In this document: in pieces, positions 1-64,000 of the stretch
How the letters are laid out: each line of letters starts with the position of its first letter
Position numbering within the stretch: position 1 is the first letter of the stretch
Assembly (NCBI GenBank): GCA_000004985.1
Contig: GG738858.1
Length of the DNA: 64,000 nt
From: Naegleria gruberi
Lineage: Eukaryota
Strand: one strand, 5' to 3'
The notes under the pieces: model-generated
What the model was told of the DNA's origin: nothing
Seen by the model: the letters and a program-made list of their open reading frames with translations, nothing else
The model's database searches: none
Position numbers and translations under genes: made by a program

Positions 1-1365
<1,365 letters not shown>

Positions 1366-1497
1366 TCATCAAACGAGAATCTCAAATTTTTATTTGATGT
1401 TACGGATGAGCAATTTGAAACACAATATTAAAATTTATTAAATAATAATTATTTAAATTATTTGGTTGATGGTGTTGTGGTGATGGTGATGGAATAA

Positions 1498-2673
1498 TTA
1501 AAATTTAAATGAGGGAAGGTATTGGGAGAGATAGTTAATAATTTGTGATTGTTGGAATTTTTCAGGAGGAATATTGAAGGTGTTGTGAGGAGTTGGATTA
1601 TTGGACAAGTGAGTTTGCATTTGGATAAAGTTGTGTTGATTGTGTTTCTTACATAGTACGGCAACAGATGTGTGACTGCTTTTACCATCTTCGAAGAGCC
1701 ACTCAGTAGAGAGGTTATTTGTATTATCTTGAACCCAGTTATAGTAGCTCACTGATTTTTCATCTTGTTTGGATCTGTCAAAGTTTTTGGTAGGATCGTC
1801 ATGGTGAATATTACTCAAAATTTTGACATTATTCACTTTAAACTTTCCATTAGAATACAGAGCAAGTGATTGGAAATTAGAGGCATTCCTTTCGAATGCA
1901 AATGAGTCAAAAATCTCTAAACGATCAATGTCAATTGACAGGTTTTCTCCATTGATTTTCAAATCAAAAAATCCCATTCCTTCCACAATTACAGTATCAA
2001 ATCCAAGTGATTCTGCAACTGATTGAGAACTTGATTCATTTGAGCAATTTAGATCACCTCCAATTACAACAAATCGTGGAAGAGCAAGAAATGATTTTGA
2101 TTTTTCATTCCACTTCTTTGCAATGACCTCTCTTGCCACAAGATACCATGGTATCACAATGTACAAATCATTAATATTCCCACTCAATGACTGATTTTGA
2201 GACAGGTATAATTTTTTCACTTTTAAATTATGGACTTGCATTGATCCACACAAAAAGCATCCAGTAATTGATTCATAATCAAACAATTCATTCCATCCCA
2301 ACAATTTCATAGATTTTCTAACTAGAATATTCAAGAAGAAATCAGAAAGAATAAACATTGTTCCTCCCATCAAGGCTAAAATTGTTAAAAACATTTGAAA
2401 TAATTCTTTCTGAGAAGGCATCGTACTAGTAAATATTGAAAACATAGATTCCTTTTCCTTCTCCTCTTTAATTTCTTGTTTTTGAATTATTGTGGTTGAA
2501 AAACATTTTGATTGATTTGTTGATTTTAATTTGAATAACATCATCGGAATATTAGATTGATAATTATTAAATATATTCCCATTATTACATATTGTAGGAA
2601 ATATTTTTGATGAATTAGCCAATTGCAATGCACTAGTCCTCCGATTCAATAAATTAAAACTCAATTTTAACAT
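1498..2673 (-). CDS. Membrane-anchored endonuclease/exonuclease/phosphatase (EEP)-like protein, sphingomyelinase-like; the N-terminal half of the EEP fold appears to be missing.
   Basis: This is the 424-aa ORF at 1498..2772. Its listed first codon is TTG, and the first ATG (2673) gives MLKLSF.... A TM segment (FLTILALMGGTMFILSDFF) precedes the motifs GGDLNCS and a C-terminal SHTSVAV...H. The ORF's 5' end abuts the ATG of the divergent gene at 2772. Confidence 0.4.
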   Translation of the reverse strand: MLKLSFNLLNRRTSALQLANSSKIFPTICNNGNIFNNYQSNIPMMLFKLKSTNQSKCFSTTIIQKQEIKEEKEKESMFSIFTSTMPSQKELFQMFLTILALMGGTMFILSDFFLNILVRKSMKLLGWNELFDYESITGCFLCGSMQVHNLKVKKLYLSQNQSLSGNINDLYIVIPWYLVAREVIAKKWNEKSKSFLALPRFVVIGGDLNCSNESSSQSVAESLGFDTVIVEGMGFFDLKINGENLSIDIDRLEIFDSFAFERNASNFQSLALYSNGKFKVNNVKILSNIHHDDPTKNFDRSKQDEKSVSYYNWVQDNTNNLSTEWLFEDGKSSHTSVAVLCKKHNQHNFIQMQTHLSNNPTPHNTFNIPPEKFQQSQIINYLSQYLPSFKF

Positions 2674-2771
2674 TTTTTTTGTAATTGTTAAGGAATTGAT
2701 TTTAATGACGAAATTGAATCTTGAACTTAGCTTTAAAGTTGATTTAGGTTCCAATAAAAAATAGATCAACA

Positions 2772-3752
2772 ATGAAACAAGTTATATTGGGCTTTGATGA
2801 TTCTGTAAAAATAGGTGTAGCCAACTATTCAGTCAATGATACATCAAGCACTGGTTGCACTGTATTCTTCTTTCCGAATCAACAATCAACATGTGTTGTT
2901 GATGTTAGAGGAGGAAGTCCAGGGTTATTTCATGTCTCGGATGGCTATCTGGATGCTATTTGTCTTTCAGGTGGATCTTTATTTGGCTTACAGACAATTC
3001 ATGGAGTTATGGCTGGAATTTCAGAACTGAGATCAAATCCGTGCATGTGGAATCAAATACCAATTGTGAAGGGAGCTATTATTTATGACTTTAAATTGGA
3101 TTCTTTTGATAAGTCTTTTAAAGAATTGGTTTTTCCTGACATTGCTTTGGGAAGAAAGGCATTCAATTGTGTTACAACTAATTCATTTCCTGTTGGATTG
3201 GTGGGCGCTGGAAGTGGAGCAAGAGCAGGTAAAATGTCTGTAATATATGATCTAACAACCAAAGATGATAATTTGTATGCACTTCCAGAACCTTCAGGTC
3301 AAGGAGGCGCCTTTGGATATTATGAATGTAAGGGAGTTCAAGTGAAAATTGGAATATTTTCAGTATTGAATCCAGTTGGTTGTATATTCAATAAGAAACA
3401 AGAATGTGTTCTTGGACATAGGAGCCAAACCATTAAAGAAAAGAGATATGCAACTGAGGAGCTTATTGACATGAATTCAACAGAAAGGAAGGAACAAACC
3501 ACAACAAGTAATACCACACTTACAGTTCTAATCACCAACGTTACAATCTCTGATCAATTAAAAAGACAATTGGCTAAACAATTACACTCTGAAATGAGTA
3601 CTTTCATTCGACCTTTCAATACCCCTGATGATGGCGACACATTCTTCTTTGTTTCTACCAATGAGTTGAGTGAAAATCATTTCAGATACATTGACTTTAC
3701 TTCATTGGCTTCAAAATTATTACCTGATGCCATTCTCAGTATTATTGAATAA
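2772..3752 (+). CDS. DmpA/OAT-family L-aminopeptidase/D-esterase (peptidase S58), single exon.
   Basis: The 326-aa ORF reads VKIGVANYSVNDTSSTGCTVFFFP...DVRGGSPG, typical of the DmpA/ArgJ-like fold. It starts at an ATG with an A-rich leader. Confidence 0.65.
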   Translation: MKQVILGFDDSVKIGVANYSVNDTSSTGCTVFFFPNQQSTCVVDVRGGSPGLFHVSDGYLDAICLSGGSLFGLQTIHGVMAGISELRSNPCMWNQIPIVKGAIIYDFKLDSFDKSFKELVFPDIALGRKAFNCVTTNSFPVGLVGAGSGARAGKMSVIYDLTTKDDNLYALPEPSGQGGAFGYYECKGVQVKIGIFSVLNPVGCIFNKKQECVLGHRSQTIKEKRYATEELIDMNSTERKEQTTTSNTTLTVLITNVTISDQLKRQLAKQLHSEMSTFIRPFNTPDDGDTFFFVSTNELSENHFRYIDFTSLASKLLPDAILSIIE

Positions 3753-4015
3753 AAAAAACATTAACAAGAAATTATGTTGAGAATTCTCATAATTCTGCGT
3801 GAAATAAGGTAAGGTCCACCACACAGTGGAAATCATTGGTCATTACAACGCAGTGAGTTCCATTGATCTAAAAATAAGTTAATGTTCTCTTGAACAACTG
3901 TGTGGAAGAAAAACTATTTAAAAAAATACAAGTTCACTTCCTCAGGCTGTTGGCTCGTAATTTTTGATCATCATCAAAAAATAATTATCAAAAATAATCA
4001 TCATCAGCAATAATA

Positions 4016-5384
4016 ATGGATACAATTGTTTCACTCATCCTTCAAAGCAAGAAGAAGGATCAATTAGATGATCTCCAAAAGAAGCTTGAAGCTAACATTG
4101 ATAAGTTGAGACAAATGACTGGTCATGTTTCTACAGCCTTGAAAGCTTTGAGACCTGATGAACACGCTATGGGTATTACATATTTACTTTTCGCCAAGGC
4201 TACTCTTCCAAAGCTTGATGAAAGCTTTTTGGTTGAAGTTGAAGGTTTTGTTTCAGCTATGGATGGTGAACAAACTAGAAGAGCCGCTAACAGATTTGTT
4301 TATGTTACTAATAGATATATGGAATTGTGTAGAGATAATAACTTGTCAAGCAGAGGTATTAGAACCCTCCAAGTTGCTGTTCAACGTTTCCGAAAGTCAT
4401 CAGAATTTTTGACTCCTGTCCACAGTCAATTACTCTGTTTGTGTTTGAAGAGTAAGAACTACAAGATCGGATACAATTTAATTGAAAATAAGATCTTTGA
4501 TATTGACACTGATATCACTGGACTTACACCAAGAGATATGTTGTTGTATTATTACTATGGTGGTTTGATCTATATTGGCATGAAGGAATACTCAAAGGCA
4601 TACAATTTTTATGATCTTGTAAGTAGTTGTTTTATTGATCAACAATAGTTTCTAATTTCTTCATACTAAAAAGGCTATGCAAATTCCAGCTCTTGCTTTG
4701 AATGCTATCATGGTTGAAAGTGCCAAGAAACTTGTTTTGGTTTCACTTTTAGTACACGGTAAATATTTGGGTATTTCAAAGAATGCTTCAAACTTGGTTC
4801 ATAGACACATGAAGACATTCTGTTCTCTCTATTTAGATTTTGCTTCTGCTTTTGAACGTAATGATGTCGAAAAGGCTCTCAAGATCATGACTGAAAATGC
4901 TCAAGTTTTCAAGGAAGAAAAGAATTTGGGTTTGATGAAGCAATGTATTTCTGCTCTCAATAGAAGAAATATTCAAAAGCTTACTTCAACATATGTTACT
5001 CTCTCTTTGGTTGATATTGCCAAGGCTGCTCGTTTGAAGGATGCTAAGGAAGCCGAATCTCTCTTGTTCAAGATGATTGATAATGGTCAAATTAATGCTA
5101 GAATTAACCAAGTTGACGGAATGGTTACCTTTGAAGAAGACAGTCAATCATCTAACTTTGTTTCTCCTTTCACAAATCAAACTCTTGATAGAAGTATTCA
5201 AAAGACAGTTGACTTTACCAAACGTCTCAAGAGGATGGATGAAGAAATTTCAACATCATCTGCTTATATTATTCGTTCATTTGGTTTGAGAGAAGAAATG
5301 TTCACAATGGATGCTATGTCTAACAAGAGAGGTGGTGCTGCATCAATTGGTCGTTTGCTTGGATCTTTCGACATGTGGAGATAA
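4016..5384 (+). CDS. csn3: COP9 signalosome subunit 3 (PCI domain). Two exons: 4016..4618 and 4674..5384.
   Basis: Two adjacent ORFs are joined by a 55-nt GTAAGT...AAAAG intron (4619..4673) in phase 0. The joined protein ...KEYSKAYNFYDL|AMQIPALALNAIMVESAKKLVLVSL... aligns with human CSN3 through the PCI domain (NRRNIQKLTSTYVTLSL..., INQVDGMVTFEE). Confidence 0.85.
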
Positions 5385-5484
5385 ACTCTTAAATGATCTG
5401 AAAATTTGTAAATCTATGTAAACATAAAAAGTCCTGTAATTTTTAACATGATTGATATCTTTTTAAGTTTTGTAATACTAATCA

Positions 5485-7700
5485 TCAGTTGTTTATTTGA
5501 ATTGGCTTTAGATGAATCATCCTGTTTTGTGGGTTGTTATTATTATTCGAAACTGCTGGATCTCTCGGTTTCAAAGCAAACAAGTTTTGTCTTGAACCTT
5601 CTGATGAAGATGGAGGAGATGGATTGTACAAATGATCATTTAAGAAATGATCATACAGTTCTTTTTCCAAATCATCTAAATTATCAGTATTAAGGATTGT
5701 TGACTTCTTAGAGGCTGATTTTCGTCCTGATGTTTTTTCTGATATAATACTAGAATTTACATTTCCCCAATTAGGAGTATATGGATATCCTTGTTGTTGA
5801 TGGCTAAGTTTTGGAAGAGTTTTGATAGGAGATACATTCATCTTTGAGTAAGAAGAATCTGGAACAACTGTAGCTCCTTTGATGGAGTTTCTTAATGTCA
5901 AGTTTGATTTGCTCTTCCTCGTTTTAAGAAATTTTTCACCTGAAGCTCTTGGAGAAATACTAGCTTGTGTATCTTCTTTAACATTTTCAGAGATTGAAGA
6001 TGGTGCCCTTAGTACTTCCTTCTTGGTTCTTTGAATATTTCTATTATCATTTTCCTGGTCAATTATATCATTTTCATAGTTATGTTGTTTAAGAGTTTGT
6101 GGAGGAGAGTCCGTTAGAGGATTGAGTTGTTTCAATTGTTTTGATGGAGTTGGTTTAACTCTTCTATCCGCTATTGAACTAGTATATACAATTTTGCTGA
6201 GATTCACTGGTTTTGTCTGTACAGTTTTTGGTATTGATGGCTTATTGATCGATTCATGCTTATTGAGATCGATCTGAATAGGTTTTCTCTTTTTTTCTAT
6301 TATTTTTTCTGCTCTTGAGCTAGCCCTTGGAGGGGTTGTTGCTTCATCTCTGTCTCTGCCAGATTGCCTAGATTTTCCTCTCTTATTTCCTTGATAAATG
6401 TCACTTTCTTCTGGCATGCCATCTACAAGGTTTCCTGTCATCATTTCACTAGCTTGAATTGGTCGAGTTATTATCTTCTTTTTTCTACTATTTACAGAAT
6501 TTTGTTCGGAATAAGTTATTGTGGATGGTTGGTTTGTTTGTTGGTGCACTAGATTTCCCTTGCTTCCAAAAGTTTGAAGAGATGGTTTTTGGACTCCTCT
6601 TTCCTGAGGAAGATCTTGAGTTGATTCTTGGGTAGTAGGACTTAATACTGGTTCGTTCTTTTCTAAACCCTCAAAGAACTTGTGGTTCATGCAATCTTCT
6701 GCTGTAAATCGATCCTTTGGATCAATTTTCAGACAACCTTTCATAAAAGCTAGCCCTGTTTTAGAGACCTTACCCAAAAACCTTCGTTCCAATCCCTCAC
6801 AAGCAGTCATATCTGGAAACTTGTATCCATTAAACATTGGATTTTTAAAAAACATCTTAGTCTGTTCCTTCGTCAGTGGACCTAGCAGTTTTTGTATCAA
6901 ATATAACTGATCTATTTCAGATTGTCCAGGGAAAATGGGCCTCCCAGTCAATAGCTCAGCTACAAATATTTAAAATTAATTGAAATAATGATAACAACTT
7001 ACCCATAATACACCCTATTGCCCATATATCAACTTCTGGTCCGTAATGTTTACATCCCAGTAGGAGGGAAGGACATCTATACCACCTAGTTGCTATATAG
7101 TCAGTAAATTCAGTATCTTTCTTTGGTATTGTTCTCGCAAATCCAAAGTCAATAAGTTTAAGGTGTTTGTTACTATTAACCATGATATTCTCGAGTTTGA
7201 TATCTCTGTGTATTATTCTATTTTGATGACAATAAGCGATAGCTCTCACCAACTGATGCATATATGTTTTAACTAAGTCCTCACTAAATCCATCAGGCTG
7301 CAGTGATAAGTGTTCCAACATATTCATTTCAAAGAATTCAAATACTAGATGAAGTTTTCCTCTTTTTCGGAAGACATCTTTTAACGTTATAATATTATCG
7401 TGCTTTAAAATCCTCAATAATTTAACTTCTCGCATTGTAGTTTTCTTTACTACCTCATCCTTTTCTATTTAATTTCAATGATATGTTGAAATTTTGGTGA
7501 TATTGGTCTACTTAGTACTGAAACTTACGATCATTTTCCTTGAATTGCTTGATAGCAACATAGTCTCCCGTCTCCTTATCTCTACATTTTAATACCACTC
7601 CATACGTTCCTATAATAATTAAGTTAGAAAAACAACATCATCCTCAAACAATAAATTCCTTACCTTCTCCGATTTTATCAATCACTTCATATCGATTCAT
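5485..7700 (-). CDS. CDKL-type (cyclin-dependent kinase-like) Ser/Thr protein kinase with a long S/T/N-rich C-terminal tail. Four exons: 7700..7664, 7609..7529, 7464..7003 and 6959..5485.
   Basis: Exon 1 encodes MNRYEVIDKIGEG. Exon 2 encodes TYGVVLKCRDKETGDYVAIKQFKEND. Exon 3 runs from (Q)KDEVVKKTTMREVKLLRILKH through HRDIKLENI and DFGFAR to ...IGCIM. Exon 4 begins AELLTGRPIFPGQSEIDQLYLIQK. The introns are 54, 64 and 43 nt with GTAAG donors, and phases are consistent. The match to human CDKL1-5 is strong. Confidence 0.8.
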
Positions 7701-8076
7701 TTTTTACAGTTTTAGGCGCGAACAATCCAACGAACCCTAAAATTGCTTGGGAAGATTTGCAAACCGTCGACAGAGATTTTGCTCTTTTTTTTCTTATGAA
7801 ACGATTGTCACTAAACATTATTTAGAAAGCATTAGAAAAGCTTTCAAAATTACTAGAATTGAAACTAGAGACTGATTTAAGGTTGGCGTATTGCCTCAAC
7901 ACTCAAATATTCAATGTTTTCCAATAAGAATTGTCTTTCAATTTGGATCTAAGATATCTCACCCTCATGATCTTGGAAATTGTACAGGTTCCCTTTTCCA
8001 AACACGCTCATCAAATATAATAAATAATAATAAAAAATAGCTCTAACAGAGTACGAGGAGAATTTTAGAGAAGAAA

Positions 8077-9110
8077 ATGGGTAATGTCGTTGCTTCGTAT
8101 GTGTTTGCTCCACCAAAACCTACCTATGATGAATCATATCCTTATCCTGTTACATTCTTGACTACAAAGTCAAAGAAGATGATTCCTTGTTATTTCATGA
8201 AGGCTAACAAGGATACAACAACGACAATTATCTATTCTCACGGTAATGCTGCAGATATTGGTGCGATGGTATGTTTATTATTTAGTAGTAACTAATTTTG
8301 AAATGGAATATAATAGTATGATTTTTTGGTTGTTTTAAGAGATCATTTGAATGGTAGGTTATGACGATGATTGGATAATATATAATGATGGAATAATATT
8401 ATTCAGTTAATGTATTGCATTATGAATATGTTGGATATGGTCTTGCAAATCAATACCAACCTTCGGAAAGTGGTACGTAGTTTCAACTGAAATGAACTTG
8501 ATGTACTAACCTTGTCACAACAGACACCTATGAAAGTGCTGAAGCTGCTTATGAGTTTTTGACAAAAGCACAAAATATTCCTCCTAAGGATATTGTAATT
8601 TTCGGAACATCCGTTGGCAGTGGGCCATCATGCTACCTAGCAAGTAAATATCCAGTGAGAGGATTAATTTTGGAATGTCGTAAGTAATTGTGATTTATTT
8701 TGTTTTATTTAATGTCAATATTAAGCATTCGTTTCGTAAGTATTAAGATGAATTATCAATGCCAATTTATAATTAATAGTATTTGCCGTATTGTATCAAC
8801 ATCTGTATTTTTGAGGCCAGTGGACATGTTTGTTAATGTTAATAGAATTCCTAATGTAAATGCTCCTGTAATTAGTAAGTTTATTGGAATTCAGTAATAT
8901 CTAATACAAGAAGTATTCCATGGTACTAAAGATGATGTTGTACCTTATGAACATGGTAAAACATTATTTGAAAATGTACAAAAAAAGTATCAATATAAGT
9001 TTATTACTTTGGAAGGAGGATCTCATCATGATATCATTGAAAGATTGACCCTTAAGACATATATTCAAACATTGAAAACCTATCTTCTCAGTCTGAGTGT
9101 TGACAAGTAA
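8077..9110 (+). CDS. ABHD17-like alpha/beta-hydrolase (putative depalmitoylase). Proposed exons: 8077..8287, 8407..8472, 8524..8679, a 10-nt micro-exon at 8726..8735, 8780..8874 and 8911..9110.
   Basis: Conserved blocks match human ABHD17: YSHGNAADIGAM, NVLHYEYVGYGLANQYQPSES, DTYESAEAAYEFL...IVIFGTSVGSGPS (nucleophile elbow GxSxG), CPFVSICRIVSTSVFLRPVDMFVNVNRIPNVNAPVI and VFHGTKDDVVPYEHG...EGGSHHDI. Phases only work with a 10-nt micro-exon and introns of 46, 44 and 36 nt. The exon-1 donor is ambiguous between 8288 and 8269. Confidence 0.55.
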
Positions 9111-9119
9111 ATAAATTAT

Positions 9120-10859
9120 TTATTCTTCATCTGAATTCAAGTTGATATATTTGTCAACCACAGACTCTGAGAATTGTTTTTCAACGAATTCTTTCATTGG
9201 TGACATGAGAGGAGCCTTAACAATAACATTTTTGCCACTGGTTGGGTGTTGGAAAACTATTTTGTACAAATGGAAGAATATCTTATTTACATTAAGGTTT
9301 TTGGACAAACCAATTGGAATTCTATTGTCTACTTGATCAAAGTAAGGGAAATCACCTAACATGGGAATGCCATTTGTTGCCAGATGTGAACGAACTTGTT
9401 GGACTGAACCTGATGGGATGGACACTGTAGCAAGAGCAATCCTGTTATCCTCATTGAGTTCTAGAACATTGACGACTGTCTTGATATTTCTCAATACTTT
9501 AGTGCTAGGAAGTTCATGGGTACCAGCTCTTTGTAATACCTGAACATTATACTCTGGGTGCATTACAAATTTGAGATCTCCTTCTAGGGTAAGAGTGGTA
9601 TTTTTGGTTGCCTTTTCATACTTTTCTTTCAACATTTCATGTTCCTTTCTCATATCCTTCCATCCACCAGATAAATCCAATGTTTCATGTTCCTCTCCCA
9701 TTCCTTCAAGAAGATCTAATTCTTCATCTCCATCCTCTTCCATATCACCATAGTCATCAACAAATAATTCCTCAGCTTCTCCAAGATTAAGATCAGCAAA
9801 CCTGTCAGGTTTCTTTGAAACTCCAAACGAAGATAAAATATCTTTTTCAGAAAGGTTTGATCCCTCTTCATCATCAGTTGTTTCCTCATCTTCATCAAAT
9901 TCCTCCTTCAAATGATAAAAGGGATTCAATTTCTTCTTTAAGCTATTAATGTTTGGCACAGCACAAACTGTTATATATTGTTTTTGTAAGTTGGTATTTG
10001 GCAAAAATTGTTCACTCAATTTTTGGATTGAATGTGAGTTTTTCCCACAAATAAGAACTCCTGACATTTGTGACTCCATTCTGTGGGCTAAATTAATATT
10101 CAGTGGCAATGTGTTTGTGGTTTGCTTGCTCTTTTTCTTTGATTTTTCTTTTTCTTTTTCTTTAGAAAGTACATAATTTCTAATTGCATAAATCATCGTC
10201 TCAGATTCTGGTTTAGATTTGCTTGAATGAACAGCATACCCAACAGGTTTGTTAACTACTATAACATCCTTGTCTTCATACAGTACATGAATAGGAGCTA
10301 TTGGTCCATCATACATTTCAACATGTTTCATTGGTGTGAGATTTGCTGAAAATGGTCTATTCTCTAAATAAATTTCAATTTGGAGTCCTTTCAATATATC
10401 AGTAAATTTAATAAACTTATTATCTTCATTCAATTTCTTATTATTTGCTTTCACATATCCATTTGATAATAAAAATTGAGCATACTCTCTGCTGATAGGT
10501 ACTGTTTGACTCAATAGTTTATCAACTCTAATTTTCTCTGACAAAATTGGTGAATCTTCTTCCACATCCTCTGTATTTAATACTGAAAATTTAACAGATT
10601 TTTTCCTTCCTTCAATCACATCCTTTTCCGAACACTCCAAATACTTGGTTTTTAAAATTGAAAACACATCCACACCCTTCTTTTTCCTTCTCAAAGATGA
10701 CGAATAATTATTAACTCTCCACTCTGATAGTCCATGTTGTAAGAATCGATAATGATTATATTTTTGTACGGTAGTAGTGGTAGCCCATTGTTGATGATGT
10801 TGAAGAGTTGTGTGCCCTCTGAAAAGCTTGAGAGTTTTATGAAGAGACCTTCCTAGCAT
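9120..10859 (-). CDS. RluA-family RNA pseudouridine synthase (RPUSD-like) with an S4-like N-terminal region and an acidic insert; single exon.
   Basis: The 579-aa ORF starts at an ATG. It contains the motifs VVNKPVGYAVH, the catalytic HRMESQMSGVLICGKN (cf. HRLDxxTSG) and YITVCAVPN. Its stop lies 9 nt from the ABHD17 stop. Confidence 0.65.
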   Translation of the reverse strand: MLGRSLHKTLKLFRGHTTLQHHQQWATTTTVQKYNHYRFLQHGLSEWRVNNYSSSLRRKKKGVDVFSILKTKYLECSEKDVIEGRKKSVKFSVLNTEDVEEDSPILSEKIRVDKLLSQTVPISREYAQFLLSNGYVKANNKKLNEDNKFIKFTDILKGLQIEIYLENRPFSANLTPMKHVEMYDGPIAPIHVLYEDKDVIVVNKPVGYAVHSSKSKPESETMIYAIRNYVLSKEKEKEKSKKKSKQTTNTLPLNINLAHRMESQMSGVLICGKNSHSIQKLSEQFLPNTNLQKQYITVCAVPNINSLKKKLNPFYHLKEEFDEDEETTDDEEGSNLSEKDILSSFGVSKKPDRFADLNLGEAEELFVDDYGDMEEDGDEELDLLEGMGEEHETLDLSGGWKDMRKEHEMLKEKYEKATKNTTLTLEGDLKFVMHPEYNVQVLQRAGTHELPSTKVLRNIKTVVNVLELNEDNRIALATVSIPSGSVQQVRSHLATNGIPMLGDFPYFDQVDNRIPIGLSKNLNVNKIFFHLYKIVFQHPTSGKNVIVKAPLMSPMKEFVEKQFSESVVDKYINLNSDEE

Positions 10860-10993
10860 TTTTTCTTTTCAAATTCTTTCATGATGATTGCTACTAAATG
10901 CAAAGAGAAACAAGGCTTTGTTTTTGAAATTACACAATTCTCTTCTTTGAAGCTTATTAATACTTTTGGCGGTATTTTCCAATCAGAAAAAAA

Positions 10994-11813
10994 ATGGAAA
11001 GAAGAGAGCAAGTGTTTTCATCGATTGAGTGGTTGAGGGAGGTAAGTTGACTTGATTTACAGTATTGGGGTGGAGAGGAGAATTTAGAGTTTCATATCAT
11101 TGGCTAAATATAAGGAGGAATCAGAGAAACATTCCATCAGAGATGAAGTGGAAAAAGAATACAAGGAAAAAGTAAAGGCTTTGGAAAATACTATTGAGGA
11201 ATTGAAGAAGAGACTTGACGATAAGAATAATGAAATTGATAAATGTGTTGTCTCTTCTAATAGGATGATCGAGACAGAATTGGAGAATCAAAAGCTTAGG
11301 GAAGAGAATAATCTATTGATGGGAAAGCAATCAGAGTATGATAGGGAAATTAAATCAGTGTTGGAATTTTATGAGAGACGATTCATAACAGTGAATGAAG
11401 ATGTTGAAGCTAAACTTTTACATTTCGAGAATAACGTTATTGCTCCACTGATGAATAATGTATCACAAGCCGAAACTAGCCTCAAGAAGGCACTCTCTGT
11501 CGGTCACAAATTGAGATCAGAGAGGAATGACCTTAGACAAAGATGTTCTCAACTCCTCTCACAATTGAGAAGCAGAACAGAGGAGTTGGATAAGCTCCAA
11601 ATGGATCACGATCAAATTCAAACAAGAAATGAAGAGAATTTGCAAAAGGTCAAAATGCAATACGAGCAAAAGATGCTGCAACTCAATACCAAGATTAATG
11701 CTGAGAGAACCTCATACTCCTCAAGTGGCCAAACTGCAATTGAAATGTATAAGAAGAAATTGCAAGCGGCTGAGCTACAGATTAAAGAGCTTAAAAAGGG
11801 TCAAAAGAAATAA
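10994..11813 (+). CDS. Coiled-coil protein of unknown function. Two exons: 10994..11041 and 11088..11813.
   Basis: The ATG at 10994 encodes MERREQVFSSIEWLRE, followed by a 46-nt GTAAGT...TTTAG intron. The listed ORF 11100.. begins at an internal TTG. The sequence is KEEL/Q-rich with heptad repeats throughout. Confidence 0.45.
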
Positions 11814-12144
11814 ATGCACACCATCAACAAAGTAAAACAATTCCAAACAAGGTGATATTAATTGGATTACGATAAAAATCTCAATAGTGTTTTAAAGAAA
11901 CTACCACCAGACAATCATTTTCCTCTTTGAGATCCTCTCCATTTTGTTAACAGATTGGGTCCTGAATTGTATCTGTCGACTGTTGTCAGATACCCATGTG
12001 GACAAGTATCCGACAGGTTTGGAAAAATAAAAAAGGTAATATTACAAATTTAACATCTTTGCAAATTGACAGCTCCATAACCGAGCCCTCAAAAATCCAA
12101 ATTTCATGAAGATACTGCAAGCAATTGCTCAATAGGATAAAAAA

Positions 12145-14137
12145 ATGTCTAATAATCAACACGATCCTTCCACAAGCAACATTGAAAATCAAACCAAAGA
12201 CCCACTCCAACATGAAGTTGCATCAACACAACAACCCAGTGTGAGCACGAGTTTAAACTCTCAAAGAAGAGAAACAGAACAGTTGGAAGTCATGCAATTC
12301 TTAGAGATGGAAGATGTCCTCTCAAAGATGGATAAACAAATAGAATTCAACCACTCAACTCTACCTCAGCAGCAACAGCAAACATTTAACAACACTTCAT
12401 CGCAAAATAATTCACACAGACATAGTAAAACAGTTCAACAACAAGAAAACCAAACAACAATACCCATTCAGAAAGGTAGAAAAAAGGAATTTGTAATATC
12501 AACCAGGTGTGGACAGATTCAATTGACTTTCGAGAGGGTACTTTCGTTTTTAATAATGATTCTCACCATATCCATACTATTAGTAATGAGCATTCTTTCC
12601 ACTGGTATTGTAAGTTTCCAGAAAGCGTTTACGCCAAAAGTTAACTTCAAGTCAAGTCGTCTAAAGTCATTTTAAGTCGAAAAAAAAAGTCAATTTACTG
12701 GCAACAAAATCGATTCAAAGTCGATTCACAGACAACTGGCAATCAACTACAATCGATTCAAAGTCGATCCAATTCTTGTTTTAATTGCTTGCACTGCAGT
12801 GGAACTATTATCAAATAGACTTCTAAAGAACTTGGAGAGAAATAAAGGCTAAAGTAAGAAGAATTGACACCAAATTATGCAAATATATCAAAAGAAAATA
12901 AATTGAGTTAATTCTTCTTTCAACTGCAGGTTGGTGTTAGTTGATTTGGGGATCAATCAAAAGTCGTCTGTTTTTAACGTCATCCAAAATCAAGTCAGGT
13001 CGCACCAAGTCGATCAAAAAAGTTAATTTTTTGCGTAAACGCTTTCTGGAAACTTACAATACTATAGTAATCCAATCCAAGACAGAGGATACTTGCTATC
13101 AACATGTTGCTTCATTACTGGTCAACTTGAACGATATCAAAGTTAGTTTTGATATCATGCTAGGCAGTTCACTTTCAAAACAACGATTACTTTCTGAGGT
13201 TAACAGTACAATGAAAGTGGTGAGCAAAGAATTGGATGCTCTGATATTGGACATTCCATCGTACAATAAGGTCAATAACTTATCTAGAGAATCAATCATA
13301 CCAATGCTGAGGAAGAATTTCAATGATTTTCAAACTGTTCAAACCATAATGTTCAATAATGTTGTGAATAATGTTAAAGATTTCAACTTTTACAAGTTCA
13401 ATTACCTTACTCAACTGCAAATACTTGTTAATAGCTTGGGAGATCCATTAATTATTGCTGATAGAGCTGCGTATAATGAAGATGTGTACATGAATTATAG
13501 TGCCGGTGTTAATTTAATTCTAGTTTCGATTACATTACTAATCATTGTTCCAGTAATGGTAATTGTTTTAATTATTACTATTGGAAGAGATAATTTATTT
13601 ATGGATAAGTTGAAAAAAGCAGATGCACATGTTATTATAGAGGTAATGGAAGATGATCGCTTACATATTTTATTTAAGGAATTCTGCAAACTAAATAATC
13701 AATATTCTAAAGTTCTATTTTTGGAGAAGGTAATGTTGTACAAGGAACAATGTGAGAAAGTTTATGATTTGCATGATCAAATCGAATCTCTATCAGATGT
13801 TTCAGGAGGTGAAGCTAGTAAAAGTCTCAGCCATGAGGTTGACATTTTGGAAGCAAAGAAATTCGAATTGGCATTCGAAATCATAACTGAATTCCTTGAT
13901 AATGACAGTGAATCATTCTTGGGAGTGAAATTACTAGGTGGTAAAAGAGATATTGAAAAAGTTAAAAAGACTTTTGATGAAAAATCAATGAATTTACCAG
14001 ACAAACTTTTCAAATCACTCCAAACTAATGTCGCAGTTTACTTGTTACAAACCCACAAACTATTCCAAGCTCAACAACGGAGAAATAGAGAAGAACGTAA
14101 AAAGAATCGTCTGCTAAAACTTCAAAAACACAAATAA
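12145..14137 (+). CDS. Q/N-rich multi-pass membrane protein with an RGS-like C-terminal region. The coding sequence is interrupted at 12607..13060 by a MITE, and possible splicing is 12145..12609 + 13082..14137.
   Basis: ORF 12145..12675 starts at a true ATG and reads into the inserted element. ORF 12941..14137 has no ATG near its 5' end and starts inside the element. Deleting the element (12607..13060) fuses the two in frame (...ILSTG|TIVIQSKTEDTCYQ...). The downstream part has two TM segments and a stretch (FKEFCKLNNQYSKVLFLEKVMLYKEQCEK...LEAKKFELAFEII) that is RGS-domain-like. Confidence 0.45.
12607..13060. mobile_element. 454-bp MITE-like non-autonomous DNA transposon with 30-bp perfect TIRs (about 40 bp imperfect), possible TA target-site duplication and internal sub-terminal direct repeats; inserted in a coding sequence.
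   Basis: The sequence GTATTGTAAGTTTCCAGAAAGCGTTTACGC at 12605..12634 is the exact reverse complement of 13033..13062. A further 12 bp match at 10/12. Internally, AATCGATTCAAAGTCGAT occurs twice and AAGTCGTC sits near both ends. The element is flanked by TA on both sides (ggTA|ttgtaag ... cttacaa|TAct). It has no coding capacity. Confidence 0.7.
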
Positions 14138-14223
14138 ATTCTCAATCCTCAATTCCAACATTCAAAATTAATAAAATTTAAAAAAGAATTAAATTTAAAA
14201 ATCAATCAAAAAAAGAATAAAAA

Positions 14224-15228
14224 ATGGTTCTTTACAAACTCGGAACAACAACCAGCATTTTGAATTTTAAAACAGCCTTGTTCACTAGAATGAAACAATT
14301 CTATGATAGGGCTGTTAGATTCGATATGACAACACCACCAACAACATTACTCTATAAATCTTCATCATCTTCTGTTCGTAATTGGACATTAATCACTGAT
14401 ACAATTTTCGGAGGTAAATCCGATTGTGAATTGAGTAAAACATCAAATGGAACATGTATATTTAAAGGACAATTATATACTCTGACTAATGGTAGAAAAA
14501 TTTTACCATCATTTGCTAGAATGTGGTTTGTGGTAGGTATTATTTCCTTCAATTTATCAAATTAATCAAATATTAATTATTACTGTAATGATTACGAATA
14601 TTTCTAATTTTTAATAATAATTATAAATTTTCATGATTGATTAAATATTTAGTATCCTATTTACCATTTGGATTTATCAGATTATGAAAATGGTGGAATT
14701 AAGATTAAATATCAAACAGATAGACCTGAGGATTTCCAATTTCATTTTGAATTCAATCATTTTGTTGATGATGTCTTTTTCTATGCACCAATTACACCTG
14801 AAAGAGATTATTCACAACAAGGAGATGCCATCTTTTTCAATGGATCTAAAGGATATCAAACTGACAAGATTAGAACATTCCAAGAAACAGATGAAGATGG
14901 TAGAGTTTGGACTGTCTCTACAATTCCATTCACAAGTTTTTATGTCAACTCTATGGGAGATGAAACAAGAGTGAGTGCTATCAGAAAGGCAAAACAAACA
15001 ACAAGTGCTCAAGTTTTTGATATTGTTTCAATAGGACTTGGTATTAGTTCACTGAAAGAGGGATCTTTTTCATTTGAATTAAAATCTATTGAAGCTTTTG
15101 TTGAAACTGACGCTTCTGATGTACCAAATAGTACTTCTCTTTCATCCACACCAGATATTTCTCAACCAATTTCATCTTCAGATACTCAATCCATTCGTTC
15201 TTCCATTTACCACTCGAACTCACAATAA
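14224..15228 (+). CDS. CIA30/NDUFAF1-family protein (complex I intermediate-associated protein 30-like). Two exons: 14224..14532 and 14653..15228.
   Basis: Exon 1 encodes ...NWTLITDTIFGGKSDCEL...SFARMWFV. A 120-nt GTAGGT...TTTAG intron follows in phase 0. Exon 2 encodes YPIYHLDLSDYENGGIKIKYQ...FFNGSKGYQTDKIRTF...VWTVSTIPFTSFYVNSMGDETRV, a CIA30 domain signature, with an S-rich tail. Confidence 0.6.
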
Positions 15229-15387
15229 AACATGTGGAGAGAAAAATTAAAAAAAACGCGCCAATATTAAACCAAGGCTTTTTTTTGAAATCAAAAAGGA
15301 ACGTTGGATTACCAATAATTTGGTCAATTTATATATTTGTCATCATTGAACAAACAATAATCATCACAGGATTCCGAGGAATTGGAG

Positions 15388-17082
15388 ATGAAGGATCTAA
15401 TAGAAAAAATTAAACTCAAGAAGATGAATAGTCAACAGAGTCAATCATCGGAGATGATCGATTTGAACAAAGAGGATGAAGAACAAGAACCAATATTTAC
15501 TACTTTATCACCAACAAAAGATGTAGAGGCTTCTTCTGAATTAAAGAGAAAATCACGAGATGAAGTTGAAGTGGATCACTCCAAGAGACAAAGAAGAGGA
15601 CACTTTACTATTGATTGTCTTCATATTATTTGTGAATTTTTACCACCACAAAAACTTGGAACAATTATGCTTGTTTGTAAGGATTGGGATGATTTACTCA
15701 AGACCAATTATTATTTCTGGTATTGCCTGTATAAGAGAATGTTTTTTGAAGATTTAAACATTAAGAGAGAAAATATTTCAGAATATGATTTCATGAAGGC
15801 ATTCAAAACAAGATATTCCTTTGTTTTGAAGTACTCAGTGGGTTCGTCTCTGTCTAGATTTTTGGTTGAGCAAGATAATCTTGTAGAAAAGGCATATAGA
15901 TCAGAAGAAAGTGATACTGCAATTGGCTTATTGTCTAAATGTATTGCTTCACAGAATGTACTTCGTAGATACTTTGATTTGCAACGAAAGCAAGTAGATT
16001 GTTCAGTTTCAAGTATCAAATTTTTGAAAGATATTGAAGATGTAAAAGAAGGAAGAAATAATGCCAAGTATTTGATAACAATTTTCCTTGAAAGAAGTGT
16101 TGATTTGACTGACGATGATAGTGATGATGATTTATTGGAAACTAATTTCACTAGGCATGATATTGGAGCTTTGGATAATATCATTAATCAATTCAAGAGG
16201 TTTAAAAAATCAAGAAATAGCATCGTTGTAACAAACTTCCTTAAATTTGGAACAGAAGATGAAGCTAGCCAAAAAATTGACTTTATTATAATTAGCTCTC
16301 TAGGACACCATATTTCGTTTACAGCAGATATTGAAACAAGAGTTTTAGATGAAACATATTTGGACTCTGGAAGAATTAAGGTATTTGGTAAAATTGCTGA
16401 AGAAAAAACTTCACAATTTCTGTTTGAGGTTTTGTTTGATGGTGAAACTGAAAGATCTAAATTCAATTTTAATCACGAATTCACTGAACGTTGTCTTAAG
16501 GAGCTTGGGTTGAAAGATATCAATCCAAGAACACTTTTGTATTTTATTACTAGACTAGTTGATTCTGATATTGATCCTCAGTTCTTCCTTAGAATTCAAC
16601 TTGGAATTATTAATTATAGCGAATTCAACTCAACTAAGCCTTACGAAAGAGAGGGAGAAGATGCATATGTTCAAAATCTATCAGATGAAGAAGAAGAGGA
16701 AGAAGAAGGCGAGGAAGAATTGACTGAGGAAGAAAGAAGATTTGTAGTCGAATCTGATGAAGAAGTGGAAGAAGAGGCCCCACCTGAGGAAGATATTACT
16801 ATTCTAAGTTCTGGAGATGAGATGGAGGATGACGAAGAGGAAGAAGAACAAGAGGAACCAAGCAGGGGTCCAACTAGGAAGGTTATCGAAGACGATGTGG
16901 AAGAAGTGGATGTAGATGATGACAAAGAGGAAGAGGAAGAGGAAAAGGTTGGAACTTTTTCTCCAACAATTGATTTAAATGAAAATTCTGAAGAAAATGA
17001 TACATCTACATCTGAAAATACTGAAAATAAGGAAGGAGGCACAAGTGATAAACCAGTTGAATTGGATTTTGATGACGAATAA
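15388..17082 (+). CDS. F-box-like domain protein with a long acidic (E/D-rich) C-terminal tail.
   Basis: This is the 566-aa ORF; the ATG is 6 nt inside the listed TTG start. It has an F-box-like stretch, HFTIDCLHIICEFLPPQKLGTIMLVCKDWDDLL, and a C-terminal EEEEEGEEELTEEE acidic repeat encoded by GAA/GAG runs. Confidence 0.45.
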   Translation: MKDLIEKIKLKKMNSQQSQSSEMIDLNKEDEEQEPIFTTLSPTKDVEASSELKRKSRDEVEVDHSKRQRRGHFTIDCLHIICEFLPPQKLGTIMLVCKDWDDLLKTNYYFWYCLYKRMFFEDLNIKRENISEYDFMKAFKTRYSFVLKYSVGSSLSRFLVEQDNLVEKAYRSEESDTAIGLLSKCIASQNVLRRYFDLQRKQVDCSVSSIKFLKDIEDVKEGRNNAKYLITIFLERSVDLTDDDSDDDLLETNFTRHDIGALDNIINQFKRFKKSRNSIVVTNFLKFGTEDEASQKIDFIIISSLGHHISFTADIETRVLDETYLDSGRIKVFGKIAEEKTSQFLFEVLFDGETERSKFNFNHEFTERCLKELGLKDINPRTLLYFITRLVDSDIDPQFFLRIQLGIINYSEFNSTKPYEREGEDAYVQNLSDEEEEEEEGEEELTEEERRFVVESDEEVEEEAPPEEDITILSSGDEMEDDEEEEEQEEPSRGPTRKVIEDDVEEVDVDDDKEEEEEEKVGTFSPTIDLNENSEENDTSTSENTENKEGGTSDKPVELDFDDE

Positions 17083-17184
17083 ATCCTCAAATATTGTAAA
17101 TTTTGCCCGCCAAAATATTTCAAGTCAAACAAGGAAAACAAAAAGAAGAACGTTTTCTAAAATAAATATTATTAAAAAAATAAA

Positions 17185-19617
17185 ATGAAAGCCAACTTGA
17201 GTGTGATCAAGTTATCGGATGATTCACTCCAAACATCTACTCATCCACTTTCTAATATATTTAATGATAATGACACTAAATTCGAAACAAGTATATCCTG
17301 TAAACATGTTTATATTTATTTAAATATTAATGATGATAACTTTAAAATTGATAAAATTATTGTCAAGAATAATGGAGCCAATGTAATTGAAGTTTTCGGA
17401 TTGGAGAAAGGATCGTTTGATGATAGTAATGGATCATGTATTCTACCATCAAGTTCCATGTTAAAATTTCATGAAACAAAAAGTAGGACCAAACTTAATG
17501 AACTTTATGTTTTCGATAAGAAACAATTGAATCGTGCAGCTCTTGTGAGACAAGATGAAAAAGATTTTAAAGGATGGAAGAAACTTTCTGTTAAAATTAC
17601 ACAAACATTTGGTGATTATCCTTTCGGATTGCAATACTTTGCCCTTGAGAGTGAATCATCATCATCAGCAAAAACAGATGAATCGAACAAAATGTCTGAT
17701 GAATGTTCTACACCATTAATTATAAGAGGATCCACTTTGGATATTCCTTTCCTTTCCGATGATGATGAACCTATGATAAGTGGACAAGATCAATTAGAGG
17801 AAGCTAGAAAAATGGCAAAAACCAAATTGACCTTATCACCAGCATTGAATATTACTCCAGATCTTGGATCTTCTTCTTCAACACCTTCCAAACCTAAGAA
17901 AAGAACCTTACCAAGTGGTATTGCTGCTAAACCTCAAAAGACTCAAAAGAAGAATGATTTAAGTGATGACAGTGAAAAATCAGATAAGGAAACTAAAAAG
18001 AAAACTAAAAAGCCAGCAGCCAAGACAGACAAAAAACGACCAAAATTTAAATCTATTAGTGACGATGATGACGATAAGGCATCTGCCAGTGATAGCTCAT
18101 CTAAAAAGAAAAAGACAACTAAGAAAGCTGATGCTAAAAAGCCAACCAAAAGAAAAACAACCAAAAAGAAAAAGACATTGGACGATCCATCAGATACAGA
18201 CGATGAAGAAGAATTAATTGATAATGCAAGTGATGCTGATGAAAATGGAAATTTGGCAGGTTTTGTTGTCAGTAACAAAACAGTCATCAAAGATAATAAG
18301 AAACTTCAGGATGGTCCAGTTTGTACAAATAAGACTGATGTTTTACAAGGATGTATTATAGCTATTAGTGGTATTCAGAATCCAAAGAGAACAGAAATTA
18401 GAGAGGCTGCCATGGCTATTGGTGCAAAATATAGACCTCAATATACAGCTGACACTACTCACTTAATTGCTGCCTTTGTTGATGATAGAAATGAAAAGAG
18501 TAAGCAAGCAAAGAAAGCTGGTGCATTCATTGTAAATGCAGAATGGGTTTTTGATTGTGAAAAGAATTCCAGGAGAATGAATGAAAGTAAATATTCTATG
18601 CTGAAGGATGAAAGTGAAGACGAGATTGAAGGTTCTGATGAGGAATATCAATTATCTTCTTCAAGTGATGATCTATTGGGAGATGGTGAGGATAGAGAAT
18701 ATCGTCCAAAAAGAAAAAAGAGAAAGGTAGTAGAAAAGAAGACCAGATCTGTGAAAAAGGAAAGTGACGACGAAACTAATGATGATGGAAACGAAAGCGA
18801 TAAATCGCTAGGAAAAAGTAATAGCCAAAGTTTAGCTCCACCTCCAATTGTAAAATCAGAAAAGAAGGAAAATAGTCAAGTTAAATCCGAAGTAAATTCT
18901 GATGAACAGCAGGTAGTGGCTGATATTCCAATTAAGGTTGAAGAACTCAAAGTTAAGGAAGAAGAGAGCAAACCAATAGCTCAAGACTGTGCCATGGAAG
19001 ATGATATTCTTTCCTCGTCTGATGAACAAGAAGTTTTAAGATTGAAGAGTTTTTATGACAGTGGAAATTATTCGAAATCTTTTTCTGATTTTATTGTTGA
19101 GGATATATTTGCCTTAGCTTACCAAACAGCACAGGATGGAGAGCTTTTTGACTACTTTGACAAGTGGTCACTTAAAACACCAAGTCCAAAGTTTATTAGA
19201 ATGATTGCAAGATCATCCGTTGAAGGTCCAGAGGAAGTAGTCAAACAGTTGGATGAATGCAGAGATAATATTTTAAAATATATTGAGGTCAACTTTGCCT
19301 CTAAAAAACCTAAAACAGATGTAAAGATTGATGGACCTTCAAAAGCACTTCCATCCTTCTTTGCGGGGTGTGTATTCTTTATTGATAGGGCAGTCAAAGG
19401 CAAACAAGAACTCACAAGGTATATCATTTCTTACGGAGGTGAGATTGCGACCAACTTTGAGGAAAGGAAAAATGATATAACACATGTACTTGTAAGCTCT
19501 GAGTATGAGGGCAATATTGCATATAATGATAAGGTAGTAGTGGACTTTAAATTTGTTTTGCACAGTCATAAGAGACAGAGAAAATTGAATGAGGAAGCTT
19601 ATTCTGCTGATTATTAA
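17185..19617 (+). CDS. xrcc1: XRCC1-like DNA-repair scaffold protein with an N-terminal XRCC1 domain, a K/S-rich linker and two BRCT domains; single exon.
   Basis: The N-terminal region ...KKLSVKITQTFGDYPFGLQYFALE corresponds to human XRCC1 KIVCSQPY..SPFGLSFVRF. The first BRCT domain, LQGCIIAISGIQNPKRTEIREAAMAIGAKYRPQYTADTTHLIAAF...NAEWVFDC, is near-colinear with human BRCT1. The second, FFAGCVFFIDRAVKGKQELTRYIISYGGEIA...HVLVS, sits at the C-terminus. Confidence 0.8.
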   Translation: MKANLSVIKLSDDSLQTSTHPLSNIFNDNDTKFETSISCKHVYIYLNINDDNFKIDKIIVKNNGANVIEVFGLEKGSFDDSNGSCILPSSSMLKFHETKSRTKLNELYVFDKKQLNRAALVRQDEKDFKGWKKLSVKITQTFGDYPFGLQYFALESESSSSAKTDESNKMSDECSTPLIIRGSTLDIPFLSDDDEPMISGQDQLEEARKMAKTKLTLSPALNITPDLGSSSSTPSKPKKRTLPSGIAAKPQKTQKKNDLSDDSEKSDKETKKKTKKPAAKTDKKRPKFKSISDDDDDKASASDSSSKKKKTTKKADAKKPTKRKTTKKKKTLDDPSDTDDEEELIDNASDADENGNLAGFVVSNKTVIKDNKKLQDGPVCTNKTDVLQGCIIAISGIQNPKRTEIREAAMAIGAKYRPQYTADTTHLIAAFVDDRNEKSKQAKKAGAFIVNAEWVFDCEKNSRRMNESKYSMLKDESEDEIEGSDEEYQLSSSSDDLLGDGEDREYRPKRKKRKVVEKKTRSVKKESDDETNDDGNESDKSLGKSNSQSLAPPPIVKSEKKENSQVKSEVNSDEQQVVADIPIKVEELKVKEEESKPIAQDCAMEDDILSSSDEQEVLRLKSFYDSGNYSKSFSDFIVEDIFALAYQTAQDGELFDYFDKWSLKTPSPKFIRMIARSSVEGPEEVVKQLDECRDNILKYIEVNFASKKPKTDVKIDGPSKALPSFFAGCVFFIDRAVKGKQELTRYIISYGGEIATNFEERKNDITHVLVSSEYEGNIAYNDKVVVDFKFVLHSHKRQRKLNEEAYSADY

Positions 19618-19626
19618 ATAAATAAT

Positions 19627-21300
19627 TTATGATCTTTCGAAAAGTAATCTTTGACCTCTGACCTTTTCATTAATTTCTCCTTCATCATAAACAAGAGCAC
19701 CATTAACGAAAGTCTTTTTGACTTTTGACTTGAATGTATGACCTTCAAATGGAGACCATCCACACTTGTACAAAATGTTACTCTTATCAACAGTCCATGG
19801 GTCATCTAAATCAACCAAAACCAGATCAGCCTTAAATCCCTTTCTAATAAAACCTCTCTTTTCAATTTGGAAAACAATGGCAGGATTGTGACACATCTTT
19901 TCCACAATCTTTTCCAAGCTAATTTTTCCTTGATGATAAAAATCGAGCATGGCAACTAGGCTGTGTTGAACAAGTGGACCACCAGATGCTGCTTTGAAGT
20001 AACTACTTGTCTTTTCACTGATTGTGTGAGGGGCGTGATCTGTAGCAATGACATCTAAACGATCATCCAATAGAGCTTTCCACAATCCTTCTCTATCTTG
20101 TTCAGTCTTTACAGATGGATTCCATTTAATAAATGCTCCCTTAGTTTCATAATCCTTATCACTGAACCACAAGTGGTGAATACAAACTTCAGATGTAATT
20201 CTCTTCTTTGCAAGAGGTGTTTCATTGTCGAATAAATGAGTTTCTCTTTCAGTGGAAATGTGGAAAATATGCAAACGAGTATTGTGCTTTTTAGCCAAAG
20301 AAACAGCATATGAGGATGAAAGATAACATGCTTCAGCACTTCTAATATCTGGATGGCATCTAATTGGAACATCTTCACCATACTTTTCCTTATGAATTTT
20401 AGAATTTTCACGAATTGTCTTTTCATCTTCACAGTGAGCAGCAATCAATAATTTAGTTTTAGAAAAGATATCATCCAATACCTTAGGATCATCCACTAAC
20501 ATATTTCCAGTACTACTTCCCAAGAATAACTTAATTCCAGCAACATTTCTACCATTGGTCTTTAAAATTTCATCCAAATTTGTCAAAGTACCTCCAAGCA
20601 TGAATGAATAATTAATTAGTGACGAATTCTGTGCAATTTGGAATTTTTGCTCTAATAATTCTTGTGTGGTAGTTTGAGGATTAGTATTTGGTTGTTCAAT
20701 AAATGTTGTGACACCTCCAGCAGCTGCAGCTCTAGATTCAGTAAAGATATTAGCTTTGTGAGTCAATCCAGGTTCTCGGAAGTGCACTTGATCATCAATT
20801 ACACCAGGAAGTAAATGTAAACCAGTTCCATTAATAAACTTATCATATTCTCGATCTGCCATAATATTACTCAATTTATCTTGGTCATTCTCTTGATGTA
20901 AAATCATTTTAATTTTTTCTCCTTCAATAAGTACTGATCCTAAGAACATTTCATTATCATTCACAATAGTAGCATTATAAATTAAAGTTTTAGTCCTATC
21001 TCTATTTGAAACACTATCCAATCTCATATATAATCTAACAAGAACAGCAATAACTACAAAGTACAATGGTACTTTGAGCCAAGCAGGTCTTTTGTCCTTT
21101 CTCCTTCTCGTTGTAGAAGTTGTTGTCGATTCCGAAGCATCTTCTCCCTTATTCCCCTGAGAACGTCTATTTTTCAATACATTGTCTGCAACAGTGGTGA
21201 AACTTGCCTTCTCATCCTTCTCGTCTCCAGTGTTGTTGGATGATGATGAGGTTATCTTCTTATCGGTCATTTTTTTCTTCTTTCTTTTCAAAACCTTCAT
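19627..21300 (-). CDS. Membrane-anchored cyclic amidohydrolase (allantoinase/dihydroorotase/dihydropyrimidinase superfamily).
   Basis: The 557-aa ORF starts at ATG 21300 and has a basic N-terminus followed by a TM segment (LYFVVIAVLVRLY). Metal-binding motifs are GVIDDQVHFREPG, ESRAAAAGGVTT, a carboxylated-lysine region and VIATDHAPH. Its stop lies 9 nt from the XRCC1 stop. Confidence 0.6.
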   Translation of the reverse strand: MKVLKRKKKKMTDKKITSSSSNNTGDEKDEKASFTTVADNVLKNRRSQGNKGEDASESTTTSTTRRRKDKRPAWLKVPLYFVVIAVLVRLYMRLDSVSNRDRTKTLIYNATIVNDNEMFLGSVLIEGEKIKMILHQENDQDKLSNIMADREYDKFINGTGLHLLPGVIDDQVHFREPGLTHKANIFTESRAAAAGGVTTFIEQPNTNPQTTTQELLEQKFQIAQNSSLINYSFMLGGTLTNLDEILKTNGRNVAGIKLFLGSSTGNMLVDDPKVLDDIFSKTKLLIAAHCEDEKTIRENSKIHKEKYGEDVPIRCHPDIRSAEACYLSSSYAVSLAKKHNTRLHIFHISTERETHLFDNETPLAKKRITSEVCIHHLWFSDKDYETKGAFIKWNPSVKTEQDREGLWKALLDDRLDVIATDHAPHTISEKTSSYFKAASGGPLVQHSLVAMLDFYHQGKISLEKIVEKMCHNPAIVFQIEKRGFIRKGFKADLVLVDLDDPWTVDKSNILYKCGWSPFEGHTFKSKVKKTFVNGALVYDEGEINEKVRGQRLLFERS

Positions 21301-21422
21301 ACAAAATTTGAGTAAGCCTAGTAACCCTGACCAATTGAGTTGGTGGGTACTTGTAAAAAAGACATATTATTTCTTTATGGCTTGCAATATGAGGCATCTC
21401 TCAAAAGTTTAATTCTATAATA

Positions 21423-22214
21423 ATGAAAATTAAATTAAAATTGAAAAAAATGTTTCTTCTGGATGGAGTGCCTTCCATTGATCAATACAAGGAGGGTTTA
21501 CCGACTGGTTGTGAGGCCACAGCTGCTGCACAGGCTTTACAATATTTGGGAGTGAAAGTGAGTGCAATGCAAGTGGTGCAAATGCTCAAGAGAGAACCAT
21601 TCATGTTTTCTTTCGGAAATACAATTGGAAATGATGAAAATAAATTGAATAGATTTGGTGGAAATCCGAATAGAGCATTTGTTGGTGATCCATTGAGTGC
21701 ATCTGTTGGAATGGGGTAATTATTTGATGATATTTAAAGCTTAGGTATTTTACAATAATTATTCACATTGGAAAGAGTTTATGAAAAACCAGTGAGAGAG
21801 TTGGTGAATGGAATGTTTATTCCAATGATGATGAAAAGACCAATTGATGATAGACAAATTATTGGAGTTAAAGAATTGTCTCAATCATCGCTTGATTATA
21901 TACTTGATTATTTGGAAAGAACCAAAGTACCGATTGTTATTTGGACAACTCTGAAACAAAGAGAGCCATTCTTTGTGGAAGAAGAAGTGTGGTATGATTA
22001 TTTAGATAGAAATTGTATCATTAAATGGAAGAGTCCAGAACATTGTGTCACTTTGGTCGGATTCACAAATGAAAATGTCATTGTCAATGATCCAGATACA
22101 GGCAAACAAGAACATTATGATAGGAAGATATTCGAGAAGAGATTTATTGAGATGGGCTCCATGGCCTTCTCTTTTACAATTGATGAGGGAGATAAGTGTC
22201 TTAATGATTATTGA
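21423..22214 (+). CDS. Peptidase C39-like (BtrH/YvpB-type, PF13529-like) cysteine peptidase domain protein. Two exons: 21423..21715 and 21776..22214.
   Basis: Exon 1 encodes ...GLPTGCEATAAAQALQYLGVKVS (catalytic Cys context) ...SASVGMG. A 60-nt GTAATT...AAAG intron follows in phase 2. Exon 2 encodes VYEKPVRELVNG...EHCVTLVGFTNENVIVNDPDTG, which supplies the catalytic His. Coding GC is markedly higher, about 40-45% in exon 1, than in neighbouring genes. Confidence 0.5.
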
Positions 22215-22395
22215 GATTAAATTTACGCATACATCTCAGTGCCACTGATCATGCAGTGATTCTCAATATCAACGGTGTTATCTTTATCCAAATTCACGGA
22301 CTAATAAGGAGATAGATTAACAAGGACCAAATACTTCCCGCCAAATAAACTACCGTTAATCGCTACAAACAGTTTAAAAAATTCAATAATAAAAA

Positions 22396-23553
22396 ATGTC
22401 TCTAAACAAAAAGAATGTTTCCTATCCGGTAGGCAACAGATCACTATCAGCTTTAGCCTCTAATCGTAAATTTTTCGGAAAACATCTTGATGAGAATGGA
22501 AATATGCCATCAGCTGGGGCAAAAACTAGGCCGAGAGATCTTAATGATACGCTGTACAGAACAAATCCCAACCTTAAAAAGAGTGATTTTTCTGCAGAAA
22601 AGATACAAAAACTTCAAATCAGAAAGAGAGAATCTAGGATAACAGAACGACCAATACAAGAGGAATTGGAGCACAAAAAACAAGTTTCCGAGAAGTTTAG
22701 CTACTTTGTAAATACACGACCTTGCTTCTCTTATTCATTTCACCCTGACGTCAATGAATATGCCAAACAAAATGAGACAATTTTCTCAACAAGTATTGGA
22801 ATGAATTGGAAGATCAATGAAAAATCGAGGCATGAATTGGAAAATTCAAAACCAAAACATATCGAGGATTGTAGAAAAGAAAAGGAACTAGAGAGAATGT
22901 TTTACTTTAAATCACTTGACAAAGTACCTAAGAGAGATGAATCTGAACATCAGAATAAGGTGAAGATTGATAGATTTACCACATCTCCTGATAGGAAAGA
23001 AGTGGCGGCAAGAAAACAGTCAACTAGAGATAATTTATTACACCATAGATACTTACCTATCAATGGACCAACCAACGTAACATCAACCGAAGGCAGATTT
23101 AACGACTCCCTTAAACAATTCTTCCCTTTCGAACCAAAACTTAGATACGGTAAAACAGAGTTCAAAGACACTGATAATATTCATATACCAGAAGAAACGT
23201 CCCCTCTATTTTGTTCTGAAGCTGATAGATTAGTCAACAAAATAGTCGATGCAGATATATTCCAAAACGACGTGTATGCTGATTTAAGGAGGAAAAACAT
23301 GGCAATTACGAAATCAAGAGCAGATAGAAGAAGACAAAGCGAGCATGATGTGCGAGAGAATGCTCAGAAATTGGAAGATTTGAGTGAGCAGAAGAAACTA
23401 GCAAGGGAATCTGCCATTCGAACACTGAAAGAAAAGTACATTCAGGTTGTCCATGATAATGACCCAGCTCATGGGTATAACTTTTGTTCTGGTGAAAGAC
23501 ACGAACTAGTACAATCGAAAAATATTGGTTATCAAAGTTGTTTTCAAGAATAA
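22396..23553 (+). CDS. Hypothetical K/R/E-rich protein with no recognisable domain, intronless and with atypical codon usage.
   Basis: The 385-aa ORF follows an ATG and an A-rich leader. Codons such as CCG, ACG, CTG, GGG and GCG occur that are rare in flanking genes, and the region's GC is about 35-40%. Confidence 0.4.
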   Translation: MSLNKKNVSYPVGNRSLSALASNRKFFGKHLDENGNMPSAGAKTRPRDLNDTLYRTNPNLKKSDFSAEKIQKLQIRKRESRITERPIQEELEHKKQVSEKFSYFVNTRPCFSYSFHPDVNEYAKQNETIFSTSIGMNWKINEKSRHELENSKPKHIEDCRKEKELERMFYFKSLDKVPKRDESEHQNKVKIDRFTTSPDRKEVAARKQSTRDNLLHHRYLPINGPTNVTSTEGRFNDSLKQFFPFEPKLRYGKTEFKDTDNIHIPEETSPLFCSEADRLVNKIVDADIFQNDVYADLRRKNMAITKSRADRRRQSEHDVRENAQKLEDLSEQKKLARESAIRTLKEKYIQVVHDNDPAHGYNFCSGERHELVQSKNIGYQSCFQE

Positions 23554-24033
23554 GTTTAACAATGTTTGGCAATACGACTGAACTGATCATCTAAATATTG
23601 TGTGTTAACTTCGCACATCATCTATGGCTCAACAACTTTGTAAATAAAAATGAGCAATCCAATGTTTTACTGTATCTGAAATGAAAATAATATTTCAGTT
23701 TACCTTTCTGCTGGTTTAAAAGAAACGAATTCATCACCATGAAATCACTGTTATTTTTGTTGTATTCATTCATCTGGTATTTCATTTGTTGTTCCAATTC
23801 CTCACTTGCCAATTTCTATACAACCTAATTGTATCCTGGGATTCCAAAGCTTGTTAATAAAAGTGCTTTTCCTTGTTCTTCCGGAAATCTGCATCACTTG
23901 GACGACCAAATTAATAATTCACTGAGGTGATTTTCAAGTTCCAAACCATTTTAGAAGCAGTATTTACCAGCTACGATTACTGTAGTCTATTTCACTTGAA
24001 AAATCAACACTCATACAGCATTAAAAAAACACC

Positions 24034-25383
24034 ATGAAGCGTTCCTTAATATCCAGTACTTACCTCGAAGGAGTATCATCAGCTGTATTGTTGCTGTTGG
24101 TTTCTTTCACATGTTGTTTATTTGCTACAACACTTAATGCAGCTGTTTTGCCAAATAGACAATACAAAGTTGATGCGCAAGGATCTAGAAGGGCTCCCTT
24201 CTCTGCAACACATAATGATTATGCTCAACCAATTACTCCAGTAGTCAGTACCTTTGAATACACACCCATGGCTATGATTTATCACAGTGGATGGAACAGG
24301 TTCTTGTTGGGTACTCTTAAACTTGAGCCTCATCCAGGATTTGCCACTGAGACCTTCTTTTCTGGAATGATCACTGTTGACGCTCTAACTGGAAAGGTTG
24401 CGAATGGGGGATTTCAATTGGAGAAGGGATATTCTCTTTCGGCTCCTGTCTTGTTGAGTACTAAGGGGTATTTATATGTTCCTTTATGTTTTAAGTATTG
24501 CTTCGTGAGCATTGTTAATACTTTGGATTGGTCCCTTTCTTGGTCCAATGTTGAATCACATGCAACTTCAGTTCTTGTTGAAAGTGTCAAATGTTACATT
24601 TATCTTCAACAAAAGAGTATGAAATGTTTAGATATGGATAATCTTGCCACAGTCAAGTGGACAATAACTATTCCTGAATATAGTTATAGTACTGGTTCCC
24701 TTTTGTTGGTGAATGAAAATAATGAGGAAATTGTCTATTATAACGGTGTAAAGAGTATTTCAAAAGTGTCTCCAAAACAAGCCAAAATTCTTACAACAGT
24801 TGAACCTGGATATGTTCAATCAATAGCACATACTGGATTATCATCTTTTGTGGTAGCAATTGTTAAAACACAAGATGGTTTAGATGCATTCGGTATTGTT
24901 CATGTTGATTCTGGAAAATCCAGTTTTTCAAATGGTATTGGAACACTAACAACATATTTATACCCATCAGTAACATGTATTGAAAATCCTCAACCTAATA
25001 CTTACATTTTCAAATCGTTAGCTTATTTGACAGTTCCTGTCAATGGATCACCTACTAAAATACTGTACCACTTCTCAACAACTGTAACCATTGCAAAGGA
25101 TGGTGTTGTTTCGATTGCAACACCACAATTATTCAAACTTAATGAATTGAAATCTAAAACAGTTTCATTTGCATCTGTTTCAAAAGATAATTGTCAAGTT
25201 GTTTTATACAGAAATGGAATGTATAGCAAGTTGGATCTTCACTCTGGAACCTTTATGATGAATGTTGGATCTGTAACTAAAGGCGAGTCATTTAATGATT
25301 TAATGTTAGGTGCTGATAATGGAAGAGTTTATACCATTGTTGGAAATGCTAAAACATATCTTGAATCTATTATATTAAACTAG
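24034..25383 (+). CDS. Hypothetical secreted protein, S/T/V-rich with a beta-rich composition; intronless with atypical codon usage.
   Basis: The 449-aa ORF starts at an ATG. A signal-peptide-like segment (AVLLLLVSFTCCLFATTLNAAV) sits at the N-terminus. No TM segment or recognisable domain follows. Composition is GC-richer than the host genes. Confidence 0.4.
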   Translation: MKRSLISSTYLEGVSSAVLLLLVSFTCCLFATTLNAAVLPNRQYKVDAQGSRRAPFSATHNDYAQPITPVVSTFEYTPMAMIYHSGWNRFLLGTLKLEPHPGFATETFFSGMITVDALTGKVANGGFQLEKGYSLSAPVLLSTKGYLYVPLCFKYCFVSIVNTLDWSLSWSNVESHATSVLVESVKCYIYLQQKSMKCLDMDNLATVKWTITIPEYSYSTGSLLLVNENNEEIVYYNGVKSISKVSPKQAKILTTVEPGYVQSIAHTGLSSFVVAIVKTQDGLDAFGIVHVDSGKSSFSNGIGTLTTYLYPSVTCIENPQPNTYIFKSLAYLTVPVNGSPTKILYHFSTTVTIAKDGVVSIATPQLFKLNELKSKTVSFASVSKDNCQVVLYRNGMYSKLDLHSGTFMMNVGSVTKGESFNDLMLGADNGRVYTIVGNAKTYLESIILN

Positions 25384-25514
25384 TCAATAAACCCAACAAT
25401 AATTAGTTGATTTCATTCATAAAATATTTCCCACATCATGATCCTTGATTGAAAATGATAATAATACTAATAGGAATGTTCATCAACATGTTGTGATTTG
25501 TAATAATAATAAAA

Positions 25515-28500
25515 ATGAGCAATCATCAACAAATAACAACCACAACGACAACCAATTTTACTTTACCACCACTCCCACCTTCATTAATTCCAGCCAGATA
25601 TGAATTTAAAATCACTGGACAATTTCCATCACAATTCAACAATATTCAATCACAATGCTATCATCCATCACAACAAGTTTTAATATTGGGAGGAAGTAAT
25701 GGCAATTTATATTTTGTTGGTGGTGATGCTCATTATTATATTACGTTATCGGATGAATATTCAATTGAAAATATTCAAAATGATGAACAATTTCCGATCA
25801 TTTATTGTCTTTGTAAAAATCATCAAAATTCAAAATCAATTTTAATATCCTATGATTATTTAAAGAAGCAAATTGTCAATCAAGTACATTTTAATGATCA
25901 TCAAAATGTAACAAGTATCAAATATTACAAAGGTTATTTATTAATAACAACAATTGAATTTAAAAATAATATTTATTATCCATATGTAAAGTACATGTCA
26001 ACAAGTAATTTCAAATTTATTCAATCAATCTCGTTATTACATCCAATTTTCAACGCTCCTAATATTATACCACCTTCTAATTTATTAATTAATTGTGTTG
26101 AACCTCATCCGACATATGATCATGTCATTTCAGTTGGTTATTCGAATGGTGAAACTGTTATTTACTATATTTATCATGTGCAGAATACTAACAATAATTC
26201 AATTTCAACAAATCTTAATTGTATTGTTATTCCTTCACAATTTTCAGTAACCAGTTTGAATTGGCATGCTCCGAATATTATAATTTGTGGATATTCAAAT
26301 GGTTCATTTACTTTATACGAAATTAATCATCCTCAATTTACATTTTCTCTCTATTATGAAATGAATATGTTGAAGGGATGTACAAATTTCATAACTTCTT
26401 ACAATCAATTCATCATTTTTGGATTAGGATCAGATACTACAAATGCAGATTCTGGAATATATTATTTGAAAATGAATTATGAAGTAAGAAATATTGAATT
26501 TATTAGACATGTATGGTGTGATCAGAAAAGTATTGAAAATATTACATTGTTAAAATCAGTCTTTGATAATCCAAATTCAAACTCTTTAATGGCTAGTGTG
26601 ATTTATGGAGAAAATAGAAATGTGCTTGTTTTGGATTTATTTGAAAAGATGATTTATCCACAAAAAGAACTTCAATTATTCAATTTGGAAAAGTATTCTG
26701 TACCAACCCCATTCTACTCTACAAAAGATTTGATTTGTAATAATAAGGAATTTATTGTACTGAAAACTTCTGGGATGGATCTCTCAAATTTGGTATATAA
26801 CACTGTTCTTAATAATTTCAATCAAGAACAGTACAGAAGGAATATGCTTGAGTATTATTTAAGACCTGTCAATAGATGGAATATACTTGGCATGAAATAT
26901 ACTCAATACAGAGTCGATATTAATGTCGATAAAGATAATTACATTTTGGTAAAGCTTTCAGATCAAGCTTTAGGTAGTGCAGTCGAGCTGTATTTGTGCA
27001 ATCCATATTTTAACGATATCAGATATATTTATACTATTGGTAATCAAGCAAGTTACAAAACTATGTGCAAATGGAGCGATAGTGTAATTATTTTGGCATC
27101 TATGGATGGAAATTTAGATTTCTTGCATATTCCATCAGCAACTATTTTTACACATGACATTACTGAAAAATCTCCAACTGTAGACAACTCGACTAATATT
27201 TCAGAAGCTCAGGGAAACAACTTCCAAGGCATAATTGCACAAGTGGCCAAGTATAACTTTAACGTTTTAAAATATTCTAATGATAATCCAATTATCCAGC
27301 TAGTTCCTATTCAAGTAATTAATCAACTTTTAATTGCTTACCAAGATGGTACTATTAAGATAGTATCACTCTCTACAAGTGACATTTCATCTGATCAAAT
27401 TATTGAAAATGAGTTTGACAAACATTTTGGAAGTATTATTTTTGAACTCAATCCATCAGACATGAAGAGTTCACATCTCTTTGTAAAATCCATTTTACCA
27501 AAGAAAGATGTAGTTTCACATATTGAATGCTCGATATATAGAGGTAATCTCTATGCTTTCCTTGGTTTTGCCAGTGGGAAGGTAATGCTCATTCAACTGT
27601 ACGATCTAGACTATATGACCAGAAATTATCACAAACTGAGCAAATATATTCATGAGGCAAGATGGAAAGATTTAGCTGATCACATATGTCCATTCGTTAT
27701 TTATGAAAATTCAGCAAACAATTTTGGAAAAGTTATTGATATTTACACTGTTAATGACATTTATAATGAATATAATATTTCTAAAATGGTAGATGAAAAG
27801 TATTTACCACCAATGTTGAGAAGTGAATACGTACCTAATTCAATTATTAACTCTCCAAATGGACCAATTTGTTATACTATTCATAGCACTTCACTGACGA
27901 GTGTATTTGGAACTGTGAAAAATAATATGATTGCCTTCCCAATCAATAGCGCAAGTCCTCTTACCATTTTATTTCAACTCAAGAAAACTCTTCCAATATC
28001 TTTTAATTTTGTTTTGGATATTCTGGATATCAAGTTTGAAACTCTATCAAAGATTGAAGAAATGGCCAACTATAGAATTATTGTCAATGGTGTTCCATTT
28101 GAGTTTGATATCAACTCGAATCATAAACTGGTAGATACAAGGCAAGTGGCTGTTGTTGTAACAGGTGAAGAGTATCGTGTTTATGTCAGAAATGAAACCA
28201 AGTTTGAATGTATTGGATCTGCACCATCAGGTTACAATTGTGTTCAGGATCAGTACATTACAAAGATGAATTTCAAAGTACTTTCACATAGTATCCATGA
28301 CAAAGAGGCCGAGTTTTATGAAAACCAGTTCATGAATAGTAAGATGTACAATTTATGTGATGTGGATTATTTGTGTGAATATATTGATAGTGTGGAAATT
28401 TACAATAATTTATCATTCTCAGATCTTCAAAATTCTAGAATCAAACAACCAAACATTGTTGGATACATTTCCAAAGCGGGAATTCCTCCTCTTGGTCAAT

Positions 28501-29570
28501 CCCATGGCTACACTCGATCAAAATTCATCATGGTTGTCAAGGAAAAGGGTATTGAAGAATATGTTCTCTCAAAACCAATGATTAGTTTGAAAAAGTTCTC
28601 CATTAAGGAAGGAAGAAAGTATAATCATAACAATATAATATCATCTAGCTCGTTAGAATACGTTCGTTCTAATAATCAAAGTTTGATATTATTGGACAAT
28701 CAAAATAATTTAATGATGTTTAGCTTGAAACCTTCATCTTCACAATCTAAATCCATAGACAAGATTTTCACACAAAAAATATCAAACCTCCCAATATCAA
28801 GTCAACCATTCAAAATATCAACCTTTGACAGTGGAAGAGACCTCCTCATTTATAATAATGACCATGTCGTTTATGGAACTTTGTTTGATTCAAAAAGCCA
28901 TAAGAGTACAGATATTTTGGAACCTATTATCTACACTATAGATTATAAGCCACCAACTAAAGCAATTGGAGAATCAATTGTTGGATTTTTCAAGAGCTTT
29001 ACCAAGTCTACACCTTCAGATAAGGATGTCAATGAAACATTTTGGAAGATTTGTACACAACTTCAGAGAGAAGATCTCAATCTTGTCAAACAATTGGTTG
29101 TGAATAATATTGTTCCTTCTCAACCTTCTAACAATTCAGATTTTGATGATAATGAAAAGACCATTATTTCATCCTTCCTCTCAAAAGAATTGGAGCTCAA
29201 GAACAAACCAATTGTAAAGCCACTTCCTCAACCAACTACCACAAGTAGTGCAACAAATGCATCAACCAGTAGTTCAAGTAACTTGAATAATCTCTATACT
29301 AGAACCAATAGAGAATTATTGTTCGGAGATGATGAGAACGATGATAATATCAAAATTACATCATCCAATTCATCTATGAAACGATCTGAACTAAACAACA
29401 GAATTGAGGAAACTAAACTTCAAATGAGTGAGAATTTAAGAAAACTAAATGAAAGAGAGGAAAAATTGAGAGAAATTAATGAAAAAACCAGTGAAATGTC
29501 TGGAATGGCCTCTTCATTTGCAGCCAATGCACAAAAATTGAATCAGAGATCAGGATTTTTCGGTTTTTAA
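25515..29570 (+). CDS. Lgl/tomosyn (STXBP5/Sro7)-family protein: WD40-repeat regions followed by a C-terminal R-SNARE-like coiled-coil motif; single exon.
   Basis: The 1351-aa ORF has beta-propeller-like repeats through the N-terminal 1000 aa. Its C-terminus, RSELNNRIEETKLQMSENLRKLNEREEKLREINEKTSEMSGMASSFAANAQKLNQR, resembles a synaptobrevin-like SNARE motif (R-SNARE layer context). Confidence 0.55.
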   Translation: MSNHQQITTTTTTNFTLPPLPPSLIPARYEFKITGQFPSQFNNIQSQCYHPSQQVLILGGSNGNLYFVGGDAHYYITLSDEYSIENIQNDEQFPIIYCLCKNHQNSKSILISYDYLKKQIVNQVHFNDHQNVTSIKYYKGYLLITTIEFKNNIYYPYVKYMSTSNFKFIQSISLLHPIFNAPNIIPPSNLLINCVEPHPTYDHVISVGYSNGETVIYYIYHVQNTNNNSISTNLNCIVIPSQFSVTSLNWHAPNIIICGYSNGSFTLYEINHPQFTFSLYYEMNMLKGCTNFITSYNQFIIFGLGSDTTNADSGIYYLKMNYEVRNIEFIRHVWCDQKSIENITLLKSVFDNPNSNSLMASVIYGENRNVLVLDLFEKMIYPQKELQLFNLEKYSVPTPFYSTKDLICNNKEFIVLKTSGMDLSNLVYNTVLNNFNQEQYRRNMLEYYLRPVNRWNILGMKYTQYRVDINVDKDNYILVKLSDQALGSAVELYLCNPYFNDIRYIYTIGNQASYKTMCKWSDSVIILASMDGNLDFLHIPSATIFTHDITEKSPTVDNSTNISEAQGNNFQGIIAQVAKYNFNVLKYSNDNPIIQLVPIQVINQLLIAYQDGTIKIVSLSTSDISSDQIIENEFDKHFGSIIFELNPSDMKSSHLFVKSILPKKDVVSHIECSIYRGNLYAFLGFASGKVMLIQLYDLDYMTRNYHKLSKYIHEARWKDLADHICPFVIYENSANNFGKVIDIYTVNDIYNEYNISKMVDEKYLPPMLRSEYVPNSIINSPNGPICYTIHSTSLTSVFGTVKNNMIAFPINSASPLTILFQLKKTLPISFNFVLDILDIKFETLSKIEEMANYRIIVNGVPFEFDINSNHKLVDTRQVAVVVTGEEYRVYVRNETKFECIGSAPSGYNCVQDQYITKMNFKVLSHSIHDKEAEFYENQFMNSKMYNLCDVDYLCEYIDSVEIYNNLSFSDLQNSRIKQPNIVGYISKAGIPPLGQSHGYTRSKFIMVVKEKGIEEYVLSKPMISLKKFSIKEGRKYNHNNIISSSSLEYVRSNNQSLILLDNQNNLMMFSLKPSSSQSKSIDKIFTQKISNLPISSQPFKISTFDSGRDLLIYNNDHVVYGTLFDSKSHKSTDILEPIIYTIDYKPPTKAIGESIVGFFKSFTKSTPSDKDVNETFWKICTQLQREDLNLVKQLVVNNIVPSQPSNNSDFDDNEKTIISSFLSKELELKNKPIVKPLPQPTTTSSATNASTSSSSNLNNLYTRTNRELLFGDDENDDNIKITSSNSSMKRSELNNRIEETKLQMSENLRKLNEREEKLREINEKTSEMSGMASSFAANAQKLNQRSGFFGF

Positions 29571-30061
29571 TATTCGTGATATTTAGCAATATCCAAACTA
29601 GGTACATCCTTATTCGGATATAAAATTTTCTCAAATTTCAACAAACATTCCACAAAACCTTCATTTGGTTTAATCTTATTTCGATGTTCCTTCACATATT
29701 CATATGCAGTTTTACAATCCCATTCCTTACTTTTCATAAGATAGGCAATTACCATTGAGGCAGATCTAGAACATCCACTAGCACAATGAAAAAGAATACT
29801 CTTATCGGAATGATTTTCTCTAAATTGACTAACAAATTCAATCATCTTTTCAAAATATGGCATTAAATCAAAATGAGTATCATCATTTAATTCCATTTTC
29901 AAATATTTAATATTCCCATCTTGAAAATGATTGGGTATTTCTCTTGCACAATTAATAACACATCCAATATTTAATTCTTCAAATATTTTGAAATTTCTAG
30001 CATGAGCAAATGATCCCAAATATAATTCTTGTGGCAATATTGAACTAGGAAGTGATGACAT
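29567..30061 (-). CDS. Dual-specificity protein phosphatase (DUSP).
   Basis: The 164-aa ORF contains the CX5R active site HCASGCSRSASMVIAYLM. Its 3' end overlaps the Lgl stop by 4 nt. Confidence 0.8.
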   Translation of the reverse strand: MSSLPSSILPQELYLGSFAHARNFKIFEELNIGCVINCAREIPNHFQDGNIKYLKMELNDDTHFDLMPYFEKMIEFVSQFRENHSDKSILFHCASGCSRSASMVIAYLMKSKEWDCKTAYEYVKEHRNKIKPNEGFVECLLKFEKILYPNKDVPSLDIAKYHEY

Positions 30062-30338
30062 TTTTTTTTGAGTTTCTTGATGAACTTTTGAACTTGCTTG
30101 AAGATATTAATATTGTTGTAAAGCTATCATTTATTTAATTGAATTATGGATAGTTCCTCTGAAGAGAATTTGTCTAATAATAGTATTCTCAATAATTTAA
30201 TTTGAACAAAGGTCATTGAAACAAAGCAAGAAAATTAATTCCTTGTGGTGGAATTTTTTTTGGCGCCAAAATTTCAATATAAATACCACAAGGAATCTGA
30301 GCTGATTTTCAAACACAACAATTAGTAAATCAAAAAAA

Positions 30339-31032
30339 ATGCAAGCAAACAATCAAGTACCAACATTCAAGCTTCTCCTCGTTGGAGATGGTGGAACCGG
30401 AAAGACAACATTTGTTAAGAGACATTTGACTGGTGAATTTGAAAAACGTTACATTGCAACTGTTGGAGTTGAAGTTCGTCCATTAAGATTCAACACAACA
30501 AGAGGACCAATTTGTTTTGAGGTTTGGGATACTGCTGGTCAAGAAAAATTTGGTGTAAGTAATATTTAATACTTTACAAAATAGTTTACAAAAATATAAG
30601 GGATTGAGAGATGGTTATTATATTGGAGGAAAGTGTGCAATCATCATGTTTGATGTAACCTCAGTAGCCACCTATAAAAATGTTCCAACATGGCATCGTG
30701 ACATTGTCAGAGTGTGTGAAAACATTCCAATTGTCTTGTGTGGAAATAAGGTTGATGTTCAAGATAGAAAGGTTAAACCAAAATCAATCAAATATCACAG
30801 AACTAAACAATTGCAATATTATGATATCTCAGCAAAGAGCAATTACAATTATGAGAAACCATTCTTGTGGTTGGCAAGACAAATTGTTGGTGATCCAAAG
30901 TTGAGTTTAGTTGAAGAAATTCCAATTTGTCCAGTTGATATTGTAATTGATTTGGAAATGATTAAGAAATATGAAGAAGAATTGGCAAAATATAGTGCAA
31001 TTGCACTTCCAGATGATGATGAAGATTTGTAA
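30339..31032 (+). CDS. ran: Ran GTPase. Two exons: 30339..30554 and 30601..31032.
   Basis: Exon 1 encodes [36 protein letters not shown]...[11 protein letters not shown] 46-nt GTAAGT...ATAAG intron follows. Exon 2 encodes [21 protein letters not shown]...[11 protein letters not shown]...[21 protein letters not shown] and ends in the acidic tail DDDEDL. Confidence 0.9.
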
Positions 31033-31285
31033 ATTTGAAATTCCAATTCATTGTTTTATTGTAAATAAATCATTTTTCCAAGGAATTGCATTGTTGAAGT
31101 TTGTTAATCTTGGAAGGAATATGATGAGAGCTTTTTCATTGTAAGTTTCAAACTTTCAAGTCTCGGATGTATCAATTAGTTAGTGCTATCTTGGACGCAC
31201 AAATTATTTTTTAAAACACTTTAAAAGTTTGATGAGTGGACATGATCAAAATTTCAAAACAAAATCAAAAAAAAAATACTAGAAA

Positions 31286-32005
31286 ATGTCTTCTGTTTTT
31301 AATACTTTCTTCATTGTTGGTGCTTCTCGTGGCATTGGTTTGGAATTGGTCAAACAATTATTACAAAGTAATCCAAATAGAATTGTTCACGCAACAACTA
31401 GATCTCACTCTGATAGTTTGGCTCAATTACAACAAGAAGTCACCACTCAACGTTTGATTATTCATGAAAACTTGGATGTTAACAATGATGAGTCAACTGA
31501 AGCACTCGTTCAAAAACTCTTGAATCAAAATGTTAAGATTGATGTCTTGATTAATAATGCAGGTATTATTGGAAAAGATTCAATTGGTAGTGTTTCCAGA
31601 CAAGAACTTTCCAACATGTTACAAACTAATACCTTCTCTCCAATTATTGTTTCACAAAAATTTTACAATAATCAACTCATCAACCAAAATGGTTTGATTG
31701 TTAACATTTCAAGTATTATTGGTTCAATTGAGCTTGGTATTGGTCATGTTTTTAATTCTGCTTCTTATGCAATTTCTAAGGCAGCCCTTAATATGGTTTC
31801 TAAACTTCAAAGTTTGGCATTTGCTGAAGGAAAAGTCAATGCAATTTCACTACATCCCGGATGGTTGCAAACCCAGCTTGGGGGCCAAAATGCTCCACTC
31901 TCTGTTGATGTTGGTGTTTCAGGAATTGTTAAGGTCATTGATAATTTCAATCAAGAACAAAATGGTACCTTCCTTCAATATGATGGAACTCCAGTTAAAT
32001 TGTAA
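31286..32005 (+). CDS. Short-chain dehydrogenase/reductase (SDR) family oxidoreductase.
   Basis: The 239-aa ORF has the cofactor site FFIVGASRGIGLEL (TGxxxGxG), an NNAG motif and the catalytic YAISKAALN (YxxxK). Confidence 0.75.
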   Translation: MSSVFNTFFIVGASRGIGLELVKQLLQSNPNRIVHATTRSHSDSLAQLQQEVTTQRLIIHENLDVNNDESTEALVQKLLNQNVKIDVLINNAGIIGKDSIGSVSRQELSNMLQTNTFSPIIVSQKFYNNQLINQNGLIVNISSIIGSIELGIGHVFNSASYAISKAALNMVSKLQSLAFAEGKVNAISLHPGWLQTQLGGQNAPLSVDVGVSGIVKVIDNFNQEQNGTFLQYDGTPVKL

Positions 32006-32066
32006 TCTTTATTCGAAACCATTAGAACTAGATTTGCAAATAAATGTATATTCTAAACTCATCATC

Positions 32067-32642
32067 TCAATAATTGACAGTTCTAAAAGTGAGTGAAACT
32101 CTTCTGTCACCTTCCAATGAACCTGATTCAATTCCATGTTTGTAGACATTTCTAGAATCACCAGTCATTAGATAGAGTGATCGTTCAGGTAGTTTCACTT
32201 TCACTTTCTTGTTATTTTTGGTAAATGTTAAGGTTGAAGTGCATTCTAAACTCAATCCAAATATTATTTCCTTATATGTACTACGATGATCAAAGTGTTG
32301 ATCTAATTTATCTTCAGGCTTGTATTCATTGATGAAAATCTCTGTATATTTATCAATTCCCAAGTAAGGTTCATAATCTTTCAAATCAATTTGAGGTAAT
32401 TTGTTTCTCGTAGTTTCCAATATTCTTTTCGAAAGCTCTTTCAAAAATTCAGGAAGAGGAGTAATATCATTTGGAATAATCGTATAACTCTGATCATGTT
32501 TAGGTCCATAAATTTGAATATTTCTTGTTTGAGATCTATTCTTTATCCAAGTTTGTTGATTGATTTCATTCATTAAATTTGTTGCTTCTGTTGAAGAAAG
32601 AAAATCTTCAATGAGATAAAGACCTGGTACTTGTGTTTCCAT
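32067..32642 (-). CDS. AlkB-family 2OG-Fe(II) dioxygenase (ALKBH-like).
   Basis: The 191-aa ORF has the HxD...H iron triad context (LDQHFDHRS...) and the C-terminal RVSLTFR 2OG-binding motif. Confidence 0.6.
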   Translation of the reverse strand: METQVPGLYLIEDFLSSTEATNLMNEINQQTWIKNRSQTRNIQIYGPKHDQSYTIIPNDITPLPEFLKELSKRILETTRNKLPQIDLKDYEPYLGIDKYTEIFINEYKPEDKLDQHFDHRSTYKEIIFGLSLECTSTLTFTKNNKKVKVKLPERSLYLMTGDSRNVYKHGIESGSLEGDRRVSLTFRTVNY

Positions 32643-32900
32643 TTATTTTTGATTTGTTGGTGTCGAATGTAATCAGTGAATAGAATTTTATTAATATATC
32701 AACCAAGAACATTGAACTTTGATTGTAAAAAATAGTAAAAATAAATTTAATCACCCATGAATAAATCTTGAAAGTGAAATTTACTTTTTTCAATTCAATG
32801 AAATCATTGGATTCATTCTTTACGAAAAAACTCATCTTTAATATAACATCAAAATTCAACACAATGAAAATCAACAAGAAAAAAACAGAACAATCCAATA

Positions 32901-34085
32901 ATGACCACTCAACCACTCCACACAATAGTCTGTGATAACGGCACTGGATTTGTAAAGTCTGGTTTTGCTGGTAACAATTTTCCAGTTGCAACATTTCCTT
33001 CCATGATTGGTCGTCCCCTATTACGTTCTAATGAATTCATTTCTGAAGATTATGAATTGAAAGATATTGTTGTGGGTGATGAATGCTCCAAATACAGAGC
33101 TGCTTTGGAAGTTTCGTATCCAATAACTAATGGTGTCATTACTGATTTTGATGAAATGTTGCATTTGTGGGATTACACATGGAATCGATTGAAGATTTCA
33201 CCAATGGAAAGTCAAATTCTCTTAACTGAACCTCCAATGAATCCAAAGGCAAAGACTAGACAATTAGTCGAAACAATGTTTGAGCATTATGAATTTTCAG
33301 CATTGTATATTGCCATTCAAGCTGTTTTAACATTATGTGCTCAAGGATTAGTGACAGGTGTTGTACTTGATTCAGGTGATGGTGTTACTCATACATTACC
33401 AGTCTATGATGGTTATTGTTGTGAACATTTGATTGGTAGAATGAATTTGGCTGGAAGAGAAGTTACTGATCATTTAATCAATTTGTTATTGATGCGTGGA
33501 TATTCATTTAATAGATCAGCAGATATTGAAACTGTTCGTCTTATTAAGGAGAAGTTTTGTTATGTTGCCTATGATTTACAAATGGAAAACAAACTAAACT
33601 TGGAAACTACTGAACTCATAAAGGTTTACAAGTTACCTGATGGAAGAAAGATCAAAATTGGTGCTGAACGCTTCCAAGGTCCTGAATGCTTGTTAAATCC
33701 AAGTATTCTCGATAAGGAAGATGCAGGAATGCACAAGCAAATATTCGAAACAATCAATAGGGCAGATTTGGATTTGAGAATGGATTATTATTCGCATATA
33801 GTATTATCTGGAGGTAGCACAATGTTCCCTGGTTTATCTTCACGATTGGAGAAGGAAATTACTTCACTCTACCTTGACAAGATTCTAAAAGGTGACTCTG
33901 AAAGATTGAAAAAGTTTAGTTTGAGAGTTGAAGATTCACCAAGAAGAAAACATTTGGTATATTGTGGAGGTGCTGTTTTGGCAGAGTTGATGCAAAAAGA
34001 GGGATCAAAATTCTGGTTGACTAAGCAAGAATATGAGGAGCAAGGTTTTGCAAGGGCAATCAAAAAGATTAGACCAAACTTTTAA
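32901..34085 (+). CDS. arp2: Actin-related protein 2 (Arp2), single exon.
   Basis: The 394-aa ORF reads [20 protein letters not shown]...FPSMIGRP...[21 protein letters not shown]...[18 protein letters not shown]...[20 protein letters not shown] and is colinear with human ACTR2. Confidence 0.9.
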
Positions 34086-34126
34086 TAAACAAAACGATGT
34101 CAAAATTTCATGGCTCGCCACGTTTA

Positions 34127-34197
34127 CCGTCTCGGGAGGAATCGAACCTCCGTCAATGGATTCAAAGTCCACTATGCTACCATTACACCACGAGACG
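34127..34197 (-). tRNA. tRNA-Gln (anticodon TTG).
   Basis: The minus-strand sequence CGTCTCG TG GTGT AATGGTA GCAT A GTGGA CTTTGAA TCCAT TGAC GGAGG TTCGATT CCTCC CGAGACG G folds as a cloverleaf. The 7-bp acceptor stem is perfect, the T arm is GGAGG/CCTCC with a TTCGATT loop, and the anticodon loop is CT-TTG-AA. Confidence 0.8.
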
Positions 34198-34563
34198 AGC
34201 ACATCAATTAAATACCCTTAATGTTCTTATTATTAAGTATACTTTAACACTAAGCCCAATTTAAAGGAGCAATTCCGAAAGAAGAAATATTCAACATATC
34301 AGATACCGACAAACATCAAGGTTTTGCCTATGCATATAAGACACCTCAGAGAGATAGACAAGTCATTCTTAATGCAGCACAATATTTCGGAGGAATTTTA
34401 GAGCTATTAGATAAGTATTTGATGAGGAAATTGTTCTTCAATGCATCAAGACAACACCCATAGCATTAGAATTTGCAAGTGAAACTCTGAGAAATAATCC
34501 AGAAATTGAGAGCAGCTTACAATTTAGCAAAAGGTGGAATTTACTCATGAACCAAAAAACAGA

Positions 34564-34637
34564 TACCGACAATGGGGCTCGAACCCACGACCCCAGGATT
34601 AGAAGTCCTGTGCTCTATCCAACTGAGCTATGACGGC
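34564..34637 (-). tRNA. tRNA-Arg (anticodon TCT).
   Basis: The minus-strand sequence GCCGTCA TA GCTC AGTTGGATA GAGC A CAGGA CTTCTAA TCCTG GGGTC GTGGG TTCGAGC CCCAT TGTCGGT A folds as a tRNA. The D and anticodon stems are perfect. The acceptor stem has one T-T mismatch and one G-U pair. Confidence 0.7.
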
Positions 34638-35484
34638 TTATATTCACAATTAAAAGAAATTATTGATGTTCATGTTTTTCAGACGTTAATTGGTTGGTGC
34701 TAAATTTTGGTGGTTAATGGTTTTAATTTTGTGAGAACACATCAATTAGCACATTCCTCTGAACTTGAATAATGAACAGTTCTGGATTCTCAAACTACCC
34801 ATTATTCCAATTCCAATATGAGTACTTAATTCCTCGATTGGATCAAGTTTTTAAGGATCTTCCCACTCAAAAGAGGAAAGAATCAAGAATGCATCACAAC
34901 ACAAGATGAACTGTTTTACAGAGATATCAGATTGTAACGTCCAACCGATATTACCCAGATAGCACGAAGAGGAAACAGACTAAACAATTCCTTCACCTAT
35001 GATGATGATGGTGAAGAATTGATTTAATTCACAAGAAGAATATTAATAATAATTATTATGCAACCAACCATCATAATGAGAAGTAGCGAAATCTTTTTGT
35101 ATTAGAGTGGGCCAATTTATGTGATGAAGTGCACATTTCATTGTAAAGGATCCTTTTTCAATCATGGCTTTCCATTTATTTCATTTTAATGAATCCGTAG
35201 ATGATTAGTTTCCGTTTCATCAAGAATCTCATAAACCAACTTTAGAGTGAGTATACAAATTCTATCATTCCTAATTCTTTTGATTCCTTCCATGTTTATT
35301 TCAAATTGTCTCTTGGATTGTATTTGACATTCAAACAGTGCAATCTTTCGAATATCAAAAACACAAAAAACAACTTTACTACAACCACCACTAGTTAACA
35401 GCTAATACTACTACCTATAATCCACACAGTGTAATATCCTATTAACTTGTATCATAATCATCATCACGTTATCTTTTCATCATC

Positions 35485-37069
35485 ATGGACAAATTGCATA
35501 TAAATTATTACCCAACCACTACTGACTTGTTACTCACAAACAGTTCATCCACAAATAGCAACACCACATCAACAACAACACTACCTTCTCCCTTCACTAC
35601 ATACAGTATTATTACCATTGCTTTAACTTCACCATATGCTTTGATTTTTATTGGGTTATTCATATTCACACTCATTAGTTTCATTCTCCAACGAAATCAA
35701 TTGAAGAGAAATCAAGTAATTTTATTTGTGTTACTCTTAACATTGGAAGTAATTTGTGTTATTTCGAATTTGACAAGAGCAACATCAGAGTTGAGTTTAC
35801 TTGCTGGTCGAGATGCACAAGGGAAAATTAATAATGGATATTATGGTGTGAAAGCTGTTGATAGATTTTTAGTTTCAGTCTTGATTTTTATTCAGATTTT
35901 AATACTTGCCTTTATTTGTTATGTATTGTAAGTATACTAAATTTGTATAGGTTTACAACAATTGAATTATAGTATGGCCACAACAAGACAAATTGGCTAT
36001 GTTACCACTAAGAGTTATAATATTTCAAAGATTGTATTGGTATCACTTGTTGTCATTATTGGTATAATCTTAACTTTGAATAATGTGGCCATTCTGACCT
36101 ATCATGGATTGATGGCAAGTTCAGATATCTTGGCTCAGAATGGAGCTGAATATAATTTCACAGTTTCAATCTTTATTGCTCCATGTGTCATCTTTTTCTT
36201 TGCATGTGTTGCAATTTCCATCTTTCTCAATGTAAGTTTTCCTTCCTTTAACAATTGACTAAAATTGATCAATCATCTCTGTACAGATTTATGGATATAA
36301 ATTATATGCCTCATTGAAAAAGAGTCAACAAGCATTGAAAGAAGCATTCAAGCAACAAAATGCTCTTGTTAAAGAGTCTCAAAGTGAGGCACCTTCAATG
36401 GTAGAATCTTCATCCAGCATTTCTATTGGACCTCGATTGACTCTTGAAGACAGCAGTATGGATTCATCACCTCTTCCACAAATTCCAACCATTCAGAATC
36501 CAACACTCTTAGAACTTGAAAAGGCAATGTCACCTTCAAATTCATGTGAAAGTTTATCCAATTCGAGAGAACCACTCAATAGTCCAGAATCTGTTCCTAC
36601 TCTATGTGTTTCTCCTGACTCTTCAACTCCTCTTCCAATTGTAAAAGCTAGCTCACCAACAAGTCCAAAAACAACAAGATATTCCTCAAGAACCATCCAA
36701 GAGCCACCATCTGAAACCAGTAGCCACAATACAAGTTCCAAACGTAGAAAGAATTACACAACCTTCACAAAAGAACAGCAACAAGCCTATCAAGTTAAAA
36801 AGAGAGCTCTCCAAAAAGCACTTTTATTACAATTTGGTCTATCTGCTTCTCTATTTGTAGAGTCAATTGGTGTGTTATTCATTTCAATTGCAGTTGCTTG
36901 GAATTATTCAGTTATCATTTTCTTTAATCTTTTCAATATTGGTATTATTTGTTTCATTTCATTACTTTTAGCAATTTATCATCCACTGAGACAAGTTCAA
37001 CAATTATTTAGAATGCCAAGTGACAAACAAATTGAACTTAAAACTTCTGCTCCTAGTAAAAATGTTTAA
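35485..37069 (+). CDS. Seven-transmembrane receptor-like protein (GPCR-like) with a long S/P-rich third cytoplasmic loop. Three exons: 35485..35927, 35973..36231 and 36287..37069.
   Basis: Three ORFs are joined by 45-nt and 55-nt GTAAGT...AG introns with consistent phases. Seven hydrophobic helices are present: TM1-3 in exon 1, TM4-5 in exon 2 and TM6-7 in exon 3. The glycosylatable N-terminus is N/S/T-rich. Confidence 0.6.
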
Positions 37070-37094
37070 ATGTTATTTTATTAATAATTTGTTT

Positions 37095-37564
37095 TTAATA
37101 TTCGTTTTTTGGGTTTTGTATTGTCCAATTGTTGATAATACCAAATGTGCCAGATGAATTCCTCTTGAATAGAGTCAACACACCAATCATAGCAAGAGTT
37201 TGTTCTCCCTTATAGAAAGTATAATAATACAACTTGTTTTGGATTGATAAGGCTGAAATGAAGTTATCATTGGTCCAACAATTGTAGTGCAATACTATCG
37301 TTGCACTGGCACATATTTCCTTCTCCATCCCTGACAATGACTTTCTATCCACAAGTTTTTGAGCCAAATCGTTTTTGCAGCAAAGTTTGAAAAGAATTTT
37401 CTCACAGTGGAAAAATTGTAAAAATTGTCACATCGTGGAGTTTGTGTTAATAATTCACGAATGTACATTTAAGGTACCTCTCTGTTTCTTGGATCAGTTA
37501 GCCTTTCCAATAAATTCCAGAAAATGGATTGGCATTTTTCATATTCATCGTCATGTGTTTGCAT
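37095..37564 (-). CDS. Small hypothetical protein of about 131 aa. Two exons: 37564..37478 and 37400..37095.
   Basis: The ATG at 37564 encodes MQTHDDEYEKCQSIFWNLLERLTDPRNRE. A 77-nt GTACCT...GTGAG intron follows in phase 0. The listed ORF 37095..37367 begins at an internal TTG, and an in-frame TGA lies upstream of it without the splice. No confident family assignment was possible. Confidence 0.3.
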
Positions 37565-37712
37565 TTGTTTTAATAGAAAGATTAATTGTTGTTGAGCCTT
37601 AGTAAATTTTCTCGTTAGAATGAGATTTTTGTGGATTTAAAGTGCAGTTTATTCAAATAAATCAATTCAAGAAATTTACTCAGAAATATTATGGTTTGTG
37701 CTGCTCAATTCA

Positions 37713-38732
37713 TCACATGATGGAACACTTTTTCCTATCATCTTGTTTTCCATTTTCGTAAACTAAAATATCGGTAATATCTTTTTGATAATAATTAATG
37801 CAAATTTTTAAAAATTCTTCAATTCCATTTCCCAATTCATTTATATTTTTAATAATAATTAAATTTTTTCTATTTTTTAATAATTCAACAAGTTGTTTTC
37901 CCAATTGTAATTTTTCATTTTCATATATGGAATCAATAATTACCAAACATGGAAATAAAATTGAATATTTAACTTTATCAATCATTTCCATAATTTCTTG
38001 TAACATTTCAAATTCTCGATTTAAATTTATAATAATTCCATGAAATCTTTCTAATAATTGTAATTTATGTGAATATTCAAATGATTGTGAAATTTCTGTT
38101 ATTAATAAATTATTAATTATTTTAATTTGTTCATTATTTGATTTGTTTGGTAATTTAATTAATTTGGCTGTTTCACATTTATCCAATAAAGAAATTTTAT
38201 CAAATTCATCAAAATCAAATCCAAATTGTTGATTCAAATATAAGTTTCTCCTTCCAAACGAATTACAAATTCCAATTTCAAATATTTTATCTAATCTATT
38301 TAATGTATTTAATTTAAATTCATTTAATTCAATTAAATTTTTATTATTAAAATATTTAGATAATAAAATAATTAAATTTTTATATTTAAAATAATTATTA
38401 TTAATACTAGTATTATTATTAATAGTATTTGTAATAAAATGTTCAATTCCCACCAATTTATATCTTTTTAATAAAATTACTTTCCAATAACTTTGGAATA
38501 AATTTCTAATTAAAATAATATTATCATTCAATTGTTGATATTTCCTACGTTTTGTATTATTATCATTATTAACATTAAATAATTTATAATAAATCCATTC
38601 TAAATTATTAATACATGATACAGATGATGATGAATATTCCATGATCGGATGAAAATCATCAATTAAAATAAAATTTAATATTTGAATGTGAAGTTCGAGT
38701 GGTAAATTTCTTATCAAATTATTTTCATTCAT
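37713..38732 (-). CDS. N/I/K-rich hypothetical protein with an N-terminal F-box-like motif.
   Basis: The 339-aa ORF starts at a true ATG. Its N-terminus, IRNLPLELHIQILNFILIDDF, resembles an F-box. The rest is low-complexity and N-rich. Confidence 0.4.
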   Translation of the reverse strand: MNENNLIRNLPLELHIQILNFILIDDFHPIMEYSSSSVSCINNLEWIYYKLFNVNNDNNTKRRKYQQLNDNIILIRNLFQSYWKVILLKRYKLVGIEHFITNTINNNTSINNNYFKYKNLIILLSKYFNNKNLIELNEFKLNTLNRLDKIFEIGICNSFGRRNLYLNQQFGFDFDEFDKISLLDKCETAKLIKLPNKSNNEQIKIINNLLITEISQSFEYSHKLQLLERFHGIIINLNREFEMLQEIMEMIDKVKYSILFPCLVIIDSIYENEKLQLGKQLVELLKNRKNLIIIKNINELGNGIEEFLKICINYYQKDITDILVYENGKQDDRKKCSIM

Positions 38733-38851
38733 TTTTTTAAAAAATCAAATACATGAAGTGACTCTAAATATTGAGTAATTATAAATAATTTTTCTTAAAT
38801 TGTAAATTGGATAAATCCATCACTATTTTTTAAATATTAATGAATAAAAAT

Positions 38852-39984
38852 TTATTCATCTTGTTCTTCTGGAATGTTGAATAGAGCATTGTGATAAACA
38901 TTTTGTACATCATCGTGATCATTCAATTTTTCAATAAGATTTTGAATACTTTCAGCAACTTCTGGATCAGTAATTTCAATAAATGAAGTTGGAACTTGAC
39001 CAATTTCACATGTAATATTTTGAATGGTAATATTCATACCCTTTTCAATATTTGTCTTTTCAGTGTCGAGTAGAGATTTTAAATTATGAACAGATTCAGG
39101 TGAACAAAAGAGAGAACATTCTAAAAATTCCTTTTCCATATCATTTTGAGTTGGTTCAATTTTTAAATCTTCAACACCATCCATATCTGATACTTTTTCA
39201 AATAAATTATCATAAATAATATCCATCTTTGAATGAGACATTGGAATTGTAAAGTTAACAACTCCTTTCTTTTCAAAACACCATTGAACTGATGTACCTA
39301 ATTGACCTTTGTGTAATGAAAAAAGTGTTCTTACTTGTTGAGCTGTTCTATTCTTATTTTCTGTTAATGAATCAACAAGAACTGCAACACCACCTGCTCC
39401 ATATCCTTCATAACCAATATATTCCATATTAGCATCCTTTTCATTTAAACCTGATTTAATAGCACCATCAACAATATGTTTTGGAACATTGTTCTTTCTA
39501 GCCTTTTCAAGACATAAACGTAATCTTAAATTATCAGATCCTGCTCCTCCAAGTTGAACACATGTTTTAATTTCACGTGAAAGTTTTGTATAAATTTTCA
39601 TCTTTTGAACATCTGTAATTGCTTTTTGATGTTTAATCTATATAATTATCAACATCATTTCCAAATATTGTTTCAATTTTAATAGGAATTTTAATTGTTG
39701 TGCAATAATCATAATCATAATAAAATTCACAAGATAGGTAAATCACAAATATCCAAATATTATTATTCATATCATCACAAATAAATTCCGATATATTTTC
39801 CTTTAATAAACAATATAATAATTCATCATACCTTTGACCACTTGTTGTGTCCAGCATAATTGACACTCAAGTAATTTGAGAAATTTCTAACAGCAGGTCC
39901 ATTCAAAAAACTTGTACTGCTGCTGCTATTCGCTATAAATTTATATCTGAATGCCGATAACAAGGCTGATGATGATTTGAACAT
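38852..39984 (-). CDS. YebC/TACO1-family protein (probable mitochondrial translational activator). Two exons: 39984..39832 and 39637..38852.
   Basis: Exon 1 encodes a basic presequence followed by AGHNKWSK. A 194-nt GTATGA...TATAG intron follows in phase 0. Exon 2 encodes IKHQKAITDVQKMKIYTKLSREIKTCVQLGG...YIGYEGYGAGGVAVLVDSLTENKNRTAQQVR, which is colinear with bacterial YebC. Confidence 0.75.
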
Positions 39985-40555
39985 TTTTTAAAAAAAACAA
40001 AAATTTAAAAAAATTAATTGTTAAATCAAATTATCTTGAGAGCCTTTGCGTGACAACTATCCATTAAAATAGCCTCTTCAGATGTTGTATATCAATTTGA
40101 AAATTTAATTAATAATTATTAATAATCATAGTATGGTCTATTTGTAAAAATATGAGTGAAAGATAAGGAACGGATGAAAATGAGAAAATAGGAAATAAAT
40201 ACGAAAGAAGGATGAATGTTTGATTCCTATTGAATATGATAATTTCTTTACAATTATTTACAATTAATTCTCTTTTACTGTAGCTTAACTAATATGATTC
40301 TACATTCGAAAATAGAAGTATGTACGAATTCCTTTACTGTCACAATGAAAAGACAACATTAATCTTCATCCATGAAATATTAAAATTTTCCTATTGACAA
40401 CAAATATTTGAAAGATCATAAACAATATTTGAGATTGCAAATATTGATTCAATAGTATTCAGCTTCTCTTTAACTTTACAAAAATCGGAGCAAAAAAATT
40501 CTCAATTAAAATTTCCTCTCACACTTTTTCAAAGCCTCAAACATTTAAGATCCGA

Positions 40556-41907
40556 ATGGATATCGCTGCTCCTTTCTGTTACCTTTGTTCGGACATGACG
40601 ATGGGCAACTGCCCAACAACTTCATTTACAGCCGTCAAAAAGCTCAAATATTCAACGAACACTTTGGCGCCAAAAAGATTCCAGCTGGAAAGTAGGGAAT
40701 CGTTGAAGGCTTTTGTTGAAATTTCGCACACAAAAAAAAAACGCAGAATGACAGAAATAATTGATAGTTTAATTCACAAGTTTGTGAATGAACCACTTCC
40801 TCTTCCATATGAGCAAATCCCAGCCTTGGACAAGGCTCGTAACTATATTTTAAACTTTACCTTTGATAAACACGATCCATTCAATATGAGCCAATTTTAT
40901 CCAACAACAATTCTCCCAGTATTGTCATATCTTGCCATGATCTTTATTTTGAAGAAGATTTTCCACAATAGACCAGTTGATTTCAAGGCCAATCCAATTC
41001 TCTATGGTTTTGGTTTTATTCACAATGTAATTTTAAGTTTTGGATCCTTGCTCATGTTCTCCGGAATGATGTACGGATTTTTACAAGTTGTCTTGTCTAA
41101 ATATCTCATTGCAAAGGAAACTCCTGTTCAATCCTTCTTGATTGGTATTTGTAATAGCAGTGGAAGCTATTGGAACAATCAATACGGTACTGCTTTCTGG
41201 ATTTGGGTCTTTATGGTTAGGTATGTGTAGTTTTATTGTTAACGATGTTTATTAACAATTGTATTTTCACATTTATTTTAACACACTTTTTAATGACGAT
41301 TATTATCTATTTTTCAACCACCAACTATTATCACACACACTATACTATTAACTTTATATCATCTAATACTAACCTTCTAATACTATCAATTATAATAATA
41401 ATAATAACACGGAATGATAATGAAAATAACAGTAAATGGTGGGAATTTGTTGATACTTTCCTTTTGTGTATGAAGGATAAGCCACTCCAATTCCTCCACG
41501 TCTGGCATCATGCTACTGTTCCACTCCACATGTATCTCATGTTGATCTCTGAATGGGACCCAGCTGTTTTTGGTTTCTGTTTCAATGCTTTTGTTCACGT
41601 TATCATGTATTATTACTATTTGCAACAATATAGAGGTATTGATTGTTGGTGGAAGAAGCTTGTCACAATTATTCAAATTGTTCAATTTGTTGTCTGCTTT
41701 GTCATTTTAGGTATTTCATTGAATAGCGAACATTGTGATTTGGAATCATCTCAACCACGTATTGCTTTGGCTTCTACTTTCACTTTGTACCTTTCTTATT
41801 TGGTTTTGTTCATCAAATTCTATGCTTCAACTTACAAGAGAAGACCAAGAGCAAACAAGGAAAAGCCAATTGAAGAAAAGTCAGCTGAAGAAAAGAAGAT
41901 TCAATAA
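40556..41907 (+). CDS. ELO-family fatty-acid elongase (ELOVL-like). Two exons: 40556..41220 and 41433..41907.
   Basis: A 212-nt GTATGT...AACAG intron in phase 2 separates the exons. Exon 2 carries the ELO histidine box LHVWHHATV within KWWEFVDTFLLCMKDKPLQFLHVWHH, plus multiple TM helices. The N-terminal 80 aa are not ELO-like, so the true start may instead be the internal M at MTEII. Confidence 0.65.
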
Positions 41908-42097
41908 TTCTTTTAAAATACATAAATTATTATTTATATTTATTTCATAAATCTAGAAGTTTTGTGTGCTTAGCTTTTTGTCATCATTCCAGCTACTATT
42001 ATTGTGAGTATTCGCGAATATTGTTGAATTGTATTACAACAAGAATACAAATAATAGGTGAATAATGATGATGGTGATGAATTGTATGATGATGAAT

Positions 42098-42517
42098 TTA
42101 ATGATATCCTCCTCGATTATAGACTTGATGATTGTAGCCTTGTCTAGGAGCTTCCTCTTCCTCATCGTCTTCCTCTTCATCATCTTGATAGGCCTGATGT
42201 TGTGCGGAAGCGTGATTTGATCTATAATTTACTACTTGTTGAGGAACTTGGTCTTCCTCTTCTTCCTCCTTTTCTCTGTTTACCTTCTCACATTCATCAA
42301 TCCACTCACTATAAACATCAATAGGATCAGTGATGTATGTAATATTAGTTTGATATTGAGCACCACAAATTTGACAGTTTAATCTGCCTTGCGACTTTTT
42401 TCTATCAATTGTACATTCAACGGTACTTGTATTATTACAGAATGGACAATCAAAAGATGTTGGCAATTTTGGAACAACTTTCTTTGGTGGTGGTTTTCTT
42501 GTAGCACGTTTGCCCAT
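42098..42517 (-). CDS. elf1: Transcription elongation factor 1 homolog (ELF1, zinc-ribbon) with an acidic tail.
   Basis: The 139-aa ORF reads MGKRATRKPPPKKVVPKLPTSFDCPFCNNTSTVECTIDRKK...LNCQICGAQYQTNITYITDPIDVYSEWIDECE, a near-exact match to the ELF1 family signature. Confidence 0.85.
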   Translation of the reverse strand: MGKRATRKPPPKKVVPKLPTSFDCPFCNNTSTVECTIDRKKSQGRLNCQICGAQYQTNITYITDPIDVYSEWIDECEKVNREKEEEEEDQVPQQVVNYRSNHASAQHQAYQDDEEEDDEEEEAPRQGYNHQVYNRGGYH

Positions 42518-42638
42518 TTTTTTTTAATCTAAAATATTCTAATTTTAAAACATTTTTAACGGAAATTTATTTGAAATTTGCACCATTTGAAGATAATAAA
42601 AATAATAATAAATAAAAAATAGTATATCAATTAATAAT

Positions 42639-44992
42639 TTATAAATTCCATTCATTTAAAATCATTTCAGCAGCCTTTTCAGCAATAGCAGCAGTAGGAG
42701 CATTAGTATTACCTCTTGGAACATTTGGCATAATAGAAGCATCAACAACTCTTAAATTTTTAACACCTCTAACTTTACAATATTCATCAACTACTGACAT
42801 TTCATCATTTTCAGATCCCATTTTACATGTTGAAGTTGGATGATATAATGTTGTAAACATTTGTGTTAAACATTCTCTAATTTCATCATGTGTTTTATAA
42901 TCGTGTGGAGAACAGAATATAAATTCCTTAACCATACTCTTAAATGGTTCTTGGAGGAAGGTTTTTTGAATTTGAGAAATTCCATCCACCAATACTTTAA
43001 TATCTTGTTCATTTCCAAAATAGTTACCATGTATAATTGGTGAATCATTGGTATCATTGGATCTTAATGAAATATATCCTCTTGCTTTAGGTTGTAAATT
43101 TACAACTCCAATTGAAATACCTATTATTATTATTATTATCATTATTATTATTTAAATAATACATATTAAATAATATTATTAAATATAATTAAATATTAGG
43201 GAAATATTAAATAATACTATTAAATAAAAACATACCATTTTCACCTGGATATTCAATAGAAGCATGATGTACAAAGAAACCAGGAACTGAAACAATTTGT
43301 AAATCATATGGTTGATTATTTTCCTTTGCATATTTTGATTTGAAAAAACCTTGAATATGTGGAGCTCCAACATTAAATAATTTCCATGAATTTGGAATGG
43401 CAGCTGGGAATAATTTTCTCACCATTGAAAATTCTAAGAAATTGAATGAAGATTGCATAATCCATTGAAGTAAATTCCACAAACTTTCATAGGAATGAAG
43501 TGAAGTGTAACCTTCTTTTAATTTACCAATTACAGCTCCTAATAAATGATCATGAAGATTTTTACCAACTCCTTTCAAATTGGATATAATTGGAATGTTG
43601 AATTTCTTTAATTCTTCTTTATCACCAATACCTGATACCATTAATATCTATTATTATAAATATATATTAAATATTAAATATATATTAAATATTATTGTAA
43701 TAATTTTTAAATATATATTATTGTAATATTGTAATATATTGTAAATATTAAATACCTACTTGTGGTGAAGCAATTGAACCTGCTGATGAAATAACTTCCT
43801 TTCTAACATTAATTTTAATTAATTGATTTGTTCTCTTATTTAAATATTCAACACCACTTGCTACATTTTCATTCTTTCCATTTTTAGTAAATAAAATTCT
43901 TTTAACAATACATTCTGTTCTAATTTGTAAATTTGGACGTTTTAATGTTTCTAAATCTAGAAATGCTTCTGCAAGTGAATGTCTTCTACCATTTTCATCA
44001 ATTGAATGATGATGATATGAAACACTTTCTAAAATTGAATGTCCTTCTCCTTTTTCTAATAATTCTTCTTCATTTGGTAATAATTCATTTGGATCTAATA
44101 TTTTTAAAATAAAATTAATAAAAAATATAATTAAAATTAAAAAATTAAAAAATTAATTAAAAAATAAAACTAACCATCTCTAATTGGTATATTTAAACCA
44201 TTACTTAAACTATTAATAATAACACTTGTTAAATTAAAATTAACTAATGGACCAATTTCTTCAATAATATCTTTAGTATGTTTAATTTTCCATTTTCCAT
44301 CAGTGCCATGATATTTTCTATTTATATTTTTACTTAAATGTTTTTCAGATTTTTTAAAATATTTTAACATATCCTTATAGGACCATGATAAATTACCATT
44401 TTTAGAAGTATTATTAAATAATAAATAATTCCATTCATTATAATCTAATGGATGTCCTCTAATATATAAATTAGCATTAACAGATGATGAACCACCAATT
44501 ACTTTACCACGTGGCATGTAAATTTCTCTATTTCTTAATTGAGGTTGTGAAATTGTTTTGTAATCATAGTCAATTGAAGTATTCATTGTAAACTTTGGAA
44601 ATCCAAGTGGAAAATGAATTCCAATTAAATCATTATTTGATACTCCTGATTCTAATACTAAGACTTTAATTTTAGGATTTTCACTTAATCTACTTGATAA
44701 TACACTACCAGCTGTACCACTTTTATTACAATGATAGTATTACAATATTACAATAATATAGTTATTATGATTAGTATTATTGATCAAAATATTAAATAAA
44801 TAAATAAAAATATTAATAAATAAATATAACATACGCTCCAATAATAACATAATCAAAATCAGTTATATTTGATAGAGTAGGATCAGAGTGATACTTTTCA
44901 AATCTATTTTCAACTTTAATATATTGTTGATAGAATAGATAGAGGAATGAAATGATCACTATTAATGAACTAGTAATTAATAATTTTAACAT
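42639..44992 (-). CDS. GMC-family FAD oxidoreductase (choline dehydrogenase-like) with an N-terminal signal/anchor. Five exons: 44992..44835, 44719..44175, 44094..43760, 43647..43236 and 43120..42639.
   Basis: Exon 1 encodes MLKLLITSSLIVIISFLYL...DFDYVIIGA. Exon 2 begins GTAGSVLSSRLSENPKIKVLVLESG (the GxGxxG FAD site). Exon 3 ends ...VISSAGSIASPQ. Exon 4 begins ILMVSGIGDKEEL...GVGKNLHDH. Exon 5 carries HPTSTCKMG...LRVVDASIMPNVPRGNTNAPTAAIAEKAAEMI. The introns are 115, 80, 112 and 115 nt, and phases are consistent. Confidence 0.75.
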
Positions 44993-45351
44993 TTTTTTTT
45001 TAAAAACACTACATCCAACAATAACATCAACAACAAGGCTATTTGATGATCATGTTTAACAATGTTGTTGAAGAATCCTCACTACTGTAATGAAAATTGT
45101 GAATCACTAAAATGCACATGAAATAAGATGTGTTGAAACAATTTTGGATGATAGGACCAAATGAAGGTGAATTGTCAAACTATAATTTCATCTAAAAGTT
45201 AATTCATTTCACTTTTAGTTGTGTTAATAGTTCACTTTATAACATTACATGTTCTCTATATTCTTCTCATTCAATCCATTCAATATTCATTCAATATATA
45301 TTCAAATTGTAGTTGAGATGAATTTAAAAAAACAATAATTATTATTATTAT

Positions 45352-47433
45352 TTATTGACTACCAGTCTTGGCAAAATCATTAAAACCACCCAATAAAGAA
45401 TCAGGAATAAATTCATAAGTTGAAATCTTTTCAGCCATTTCAATTAAATCAAAAGCAATATCTTGTGTAATGACACTATCTTTTTGATAATTTTGATGAT
45501 TTCTAATAAATTGTCTAATAAAAGCAGCATTAGTTTGTAATTTACCACTTGCTCTCAAACTAACTAAATTTAAATATCTTTCCAATTTAATTCTATCATT
45601 AACTTCAACATGCATTTGATCAAGATATTTTCTAACAAGAGGAATTAATCCAATAAATTTCTTATCTTGTTCTTGAACACCATTCATAATTTCATTAATT
45701 GTTAATTCCTTTGTACATTTAGAAAAAGTTTCAGATGAAATTTTAGAATTCAAATCAGAATCTAAACAAGTTCTAAATGAAAACTTTTGATTCAATACAG
45801 CATCTCTTAAATGTGCCTTTTTCATATTTTCATCAACTTGTGAAAGTGGCATTAACATGTTCAATTTGAATGATAAAATAGCACGTGTTAATAAAACAAT
45901 AAAAACTGTAAATGCAGCATTTTCAAAATCAGTTAATTGAACTTCCATAACTCTAAATTCAACTCTCCATCCAATTGATGAATTTGGACCTGGAGGTGGT
46001 TTAAATCTAACAGTTTGCCAATTGGTTGATTGTAAATTTTCAAAATGAACAGATTCATTTTCATCATCAACTTGTTTACAATCAGTAAATATAACAAGTG
46101 GATCACGTATAAAGTAATGTGCAATATGTCTTGATAATTGTTCATCAATATTATTTTCACGTAAAGTATTATATGATTGTTCATCAATTTCAATTTCCAA
46201 ATCACTAAATTGTTTTGCTTGTTCATTTTCACCAATATATAAACTAATTGAATCATATCTACTTTTAGAAATTGTATTATTTTCTTCATCTCTTCTATCA
46301 TCAACACTTGCACTAACAATATTCCATCGTACATCTGTATCTGCTAATAATCCACGTGCCATTGGTGTTGCTGCTGTGAGTGCTAACATTATTGGACATA
46401 AAACTGCCATTTGATCATATAAATTACGTGCTTCATGAATATCACGTGCTAATAATGTACTTTGCATACAACAACATCCCATTCCAAATGCCATTGCATC
46501 CATATGAATAAAATGTTCAAAATCTGTTATCAATCTTTGTGCATATGAAGATGAAAGTACTTGTTCCTTCTTTTGTTGAATAATTTCATCAATATTTGGA
46601 TATAAATTTGTTAGAGTTGATGAACTAGTTGTTGAAGAAGATGTAATATTATCCAAATGATGAACTTGTTTACCAATATTAACATTAGTATTTTCATCAA
46701 TATATAATGGTACTAGAATGTTAACATTTTTACCTCTTCTCAATCTGATATTTCTAGTTAGAGTACCAAATCTTGGATGTTCATTTGTAATAATATCTGG
46801 AATGTATGGTGATCTTGCAATTGGTCCATTAAAAGTTAACATTTCATTACTTTCATCATCACTTAATGGTAAAATATCACCAATCTTATTAAATTGACTC
46901 TTATTAATATCACTATTCAATACTTTACTTGTTGCACCTAATAATGGAAATAAAGACATTGTAATAACAGAATTTGTAACATTTGGTGATTTGAATTGTT
47001 GTAAAATCTTTGGAACAATTGATTGTGCAATCATTCTTCTTTTTTGCATTGATTCTTCACATTTCAAATAACAAGAAATACATCCTTCATATGGAAAGAA
47101 AGGTGTACCTTCTAACATAAATCTACCATATTCTGGTTTCCAACTTGCTAATGGTGCTTGTGTTATCAATTTTGAATTAAAATCTTCTTCTTCTTTCATT
47201 AAAACATCTAATACTTGTTTAGCATGTAATGATAAATAAACTTGACGTGATTCGGAATCTTTTTCTAACAATAAATATTCAATTTCATCTCCCCATTTCA
47301 ATTCTTTATCAGTTCTATCTTTTACCTTGTTATAAATTATTATAAATTGTTTAATACCATGTTCTTTTACATAGTCAATTAATGAAAGTGCATCAGTCCA
47401 CTTGAGTGGTGTACCTGCTTTTAATAATCCCAT
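45352..47433 (-). CDS. gclc: Glutamate-cysteine ligase catalytic subunit (gamma-glutamylcysteine synthetase), single exon.
   Basis: The 693-aa ORF reads MGLLKAGTPLKWTDALSLIDYVKEHGIKQF...KWGDEIEYLLL...GCCCMQSTLLARDI...WQTVRFKPPPG...GWRVEFRVMEVQLTDFENAAF and is colinear with human GCLC. Confidence 0.9.
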   Translation of the reverse strand: MGLLKAGTPLKWTDALSLIDYVKEHGIKQFIIIYNKVKDRTDKELKWGDEIEYLLLEKDSESRQVYLSLHAKQVLDVLMKEEEDFNSKLITQAPLASWKPEYGRFMLEGTPFFPYEGCISCYLKCEESMQKRRMIAQSIVPKILQQFKSPNVTNSVITMSLFPLLGATSKVLNSDINKSQFNKIGDILPLSDDESNEMLTFNGPIARSPYIPDIITNEHPRFGTLTRNIRLRRGKNVNILVPLYIDENTNVNIGKQVHHLDNITSSSTTSSSTLTNLYPNIDEIIQQKKEQVLSSSYAQRLITDFEHFIHMDAMAFGMGCCCMQSTLLARDIHEARNLYDQMAVLCPIMLALTAATPMARGLLADTDVRWNIVSASVDDRRDEENNTISKSRYDSISLYIGENEQAKQFSDLEIEIDEQSYNTLRENNIDEQLSRHIAHYFIRDPLVIFTDCKQVDDENESVHFENLQSTNWQTVRFKPPPGPNSSIGWRVEFRVMEVQLTDFENAAFTVFIVLLTRAILSFKLNMLMPLSQVDENMKKAHLRDAVLNQKFSFRTCLDSDLNSKISSETFSKCTKELTINEIMNGVQEQDKKFIGLIPLVRKYLDQMHVEVNDRIKLERYLNLVSLRASGKLQTNAAFIRQFIRNHQNYQKDSVITQDIAFDLIEMAEKISTYEFIPDSLLGGFNDFAKTGSQ

Positions 47434-47909
47434 TTTGATGTAATTGATATATTGTTGTTTGTTGTATTGTTGATAGAATTAGCCTTCTCTCTTTCTTCTT
47501 TAATATATATGAAATAGTATATAATAATAGTATATTATTGTATTTGATGATATTTATCTATTGTGTCTTCTCCTTCTCTATCCTATGATGAATAGTAGTA
47601 AAAAGGCTAGAAATGATGAAGGATAACCAAATCTCTCTCGAGGTTTTTTTTAATGAATGAACGCAGAGAATATTCCAAGCCTTGGAGACGGCTATTATGG
47701 TTAATTGTGGATTATTATCGCAAAATTCTGGCAAAAAATATTTTTTTTTAATTACGGATTTGAATTATGGAAGTATTACATTAGGTATTATGACGTGAAG
47801 AATTTTAATAAAATTATGTGAATTATTACAAATAAAAATTACAGTTTTTATTAGATTATTTATTATTGTTTTATTTTGAAATTAATTAACTGAAAATTAT
47901 TGCCAGTAT

Positions 47910-50597
47910 TTATTGGTAATAATTCATACAGAATGAAAATTGATTGAGAGCAATAAGACCTGGAAATCTGATTACACTGCACACGCTATTAATCTTTGAA
48001 AGAGGAATTACTGAAGTGGCAACTGAGTGAATGAATAGTTTGTACATTAATGATACATAACACAACTCTCCAAGCGTAAAAATTTCATCACAACAAACAA
48101 CATTATCCCCTAATTGAGATATCTTCCCAATAAATCTATCGAATTGAATATACATTCCAACCTTAAGTGATGATTTTCTAGCAACATCAAGTGTTTTACC
48201 AACTAATCGTCTTGTAAATGGATAATCTGCAAATAATGTATTCATTCCAACTTCATGTTGCAACCCTCTAACTTCAAGTAATTTGTTATTACTTCTATCA
48301 TTAAATTGTTTGAATTCAGAATGTTTCAATTCAAAAATCAACGCCCAAAACCATGTAACATCCCCAAAAAGTACACAATCTTCAAAAATGTGCGTTGCCC
48401 AATGATAATTCGGAAATTGGCAATTATCTTTGCCAAAACAATATGTAAAAATGGATTGAAATTTTGTAAATACTTTTTCACAATACACAATATCATCATG
48501 AGTATAATTCCCCCTTAATAACCTTATAAAATATTGTAAGTGAAGAATCCATCCTTGATAGAGTAATCCTTTTTTAGAAGAATCTATTTTCAACTTTTGA
48601 TTATTATTGTAAATTAATTCACAAATAATAGGAGCACTCATAATAATAAAATCTAACATTGAAATACCTGAAAGAGTGTCAATATCCATTCTTAATTCAA
48701 GCTTTTTTCCATTTGGAAGAGTATACTTTGTTGATATTTCAATTAAATCATCCATAGCAGTCGCATATTCTAATGCTTGTACAAGTAATTTGAGATGTTT
48801 TCGAAATAATCCTTGAATTTCTAAATGAAAGAAATCAACTACAGATCTACGATACGGATCTATCATTATTTGAGTAACAAATCTTGATTTGATGAATGTT
48901 TTGACAATTAATTGATTCATCAATTGTTTTCTTTTGTTTGTTGACATTTGCTTACTTTTGAATCTCTCCTCTTCCCAAGTTTGTTCTTTTACACCTTTCC
49001 TTGCAATTCTATTTTGTTTAGAATCTGCAATTTTAGGTAATTCTGATAATTTCTCAACAATATCTTTCATTTCTGAATGTTCTCTCCTTTTAAATGTGTG
49101 TACACATGTTGGATTAAACGCGGATGCACCCATTAAATCTGTTGGTGTTTTGTCAAGGTTGTCTGACGCATCTAAACATCTGGAACATTCATTTTTCATA
49201 AGTGCTAAACATTTCAATCTTTCAGGTGTATCTAATAAAAATCCCATACAGCAAATGAATAGCTTAATATCTTCTCCTGTAGTTGGATGTTTCACTGTAA
49301 TGATTTTACCATCATGATTTTCAAAATCTTGAATAATTGAATCAGTCATTTTCCAAAATCCTTCATTACTCCATGAAAAACCGTTTACACGAATTGCGCT
49401 TAAACTTGACATGAAATCTGAATCAAAATTGTAACTTGTGAAATAGGAGGCGCATGTTGACTTGGTTTTTGTTCTGAATTTAGCAAAATCATCAAAATAT
49501 TCTAAAACTAGAAATGGAAATGCATCTTCAGGGCATTTAGCAAGGTATTCACCAAATATTTTTGAAAAGTAAGGTTGATTTTCTTTCTTTTGTATATTCT
49601 TTTTTTCAAAATATTCTTTTCGTGTTAAGCACATGTGTTTTGTGATTGCTTGATCTTTCAACAACAATTTCAAATTATTCTCAAATGAAATTGCTGCAAA
49701 TCCATCCTCTTGTTTGTATTCAAAATTGATCATTGCTTTTTTCCTTTCGAGTAATGTATCGTAACAAGGAATTTCGTTAAAAGTTGATTCAGGGACCATG
49801 TATTTGAACATATCTCTAAGGAAATCGTACCCACTTTTACACAATTTGAAATGATTAACCAAAATATAACAGTATATTTCTTCTTTTGATTGAAATACAC
49901 CCTTTCCATTCACATCTTTTAAAATTTCACACCCCAAATCATATGGTAGCTCTTTAAAAACAAAATTTCCAATTTTTTCACATTTTACATCCGATTCTTT
50001 GTGAAATATTTCTGAAACTGGAAAATAAAGAGTGTCAATTATTGAAAAGGGAGTTTCAATTGTATTAGCAAATCCGAAAATACTACCTTCAGCTAAAACT
50101 TGTTGTGAGTGAATTCCGTTTTGTTTTAGCTTCTTCTGTTGCGATTCGTATTCAGTCAGCTTTGGTAATCTACTGTCTTTAGATTTTAGCAAATGTGTAC
50201 AATGTGAATTAATAATGTGAGTGTAACAATTTTCACTGTTCATGATAAAATTACAACAATTAAATCTTGATACAGTATCTATCTTTGCAAGAGAACAATT
50301 TCCCTTAGAACATCTATTAAGATGCTTTTTTAATAAATCTCCCTTTGTAAATGTTTGACAACAAAAAGGACAGACCCAGCGTTTTGTTTGACAATCACGA
50401 CATGAAGAACATAAACTTAAATCAAATGAAGATTTTGCACATTCATACACATAGTACTCTTCCTCTTTTTGACATTTATCGCATTTTGTTGCTTTTGTGA
50501 GAAAATCAAGGGATACATTGTTACCAGGTTTTTGTGTAATCATTTTTTTAGCATTGTAAACCATATGAAATTCTACCAAATAGTGGTTATTTTTCAA
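47910..50597 (-). CDS. Transposase of the Tnp2/KDZ family (CACTA/EnSpm superfamily) with an N-terminal Cys-rich zinc-chelating region and a C-terminal DUF4218-like domain; appears intact.
   Basis: This is an 895-aa uninterrupted ORF. N-terminal Cys clusters read CDKCQK...CSSCRDC...CPFCC...H..C. The Tnp2 core motif is IKLFICCMGFLLDTPERLKCLALMKNECSRCL (cf. the LLAC.CD.PA....N.K.FNG.YGC..C pattern). The C-terminal DUF4218-like motif is NYHWATHIFEDCVLFGDVTWFWALIFELKH. The first codon is TTG and the first ATG is 11 codons in. Confidence 0.6.
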   Translation of the reverse strand: MKNNHYLVEFHMVYNAKKMITQKPGNNVSLDFLTKATKCDKCQKEEEYYVYECAKSSFDLSLCSSCRDCQTKRWVCPFCCQTFTKGDLLKKHLNRCSKGNCSLAKIDTVSRFNCCNFIMNSENCYTHIINSHCTHLLKSKDSRLPKLTEYESQQKKLKQNGIHSQQVLAEGSIFGFANTIETPFSIIDTLYFPVSEIFHKESDVKCEKIGNFVFKELPYDLGCEILKDVNGKGVFQSKEEIYCYILVNHFKLCKSGYDFLRDMFKYMVPESTFNEIPCYDTLLERKKAMINFEYKQEDGFAAISFENNLKLLLKDQAITKHMCLTRKEYFEKKNIQKKENQPYFSKIFGEYLAKCPEDAFPFLVLEYFDDFAKFRTKTKSTCASYFTSYNFDSDFMSSLSAIRVNGFSWSNEGFWKMTDSIIQDFENHDGKIITVKHPTTGEDIKLFICCMGFLLDTPERLKCLALMKNECSRCLDASDNLDKTPTDLMGASAFNPTCVHTFKRREHSEMKDIVEKLSELPKIADSKQNRIARKGVKEQTWEEERFKSKQMSTNKRKQLMNQLIVKTFIKSRFVTQIMIDPYRRSVVDFFHLEIQGLFRKHLKLLVQALEYATAMDDLIEISTKYTLPNGKKLELRMDIDTLSGISMLDFIIMSAPIICELIYNNNQKLKIDSSKKGLLYQGWILHLQYFIRLLRGNYTHDDIVYCEKVFTKFQSIFTYCFGKDNCQFPNYHWATHIFEDCVLFGDVTWFWALIFELKHSEFKQFNDRSNNKLLEVRGLQHEVGMNTLFADYPFTRRLVGKTLDVARKSSLKVGMYIQFDRFIGKISQLGDNVVCCDEIFTLGELCYVSLMYKLFIHSVATSVIPLSKINSVCSVIRFPGLIALNQFSFCMNYYQ

Positions 50598-50674
50598 TGT
50601 ATTCCACCAAACACAAAATCATTACGTAATAATTTCGTATTGTAAATTATTAAAAAAAAACCATCCAAAACATA

Positions 50675-51379
50675 ATGTTAAGTACAACAACATCTATTAC
50701 AAATTCCACCGTAACACCTCCCAAAAAACGAAAAAAAGAGGTGGAGAAAAGAAAAACGACAAAGACACACCACCAAAAACTGTCTTATTGTACAAGTCTT
50801 GTTCCTGACAACTTTGTCACCTTGTTGAAACCTTTGCAAGATAGATACTTGGAAATTATTAATGAAACCAACGTTAGCTATTATTCCTTGGTAAGTAATT
50901 AATTGATTTTGTTACAATTTCCAAAGAAACTAAGAGCAGACTCTGACATAGAAATACAACAAGTAGCTGCAACATCATTGGTGGCAGTAACAAATTTTTT
51001 TGCTAACAATGCACAAATTCAAAGTTTAAAAAATAATTGTGAAAAAGATGAAAAACAATTTAATTTAATCGTAAGTTAGATTATAATAGCTAATAGTTTG
51101 TTTAATTTTACTGTTCAGATTGATGAAATAGTGTTGAACTGTTGCCGAGCTTATAAGAGCAACAAGAAGAAGAATTTGAAACGAAAGCAAGTAGAAAAAA
51201 CACGTGATTCTGGTAAGAAATTTGCAGTAGAAGATGAGGCAATAATTTATGAACAAGATGATCAATATAAAGCTTATAGAGATAAATTATCCGAACCAAC
51301 TAAAAACAAAAAAACTAAAATTGATAGTTCTATGGCTGTAGATATGGTTTGTTATCAACTTTTAATTCAAATATTCCAA

Positions 51380-51410
<31 letters not shown>

Positions 51411-51415
51411 TCTAA
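50675..51415 (+). CDS. Transposon ORF2: a K-rich protein of unknown function. Three exons: 50675..50890, 50927..51070 and 51119..51415.
   Basis: The ATG at 50675 encodes MLSTTTSITNSTVTPPKKRKKEVEKRK.... Introns of 36 and 48 nt with GTAAGT donors lie in phase 0. The product ends in a poly-Y tract. Its position and opposite orientation relative to the transposase mirror the two-gene layout of CACTA elements. Confidence 0.4.
51383..51409. repeat. (TAT)n microsatellite of about 9 units at the 3' end of transposon ORF2; other AAT/CAA/GAA trinucleotide runs occur throughout the window.
   Basis: The run tattattattattattattattatt is visible. Similar examples are (AAT)9 at about 55359-55385 and (GAA/GAG)n at about 16683-16760. 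Confidence 0.6.
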
Positions 51416-52658
51416 TTTCCGAATTTAATTAATTTCCAAATTTAATTCCACAATCACGTAAGTTACACTGAAGTTTTCAATTTTTCAATAATTCAATAAT
51501 TCAATATTGAATATTAATTTCCTTAGTTAATTGGTCAACTAATTCTGTTGCCTTTGGAGTCACTTCACAGTCAATTCACTCAATTCCAACACATAACTCT
51601 TTCATCTTCATGTTCATCTGTTGCAACAACAGAAACTACAGTCATTTCCCTTTGTACAGTTCCCATTGTTTCAATATTTGTTAGTTTCTGTGTAATTTGC
51701 TTTACTGTAAATAATCAAATAAATCAAATTCAATTAAAATTAAATATATTTCATAATTTTACAAAATAATTAGGTCAAAAATCTATCGTAAATTCTGTAA
51801 TAATTATTCCAATATATTTACATAATTATTCCATATTAAATTCATAATGTTAATACAATTATTACGTAATTTAATTAATAATTACCTCGTAATAATATCC
51901 GTAATAAATCCAATATTTTTGCCTGGAAATGACAAATCCGGTTGTGAATTGCTGTATAATTATATGATAATTCCGAAGAGATTATGATGTGATTGTGTAT
52001 TTTTTTTGGTTTTTATTACGGGAAAATTACGTCAAAATTATGGTGTATTCTGGTTTGATTATGAGCAAATTATGTTAAAATTAAATTAATGATTATGGCA
52101 AAACCGTCTCCTAGGAGGCATGGCTGGTTACGTGTTGGAATGCTTAAAGGTAGTGGAGTCATTATTAAGTGAGTGCGTACTCACTTAATTGACTGATGAA
52201 ATTGAACGGACGCATGAATATTATTTTGAAGATGATTGTTATTGTAAACTACCTTTCTTTACCGAATGTTATTGAATTGGATGTTTATTAGCAATGAATA
52301 TCAGTTCTCTTTATTAAAAAAGATCATTTCATTATTCGAACTTAATCTCAAAAATGTTCTTTCTTAAGGGAGTAATTATAAAAGTATGCACTTGGCATTT
52401 CATCCGCCAATTTGTACTCATTATCCGTTCAAATGTCTGCGCCACGCTGAAAGTTGTGAATTGGTATTAATTTTTACAATTATGGATTGGCTGATAATCT
52501 CAATTTTACAAAATTGTTACAATTTTATTCAAATTTTACTCAAATTCGCCCAATTTTAAATTGAAAATAAACACTCAATGCAGTTTATGTTAAATTATTC
52601 TCATAATGAATTTTAATTTCTTGTTGAAAAATAAAATTTTTGTTTTTGCTTTAAAAAA

Positions 52659-55600
52659 ATGACCAAGAAGCGTGGTGCCACTTCATCATCAACAACTTCA
52701 GCAGCAGCAACAAGTCAACAATCTGCTACCAACAAGTCTGCTACAGCAACAACAACAACTCAAACATTACCTTCTAAATATGAAGCACTATTCCGTAATC
52801 TTATTAAATTTTATGAAGAAAAACAATATCAAACAGCCTTGTCCTATGCTGATAATATTTTGAGAGATTATCCACAACATGGTGATACAATGGCTATGAA
52901 GGCTTTATTAACAAGATATCTTAAAGAACAAGAAATTAACAAGCGTGTTGAATTTAATACTAATTTTTATTATAATAAGAATTCTACTACAAATTCTAGT
53001 AGTACTACTTCTAACGGTACTAGTAATAGTAATAATAGTATTGGTGATGAATTAATGTTATATGACAAGACATATAAAAAAGATGCTTATAATATGGTTA
53101 AAAAGGCTTTGGAATATGTTAATAACAAGTCATTTATTTGTTGGCATGTTTATGGATTAATGTATAAGGAAGATTTTAAAATTTCTCAAGCAATTACTTG
53201 TTTCCAAAATTCATTAAAATTTAATCCAACTAATGAAATTCAAGCTTGGCGTGAATTGAGTAATGTTCAAATTCATTCAAGAGATTATAAAGGAGCGATT
53301 GAAAGTAGAAGAAAGTTAATTGAATTAAAACCAGGTATTGGTGCATTTTGGTTAGGTTATGCTGTTGCTCAACATTTAAGTGGAAATTTAACAGGCGCTA
53401 TTCAAACTATTGATAAATACATGACAGCACTTTTTGAACAAAGTAATAAGGATAGTAAGAATTACAAATTTGAAAAATCAGAATTATTACTTTATTTAGC
53501 ACAAATGATGTATGAAAATGGTCAATATAAGGAATGTGCTGATTCTTTATTAGCTAATACTAAATTTTTAGCTGATGAACTTTCAACTTTGGAATTACTT
53601 GCTGATTGTTATATTAAATTAAATCAATTAGATCATGCTAAAAAGATTGCTTTACAATTAATTAAGAAGAATTCAGAAGATTATTCTTATTATGGTAAAT
53701 ATCAATTAGCTTGTGGATTTAATACAAGTGAAAATAGATTCCTCCTCGATGATTCTAAATCTAATAATAATCAACAAGAAGAAGTTGCATTGAAATTATT
53801 TGAAATGTATACAACAAGTGAAGATTTGAAGGAATTTAGAGAAAAATCACCAGTTCTTAAAATGATTATTCTTTCTCTCTGTCCACCATATAACAATTCA
53901 AATGATGAAAGATTTAAAAAGGAATTGAATTCATTTGTTGAACCATATTTTACCAAGACTATTCCATCACTTTTTAAAACTTTGAAATCAATTTATCAAA
54001 AACAAACTTGTAAAATTGCACTCATTGAACAAGCCATGTTAGAAAGAATGAATCAAGAAGAATCCAATACTACTTCTAATACTTCTAATACTTCTACTAC
54101 TACTACTAACAAAGATCCAACCATTTTACTTTGGATTTATGTTTATTTATCACAACATTATGATGCCATTCATCAATATGATAAGGCTCTTGAATATGTT
54201 AATAGAGCTATTGAACATACTCCAACTCTTATTGAATTGTACATGCTCAAGGCTAAATTTTACAAACATTTATTTAATACTGAACAAGCTGCTTTATGTA
54301 TGGAACAAGCACGTTTAATGGATTTATCTGATCGTTATTTAAATACTAAAGCAACCAAATATTGGACAAGACATGATGAAATTGTTAAGGCTGATGAAAT
54401 GATTGGTATCTTTGCTAAACATCCAAAAGATCCTGCAACAAAGAAGGAAGAAGAAGCAAAAGAAAAGGAAAAGGCCAAACAACAACAAGAACAACCTCAA
54501 CAAACTCAACAAACTCAAACATCATCTTCATCACAACAAGATCTTGAAAAGAAGGAAGAAGAAGAAAAGGATTCTAATTTAATTCCAATTGAAGATGGTG
54601 CTATTTATCATCGTAATAATGTTCATGATATGCAATGTTTATGGTTTGAAAATGAATGTGGTGATGCTCATTATAGAAAGGGAGAATTATCAATGGCTGT
54701 TCGTAGATATTATTATACAGTTCAACATTTTATGGAAATGTATGAAGATCAATTTGATTTCCATACTTATTCAATTAGAAAGATGACACTTAGATCATAT
54801 ATTGAAATGATGAAATATTATGACAAGTTATATTCACAATATTTCTATTTCCATTCAGTTTGTGGATTATTGAATGTTTATTTATTATTATTAAAACAAA
54901 AAGAAGAAAAGGAAGGAATTACATTTGATTCACCAACTGAATATGGTAATTTTAAGAATGATTACATTTCAAATTTCCAAAATATTGATTTGAGAAAAGA
55001 TGAAGATTTGAATGGATTATATCTTTCTTCTAAAATTAATTTATTTGATGAATGTACTAAATATTTGAAACAATTAGAAGAATATCATTCAAATGAAATT
55101 ATTACACATATTTATGGTGTAACTATTTATTTAAAGAGTAGAAAATATTTACTTGCTAGTAAAGCATTAAAAAAAGCATTGGAATTATCACCATCTGATT
55201 ATAGAGCTCATTTATTGAAATTCCAATATTTAAAAACTATTAATTCTATTGATCAAGCTGATTCACTCTATAAATTATTACAAATGGATTATCAAAAAAT
55301 TACTTTAGGTAAATCATTAAATGATTTAAATGAAGAATGGAAAAATCAATTTATTACCAATAATAATAATAATAATAATAATGGAGGTGATATTCTCAAT
55401 GTATTATCCTATTTATCTGTTAAACATTTAATTAATGATAACAATAATAACAATAATACTGATAATAATGATAATGAATTATTAACAAGTATTGTTGAAA
55501 AATCATCATTACGTTCATGTTATATTGCTCATGCCATGTTAACAAAGAAGAGAATTACAAATAGACCATACAAGAAGGAACAAGATTACAAGATTAATAC

Positions 55601-55688
55601 TCATTTAGATTTTACAATTCAAAATCAAGATTTAATTGTTAATCAATTAGTTCAAAAGATTGAATCTGTTTTTAATATTAAATTGTAA
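52659..55688 (+). CDS. naa15: N-alpha-acetyltransferase 15 (NatA auxiliary subunit, TPR-repeat protein), single exon.
   Basis: The 1009-aa ORF reads YEALFRNLIKFYEEKQYQTALSYADNILRDYPQHGDTMAMKALL...SFICWHVYGLMYKEDFKISQAITCFQNSLKFNP...AWRELSNVQIHSRD...QFDFHTYSIRKMTLRSYIEMMKY and is colinear with human NAA15. Confidence 0.85.
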   Translation: MTKKRGATSSSTTSAAATSQQSATNKSATATTTTQTLPSKYEALFRNLIKFYEEKQYQTALSYADNILRDYPQHGDTMAMKALLTRYLKEQEINKRVEFNTNFYYNKNSTTNSSSTTSNGTSNSNNSIGDELMLYDKTYKKDAYNMVKKALEYVNNKSFICWHVYGLMYKEDFKISQAITCFQNSLKFNPTNEIQAWRELSNVQIHSRDYKGAIESRRKLIELKPGIGAFWLGYAVAQHLSGNLTGAIQTIDKYMTALFEQSNKDSKNYKFEKSELLLYLAQMMYENGQYKECADSLLANTKFLADELSTLELLADCYIKLNQLDHAKKIALQLIKKNSEDYSYYGKYQLACGFNTSENRFLLDDSKSNNNQQEEVALKLFEMYTTSEDLKEFREKSPVLKMIILSLCPPYNNSNDERFKKELNSFVEPYFTKTIPSLFKTLKSIYQKQTCKIALIEQAMLERMNQEESNTTSNTSNTSTTTTNKDPTILLWIYVYLSQHYDAIHQYDKALEYVNRAIEHTPTLIELYMLKAKFYKHLFNTEQAALCMEQARLMDLSDRYLNTKATKYWTRHDEIVKADEMIGIFAKHPKDPATKKEEEAKEKEKAKQQQEQPQQTQQTQTSSSSQQDLEKKEEEEKDSNLIPIEDGAIYHRNNVHDMQCLWFENECGDAHYRKGELSMAVRRYYYTVQHFMEMYEDQFDFHTYSIRKMTLRSYIEMMKYYDKLYSQYFYFHSVCGLLNVYLLLLKQKEEKEGITFDSPTEYGNFKNDYISNFQNIDLRKDEDLNGLYLSSKINLFDECTKYLKQLEEYHSNEIITHIYGVTIYLKSRKYLLASKALKKALELSPSDYRAHLLKFQYLKTINSIDQADSLYKLLQMDYQKITLGKSLNDLNEEWKNQFITNNNNNNNNGGDILNVLSYLSVKHLINDNNNNNNTDNNDNELLTSIVEKSSLRSCYIAHAMLTKKRITNRPYKKEQDYKINTHLDFTIQNQDLIVNQLVQKIESVFNIKL

Positions 55689-55846
55689 TAAATTAATTTT
55701 TATAATAACTCTTTTATTTATGACTACTATAATCTATGACTACTACTAATTTGATATTACAAGTAGTATAAAATTACTATTAATAACAATATTATTTATT
55801 ATTAAATATTAAATTTCAATCAAATTAAATCAAAATATATAAAAAA

Positions 55847-56169
55847 ATGACTTCTTGGTTTGCTACTAAATATGATAACTTTGTAGATACAGTGATTCAA
55901 TCGGATGATATGACATTGGAAGATAAAAAGGCTAAATTTGAAGAAAATGTTGATAAATTTACAACAAGTGTTATTCCTCTCATCGTTAATGCTGTTTCAA
56001 TGATATTATTTACTAAATGTATGTATTATAATGATGATGATAATGATATATTTAAATTGGATAATATTTATGTGATGATATTTGGATGTAATATGATGAT
56101 AATAATAATATAATAATAATAATAATTAATGGATTTTTAGATTTATGGAAGAAATATCCAACACCACAA
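55847..56169 (+). CDS. Small tail-anchored membrane protein of about 69 aa, unknown family. Two exons: 55847..56018 and 56132..56169.
   Basis: The product would read MTSWFATKYDNFVDTVIQSDDMTLEDKKAKFEENVDKFTTSVIPLIVNAVSMILFTK|YLWKKYPTPQAE. A putative 113-nt GTATGT...TTTTAG intron lies in phase 1. The unspliced alternative is the 88-aa ORF 55847..56113. Confidence 0.3.
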
Positions 56170-56618
56170 GCAGAATAAAATTATTTATTAAATATAATAG
56201 AGTAATATTAGTAACATATTATAATAATAGATGATGAAAAGTTAATGAGGAATTTATTCTGAATGAATCATGCTATTGGATGATCACATTTCCTTAGGCC
56301 TTTTTATATTTTCATTATTATTATGCTTTCCATAAGTGCGTACGTATAATCGTATGTATGCATTAATAATATTCTCATCAAATAATGGACTCCATTATTT
56401 CATAAAATCAAGAACTCTTCAGCCATGGAGTACATCATCGGTTGTGTGATTCTGATTCTTTAAAAAAAATAACACTATTATCACAACTAAACTGCTGCTA
56501 TTATAACAACTGTTCATTTATCTATTCCGATCCAAGTGTACATTTTTCATTATCACTATCATTCAATAATAATAACATAATCTGTGTGTTTAAACAATAT
56601 AAAAATATTAATATAAAA

Positions 56619-57563
56619 ATGCAAGAACAATTATTTTCTGAAAAATTAAGTCACATTAAAAACATTATAATAGTATTATCAGGTAAAGGAGGAGTTGGTA
56701 AATCAACAGTTTCATGTCAATTAGCATTAACATTAGCAAATATGAAATATAAAGTTGGTATTTTAGATGTTGATATTTGTGGTCCATCTGTACCTGGTAT
56801 TTTAGGTGTTTCAAATAAGGAAATTGTTCAATCACAAGATGGTTGGTTACCTGTTGATATTGATATTATTCATAATAATAATATTAATCAATTAAATCAA
56901 TTAAATCAATTAAATGATAATACTAATCAATCTAATCAATTAAATGATAATATTAATCAATTAAATGATAATACAAATCAATTAAATGATATTAATAATA
57001 ATAACAATATTACTAAAAATGGAGAATTAAAATGTATGAGTATTGGATTTTTATTAAAAAATAAAGATGATGCAGTGATATGGAGAGGACCTAAAAAGAA
57101 TTCCATGATTAAACAATTTATTCAAGATGTTTGTTGGAAAGAATTAGATTTTCTAATTATAGATACACCACCTGGTACATCAGATGAACATATTACACTT
57201 GCAGAATTATTAAGAGATTTTAAAAATATTAATTCAATTATTGTAACAACTCCACAAAATGTTTCAACTATTGATGTTAGTAGAGAAATTAATTTTTGTA
57301 AAAAGTTAAATATTCCAATTAGAGGTATTATTGAAAATATGAGTGGTTATGTTTGTCCATGTTGTAAAGAAATTACTTTTATTTTTGGTAGTGGTGGTGG
57401 TCAAAAATTATCAAATGAATATAATATTCCATTTTTAGGAAGTATTCCTATTGAACCTGAATTGGCAAATGCTGAAGATAATGGTATTAATTATATTAAG
57501 AATTTTTCAAATTCTGTTACATCTATGCAATTTACAAATATTGTTAATATTATTTTAAATTAA
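56619..57563 (+). CDS. nubp2: Cytosolic Fe-S cluster assembly factor NUBP2/Cfd1 (Mrp/NBP35 P-loop ATPase) with an N/Q-rich repeat insertion.
   Basis: The ATG at 56619 is inside the longer TTG-initiated ORF 56442... The sequence IIIVLSGKGGVGKSTVSCQLALTLA...VGILDVDICGPSVP...CMSIGFLL...AVIWRGPKKNSMIKQF...DFLIIDTPPGTSDEH...ENMSGYVCPCCKEITFIFGSGGG matches human NUBP2. An inserted (NQLND)n tract lies between conserved blocks. Confidence 0.8.
   Translation: MQEQLFSEKLSHIKNIIIVLSGKGGVGKSTVSCQLALTLANMKYKVGILDVDICGPSVPGILGVSNKEIVQSQDGWLPVDIDIIHNNNINQLNQLNQLNDNTNQSNQLNDNINQLNDNTNQLNDINNNNNITKNGELKCMSIGFLLKNKDDAVIWRGPKKNSMIKQFIQDVCWKELDFLIIDTPPGTSDEHITLAELLRDFKNINSIIVTTPQNVSTIDVSREINFCKKLNIPIRGIIENMSGYVCPCCKEITFIFGSGGGQKLSNEYNIPFLGSIPIEPELANAEDNGINYIKNFSNSVTSMQFTNIVNIILN
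56880..56995. repeat. Imperfect tandem repeat of about 15-18 bp (AATCAATTAAATGATAAT units) encoding an NQLND repeat inside the NUBP2 coding sequence.
   Basis: Repeated copies of aatcaattaaat / gataatactaatcaa are visible directly in the sequence. Confidence 0.6.
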
Positions 57564-57910
57564 TTAATAAATATTTAATAAAATATATTTAATTTTTGTA
57601 ATAAAAATTTAATCTGTATCAAATTGAAGAAATAATAATTCATTTGAAATGATAAAACTGCAGTGACCACTTCAAGGTTTTTTCACAGCAATCACCTTCC
57701 ATGATACTTGTCTGCAGCATTCACCAACAACTTGGCGAAATGATTATTTGATTGCAGTGTGATTGCTATCAAAAAAAAGTGAAATGGTCAACTGTTCAAA
57801 AATTATTGGAATAAAGTATTTTTAACTTTTGGTTACAAATTATTGTTAAAGATTAAATAGAAATAAATATTTTAACTGAACTACATTGAATCAAAATTGT
57901 TTTTTTTTAT

Positions 57911-59011
57911 TTACATTGAAATACCCATTGAAAAATTAATTAAAGCCATAACATCATCAGTATTAACAGGTGAAGGTTGAGCATAATTTGAATTTGTCAA
58001 TGTTAATTCTTGTGTTGATACTTTGAGATTCTTCTTTTTAGTAGCAACACCACTTGTTGTATTACCAAATGTCATCTTTGAAGATGAAATTAAACTTGAT
58101 GGAGTTGAAGTTGTTTGGAAATTCATTGAAGTATTTAAAACAACTGAATCAACAATTGTTTTACTCTTCTTGGCTGTATTAACATTGGAAGAAGATCTCT
58201 TTCTCTTTGTTGTTGTTGTTGAAGTAGCAACAGGCACTGGTTGACTTGAAAGTAATAAATTAGAATGAAGTAATGAAGGAATCATATTAGTAATGGTTGC
58301 TTCAAATGAATTAGTTGATTGTTGTTGTGGAGTAGTAACTGAAATAGTTGGAATAACAACTGCAGGATCTTCTTGTTTAGTAGTAGTTGTAGTAGTAGTT
58401 GCATTAGATTTAGATCTCTTTCTCTTTGTAGTTGAAGTAGTTGAAGAGTTGTTATTTGAATTCTTTTGACTCTTCTTATATAAATACAAATCATGGAAGT
58501 AGTGATAATTACAGACCCAATTGAAACCCTTATTCATATAATCAACTTTAAAATCAGAATCTTTACATGTTCTCAATGAAAATCTTAATCTATTACTTAT
58601 GGCATGATCACAACCTTTCAAACAACATAATGTTTGTGTTGGTCCATTAGCAATATCAATATCATCAACAGCATCACCAGTTGTAGCATTTGTAGTATTA
58701 GCAGTATTGGAAGTATTAGAAGTCAAAGTTGAATGAGATGCAATTGGAGTACGTGATGAATTAGTTCTCTTCTTTCTTCTTCCAGTTGAACTAGTTGTAG
58801 TAATGGTACAAGTTTTAATTGGAGTTGGTTCTTCATAATCTTCATCAATCATATTACTAATATCTTCATCTGATGAACCATCTGATGATTCTTGAACATA
58901 ATCTTCATCTTTATCTTTAGAATCAACAAGAGGTGATGAATCTTCTTCAATCATTTCTTGTTTTGTTGTAATTTGTTGTTGTTGTTGTTGGATTAAATAA
59001 TTTAGAATCAA
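57911..59011 (-). CDS. S/T/N/Q-rich low-complexity protein with a Cys/His-rich (zinc-finger-like) domain.
   Basis: The 366-aa ORF has a TTG first codon and its first ATG at about 58954. It has T/S homopolymer runs and an acidic N-terminus. The Cys/His block is CCLKGCDHAISNRLRFSLRTCKDSDFKVDYMNKGFNWVCNYHYFH. Confidence 0.4.
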   Translation of the reverse strand: MILNYLIQQQQQQITTKQEMIEEDSSPLVDSKDKDEDYVQESSDGSSDEDISNMIDEDYEEPTPIKTCTITTTSSTGRRKKRTNSSRTPIASHSTLTSNTSNTANTTNATTGDAVDDIDIANGPTQTLCCLKGCDHAISNRLRFSLRTCKDSDFKVDYMNKGFNWVCNYHYFHDLYLYKKSQKNSNNNSSTTSTTKRKRSKSNATTTTTTTKQEDPAVVIPTISVTTPQQQSTNSFEATITNMIPSLLHSNLLLSSQPVPVATSTTTTKRKRSSSNVNTAKKSKTIVDSVVLNTSMNFQTTSTPSSLISSSKMTFGNTTSGVATKKKNLKVSTQELTLTNSNYAQPSPVNTDDVMALINFSMGISM

Positions 59012-59092
59012 TAGTTCTAATTGGAGTAATTGGTAATTGACTCATTGATTGTAATATATTATTATTAGAAGTAGTTGGTGTCATACTAGTAG

Positions 59093-59572
59093 TTAAATTG
59101 TTAGATGTAATTGTACAAGTTGTACCTGTACCTGTATTATTATTATAAGTATTGGTGGTTGTGGATTGAATAGTCTTATTTGATAAGATAATGAAGATGG
59201 AATTGGAGAATCATGAATAGTAAGTGGTGGTGGAATGACAATATCATCATTATCACTTTCATCATCTGCCATTGAAAGTGATTGAATTCTTAATAAATGA
59301 ATTTGTTGTTCATTATTCATTGATTGTTCATATTGTTGTTGATATTGTTGATTTCTTTTATAAATCTTTCTAGTTCTTTTAGGTGATGATAATATTGATG
59401 ATTCATTAGTTGTTGTTGTTGTTGTAGATGATTGGAAATCACTTGTTGATCCTTGCATTAATACAATTGATTCATTTAATGTTTCATTACAATTAAGATG
59501 ATCAATTGTTGGTTGACTTGATTCGGAAGTTTGTAATGGTGATGAACATCTTGTTAAAATTACTTTCTTCAT
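59093..59572 (-). CDS. S/T/Q-rich hypothetical protein; possibly the 5' part of the gene at 57911..59011.
   Basis: The 159-aa ORF has a true ATG at 59572. It lies directly upstream of, and on the same strand as, the 57911..59011 ORF. The two are separated by about 80 nt containing stops in the joining frames, and no phase-compatible splice was found. Confidence 0.35.
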   Translation of the reverse strand: MKKVILTRCSSPLQTSESSQPTIDHLNCNETLNESIVLMQGSTSDFQSSTTTTTTNESSILSSPKRTRKIYKRNQQYQQQYEQSMNNEQQIHLLRIQSLSMADDESDNDDIVIPPPLTIHDSPIPSSLSYQIRLFNPQPPILIIIIQVQVQLVQLHLTI

Positions 59573-59836
59573 TCTGAATTGTTAGTTAGTAAGTTGTGGT
59601 AGTTGAATGTTATATTGAGATTGAGATGTGTGATGTTAAACAACAGAAAGTTTAAATTTAGTTGTGTTGTATTTTACAGTTGAGAAGGCTTTGTTTTGTT
59701 TTTTTGTGAATTGATGTGAATTAAAAAGGTGTTTGTATTTATAATGTTCAGTGATTGAATGAACATTATACGCGCCTTAAATTTACACATTGCTCTGTGT
59801 GTGTGATTTTGTATTACTTTCACAGTCGAATCACAC

Positions 59837-59888
59837 AANNNNNNNNNNNNNNNNNNNNNNNNNNNNNNNNNNNNNNNNNNNNNNNNNN
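59837..59888. other. Assembly gap (N run).
   Basis: 52 consecutive n characters. Confidence 0.99.
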
Positions 59889-59959
59889 CTCATGATTTAC
59901 TTTATTGTGAGAATCAAAGCAGAATTGTAACAGTTAGTGATGAAATAAGAATTGCTGAG

Positions 59960-60301
59960 TTGCGAGGAAAAGTATTAAGAGGCAAGGTTTGGAGCTACAG
60001 AAAAGCTGAACGAGATGTTGGTCAATATGTTTATCAAAAAGTTAAATTTGAACCTCCTCTTCCTAAATTCTCTGAAGAGCAAGCTAAAGTTCTCACAAGT
60101 ATTAGTGTATTTGGAGATGTTGAAAATATGATTGGGCACGACAATGACATTACTGAAATACATGTCATTGTTACAAATTCATCACAAAATCTAAAGAGCA
60201 GTATTGAAAATGGCATCTTATTACTAAGAGTTTATTTAGAAAAGGAAACCATCCAAGTAGGAGAATTAGAAGGTGGTAACAAATACCATGGTTTTAATTA
60301 A
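59960..60301 (+). CDS. Hypothetical protein fragment; the 5' end probably lies in or beyond the gap.
   Basis: The 113-aa ORF has a TTG first codon. Its frame is open back to a TGA at 59894, just 3' of the gap, with no ATG. The gene is therefore likely partial, or this is an internal exon. Confidence 0.25.
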   Translation: MRGKVLRGKVWSYRKAERDVGQYVYQKVKFEPPLPKFSEEQAKVLTSISVFGDVENMIGHDNDITEIHVIVTNSSQNLKSSIENGILLLRVYLEKETIQVGELEGGNKYHGFN

Positions 60302-60319
60302 TGTAAATTTATTAAAAAA

Positions 60320-60893
60320 ATGCTTTTAAACAACGATAGTGGTTGCATTTCCCATCAACAAAACGGATTGAAAGGATACTTTAATTTAGAAACATCAAAG
60401 GGAACTATAAGAATTGTTGAAGATTATAACGTCGGAACTTGTGGTTCCAGGCTTTGGTCATCAGCACCTGTTCTTTGCAAATATTTAGAAAAACAAGCCA
60501 ACAAATTAAAACTCCAATCTAAAAACATATTGGAAGTTGGAGCAGGATGTGGCATATCATCAATTTTACTTGCAAAATTAGGATGTAAAAAAGTTGTTAC
60601 TACCGATAGAGAAATTGTTCTTCCGATTTTAAAACAAAATGTTTCTTATAATTGTAGTGATTTATCAATTTGTCAAAATATTTCAGTTGAAGAGCTTGAA
60701 TGGGAATGGGCTAATGAAGATCAAGTGGATAGAATGAAAGAATTTAAAAAGAAAATGTTGGGTGATGAAGAAGGAGTTTTTGATATGATTATTGGATCTG
60801 ATGTTGTCTATGAAGAATTATGCATTGAGCCATTGTTAAAATTATTGAATGCACTTGCAGGAAATGTCACAACCATTTTGATTGCCTATGAAA
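60320..60893 (+). CDS. METTL21/FAM86-like protein-lysine methyltransferase (Methyltransf_16 family). Only the 5' exon is present; it ends at a GTAAGT donor at 60894 and continues into the gap.
   Basis: The ATG at 60320 follows an A-rich leader. The sequence reads GTIRIVEDYNVGTCGSRLWSSAPVLCKYLE...ILEVGAGCGISSILLAKLGCKKVVTTD (SAM motif I)...DMIIGSDVVYEE. The ORF's apparent stop TAG lies inside the GTAAGTAG donor context. Confidence 0.6.
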
Positions 60894-60919
60894 GTAAGTA
60901 GTTGAGTTTTTATTGGAAT

Positions 60920-63900
60920 NNNNNNNNNNNNNNNNNNNNNNNNNNNNNNNNNNNNNNNNNNNNNNNNNNNNNNNNNNNNNNNNNNNNNNNNNNNNNNNNN
61001 NNNNNNNNNNNNNNNNNNNNNNNNNNNNNNNNNNNNNNNNNNNNNNNNNNNNNNNNNNNNNNNNNNNNNNNNNNNNNNNNNNNNNNNNNNNNNNNNNNNN
61101 NNNNNNNNNNNNNNNNNNNNNNNNNNNNNNNNNNNNNNNNNNNNNNNNNNNNNNNNNNNNNNNNNNNNNNNNNNNNNNNNNNNNNNNNNNNNNNNNNNNN
61201 NNNNNNNNNNNNNNNNNNNNNNNNNNNNNNNNNNNNNNNNNNNNNNNNNNNNNNNNNNNNNNNNNNNNNNNNNNNNNNNNNNNNNNNNNNNNNNNNNNNN
61301 NNNNNNNNNNNNNNNNNNNNNNNNNNNNNNNNNNNNNNNNNNNNNNNNNNNNNNNNNNNNNNNNNNNNNNNNNNNNNNNNNNNNNNNNNNNNNNNNNNNN
61401 NNNNNNNNNNNNNNNNNNNNNNNNNNNNNNNNNNNNNNNNNNNNNNNNNNNNNNNNNNNNNNNNNNNNNNNNNNNNNNNNNNNNNNNNNNNNNNNNNNNN
61501 NNNNNNNNNNNNNNNNNNNNNNNNNNNNNNNNNNNNNNNNNNNNNNNNNNNNNNNNNNNNNNNNNNNNNNNNNNNNNNNNNNNNNNNNNNNNNNNNNNNN
61601 NNNNNNNNNNNNNNNNNNNNNNNNNNNNNNNNNNNNNNNNNNNNNNNNNNNNNNNNNNNNNNNNNNNNNNNNNNNNNNNNNNNNNNNNNNNNNNNNNNNN
61701 NNNNNNNNNNNNNNNNNNNNNNNNNNNNNNNNNNNNNNNNNNNNNNNNNNNNNNNNNNNNNNNNNNNNNNNNNNNNNNNNNNNNNNNNNNNNNNNNNNNN
61801 NNNNNNNNNNNNNNNNNNNNNNNNNNNNNNNNNNNNNNNNNNNNNNNNNNNNNNNNNNNNNNNNNNNNNNNNNNNNNNNNNNNNNNNNNNNNNNNNNNNN
61901 NNNNNNNNNNNNNNNNNNNNNNNNNNNNNNNNNNNNNNNNNNNNNNNNNNNNNNNNNNNNNNNNNNNNNNNNNNNNNNNNNNNNNNNNNNNNNNNNNNNN
62001 NNNNNNNNNNNNNNNNNNNNNNNNNNNNNNNNNNNNNNNNNNNNNNNNNNNNNNNNNNNNNNNNNNNNNNNNNNNNNNNNNNNNNNNNNNNNNNNNNNNN
62101 NNNNNNNNNNNNNNNNNNNNNNNNNNNNNNNNNNNNNNNNNNNNNNNNNNNNNNNNNNNNNNNNNNNNNNNNNNNNNNNNNNNNNNNNNNNNNNNNNNNN
62201 NNNNNNNNNNNNNNNNNNNNNNNNNNNNNNNNNNNNNNNNNNNNNNNNNNNNNNNNNNNNNNNNNNNNNNNNNNNNNNNNNNNNNNNNNNNNNNNNNNNN
62301 NNNNNNNNNNNNNNNNNNNNNNNNNNNNNNNNNNNNNNNNNNNNNNNNNNNNNNNNNNNNNNNNNNNNNNNNNNNNNNNNNNNNNNNNNNNNNNNNNNNN
62401 NNNNNNNNNNNNNNNNNNNNNNNNNNNNNNNNNNNNNNNNNNNNNNNNNNNNNNNNNNNNNNNNNNNNNNNNNNNNNNNNNNNNNNNNNNNNNNNNNNNN
62501 NNNNNNNNNNNNNNNNNNNNNNNNNNNNNNNNNNNNNNNNNNNNNNNNNNNNNNNNNNNNNNNNNNNNNNNNNNNNNNNNNNNNNNNNNNNNNNNNNNNN
62601 NNNNNNNNNNNNNNNNNNNNNNNNNNNNNNNNNNNNNNNNNNNNNNNNNNNNNNNNNNNNNNNNNNNNNNNNNNNNNNNNNNNNNNNNNNNNNNNNNNNN
62701 NNNNNNNNNNNNNNNNNNNNNNNNNNNNNNNNNNNNNNNNNNNNNNNNNNNNNNNNNNNNNNNNNNNNNNNNNNNNNNNNNNNNNNNNNNNNNNNNNNNN
62801 NNNNNNNNNNNNNNNNNNNNNNNNNNNNNNNNNNNNNNNNNNNNNNNNNNNNNNNNNNNNNNNNNNNNNNNNNNNNNNNNNNNNNNNNNNNNNNNNNNNN
62901 NNNNNNNNNNNNNNNNNNNNNNNNNNNNNNNNNNNNNNNNNNNNNNNNNNNNNNNNNNNNNNNNNNNNNNNNNNNNNNNNNNNNNNNNNNNNNNNNNNNN
63001 NNNNNNNNNNNNNNNNNNNNNNNNNNNNNNNNNNNNNNNNNNNNNNNNNNNNNNNNNNNNNNNNNNNNNNNNNNNNNNNNNNNNNNNNNNNNNNNNNNNN
63101 NNNNNNNNNNNNNNNNNNNNNNNNNNNNNNNNNNNNNNNNNNNNNNNNNNNNNNNNNNNNNNNNNNNNNNNNNNNNNNNNNNNNNNNNNNNNNNNNNNNN
63201 NNNNNNNNNNNNNNNNNNNNNNNNNNNNNNNNNNNNNNNNNNNNNNNNNNNNNNNNNNNNNNNNNNNNNNNNNNNNNNNNNNNNNNNNNNNNNNNNNNNN
63301 NNNNNNNNNNNNNNNNNNNNNNNNNNNNNNNNNNNNNNNNNNNNNNNNNNNNNNNNNNNNNNNNNNNNNNNNNNNNNNNNNNNNNNNNNNNNNNNNNNNN
63401 NNNNNNNNNNNNNNNNNNNNNNNNNNNNNNNNNNNNNNNNNNNNNNNNNNNNNNNNNNNNNNNNNNNNNNNNNNNNNNNNNNNNNNNNNNNNNNNNNNNN
63501 NNNNNNNNNNNNNNNNNNNNNNNNNNNNNNNNNNNNNNNNNNNNNNNNNNNNNNNNNNNNNNNNNNNNNNNNNNNNNNNNNNNNNNNNNNNNNNNNNNNN
63601 NNNNNNNNNNNNNNNNNNNNNNNNNNNNNNNNNNNNNNNNNNNNNNNNNNNNNNNNNNNNNNNNNNNNNNNNNNNNNNNNNNNNNNNNNNNNNNNNNNNN
63701 NNNNNNNNNNNNNNNNNNNNNNNNNNNNNNNNNNNNNNNNNNNNNNNNNNNNNNNNNNNNNNNNNNNNNNNNNNNNNNNNNNNNNNNNNNNNNNNNNNNN
63801 NNNNNNNNNNNNNNNNNNNNNNNNNNNNNNNNNNNNNNNNNNNNNNNNNNNNNNNNNNNNNNNNNNNNNNNNNNNNNNNNNNNNNNNNNNNNNNNNNNNN

Positions 63901-64000
63901 NNNNNNNNNNNNNNNNNNNNNNNNNNNNNNNNNNNNNNNNNNNNNNNNNNNNNNNNNNNNNNNNNNNNNNNNNNNNNNNNNNNNNNNNNNNNNNNNNNNN
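60920..64000. other. Assembly gap or scaffold end (N run).
   Basis: An uninterrupted run of n to the end of the window. Confidence 0.99.

Follow-up and report, generated by a model that had tools for sequence, protein, structure and literature searches.

In Naegleria gruberi NEG-M the coding sequence of NAEGRDRAFT_65487, a gene on a 782,252-bp scaffold, is interrupted by a non-coding, transposon-like insert of 452 bp (33.6% GC), which occupies positions 12608-13059 of the window, i.e. the whole 64,000-nt stretch of DNA analysed here. The insertion breaks the open reading frame, and removal of the element together with one TA dinucleotide restores the ancestral gene exactly. The inverted ends of the element, the TA duplication at its borders and its lack of coding capacity support its description as a MITE-like, non-autonomous DNA transposon. 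We consider it fairly probable that the locus represents a recent, disruptive MITE insertion into a redundant paralogue, which would now be a null or weak allele.

In its strict layout the insert reads ...CACTGG TA, TTGTAAGTTTCC...GGAAACTTACAA, TA CTATAG..., with the element placed between the two TA copies; the fuller sequences of its ends are TTGTAAGT on the left and ACTTACAA on the right, each bordered by TA. The two copies of the target-site duplication are directly visible in the sequence at 12606-12607 and 13060-13061, where they flank the inverted repeats, in agreement with the flanking TA duplication described in the initial annotation. The left terminal inverted repeat (TIR), beginning TTGTAAGTTTCC, covers 12608-12647 on the + strand, and the right TIR, located by an inverted-repeat scan and by counting of the core sequence, covers 13020-13059 on the - strand and ends with GGAAACTTACAA when read on the + strand. 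The inverted-repeat arms as a whole extend over 12605-12647 and 13020-13062, i.e. 43 nt with 95% complementarity of which the outer 30 nt are perfect, while the TIRs belonging to the element itself are perfect over 27 nt and about 95% complementary over 40 nt. Each strand of the window contains the 27-nt TIR core, TTGTAAGTTTCCAGAAAGCGTTTACGC, exactly once, i.e. two occurrences in all, compared with 0 expected from 100 shuffles. The initial annotation had given the element a length of 454 bp and perfect TIRs of 30 bp. The insert is real and the 30 bp are indeed perfect, but they consist of 27 nt of element, the palindromic TA and a fortuitous G/C pair, which is a chance match of the flanks outside the element; the 454 bp correspond to the 452-bp element plus one TA.

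Six-frame translation of the element meets stops in every frame. A search with the concatenated six-frame peptides against 5.8 billion proteins gave no match at E ≤ 10, so that exonised copies are absent from the gene models of that database. Both results bear out the earlier statement that the element is non-coding. No transposase with the ends of the element is present in the window. An Rfam scan of the element found no structured RNA family, and the idea that such a family lies within it was rejected for want of matches. The sub-terminal repeats noted initially were likewise recovered: AAGTC occurs 10 times in the element, always on the + strand, compared with about 0.3 copies expected from the window-wide rate, and all four AAGTCGA copies present in 61 kb of window sequence lie in the element. 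Seven AAGTC(G) copies, each of which provides an AG, form a left sub-terminal cluster at 12649-12765, and three further copies at 12961-13011 form the right sub-terminal repeats, which have the same orientation as the left cluster (+ strand). When the RNA of the element is folded, the arms pair as a stem of ~44 bp, with an MFE of -143 kcal/mol and z = -10.6. With its 452 bp, absence of coding sequence, TIRs, TA duplication and strong hairpin potential, the element resembles Stowaway-type, Tc1/mariner-derived MITEs, but it differs from them in that its AAGTC repeats run the same way at both ends instead of in the usual inverted arrangement. We call it Tc1/mariner-like because of the TA duplication, which is the sole basis for the choice of superfamily.

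Deletion of 12607-13060 joins the 5′ coding part (12145-12606, + strand, codons 1-154) to the 3′ coding part (13062-14137, + strand) and yields an unbroken 512-codon ORF, ...ILSTG|TIVIQSKTEDTCYQ..., so that the in-frame fusion proposed on precise removal is recovered. The empty-site junction expected after loss of the element and one TA is ...CACTGGTACTATAG... / CACTGGTACTATAGTAATCC. If the element is not removed, translation reading into it would reach the first in-frame stop at 12673-12675 (+ strand) and give a product of 176 aa, and here the frame arithmetic agrees with the premature stop at 12675 predicted before. In the fused ORF the TRCGQIQL motif is located at residue 120 and transmembrane (TM) helices at residues 132-150 and 307-325. 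The motif and TM helix 1 (132-150) are encoded by the 5′ part, while the loop, TM helix 2, the RGS-like domain and the stop codon are encoded by the 3′ part.

To our initial annotation the two ORFs were almost certainly one gene split by the insertion, and a comparison with orthologues had been suggested as a check. With only the 3′ ORF as query, exhaustive HMMER searching retrieved 62 homologues, including the N. gruberi paralogues NAEGRDRAFT_66407, 66405 and 66402, a Willaertia magna protein and metagenome proteins. The architecture seen across 39 homologues comprises a TxCGxxEL motif, TM1, a loop of ~170 residues, TM2 and an RGS-like domain, and the fused ORF fits this architecture of a heterolobosean family of two-TM RGS-domain proteins. 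The Pfam RGS domain is found in four of seven aligned members (best E-value 1.9e-8); in the host protein the match is weak (E = 0.005). In the alignment of six homologues with the host protein (A1) gaps at the insertion point do not exceed one residue, and for one homologue two independent metagenome contigs show the coding sequence as an unbroken ORF of 1,497 nt. The homologues thus run uninterrupted through the insertion point, in A1, in the wider family and in the 1,497-nt ORF, as a single split gene predicts. Restoration of the ORF, taken together with gap-free homologues that keep the motif and helix 1, indicates that the two ORFs are one gene and that the element is situated within its coding sequence directly after TM helix 1. 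Judged from the same kind of sequence evidence, the position of insertion is one without an ancestral intron.

With the fused ORF as query a single database protein is found, the genome-predicted XP_002679231.1 / EFC46487.1. The sequence of this public protein, 466 residues long, contains ...IPIQK|VIQSK..., which implies an intron of 592 nt at 12476-13067 (+ strand, donor GTAGAA) that removes the element along with 46 codons upstream and two codons downstream of it. The family motif and TM helix 1 are missing from this model. The 46 residues that it drops are conserved in A1, where RKKEFVISTRCGQIQLTFERVLSFLIMILTISILLVMSILSTG|TIVIQSK aligns with QDQQYIINTKYGQLQLSCDRIISVLIMLLAIITLFMMAFLSACTLILETN and others. 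As read from the sequence, the 466-aa model is a gene-predictor work-around of the transposon, and the loss of the conserved motif and helix 1 follows from the way in which the predictor bypassed the insertion.

The left half of the window contains five clear short introns of 43-55 nt, in agreement with the usual intron length given initially. All of them start with GTAAGT and carry, 12-18 nt upstream of their 3′ AG, a yTnAy motif (TTTAC, CTAAT, TTAAT). The AT-rich half has three longer introns of 80-160 nt. A foreign origin of this AT-rich right half was considered and rejected, as its glutamate-cysteine ligase is 100% identical to an N. gruberi protein from the same scaffold. The left TIR carries GTAAGT at 12610-12615 (+ strand) in the context ATT|GTAAGTTT, which matches the donors of the short introns exactly; the claim of a canonical donor therefore stands. 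To put a number on the use of this hexamer we counted GTAAGT in the interiors of open frames of at least 150 codons and compared the counts with those after codon shuffling. On the sense strand it is absent from 39.9 kb of open frames, compared with 8.0 ± 2.7 occurrences expected, and none of 500 shuffles gave a count as low; the antisense control gave 9 occurrences against 9.9 expected. The majority of the sense-strand GTAAGT sites of the window are located at the end of an open frame. GTAAGT is apparently a genuine and potent donor motif in the N. gruberi genome. Its avoidance in sense frames makes it very likely, or at any rate probable, that the spliceosome would engage the donor of the element at 12610.

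The outcome of splicing from this donor would depend on the acceptor. Within the element, the AG ending at 12640 would define an intron of 31 nt (TTTAC 9 nt upstream) and the AG ending at 12651 one of 42 nt (TTTAC 20 nt upstream), both leading to a stop after 162 aa. The AG ending at 12656 (47 nt; TTAAC 12 nt and TTTAC 25 nt upstream) would lead to a stop after 208 aa, and that ending at 12666 (57 nt; TTAAC 22 nt upstream) to a stop after 157 aa. The AAGTC repeats provide intra-element AGs, and an mRNA spliced to any of them would retain the bulk of the element. Beyond the element the first AG, at 13066-13067, is the acceptor of the public model; paired with 12610 it gives an intron of 458 nt (CTTAC 11 nt upstream) and a frameshift with the product ...STGI-stop, terminating at codon 156. 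The acceptor proposed in the initial annotation, the AG at 13080-13081, gives an intron of 472 nt (CTTAC 25 nt upstream) and an in-frame product of 506 aa, and the AG ending at 13087 gives one of 478 nt (CTTAC 31 nt upstream) and an in-frame product of 504 aa. The donor at 12610 thus stays in frame only in the 472- and 478-nt pairings, while the 31-, 42-, 47-, 57- and 458-nt pairings run into stops at 155-208 aa. The protein predicted from splicing of 12610-13081 reads ...STGI|TEDT..., with seven residues lost (TIVIQSK) and one Ile gained. The earlier arithmetic for an in-frame 472-nt intron lacking seven residues is hence right, but the first AG, at 13066-13067, is out of frame.

All three distal acceptors follow CTTAC at 13053-13057 (+ strand), the reverse complement of the donor, which by comparison with the motifs of the window introns is branch-point-like (yTnAy) and would plausibly serve as their branch site. 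As a counterpoint to disruption, it can be observed that the right arm supplies this CTTAC at a spacing that suits two AGs, of which one is in frame. In the predicted stem the donor and the branch-like site would both be hidden. The TIR hairpin was nevertheless rejected as a decisive bar to splicing, since introns with TIRs of 45-55 nt are spliced (PMC8469720).

Besides GTAAGT, weaker donors offer in-frame pairings, namely GTATTG at 12605 with 13067 (463 nt), GTTTCC at 12614 with 13067 (454 nt) and GTAGAA at 12476. The true intron could accordingly have other in-frame borders, either those of the public model (12476-13067, 592 nt, GTAGAA) or 12605-13067 (463 nt, GTATTG), the latter with loss of Gly-Thr-Ile. 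Both pairs keep the frame and use the first AG after CTTAC, and XP_002679231.1 corresponds to the former. Their donors, however, differ from the GTAAGT of all five short introns in the left half and, to be used, would need to win against a perfect GTAAGT lying at a distance of 5 or 134 nt; in its 592-nt form the intron moreover deletes the motif and the TM helix 1 that are conserved in the homologues, and it has the appearance of a forced ORF. We regard these borders as very unlikely.

A further reading, and the one put forward in the initial annotation, is that of an introner-like intron running from the GTAAGT at 12610 to the AG at 13080-13081, which would leave a functional protein and would belong to an element family that makes introns upon insertion. 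The donor suits this proposal in being the consensus sequence and one that is avoided in exons, CTTAC lies 25 nt before the acceptor, and removal of the 472 nt is in frame and retains TM helix 1. Among known introners, too, there are types that carry a 5′ splice site, co-opt a 3′ site of the flanking exon and change neighbouring codons (PMC9860276). On the acceptor side the proposal fares less well: the 3′ site would have to be taken from the flanking exon, use of the AG that follows the branch-like site most closely shifts the frame, three competing acceptors that all lead to stops lie 42-57 nt from the donor, which is the typical intron length, and chance alone would place an in-frame AG no more than about 20 nt from any point. 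At 472 nt the intron would also be about three times as long as the longest, and nine to ten times as long as the typical, intron of the window.

Copies elsewhere would be expected of an intron-making family, and here the searches count against the proposal. No second copy of the element was found in the 61 kb of window sequence by exact and 3-mismatch TIR searches, an inverted-repeat scan and sensitive BLASTN, and, as described above, none in the protein collection; nor does the window contain another element of this kind. The 27- and 23-nt TIR patterns had no match in metagenome, prokaryote-genome and viral collections, and in the same collections the 19-nt pattern gave six isolated chance matches without a partner arm. 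Gozashti et al. (2022), who screened the annotated introns of 3,325 genomes, give Naegleria_gruberi_strain_NEG-M a score of IE = 0 (Suppl. Table 4, PMC9860276); for a family to be retained, their pipeline asks for only four or more introns, with similarity beginning at the annotated borders. The present locus would fail this filter, since the annotated intron starts 132 nt before the element does. Their negative result is therefore evidence, though not decisive evidence, against an introner family of considerable size. Our literature search on Naegleria MITEs or introners found nothing specific; an N. gruberi RNA-seq dataset, PRJEB23822, exists (PMC6142364).

Given the competing stop-producing acceptors, the out-of-frame first AG, the lack of a second copy in these searches and the negative screen of NEG-M, the introner-like intron of the initial annotation is a speculative reading that we consider unlikely, and the locus has probably not become an established intron with clean splicing. 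Less likely still is that the element stems from an unnoticed Naegleria family of intron-generating MITEs; in that event Discoba would have its first reported introner, seen shortly after insertion. On that reading the symmetry of the repeats would ensure that the 5′ end always carries a donor and the 3′ end a branch-like site, so that an element with GTAAGT in one arm and CTTAC in the other, helped by a nearby exonic AG, could be spliceable whichever way it had inserted.

We thus return to a recent and disruptive insertion as the preferred explanation. A small, non-autonomous, cut-and-paste transposon with a preference for TA targets (Tc1/mariner-like) would have entered, probably recently, the only coding exon of a gene that is one of many heterolobosean paralogues for a two-transmembrane RGS-domain protein. 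The 27-nt perfect repeat, the intact TA duplication and the undamaged half-ORFs point to a young insertion. Intact half-ORFs, for their part, would also be expected if splicing kept the gene functional, which is a counterpoint to disruption. As GTAAGT stands at the start of each inverted repeat, transcripts would probably be spliced in some way from the strong donor, for the most part to acceptors that bring in a premature stop. Since most donor-acceptor pairings leave such a stop, the locus is most likely a null or weak allele, which may be tolerated through the paralogues and/or a second haplotype. A related possibility, compatible with this explanation, is that the insertion exists in one haplotype or in the sequenced clone only; an intact allele would then provide the function. 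A very young insertion is indicated by the perfect repeats, the unaltered duplication and the half-ORFs, which show no damage, but the fused 512-aa protein is absent from the collection of 5.8 billion proteins, and we rate this possibility as quite unlikely.

Insertions of cut-and-paste transposons into exons have precedents. Rushforth and Anderson reportedly found in 1996, by cDNA analysis, imprecise splicing of Tc1 inserted in exons of C. elegans, and the same is said to have been described for exon-inserted Ds and dSpm in maize, likewise by cDNA analysis, by Wessler and, in 1992, by Purugganan and Wessler. The present locus is like these cases in that a cut-and-paste element sits in an exon and presents cryptic splice sites at its ends. 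By analogy some transcripts may shed most of the element and encode a partly functional, slightly altered protein. The difference is that the outcome was demonstrated with cDNA in those systems, whereas here it is predicted.

Introners are intron-generating transposons, reportedly described by Huff, Zilberman and Roy in 2016. Those of Micromonas, Aureococcus, dinoflagellates and others share with our element a TIR transposon with target duplication in a coding exon and a consensus 5′ splice site (PMC9860276). They differ in that they are defined by many near-identical spliced copies, while one copy is known here, from DNA sequence, and in that the nearest downstream AG at our locus would not restore the frame; some introner families add or delete codons (PMC9860276). 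The symmetrical (stw)introns of the Hypoxylaceae are comparable in their TIRs of 45-55 nt and dsRNA potential and are still spliced, but they are without flanking duplications, are thought not to be mobile as DNA transposons, and form proliferated families verified by RT-PCR (PMC8469720).

The locus provides a clean, datable MITE insertion into a coding exon of N. gruberi, and it allows the public gene model XP_002679231.1 to be corrected, with restoration of the conserved motif and a TM helix. That 40 kb of sense coding sequence contains no GTAAGT suggests that donors are recognised with unusual strictness in this genome, which would make any insertion bearing GTAAGT a candidate splice substrate. 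The large screen of Gozashti et al. (2022) found no introners in the Naegleria genomes that it covered (PMC9860276). Should in-frame removal of the element and intronic copies of it prove true, transposon-driven intron gain would extend to Discoba, and a single inverted repeat would encode both the donor and the branch site, a simple design.

The public protein XP_002679231.1 (466 aa), predicted from the two-transmembrane RGS-domain gene NAEGRDRAFT_65487, lacks 46 conserved residues, which carry the TxCGxxEL motif together with the first transmembrane helix. The public model places an intron at 12476-13067, and the loss of these residues results from the gene prediction having bypassed, by splicing, the transposon residing in the coding exon (12608-13059). 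The ancestral product of the gene is 512 aa long. The family to which it belongs is large, with N. gruberi paralogues, a Willaertia magna protein and metagenome proteins among the homologues of the 3' ORF retrieved by the HMMER protein search (P0002-P0062), and is apparently heterolobosean. Its members share two transmembrane helices, the first of them preceded by a conserved TxCGxxEL, and end in an RGS-like domain. A single 502-kb scaffold holds three of the N. gruberi paralogues (NAEGRDRAFT_66402, 66405 and 66407), whose locus numbers are close to one another.

Within the transposon, sub-terminal AAGTC(G/A) repeats at 12649-12765 and 12961-13011 have one orientation at both ends and, unlike the termini of the element itself, are not inverted. 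Such a same-orientation arrangement is unusual for sub-terminal repeats bound by transposase. Every copy of the repeat supplies an AG.

The right part of the window differs in composition, as GC drops abruptly from ~33% to 23-28% at ~38000-60919. Genes in this region carry poly-Asn/AAT-repeat tracts, and the introns are longer (80-160 nt) and AT-rich with GTTAGT or GTATGT donors. An origin of the AT-rich half from another organism was rejected, as the glutamate-cysteine ligase encoded there (45352-47433, minus strand) is 100% identical to N. gruberi XP_002679361.1 from the same scaffold. Also on the minus strand of the AT-rich half, an 895-codon open frame (47910-50597) has a Cys-rich N-terminus with CxxC pairs and a C2H2-like stretch; a Pfam search with this frame returned nothing at E ≤ 0.01, and its product may be specific to the lineage or derive from a transposon. 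The sequence contains a scaffold gap of 50 N at 59839-59888 and is padded with N from 60920 to 64000, and therefore probably reaches a scaffold end.

GTAAGT, the donor of the short introns, was counted in the interiors of every open frame of at least 150 codons within 1-60919. On the sense strand of these frames (39.9 kb) the hexamer is absent, compared to 8.0 ± 2.7 occurrences expected from codon shuffling, and none of 500 shuffles gave a count as low. As an antisense control, ACTTAC, its reverse complement, was counted in the same frames and gave 9 occurrences (9.9 expected). Most sense-strand GTAAGT sites in the window are located where an open frame ends. Together with the absence from frame interiors, this suggests strong selection against the internal donor hexamer in N. 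gruberi exons.

Follow-up and report, generated by a model that had tools for sequence, protein, structure and literature searches.

A C39-like peptidase gene of probable bacterial origin, split by a spliceosomal intron, and two lineage-restricted neighbours in Naegleria gruberi

The window analysed here is a stretch of 64,000 nt of the Naegleria gruberi genome. A region of about 4 kb between an amidohydrolase gene and a tomosyn/Lgl-like gene holds three genes (Table 1): a gene for a C39-like protein (gene 1), followed by two further genes (genes 2 and 3). A first-pass annotation had read this region as a compositionally distinct island of foreign DNA, made up of a bacterial-type C39-like peptidase gene with an intron and two intronless open reading frames that had no recognisable homology. 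The genes themselves were found as it described them, and both downstream reading frames are indeed uninterrupted. The island that they were thought to form was not.

Table 1. Features of the region, its flanks and the genes used as synteny anchors
Feature	Position	Strand	Description
Amidohydrolase gene, left flank	19627..21300	-	Divergently transcribed; Pfam Amidohydro_1, E 1.5e-19; 34.9% GC
C39-like gene, exon 1	21423..21715	+	Residues 1-97 plus 2 nt of Gly98; holds Gln21 and Cys30
Gln21 codon	21483-21485	+	Oxyanion Gln
Cys30 codon	21510-21512	+	Catalytic Cys
C39-like gene, intron	21716..21775	+	60 nt, GTAATT...AAAG, phase 2 in Gly98 codon, 21.7% GC
C39-like gene, exon 2	21776..22214	+	Holds His187, Asp203 and the stop codon
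His187 codon	22041-22043	+	Catalytic His
Asp203 codon	22089-22091	+	Catalytic Asp
Gene 2	22396..23553	+	Intronless, 385 aa, basic/acidic, conserved within genus Naegleria
Gene 3	24034..25383	+	Intronless, 449 aa, all-beta, N-terminal hydrophobic segment resembling a signal peptide
Tomosyn/Lgl-like gene, right flank and synteny anchor	25515..29570	+	52.7% identity over 1373 aa to N. lovaniensis gene
NatA auxiliary-subunit gene, synteny anchor	52635..55685	+	61.6% identity over 1028 aa to N. lovaniensis locus 6827-9802
ParA/NUBP-type ATPase gene, synteny anchor	56406..57560	+	63-68% identity to N. lovaniensis locus 26-571

Excision of the GT..AG intron of gene 1 fused two open reading frames in frame and yielded a predicted C39-like protein of 243 aa. 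An in-frame TAA is present at the donor site, so that an unspliced message would be truncated. The spliced product matched the Pfam profile HMM Peptidase_C39_2 (PF13529) at E 3.2e-19 (70.3 bits vs a cut-off of 24), with the match spanning residues 15-204 and profile positions 2-142 of 143. The Cys sits in PTGCEATAAAQAL and the His in EHCVTLVGF, and domain, motifs and intron all bear out the first-pass reading of this gene. Across 31 aligned homologues Q21, C30, H187 and D203 were invariant, among 18 invariant columns in all. The canonical Peptidase_C39 family (PF03412) did not reach its threshold (19.3 bits vs 22, E 0.001, around the His region), and NCBIfam ABC-peptidase models scored only 11-15 bits on the protein against cut-offs of 500-853. 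The C39-like product stands alone and carries no ABC transporter fusion.

PDB entry 3ERV matched the C39-like protein at E 7e-15 with residues 9-232 aligned. For structure, the N. lovaniensis orthologue stands in for the N. gruberi protein. Its AF2 model (pLDDT 89) returned 3ERV as top Foldseek match (E 3e-12, TM 0.83), with cathepsin B, staphopain and CtaG next. Judged by this model of an orthologue that is 49-53% identical, the C39-like protein is predicted to have a papain-like alpha+beta fold. It belongs with the Cys-His-Asp hydrolases of clan CA, those with a papain fold, and there to the Peptidase_C39_2 or YvpB-3ERV type; in it Cys30 would act as nucleophile and His187 as base, Asp203 would orient the His, and Gln21 would form the oxyanion hole. 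We infer that the enzyme is active and that, as a thiol hydrolase, it breaks an amide bond of the peptide or isopeptide type. Signal peptides were absent from both Naegleria C39-like proteins and from the closest Bacillaceae proteins, and for this reason the enzyme is probably intracellular and not a secreted lysin. The W. magna protein has an N-terminal hydrophobic segment without counterpart in the Naegleria proteins, and its location in the cell may therefore not be the same in all of these species.

Genes 2 and 3 each matched a predicted protein of N. gruberi at 100% identity. Orthologues of gene 2 occur in N. fowleri (FDP41_012880, 46%) and N. lovaniensis (C9374_005495, 45%), over 98-99% of the length, and lie in a different neighbourhood in both species. 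For gene 3 the N. gruberi protein was the sole match in a word-indexed search. An exhaustive phmmer search recovered a homologue in W. magna (KAL9657105.1) with 31% identity over ~400 aa (E 7.6e-43 library-wide, 7e-51 pairwise); we dismissed a further phmmer match, P0042 (E 2.7e-5), as a repetitive metagenomic protein. The lack of recognisable homology first reported for these two reading frames therefore did not hold for either. By sequence comparison gene 3 is restricted to Heterolobosea, and the pattern of homologues indicates that genes 2 and 3 descend vertically within the amoebae, evolve fast and are confined to their lineage, and that they are not foreign. Pfam had no match for either gene up to E 10, and nothing usable came from PDB profile searches. 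The AF2 model of gene 3 was of low confidence (pLDDT 45) and consisted entirely of strands; its Foldseek matches were exclusively beta-propellers at TM 0.16-0.24, which we take as a hint only. Gene 3 probably encodes a secreted beta-propeller-like protein.

Among 35 matches to the gene 1 protein from a search of 5.8e9 proteins, the only named eukaryotes were N. lovaniensis (49-53% identity to the N. gruberi protein) and W. magna (45%), with eukaryote sampling being that of the protein databases. No N. fowleri homologue was found in this search, reflecting either loss there or an unannotated gene. C39-like relatives were present in 371 bacterial species genomes, and the best 80 of these 371 were all Bacillota (Tumebacillus, Lentibacillus, Virgibacillus and others) with 27-38% identity; viral relatives were more distant (23-28%). 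In two neighbour-joining trees (35 and 82 sequences) the heterolobosean sequences were monophyletic in 100/100 bootstraps and nested among Bacillota, the exact donor clade lying beyond the resolution of these distance-based, midpoint-rooted trees of ~205 columns. The nesting of the clade in Bacillota and its confinement, among the eukaryotes matched, to these vahlkampfiid amoebae answer the phylogenetic question raised in the first-pass annotation, and together they point to a single-gene transfer from bacteria to a eukaryote. The foreign origin proposed there was supported for gene 1, in the form of bacterial ancestry; for genes 2 and 3 and for a 4-kb island it was not. The three heterolobosean copies have GC contents of 34.5, 36.3 and 32.0%, each host-like, compared with 38-64% for bacterial homologues.

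The position of gene 1 is also conserved. In N. lovaniensis the C39 gene sits between the NatA-auxiliary/NUBP genes and the tomosyn/Lgl gene, with the NatA auxiliary-subunit gene directly upstream and the tomosyn/Lgl orthologue, which has a Synaptobrevin domain, 5.8 kb downstream. In W. magna it lies near NUBP (54% identity of the ParA/NUBP-type ATPase over 308 aa to W. magna locus 628-1395). NUBP, NatA-auxiliary and tomosyn/Lgl all occur in the 64,000-nt N. gruberi window. This shared synteny dates the acquisition to before Naegleria and Willaertia diverged; the gene was not inserted recently.

Occurrence in two or more genera, linkage that is conserved and a composition like the host's would also suit an ancestral eukaryotic gene, passed down vertically and since lost from nearly every other eukaryotic lineage. 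We consider this very unlikely, as other eukaryotic homologues were absent among the matches, the three amoeba sequences fall inside the large Bacillota radiation, at 30-38% identity, rather than outside it, and very many independent losses would be required.

The reference model of gene 1 (XP_002679234.1, NAEGRDRAFT_65491, 133 aa) begins at Met111 and comprises exon 2 only, missing exon 1 and with it the catalytic Cys. Together with the in-frame TAA that separates the two reading frames, this could be read as a real truncation, the gene being the decaying remnant of a pseudogene. Taking out the 60 nt, a canonical GT..AG intron, brings the two reading frames back into register at precisely the intron site of N. 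lovaniensis, however, exon 1 is 48% identical to the N. lovaniensis and 52% identical to the W. magna orthologue by tblastn, and the four catalytic residues and all 18 invariant columns are kept. The chance that the gene is a remnant appears slim to us.

The intron of the N. lovaniensis orthologue is 134 nt long, is likewise GT..AG, and interrupts the same codon (GM/G/VY) in the same phase as in N. gruberi. The W. magna C39-like gene is a single uninterrupted ORF of 762 nt. This distribution supports gain of the spliceosomal intron after the transfer. The phase-2 intron would have been gained in the Naegleria stem lineage and retained by N. gruberi and N. lovaniensis.

We also examined the composition of the 4-kb region. 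Its GC content was 34.9%, the same as that of the adjacent amidohydrolase gene, against the 35-45% given in the first-pass annotation; the three genes, in order, had 34.5, 36.3 and 35.3%, and only one 200-nt bin reached 42%. The region is the last part of a plateau of 8 kb (17.5-25.5 kb), ordinary genes among it, in which GC is 34.7-35.4%. Typical intergenic DNA, said there to be below 15% GC, was mostly 21-30% in the short gaps of the window, and values below 15% were confined to an AT-rich stretch at 38-44 kb. The spacers of the region (33.1 and 32.7%) lay somewhat above typical short gaps (21-26%, ~23% as a typical value), for which UTR content is the sole explanation we can offer. The codons CCG, ACG, CTG, GGG and GCG occurred at 20.6, 26.0 and 13.4 per 1000 in genes 1-3, compared to 0 to 18 per 1000 in other genes of the window, gene 2 being the highest. 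The reported bias towards these GC-ending codons is weak: the counts are 5, 10 and 6 codons, and the synonymous-codon likelihood of the three genes falls within the host range.

Boundary signals were likewise sought. Around the region there were only short flanking repeats at chance level, and we judged a 17-nt exact repeat (23643, 25508) unimportant since it consists mostly of the common AATAAAAATG start-codon context. No tRNA lies at the region (the nearest are at 34.1-34.6 kb), Pfam detected no integrase or mobile-element domains in it, bacterial promoter and terminator counts equalled those of shuffled sequence, and an Rfam scan of 21-26 kb gave no match. A minus-strand gene in the 480-nt spacer 23554-24033 was rejected, the candidate being a 64-codon ORF with a TTG start and of a length expected by chance.

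That the whole 4 kb, three genes and spacers, is a recently acquired and compositionally foreign island finds some encouragement in the GC content of the region, which ranks among the highest 4.5% for 4-kb windows within the 64,000 nt, in its spacers and in the codon frequency of gene 2. Set against this, the high-GC plateau begins 4 kb earlier among ordinary genes, 96% of the other 4-kb windows have a larger dinucleotide-signature distance than this one (0.025), GC3 of the three genes (0.25-0.31) lies inside the local range (0.20-0.41), and the flanks lack the marks sought above. Genes 2 and 3 have amoeba orthologues, and conserved synteny in relatives, which the first-pass annotation had itself named as evidence against an island, holds for the C39 gene, which has the neighbours described above in both N. 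lovaniensis and W. magna and shares its intron with N. lovaniensis. The region shows neither the composition, nor the boundary marks, nor the all-foreign cargo of a genomic island, and we regard an island here as extremely improbable. The apparent GC and codon island was an impression gained by eye; when measured, the composition of the region is typical.

Bacterial contamination or mis-assembly, suggested by the overwhelmingly bacterial distribution of the domain family, has next to no chance of being correct, given eukaryotic genes on both sides in a 782-kb scaffold, a GT..AG intron with an in-frame stop interrupting the gene, amoeba-like GC, at most 38% identity to any bacterial sequence and a syntenic context in three independently assembled species. 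The intron, the eukaryotic flanks and the shared synteny establish genuine genomic integration of the C39-like gene.

We therefore consider it very probable that the region holds three unrelated, normally embedded N. gruberi genes and no island, gene 1 being an old, single Bacillota-like acquisition with a later intron and genes 2 and 3 being vertical. Gene 1 would have been acquired once, from a Bacillota-like bacterium, by the ancestor of Naegleria and Willaertia. After the transfer its composition would have become host-like, with its chromosomal neighbourhood unchanged.

Among known proteins, the C39-like protein most resembles Peptidase_C39_2 members such as B. subtilis YvpB and B. anthracis 3ERV ('putative C39-like peptidase'), being likewise a single domain of ~200-250 aa with the motifs LPTGCE, FVGDP, EH and NDP, and 3ERV is its best match by sequence and by structure alike. 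The N. gruberi gene differs from these bacterial genes in being eukaryotic, in having a spliceosomal intron, in lacking a signal peptide and in the identity of its product to any of theirs, which is only 30-38%. Literature searches (titles and abstracts for YvpB) found no experimental function for YvpB or the Peptidase_C39_2 subfamily, and the gene neighbourhoods of the closest Bacillaceae homologues contained no conserved operon that would hint at a substrate. BtrH- and CtaG-type transacylases and the C39_2 domains of Gram-positive phage endolysins share the papain-like fold and Cys/His chemistry, and CtaG was among the weaker structural matches of the N. lovaniensis model. According to a published list (PMC8223927), Peptidase_C39_2 is one of the enzymatically active domains that occur exclusively in lysins from phages of Gram-positive bacteria. 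Unlike phage endolysins and BtrH, the C39-like protein lacks both a cell-wall-binding domain and a biosynthetic-cluster context, and its viral homologues are distant. To canonical Peptidase_C39, the double-glycine leader peptidase of bacteriocin ABC exporters, the likeness is distant and at clan level only.

Many putative bacterial transfers are described in the W. magna genome paper (PMC6892926), the main text of which contains neither 'C39' nor 'peptidase', and no paper in our search mentioned Naegleria together with Peptidase_C39. Like other bacterial transfers in Naegleria and Willaertia, the C39 case involves an integrated bacterial-type enzyme gene with host-like composition and an intron. 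It is common to both genera and hence old, whereas PMC6892926 stresses transfers linked to amoeba-resistant bacteria.

These results correct the truncated N. gruberi model and add one well-supported ancient transfer from bacteria to Heterolobosea with a datable intron gain after it, of use for studies of horizontal transfer and intron evolution in Discoba. It is not a surprising case, rather an ordinary ancient transfer. Since the region proved compositionally typical, composition-based calls of foreign DNA in the N. gruberi genome need quantitative controls. The intron is absent from Willaertia, whereas two Naegleria species that diverged deeply have it in an identical codon and phase. On balance we favour the view that the C39-like gene arrived intronless, so that the gain of a spliceosomal intron in the Naegleria stem would be cleanly datable here, and that the enzyme is a domesticated Bacillota thiol hydrolase, kept by selection for a very long time in a bacterivorous amoeba, where it may process bacterial peptides or cell-wall stems.

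Joining the two exons of the C39-like gene in frame yielded a 243-aa protein. The removed intron was 60 nt long (GT..AG, 21.7% GC) and lay in phase 2 inside a Gly codon, and the spliceosomal intron that the first-pass annotation had read from the sequence is real. The reference protein XP_002679234.1 (NAEGRDRAFT_65491) is 133 aa long and covers part of exon 2; because it starts at Met111, the public model lacks exon 1 and with it the nucleophile, Cys30. Comparison with the orthologues supports the two-exon, 243-aa model, the structure read in the first-pass annotation, as an improvement on the public N. gruberi model. This product matched Pfam Peptidase_C39_2 (E 3.2e-19) and scored under the threshold of the canonical Peptidase_C39 model. 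Together with the invariance of Gln21, Cys30, His187 and Asp203 in an alignment of 31 homologues, this match bears out the C39-like domain, with its Cys and His, that had been proposed. The best PDB sequence match was 3ERV (E 7e-15), which comes from Bacillus anthracis and is described as a putative C39-like peptidase. The N. lovaniensis orthologue, modelled with AF2 (pLDDT 89), matched 3ERV at a TM of 0.83 and, more distantly, cathepsin B, falcipain, staphopain and CtaG. The product belongs to the papain-fold thiol enzymes.

Genes and tRNAs of the window referred to in the text
Feature	Coordinates	Strand	Remark
Amidohydrolase gene	19627-21300	-	
C39-like gene, two exons	21423-21715 + 21776-22214	+	243-aa protein
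Gene 2	22396-23553	+	
Gene 3	24034-25383	+	
Tomosyn/Lgl gene	25515-29570	+	
tRNA-Gln(TTG)	34126-34198	-	
tRNA-Arg(TCT)	34564-34637	-	
NatA-auxiliary gene	52635-55685		
NUBP gene	56406-57560		

Among 5.8e9 proteins searched, the C39-like protein had named eukaryotic matches only in N. lovaniensis (49%) and in Willaertia magna (45%). All remaining matches were bacterial or metagenomic, at 40% identity or less, and the 40% match had bacterial surroundings that included AraC, a two-component system and AcrB. When prokaryotes were scanned at one genome per species, relatives turned up at 371 loci, the best 80 of which were all Bacillota (among them Tumebacillus, Lentibacillus, Virgibacillus, Thalassobacillus, Oceanobacillus, Paenibacillus and Clostridia); relatives on viral contigs reached only 23-28% identity. 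In neighbour-joining trees of 35 and 82 sequences, the three amoeba sequences formed one clade (100/100 bootstraps) nested among Bacillota, with a Bacillaceae group as its sister under midpoint rooting. The GC content of the amoeba copies tracked each host (34.5, 36.3 and 32.0%), with bacterial homologues at 38 to 64%. The horizontal origin proposed for the whole segment between the amidohydrolase and tomosyn/Lgl genes (21400-25400) holds for the C39-like gene, which is of bacterial ancestry, but the acquisition was ancient and of a single gene, with its two neighbours native.

The C39-like, tomosyn, NatA-auxiliary and NUBP genes are linked in all three species, with varying order, orientation and spacing. 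In N. lovaniensis, the C39-like gene lies immediately downstream of the NatA-auxiliary gene, with NUBP/ParA about 9.4 kb off and the tomosyn/Lgl gene, 52.7% identical to that of the window, 5.8 kb downstream; in W. magna, the distance from the C39-like gene to NUBP is 8.6 kb. The linkage spans about 10 kb in both of these species compared to about 35 kb in N. gruberi, and the intervening genes differ between species. From the sequence comparison, these differences indicate local inversions and insertions. Since linkage to the shared neighbours is kept in both relatives, where the first-pass annotation had advised looking, the C39-like gene has resided in its present neighbourhood since before the Naegleria/Willaertia divergence. 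In N. lovaniensis, a GT..AG intron of 134 nt interrupts the gene at the same Gly codon (…GM|G|VY…) and in the same phase as in N. gruberi; the W. magna gene is a single 762-nt ORF with no interruption. Most simply, the intron was gained in the Naegleria stem. The annotated N. fowleri proteome yielded no C39 homologue, which suggests that the gene was lost or missed there.

The two downstream ORFs, which had been taken as foreign and without homologues, are real but are neither. Both match "predicted protein [Naegleria gruberi]" entries from a 782,252-bp scaffold at 100% identity, so the window is part of the nuclear genome of N. gruberi, an amoeboflagellate. Gene 2, which contains several strongly conserved motifs, has orthologues in N. 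fowleri (46%) and N. lovaniensis (45%) that are full-length and intronless, and an environmental relative besides; in the two Naegleria species it is flanked by a glycosyltransferase gene on one side and a pseudouridine synthase gene on the other. A word-indexed search made gene 3 look like an orphan; exhaustive phmmer recovered a W. magna homologue (KAL9657105.1, 31% identity over about 400 residues) and none in the N. fowleri and N. lovaniensis proteomes. This patchy distribution reflects either loss in that Naegleria branch or divergence past detection. The gene 3 product has a hydrophobic N-terminal segment and is predicted to be all-beta, weakly resembling a beta-propeller. Both genes are native to the amoebae and lineage-restricted.

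The compositional island is absent. The segment as a whole has 34.9% GC, compared to a median of 31.4% and a maximum of 35.4% for 4-kb windows, and it resembles the neighbouring ordinary genes, lying inside a plateau (17.5-25.5 kb) that starts within such genes. In 1-kb bins, GC was 34.7-36.4% at 21-25 kb and 31-36% in the 16-21 kb flank; 200-nt bins across the segment gave 30-42%, with one bin above 40%. By feature, GC was 34.5% (C39-like gene), 36.3% (gene 2), 35.3% (gene 3), 33.1 and 32.7% (internal spacers), 34.9% (amidohydrolase) and 30.4% (tomosyn/Lgl). The premise that typical intergenic sequence falls below 15% GC is wrong for this neighbourhood, since with ORFs of 120 aa or more masked, short gaps were mostly 21-30% and such low values were confined to 38-44 kb. 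The dinucleotide relative-abundance distance of the segment from the window average (0.025) was below that of 96% of other 4-kb windows. The five codons singled out as locally rare (CCG, ACG, CTG, GGG, GCG) occur 5, 10 and 6 times in genes 1 (the C39-like gene), 2 and 3 (20.6, 26.0 and 13.4 per 1000, against 0 to 18 per 1000 in other window genes). GC3 (0.30, 0.31 and 0.25; local range 0.20-0.41) and per-codon likelihood under pooled host usage (-0.88, -1.04 and -0.99; host range -0.82 to -1.16) were inside the host range. Sigma-70-like promoters and terminators were as numerous in the region as in shuffled sequence, and no meaningful flanking repeats, nearby tRNA or Rfam match was found. What remains of the original observation is the gene, its intron and the ORFs, without the island.

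A larger compositional shift occurs elsewhere in the window: GC3 is 0.20-0.41 left of ~37 kb and mostly 0.06-0.21 at ~37000-59600 (for example 37716-38732, 17.8% GC and GC3 0.11, and 56619-57560, GC3 0.06), with 40556-41904 (0.33-0.40) as an exception. The two tRNA genes are spaced about 370 nt apart. Runs of N total 3131, with a short gap from 59839 and 61001-64000 all N; this final 3 kb suggests padding or the scaffold end. An exact 17-nt repeat, AATAAAAATGAGCAATC, occurs at 25508-25524, where it includes the tomosyn/Lgl start codon, and at 23643-23659 in the spacer between genes 2 and 3, where the ORF that it opens has only 9 codons; the repeat is probably a common A-rich start context with chance extension.

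With its catalytic tetrad intact and a papain fold in the N. lovaniensis orthologue model, the C39-like enzyme would carry out thiol-dependent amide-bond cleavage or transfer. Neither the Naegleria proteins nor the closest proteins from Bacillaceae (about 200 aa) have a signal peptide; one is present in the W. magna protein and in many further members from bacteria. The absence in Naegleria points to an intracellular role there. No operon context was conserved among the closest bacterial homologues. Peptidase_C39_2 is a catalogued catalytic domain of Gram-positive phage endolysins (PMC8223927), which by analogy makes a peptidoglycan stem or a bacterial peptide a plausible substrate. We found no paper describing the C39-like gene of N. 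gruberi in the literature searched; the gene is a further case of a familiar type of event, the ancient acquisition of a single bacterial gene.

Follow-up and report, generated by a model that had tools for sequence, protein, structure and literature searches.

The segment at positions 47680 to 52115 of the window (the whole 64-kb stretch of Naegleria gruberi DNA that was analysed) is, with a probability of roughly 0.88, a complete autonomous copy of a cut-and-paste transposon that lies upstream of the GCLC and Naa15 genes and represents a Naegleria-type lineage of the CACTA/Mirage/Chapaev/Transib/Plavaka ("CMCT") assemblage. That it is an intact autonomous element of the CACTA/EnSpm-related supergroup is supported by the catalytic signature of the transposase, the RAG1/Transib-like fold of this protein, the identical copies at other places in the genome, and the ends and target duplications of a sister family. 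The initial annotation had described an intact DNA transposon of the Tnp2/KDZ type; the element holds at the supergroup level, whereas the Tnp2/KDZ label does not, its models being unmatched. Elements of this general kind are already known. What we read as new is the Naegleria lineage, apparently an unnamed and uncharacterised branch of the CACTA/Plavaka/Transib group.

Termini and sub-terminal arrays

The element and its end features are the following.

47680..52115, minus strand (that of the transposase gene): whole transposon, 4436 bp, with a CCGTCTCCWAGG 12-mer at each end, the two in inverted orientation
47678..47679, no strand: left putative 2-bp target-site duplication, AG, directly outside the left inverted repeat
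47680..47691, plus strand: left terminal inverted repeat (transposase 3′ side), CCTTGGAGACGG
47694..47843, plus strand: sub-terminal array on the transposase 3′ side, eight ATTAY(G/A), all on the plus strand
51752..51905, minus strand: inner sub-terminal array on the ORF2 side, seven ATTAY(G/A) on the minus strand plus one palindromic ATTACGTAAT
51981..52097, plus strand: outer sub-terminal array on the ORF2 side, seven ATTAYG on the plus strand, in steps of 11 bp or 21-34 bp
52104..52115, plus strand: right terminal inverted repeat (ORF2 side), CCGTCTCCTAGG, which reads CCTAGGAGACGG inward
52116..52117, no strand: right putative 2-bp target-site duplication, AG, directly outside the right inverted repeat

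The GC-rich inverted repeat pointed out in the initial annotation corresponds to the element ends, which begin CCTWGGAG and consist of 12-mers (also written CCTWGGAGACGG) agreeing at 11 of 12 bases. The CCGTCTCCWAGG 12-mer has these two sites only in 64 kb (0.02 expected), and they rank first among inverted-repeat pairs that are not of low complexity and are flanked by a direct repeat. Element size, termini, and gene layout agree with those of a 4391-bp Naegleria lovaniensis element whose ends are set by six insertions. The first 8 nt of the left end read CCTTGGAG, versus CCTAGGAG in N. lovaniensis and CCTAGGAA at metagenome locus L007. An AG/AG flank would match by accident about once in 16 cases and is weak evidence alone, but the putative duplication is strengthened by the sister family, in which all six insertions show 2-bp duplications (AT, AA, TT, TT, AA, TT). 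The 3-bp duplication that had been predicted was not borne out, and the termini are CCTWGG rather than CACTA. Two features of the ends count against our main reading: the single mismatch between the repeats (CCTTGG at the left, CCTAGG at the right) and the dissimilarity of the termini to the 5′-CA..TG-3′ that is usual in CMCT lineages (PMC12730594).

ATTAYG occurs 93 times in 64 kb, and the two densest places of the window are 47694-47813 (5 occurrences) and 51821-52092 (13). Such arrays are absent from the rest of the window, and their layout is asymmetric between the ends. Motifs of the transposase-side array are mostly spaced by 11-13 bp, with gaps of 26 and 57 bp too, and the array is part of a long, imperfect inverted repeat whose other arm is 51740-51923 (Smith-Waterman score of 52 versus 29 ± 3 for shuffles). 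The densely packed flanks reported earlier thus stand for ATTAYG, and not for GAACG (one per flank) or ATGAAT (one or two per flank), neither of which is enriched. Copies of these two motifs and of TTGGAAT adjoining the 12-mers fall outside the inverted repeats, and these GAACG, ATGAAT, and TTGGAAT blocks are not part of the element. What had been taken for a perfect 20-bp palindrome is an imperfect hairpin with 10-bp arms (TTAAGTGAGT and ACTCACTTAA) and a 4-nt loop at 52165-52188; it extends to 52157-52194 (DNA fold z = -7.4) and is located 42 bp outside the element.

Transposase and ORF2

The coding features comprise two divergent genes and the spacer between them.

47910..50543, minus strand: intronless coding sequence of the transposase, 877 aa and a stop codon; frame open upstream to 50597
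50193..50483, minus strand: Cys/His-rich region near the N terminus, aa 39-135, probably a pair of C2H2-type zinc fingers
48198..49904, minus strand: RAG1/Transib-like catalytic core, aa 232-800
Core codons, minus strand: D369 (49491-49493), D456 (49230-49232), C471 (49185-49187), C474 (49176-49178)
Core codons, minus strand: H732 (48402-48404), H736 (48390-48392), E756 (48330-48332)
47943..48152, minus strand: C-terminal all-beta domain, aa 816-885
50544..50674, no strand: spacer between the divergent start codons, 131 bp
50675..50890, plus strand: ORF2 exon 1, 72 codons, including the NLS-like PPKKRKKEVEKRK
50927..51070, plus strand: ORF2 exon 2, 48 codons; GTAAGT donor, AG acceptor, frame kept
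51119..51415, plus strand: ORF2 exon 3, 98 codons and the stop codon, with a (TAT)9 poly-Tyr tract at its end

As originally noted, the minus-strand frame at 47910-50597 is open over 895 codons, with zero stops and zero frameshifts. The protein, however, should be shorter than the 895 aa first proposed. Codon 1 is TTG and the ATGs are codons 12 and 19; since an annotated identical paralogue begins at codon 19 and the closest relative keeps 'KMIT' there, the predicted product is most likely the 877-aa protein encoded at 47910-50543. The sequence is 100% identical to NAEGRDRAFT_65505 (877 aa) and to NAEGRDRAFT_75925 (629 aa), a truncated gene model of the same locus annotated 'predicted protein'. 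Codon usage and GC content do differ from those of the neighboring genes (GC3 is 0.21 and GC-rich rare codons number 24 per 1000, versus 0.10 and 1.4 in GCLC and 0.14 and 1.0 in Naa15). ORFs of at least 250 aa in 1-36 kb of the window nevertheless reach similar values (GC3 of 0.24-0.31, 11-36 rare codons per 1000), and the composition of ORF1 is therefore unlike that of its neighbors yet inside the range of the genome.

The transposase carries a D..D..C(2)C..H(3)H..E signature, in which D369, D456, C471, C474, H732, H736, and E756 are near-invariant among 23 relatives and C471-x2-C474/H732-x3-H736 form a zinc module. Both sequence blocks singled out in the initial annotation belong to it. The core block (CCMGFLLDTPERLKC...CSRCL, aa 449-475) holds D456 and C471/C474. 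The residues of the C-terminal H..H...G....W...FE motif are H732, H736, G745, W751, and E756, near-invariant in the same 23 relatives. An AlphaFold2 model of the protein had a mean pLDDT of 75.7, with the core mostly at 80-95, and all 29 Foldseek matches with E ≤ 1e-3 were solved structures of RAG1 or HzTransib; RAG1 was not matched at the sequence level, the family-profile search included. The N-terminal Cys clusters, also recognized earlier, weakly resemble two C2H2-type fingers: the region gave a weak zf-C2H2 Pfam match, the family profile matched tandem C2H2 fingers in the PDB at E ~1e-3, and the N. lovaniensis ORF keeps this region, its frame running upstream into the same fingers. We thus regard it as probably two C2H2-type zinc fingers and presume that it is a DNA-binding domain.

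A Pfam search at E ≤ 10 matched the ORF to no Transposase_21/Tnp2, DUF4218, or KDZ model, an outcome that the initial annotation had itself named as contradicting its label. No Pfam model matched the ORF itself above threshold, which we count against the main reading; the Plavaka model gave a sub-threshold 15.6 bits (cut-off, 26.3). Membership in the Tnp2 (Transposase_21 plus DUF4218) CACTA family proper, or in the KDZ group, would accord with the weak DUF4218 matches of 4 of the 75 relatives (best E = 6.4e-4), with the likeness of the H(3)H..E block to the DUF4218 motif, and with sub-terminal repeats and a second gene that recall En/Spm. It is nonetheless improbable, because the Transposase_21 and KDZ models matched neither the ORF nor its pieces nor any of the 75 relatives, the termini are CCTWGG rather than CACTA, and the duplication is of 2 bp, versus 3 bp in EnSpm and 8 bp in Zisupton. 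KDZ is, moreover, handled as a separate transposase group without sequence similarity to Plavaka-type transposases (PMC12730594).

The spliced opposite-strand ORF2 was recovered as a three-exon gene, divergent from the transposase gene, that encodes a Lys-rich product of 218 aa. GTAAGT is found at both donors and AG at both acceptors, and both junctions fall between codons. The N. lovaniensis element likewise carries, opposite its transposase gene, a homologous ORF2 of three exons, to whose last exon exon 3 aligned with a local score of 95 (shuffles, 38 ± 6.7; 0 of 500 reached 95). The matching spacer is ∼135 bp long there, and we infer that the 131-bp spacer serves as a bidirectional promoter.

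Copies, sister families, and mobility

Other copies and defined termini, both anticipated in the initial annotation, were found. At least three further scaffolds of N. gruberi bear annotated proteins that are identical or nearly identical: NAEGRDRAFT_65505 (100% identical), NAEGRDRAFT_52500 plus EFC39176 (one amino-acid difference), and NAEGRDRAFT_76847. These N. gruberi copies were compared as protein records, a circumstance under which they might be redundant haplotigs, assembled from a polyploid and heterozygous strain, of an element that is single-copy per haploid genome. We give this little credence. The scaffolds that bear the copies measure 782 kb, 309 kb, and 138 kb, one more record adds to these, and the copies differ in their gene models and by one substitution. 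A single locus is unlikely to be represented by three or more haplotigs on such large scaffolds, and the sister family is demonstrably dispersed.

That sister family, with 39% protein identity, comprises six N. lovaniensis insertions of the 4391-bp unit, which are 99.66-99.95% identical and sit among different genes in six contexts. They have CCTAGGAGCAGA...TCTGCTCCTAGG ends with CCTAGGAG termini, and their sub-terminal arrays are built from a different motif. A full HMMER scan retrieved 75 relatives, the best with 36% identity over the full length and the named ones being Naegleria proteins. The 5.3-kb contig of the closest relative is arranged in the same way, with a transposase and three small opposite-strand ORFs. 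At locus L007 (27-29% identity), inverted termini starting CCTAGGA lie ∼5.4 kb apart; the flanks of this single metagenome relative are TA and AT, with no clean 2-bp duplication, which we count against the main reading. Another relative, P0022, scores 40.1 bits against the Plavaka model, above the gathering score, and hhalign joined its clade to the Naegleria clade with a probability of 100% (E = 4e-74, 616 columns).

The element was inserted in the upstream region common to two housekeeping genes, GCLC (glutamate-cysteine ligase) and Naa15 (NatA auxiliary subunit), both identified correctly from the outset. A divergent promoter region, an annotation that reads merely 'predicted protein', and a 64-kb window without a second DNA copy of the element are what a domesticated, host-recruited transposase-derived gene might present, the flanking repeats then being ordinary GCLC/Naa15 promoter elements. 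This explanation is hardly credible in view of the identical proteins on at least three other scaffolds, motif arrays and 12-mers found nowhere else in the window, a sister family at six unrelated sites with target duplications, and inverted termini conserved with the N. lovaniensis family.

Identical copies elsewhere in the genome thus argue for a real, probably recently mobile transposon, and this copy is probably still competent; the intact ORF and the identical copies are our sole basis for calling it active. It is conceivable, though unlikely, that the copy is intact but no longer mobile, a fossil of a recent burst that has been silenced or crippled by the mismatch in the left repeat. Its left end is indeed CCTTGG, as opposed to CCTAGG at the right end and in both relatives, and an accumulation of 5mC on repeats and on younger transposon insertions has been reported for N. 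gruberi (PMC12344493). However, the ORF is intact with every catalytic residue kept, the protein is identical to that of another full-length copy, and active elements commonly have one terminal mismatch. In a competent element, the zinc-finger region and/or the ORF2 protein would bind the sub-terminal arrays and bring both ends together. By analogy with RAG1 and Transib, the DDE core would then nick at the termini and the element would be released, probably via hairpins on flanking DNA, to be inserted with a 2-bp stagger.

Comparison with known systems

The KDZ elements (Kyakuja, Dileera, Zisupton) likewise encode large eukaryotic DDE transposases with Cys-rich regions, but differ in their unmatched Pfam models and, for Zisupton, in the 8-bp duplication. 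Mirage and Chapaev, likened here by description only, are cut-and-paste DDE elements of the same CMC assemblage, and Mirage makes 2-bp duplications according to Repbase descriptions; CMCT ends are usually 5′-CA..TG-3′, whereas those of the Naegleria element are CCTAGG.

En/Spm (CACTA elements of plants; TnpD/TnpA) also combines short inverted repeats with asymmetric sub-terminal arrays of short motifs in both orientations, encodes two proteins, and has the same catalytic signature. Its DUF4218 domain is weakly echoed in four relatives of the Naegleria transposase. The Naegleria ORF nevertheless lacks a Transposase_21 match, its termini are CCTWGG instead of CACTA, and the duplication is of 2 rather than 3 bp. 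The two En/Spm proteins are alternative splice products of one transcript, whereas the Naegleria ORF2 is a separate, divergently transcribed gene and the transposase gene is intronless.

RAG1, RAG1-like (ProtoRAG), and Transib proteins are the best and only significant structural matches of the Naegleria transposase. RAG1 presents D, D, C-x2-C, H-x3-H, and E in the same order with similar spacing; in the mouse protein, the residues are D600, D708, C727/C730, H937/H942, and E962. Target duplications of Transib measure 5 bp, and its ends are of the CACWATG type. The Naegleria element has no RAG2-like partner, and its transposase differs from these proteins in the N- and C-terminal domains.

Among the Pfam transposase models, the ORF itself touches Plavaka alone (PF18759; the fungal PlavakaA and PlavakaB), below threshold and at the second-D/C(2)C block, and the two share the D..D..C(2)C..H(3-4)H..E signature. 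PlavakaA makes 2-bp duplications (PMC12730594), as does the Naegleria sister family. The termini are TGT..ACA (PlavakaA) or CATCA..TGATG (PlavakaB), in contrast to CCTAGG. Plavaka has been described from fungi, whereas the Naegleria family is found in Heterolobosea, and it is to the latter that the conserved three-exon ORF2 and the C-terminal beta domain belong.

Termini, arrays and genes of the element

The interval 47680-52115 is an autonomous cut-and-paste transposon of 4436 bp, located in the upstream region shared by the host genes GCLC and Naa15. We count as established its ends, sub-terminal arrays and two genes, the catalytic signature and RAG1-like fold of its transposase, protein-level identical copies elsewhere in the genome, and a sister family that is dispersed and makes 2-bp duplications. 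The window sequence matches Naegleria gruberi, and Pfam matches bore out the identities assigned to both neighbours by the initial annotation. The main features are as follows.

45352-47433, minus strand: GCLC (glutamate-cysteine ligase; Pfam GCS, E = 8e-157)
47680-47691: left terminal inverted repeat, CCTTGGAGACGG
47910-50597, minus strand: open frame of ORF1, the transposase gene
50675-50890, 50927-51070 and 51119-51415, plus strand: exons of ORF2, the divergent accessory gene, joined in frame
52104-52115: right terminal inverted repeat, CCGTCTCCTAGG (read inward, CCTAGGAGACGG)
52659-55688, plus strand: Naa15 (NatA auxiliary subunit; Pfam match, E = 5e-101)

The GC-rich inverted repeat proposed from the sequence proved real and consists of the two 12-mers. 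Allowing at most one mismatch, CCGTCTCCWAGG occurs at exactly these two sites in 64 kb (0.02 expected; two sites reached in 0/100 shuffles). In a systematic screen for inverted repeats flanked by direct repeats, this pair was the only non-trivial candidate, and no inverted-repeat pair with a 3-10 bp duplication was found. AG lies directly outside both 12-mers, by itself weak evidence of a duplication; the pre-insertion site would read ...TATTCCAAG|GCATGGCTGG... with a single AG.

The motif arrays reported in both flanks were recovered for ATTAYG, which has 93 copies in the window (1.45 per kb). Its two densest places are the left array (5 plus-strand copies in 47694-47813) and the right arrays (13 copies in 51821-52092), the latter divided into a minus-strand group at 51821-51900 and a plus-strand group at 51981-52092; neighbouring copies are often 11-13 bp apart. 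Together, the left and inner right arrays make up an extended, imperfect inverted repeat (score 52 versus 29 +/- 3 in shuffles), so that an additional array, opposite in polarity, is present at the right end and makes the element asymmetric. The motif polarity of this outer right array makes a nested or MITE-like origin improbable. The ~160-bp imperfect inverted repeat (47730-47889 versus 51740-51923) was rejected as the terminal repeat and represents the sub-terminal array pair, since the Naegleria lovaniensis termini place the true ends further out, at the 12-mers. GAACG and ATGAAT, also listed initially as sub-terminal motifs, were not enriched, and where they occur beside the 12-mers they are external to the inverted repeats. 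The TTGGAAT blocks and a GAACG..GAATATT direct similarity were dismissed as parts of the element on the same two counts. The "perfect 20-bp palindrome" described near the right end is actually a hairpin whose core (52165-52188) has 10-bp arms and a 4-nt loop; lying 42 bp beyond the right end, outside the inverted repeats, it was likewise excluded from the element. In full, this DNA hairpin (52157-52194) has an 11 + 5 bp stem and a GCGT loop (-12.4 kcal/mol; z = -7.4 versus shuffles) and precedes the Naa15 start codon by ~465 bp; it may be a host regulatory site or a remnant. Rfam gave no match over 47300-52800.

The putatively spliced, opposite-strand ORF2 with three small exons was supported by an in-frame model with predicted introns at 50891-50926 and 51071-51118, GTAAGT donors (2/2) and AG acceptors (2/2), and by its N. 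lovaniensis homologue. ORF2 begins 131 bp from the transposase start, and its predicted product (218 aa) is Lys-rich with an NLS-like PPKKRKKEVEKRK. This product had no match in Pfam, and its exact sequence was absent from the protein collection searched. A (TAT)9 microsatellite at 51380-51406 forms the poly-Tyr C-terminus of the ORF2 model. The actual 3' end may differ from the modelled one, because the window has comparable ATT/TAT runs at other places. Downstream of ORF2 and before the inner sub-terminal array, 51411-51532 contains a 20-nt direct repeat, ATTAATTTCCAAATTTAATT, in three copies (85-100% identical), together with TTCAATAATTCAATAATTCAATATTGAATATT.

The window shows a compositional step, with GC of 0.31-0.35 in 1-36000 versus 0.25-0.29 in 36000-60900, and GC3 in long ORFs of 0.24-0.31 versus 0.06-0.14; GC-rich codons are nearly missing from the long ORFs of the second part. 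The transposon genes have a GC3 of 0.21-0.24, resembling the first 36 kb despite their position in the second part. The codon usage and GC content of ORF1 had been singled out as distinctive, but they provide no evidence for a foreign origin, because other genes in the window span the same range. Runs of N at 59839-59888 (50 bases) and 60920-64000 (3081 bases) correspond to assembly gaps or padding, which leaves the final 3 kb of the window without sequence.

Reading frame, domains and predicted fold of the transposase

The ORF1 frame is open over 895 codons, the first of which is TTG, with ATGs at codons 12 and 19. Its last 629 codons are 100% identical to NAEGRDRAFT_75925, annotated just as a 'predicted protein'. 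The intact frame of the initially proposed 895-aa transposase was confirmed, but not its length: the product most likely comprises 877 aa (47910-50543), since the gene model of an identical paralogue starts at codon 19, where the sequence is also conserved in the closest relative. HMMER, run exhaustively against 1.84 billion cluster representatives, retrieved 75 relatives, the best of them with 36% identity along its entire length (E = 1e-153). A word-index protein search with ORF1 returned its own record as the sole match, and metagenome DNA scans gave no match.

Whole ORF1 had no Pfam match at E <= 1. When cut into pieces, it gave a weak zf-C2H2-type match at the N-terminus and a sub-threshold fragment match to Plavaka (PF18759; 15.6 bits versus a cut-off of 26.3, E = 0.0097), which coincides with the CCMGFLLDTPERLKC...CSRCL block flagged as a transposase hallmark in the initial annotation. 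The domain models expected from its Tnp2/KDZ label, including a DUF4218-like C-terminus, gave no match above their cut-offs. Transposase_21 (PF02992) matched neither ORF1 nor its four pieces nor any of the 75 relatives; KDZ transposase and the associated CxC domains had no Pfam match (ORF1 pieces at E <= 10, relatives at E <= 1); and DUF4218 (PF13960) appeared weakly in 4/75 relatives, with a best E of 6.4e-4, below the cut-off. A single one of the 75, the protein P0022, passes the Plavaka gathering threshold (40.1 bits). Alignment of the P0022 and Naegleria clades with hhalign (probability 100%, E = 4e-74, 616 columns) points clearly to homology between them.

Near-invariant positions in a 23-sequence alignment are D369, D456, C471, C474, R505, H591, H732, H736, G745, W751, E756 and H759. 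They include the residues D369, D456, C471-x2-C474, H732-x3-H736 and E756, which spell out the signature D..D..C(2)C..H(3-4)H..E common to EnSpm/CACTA, Mirage, Chapaev, Transib, Plavaka, ESTA, Lanisha and RAG1, a clade named 'CMCT' (PMC12730594). An AlphaFold2 model of ORF1 built on the same alignment had a mean pLDDT of 75.7, with residues 232-895 mostly at 80-95. Searched with Foldseek, all matches at E <= 1e-3 (29/29) were to RAG1 (best 6e-12) or HzTransib, and the modelled ORF1 accordingly adopts the RAG1/Transib-type catalytic fold that CMCT membership requires. A family-profile search of PDB sequences found zinc fingers only and did not find RAG1. In mouse RAG1 the corresponding residues are D600, D708, C727/C730, H937/H942 and E962; ORF1 resembles it in how D, D, C-x2-C, H-x3-H and E are ordered and spaced.

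Copies, the sister family and distant relatives

Copies in N. gruberi were identified from protein records, through the cluster to which the annotated protein belongs at 90% identity. Three more N. gruberi records fall in this cluster: a 782-kb scaffold carries NAEGRDRAFT_65505 (877 aa, 100% identical), a 309-kb scaffold carries NAEGRDRAFT_52500 (320 aa, one substitution) together with EFC39176 (111 aa), and NAEGRDRAFT_76847 is on a further one. Proteins with 100% and 99.7% identity are thus encoded on three or more additional N. gruberi scaffolds, and a 93-aa fragment with 98% identity is present in an environmental assembly.

P0081, the N. lovaniensis relative, is 39% identical to ORF1 and is encoded on six contigs with different neighbouring genes in each. 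Alignment of the flanks of these copies defined their ends as anticipated, whereas the 3-bp target duplication that had been predicted turned out to be 2 bp in 6/6.

Comparison of the N. lovaniensis family with the window element
Length: N. lovaniensis, 4391 bp (n = 6, 99.66-99.95% identical); window, 4436 bp
Termini: N. lovaniensis, CCTAGGAGCAGA...TCTGCTCCTAGG; window, CCTAGGAGACGG and CCTTGGAGACGG, read inward
Target duplication: N. lovaniensis, 2 bp in 6/6 (AT, AA, TT, TT, AA, TT); window, AG/AG flank
Sub-terminal motif: N. lovaniensis, RGTATTTT/AAAATAC (8 copies in the ends versus 1 inside); window, ATTAYG
ORF2 (three exons, opposite strand upstream in both): N. lovaniensis, 187 aa; window, 218 aa
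Start-codon spacer: N. lovaniensis, ~135 bp; window, 131 bp

The first eight terminal bases are common to both elements. Local alignment of the two ORF2 products scored 95 versus 38 +/- 6.7 in shuffles (0/500 reached 95) and exposed the common pattern DEI.L..CR...KKK...F.E.D..Y...YK.Y; by this measure the products are homologous. The N. lovaniensis transposase frame likewise stays open upstream of the annotated start and there encodes the same finger region. Judged from these sequence comparisons, the sister family settles the architecture of the window element. The identity among its six insertions (99.7-99.95%) implies very recent transposition in N. lovaniensis. All six insertions (loci L001-L006, 8328-12718) encode an identical product, and their target duplications consist of A and T only (6/6). 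The annotated 742-aa N. lovaniensis model misses ~128 open, in-frame N-terminal codons that encode the finger region.

All named proteins among the 75 relatives are from Naegleria, the rest deriving from metagenomes and read-set assemblies. They comprise two divergent N. gruberi families, the multi-copy N. lovaniensis family and N. fowleri fragments. The two divergent families (NAEGRDRAFT_65790, 71659, 51042 and 76741; NAEGRDRAFT_64044 and 76420) are annotated as 'predicted proteins', are 26-30% identical to ORF1 and belong to the same transposase type. The closest relative lies on a 5.3-kb contig with three small opposite-strand ORFs, the same layout as in the window element. A metagenome relative with 27-29% identity (locus L007) has 18-bp inverted termini beginning CCTAGGAA, 5.4 kb apart, with TA and AT flanks and no clean duplication. 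The distant relative P0023 occupies a ~4.35-kb unit (locus L008, 289-4645) in the metagenome-derived assembly GCA_037189345.1. This unit has candidate 11-13-bp inverted termini, (AT)CGATACACATT, with AT flanks, which differ from the ends of the window element, and it carries small opposite-strand ORFs upstream plus an extra 348-aa ORF downstream. Because of these opposite-strand ORFs, the two-gene layout seems to be older than the Naegleria clade, with termini that differ.

Proposed lineage and comparison with known families

By analogy with RAG1 and Transib, the DDE core would cleave at the CCTAGG termini and integrate the element with a 2-bp stagger, while the finger region and/or the ORF2 protein may recognise the sub-terminal arrays. 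Such recognition would fit a co-evolving protein-DNA pair, because the motif differs between species while the architecture is kept. ORF1 is intact with its catalytic residues and both element ends are present; we infer that the window copy is probably still transposition-competent. Taken together, the data would be explained by an unnamed RAG1-like CMCT lineage in Naegleria and related uncultured eukaryotes, now active in at least two Naegleria species. It would be characterized by termini that are palindromic (CCTAGG) in place of CA..TG, by 2-bp duplications, by zinc fingers at the N-terminus and a small beta domain at the C-terminus, and by a conserved, divergently transcribed accessory gene. 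The product of this gene would recognise lineage-specific sub-terminal arrays, composed of ATTAYG in N. gruberi and of RGTATTTT in N. lovaniensis. We put the probability of this joint reading at roughly 0.45, slightly short of even. If it is true, the lineage offers a tractable deep-branching RAG1 relative in which to study end pairing and cutting by the recombinase fold.

According to a methylome study, just a small fraction of N. gruberi repeats is assignable to known transposon types (PMC12344493). For these poorly classified transposons one family is now fully defined by its ends, duplication, two genes, putative binding-site arrays and catalytic residues, and several 'predicted proteins' in three Naegleria genomes prove to be transposase genes or their fragments. 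Its position within the promoter region common to the essential housekeeping genes GCLC and Naa15 means that the window element could affect their regulation, and would make it a useful marker with which to score insertion polymorphism among strains. More generally, the family contributes a branch from the distant eukaryote group Discoba to the transposases from which RAG1 arose, with intact copies at hand for biochemistry. Current understanding is not overturned: a known type of element is extended to hosts in which it is new, and its termini are unusual.

A literature search, which did not cover Repbase, retrieved no description of a CMC- or Plavaka-type element in Naegleria, and the window element is apparently a new, unnamed family within a known transposon group. 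It shares with CMCT the protein signature, the fold and a duplication within the 2-5 bp range, the last taken from the 2 bp of N. lovaniensis (6/6), as AG/AG here is weak alone. CMCT termini read 5'-CA..TG-3' in most cases, which is usual but not universal (PMC12730594); the ends here are CCTWGGAG...CTCCWAGG (window, N. lovaniensis) or CCTAGGA (L007). The element departs from Tnp2/CACTA proper in having CACTA at neither end and a duplication of 2 bp instead of 3 bp, and from KDZ in that neither the 8-bp duplication of Zisupton nor KDZ/CxC domains were found. Consequently, the Tnp2/KDZ label was right at the level of the superfamily, whose signature and fold are present, but wrong in detail, as ORF1 did not reach the thresholds of the Tnp2, DUF4218 and KDZ models, and neither CACTA termini nor a 3-bp duplication was found. 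As for Plavaka, ORF1 does not reach the gathering threshold of PF18759, and Plavaka termini are TGT..ACA (A) or CATCA..TGATG (B) versus CCTWGG in the window element. Among described elements the nearest are PlavakaA, whose duplication is likewise 2 bp but whose termini differ and whose hosts are fungi, and possibly Mirage.
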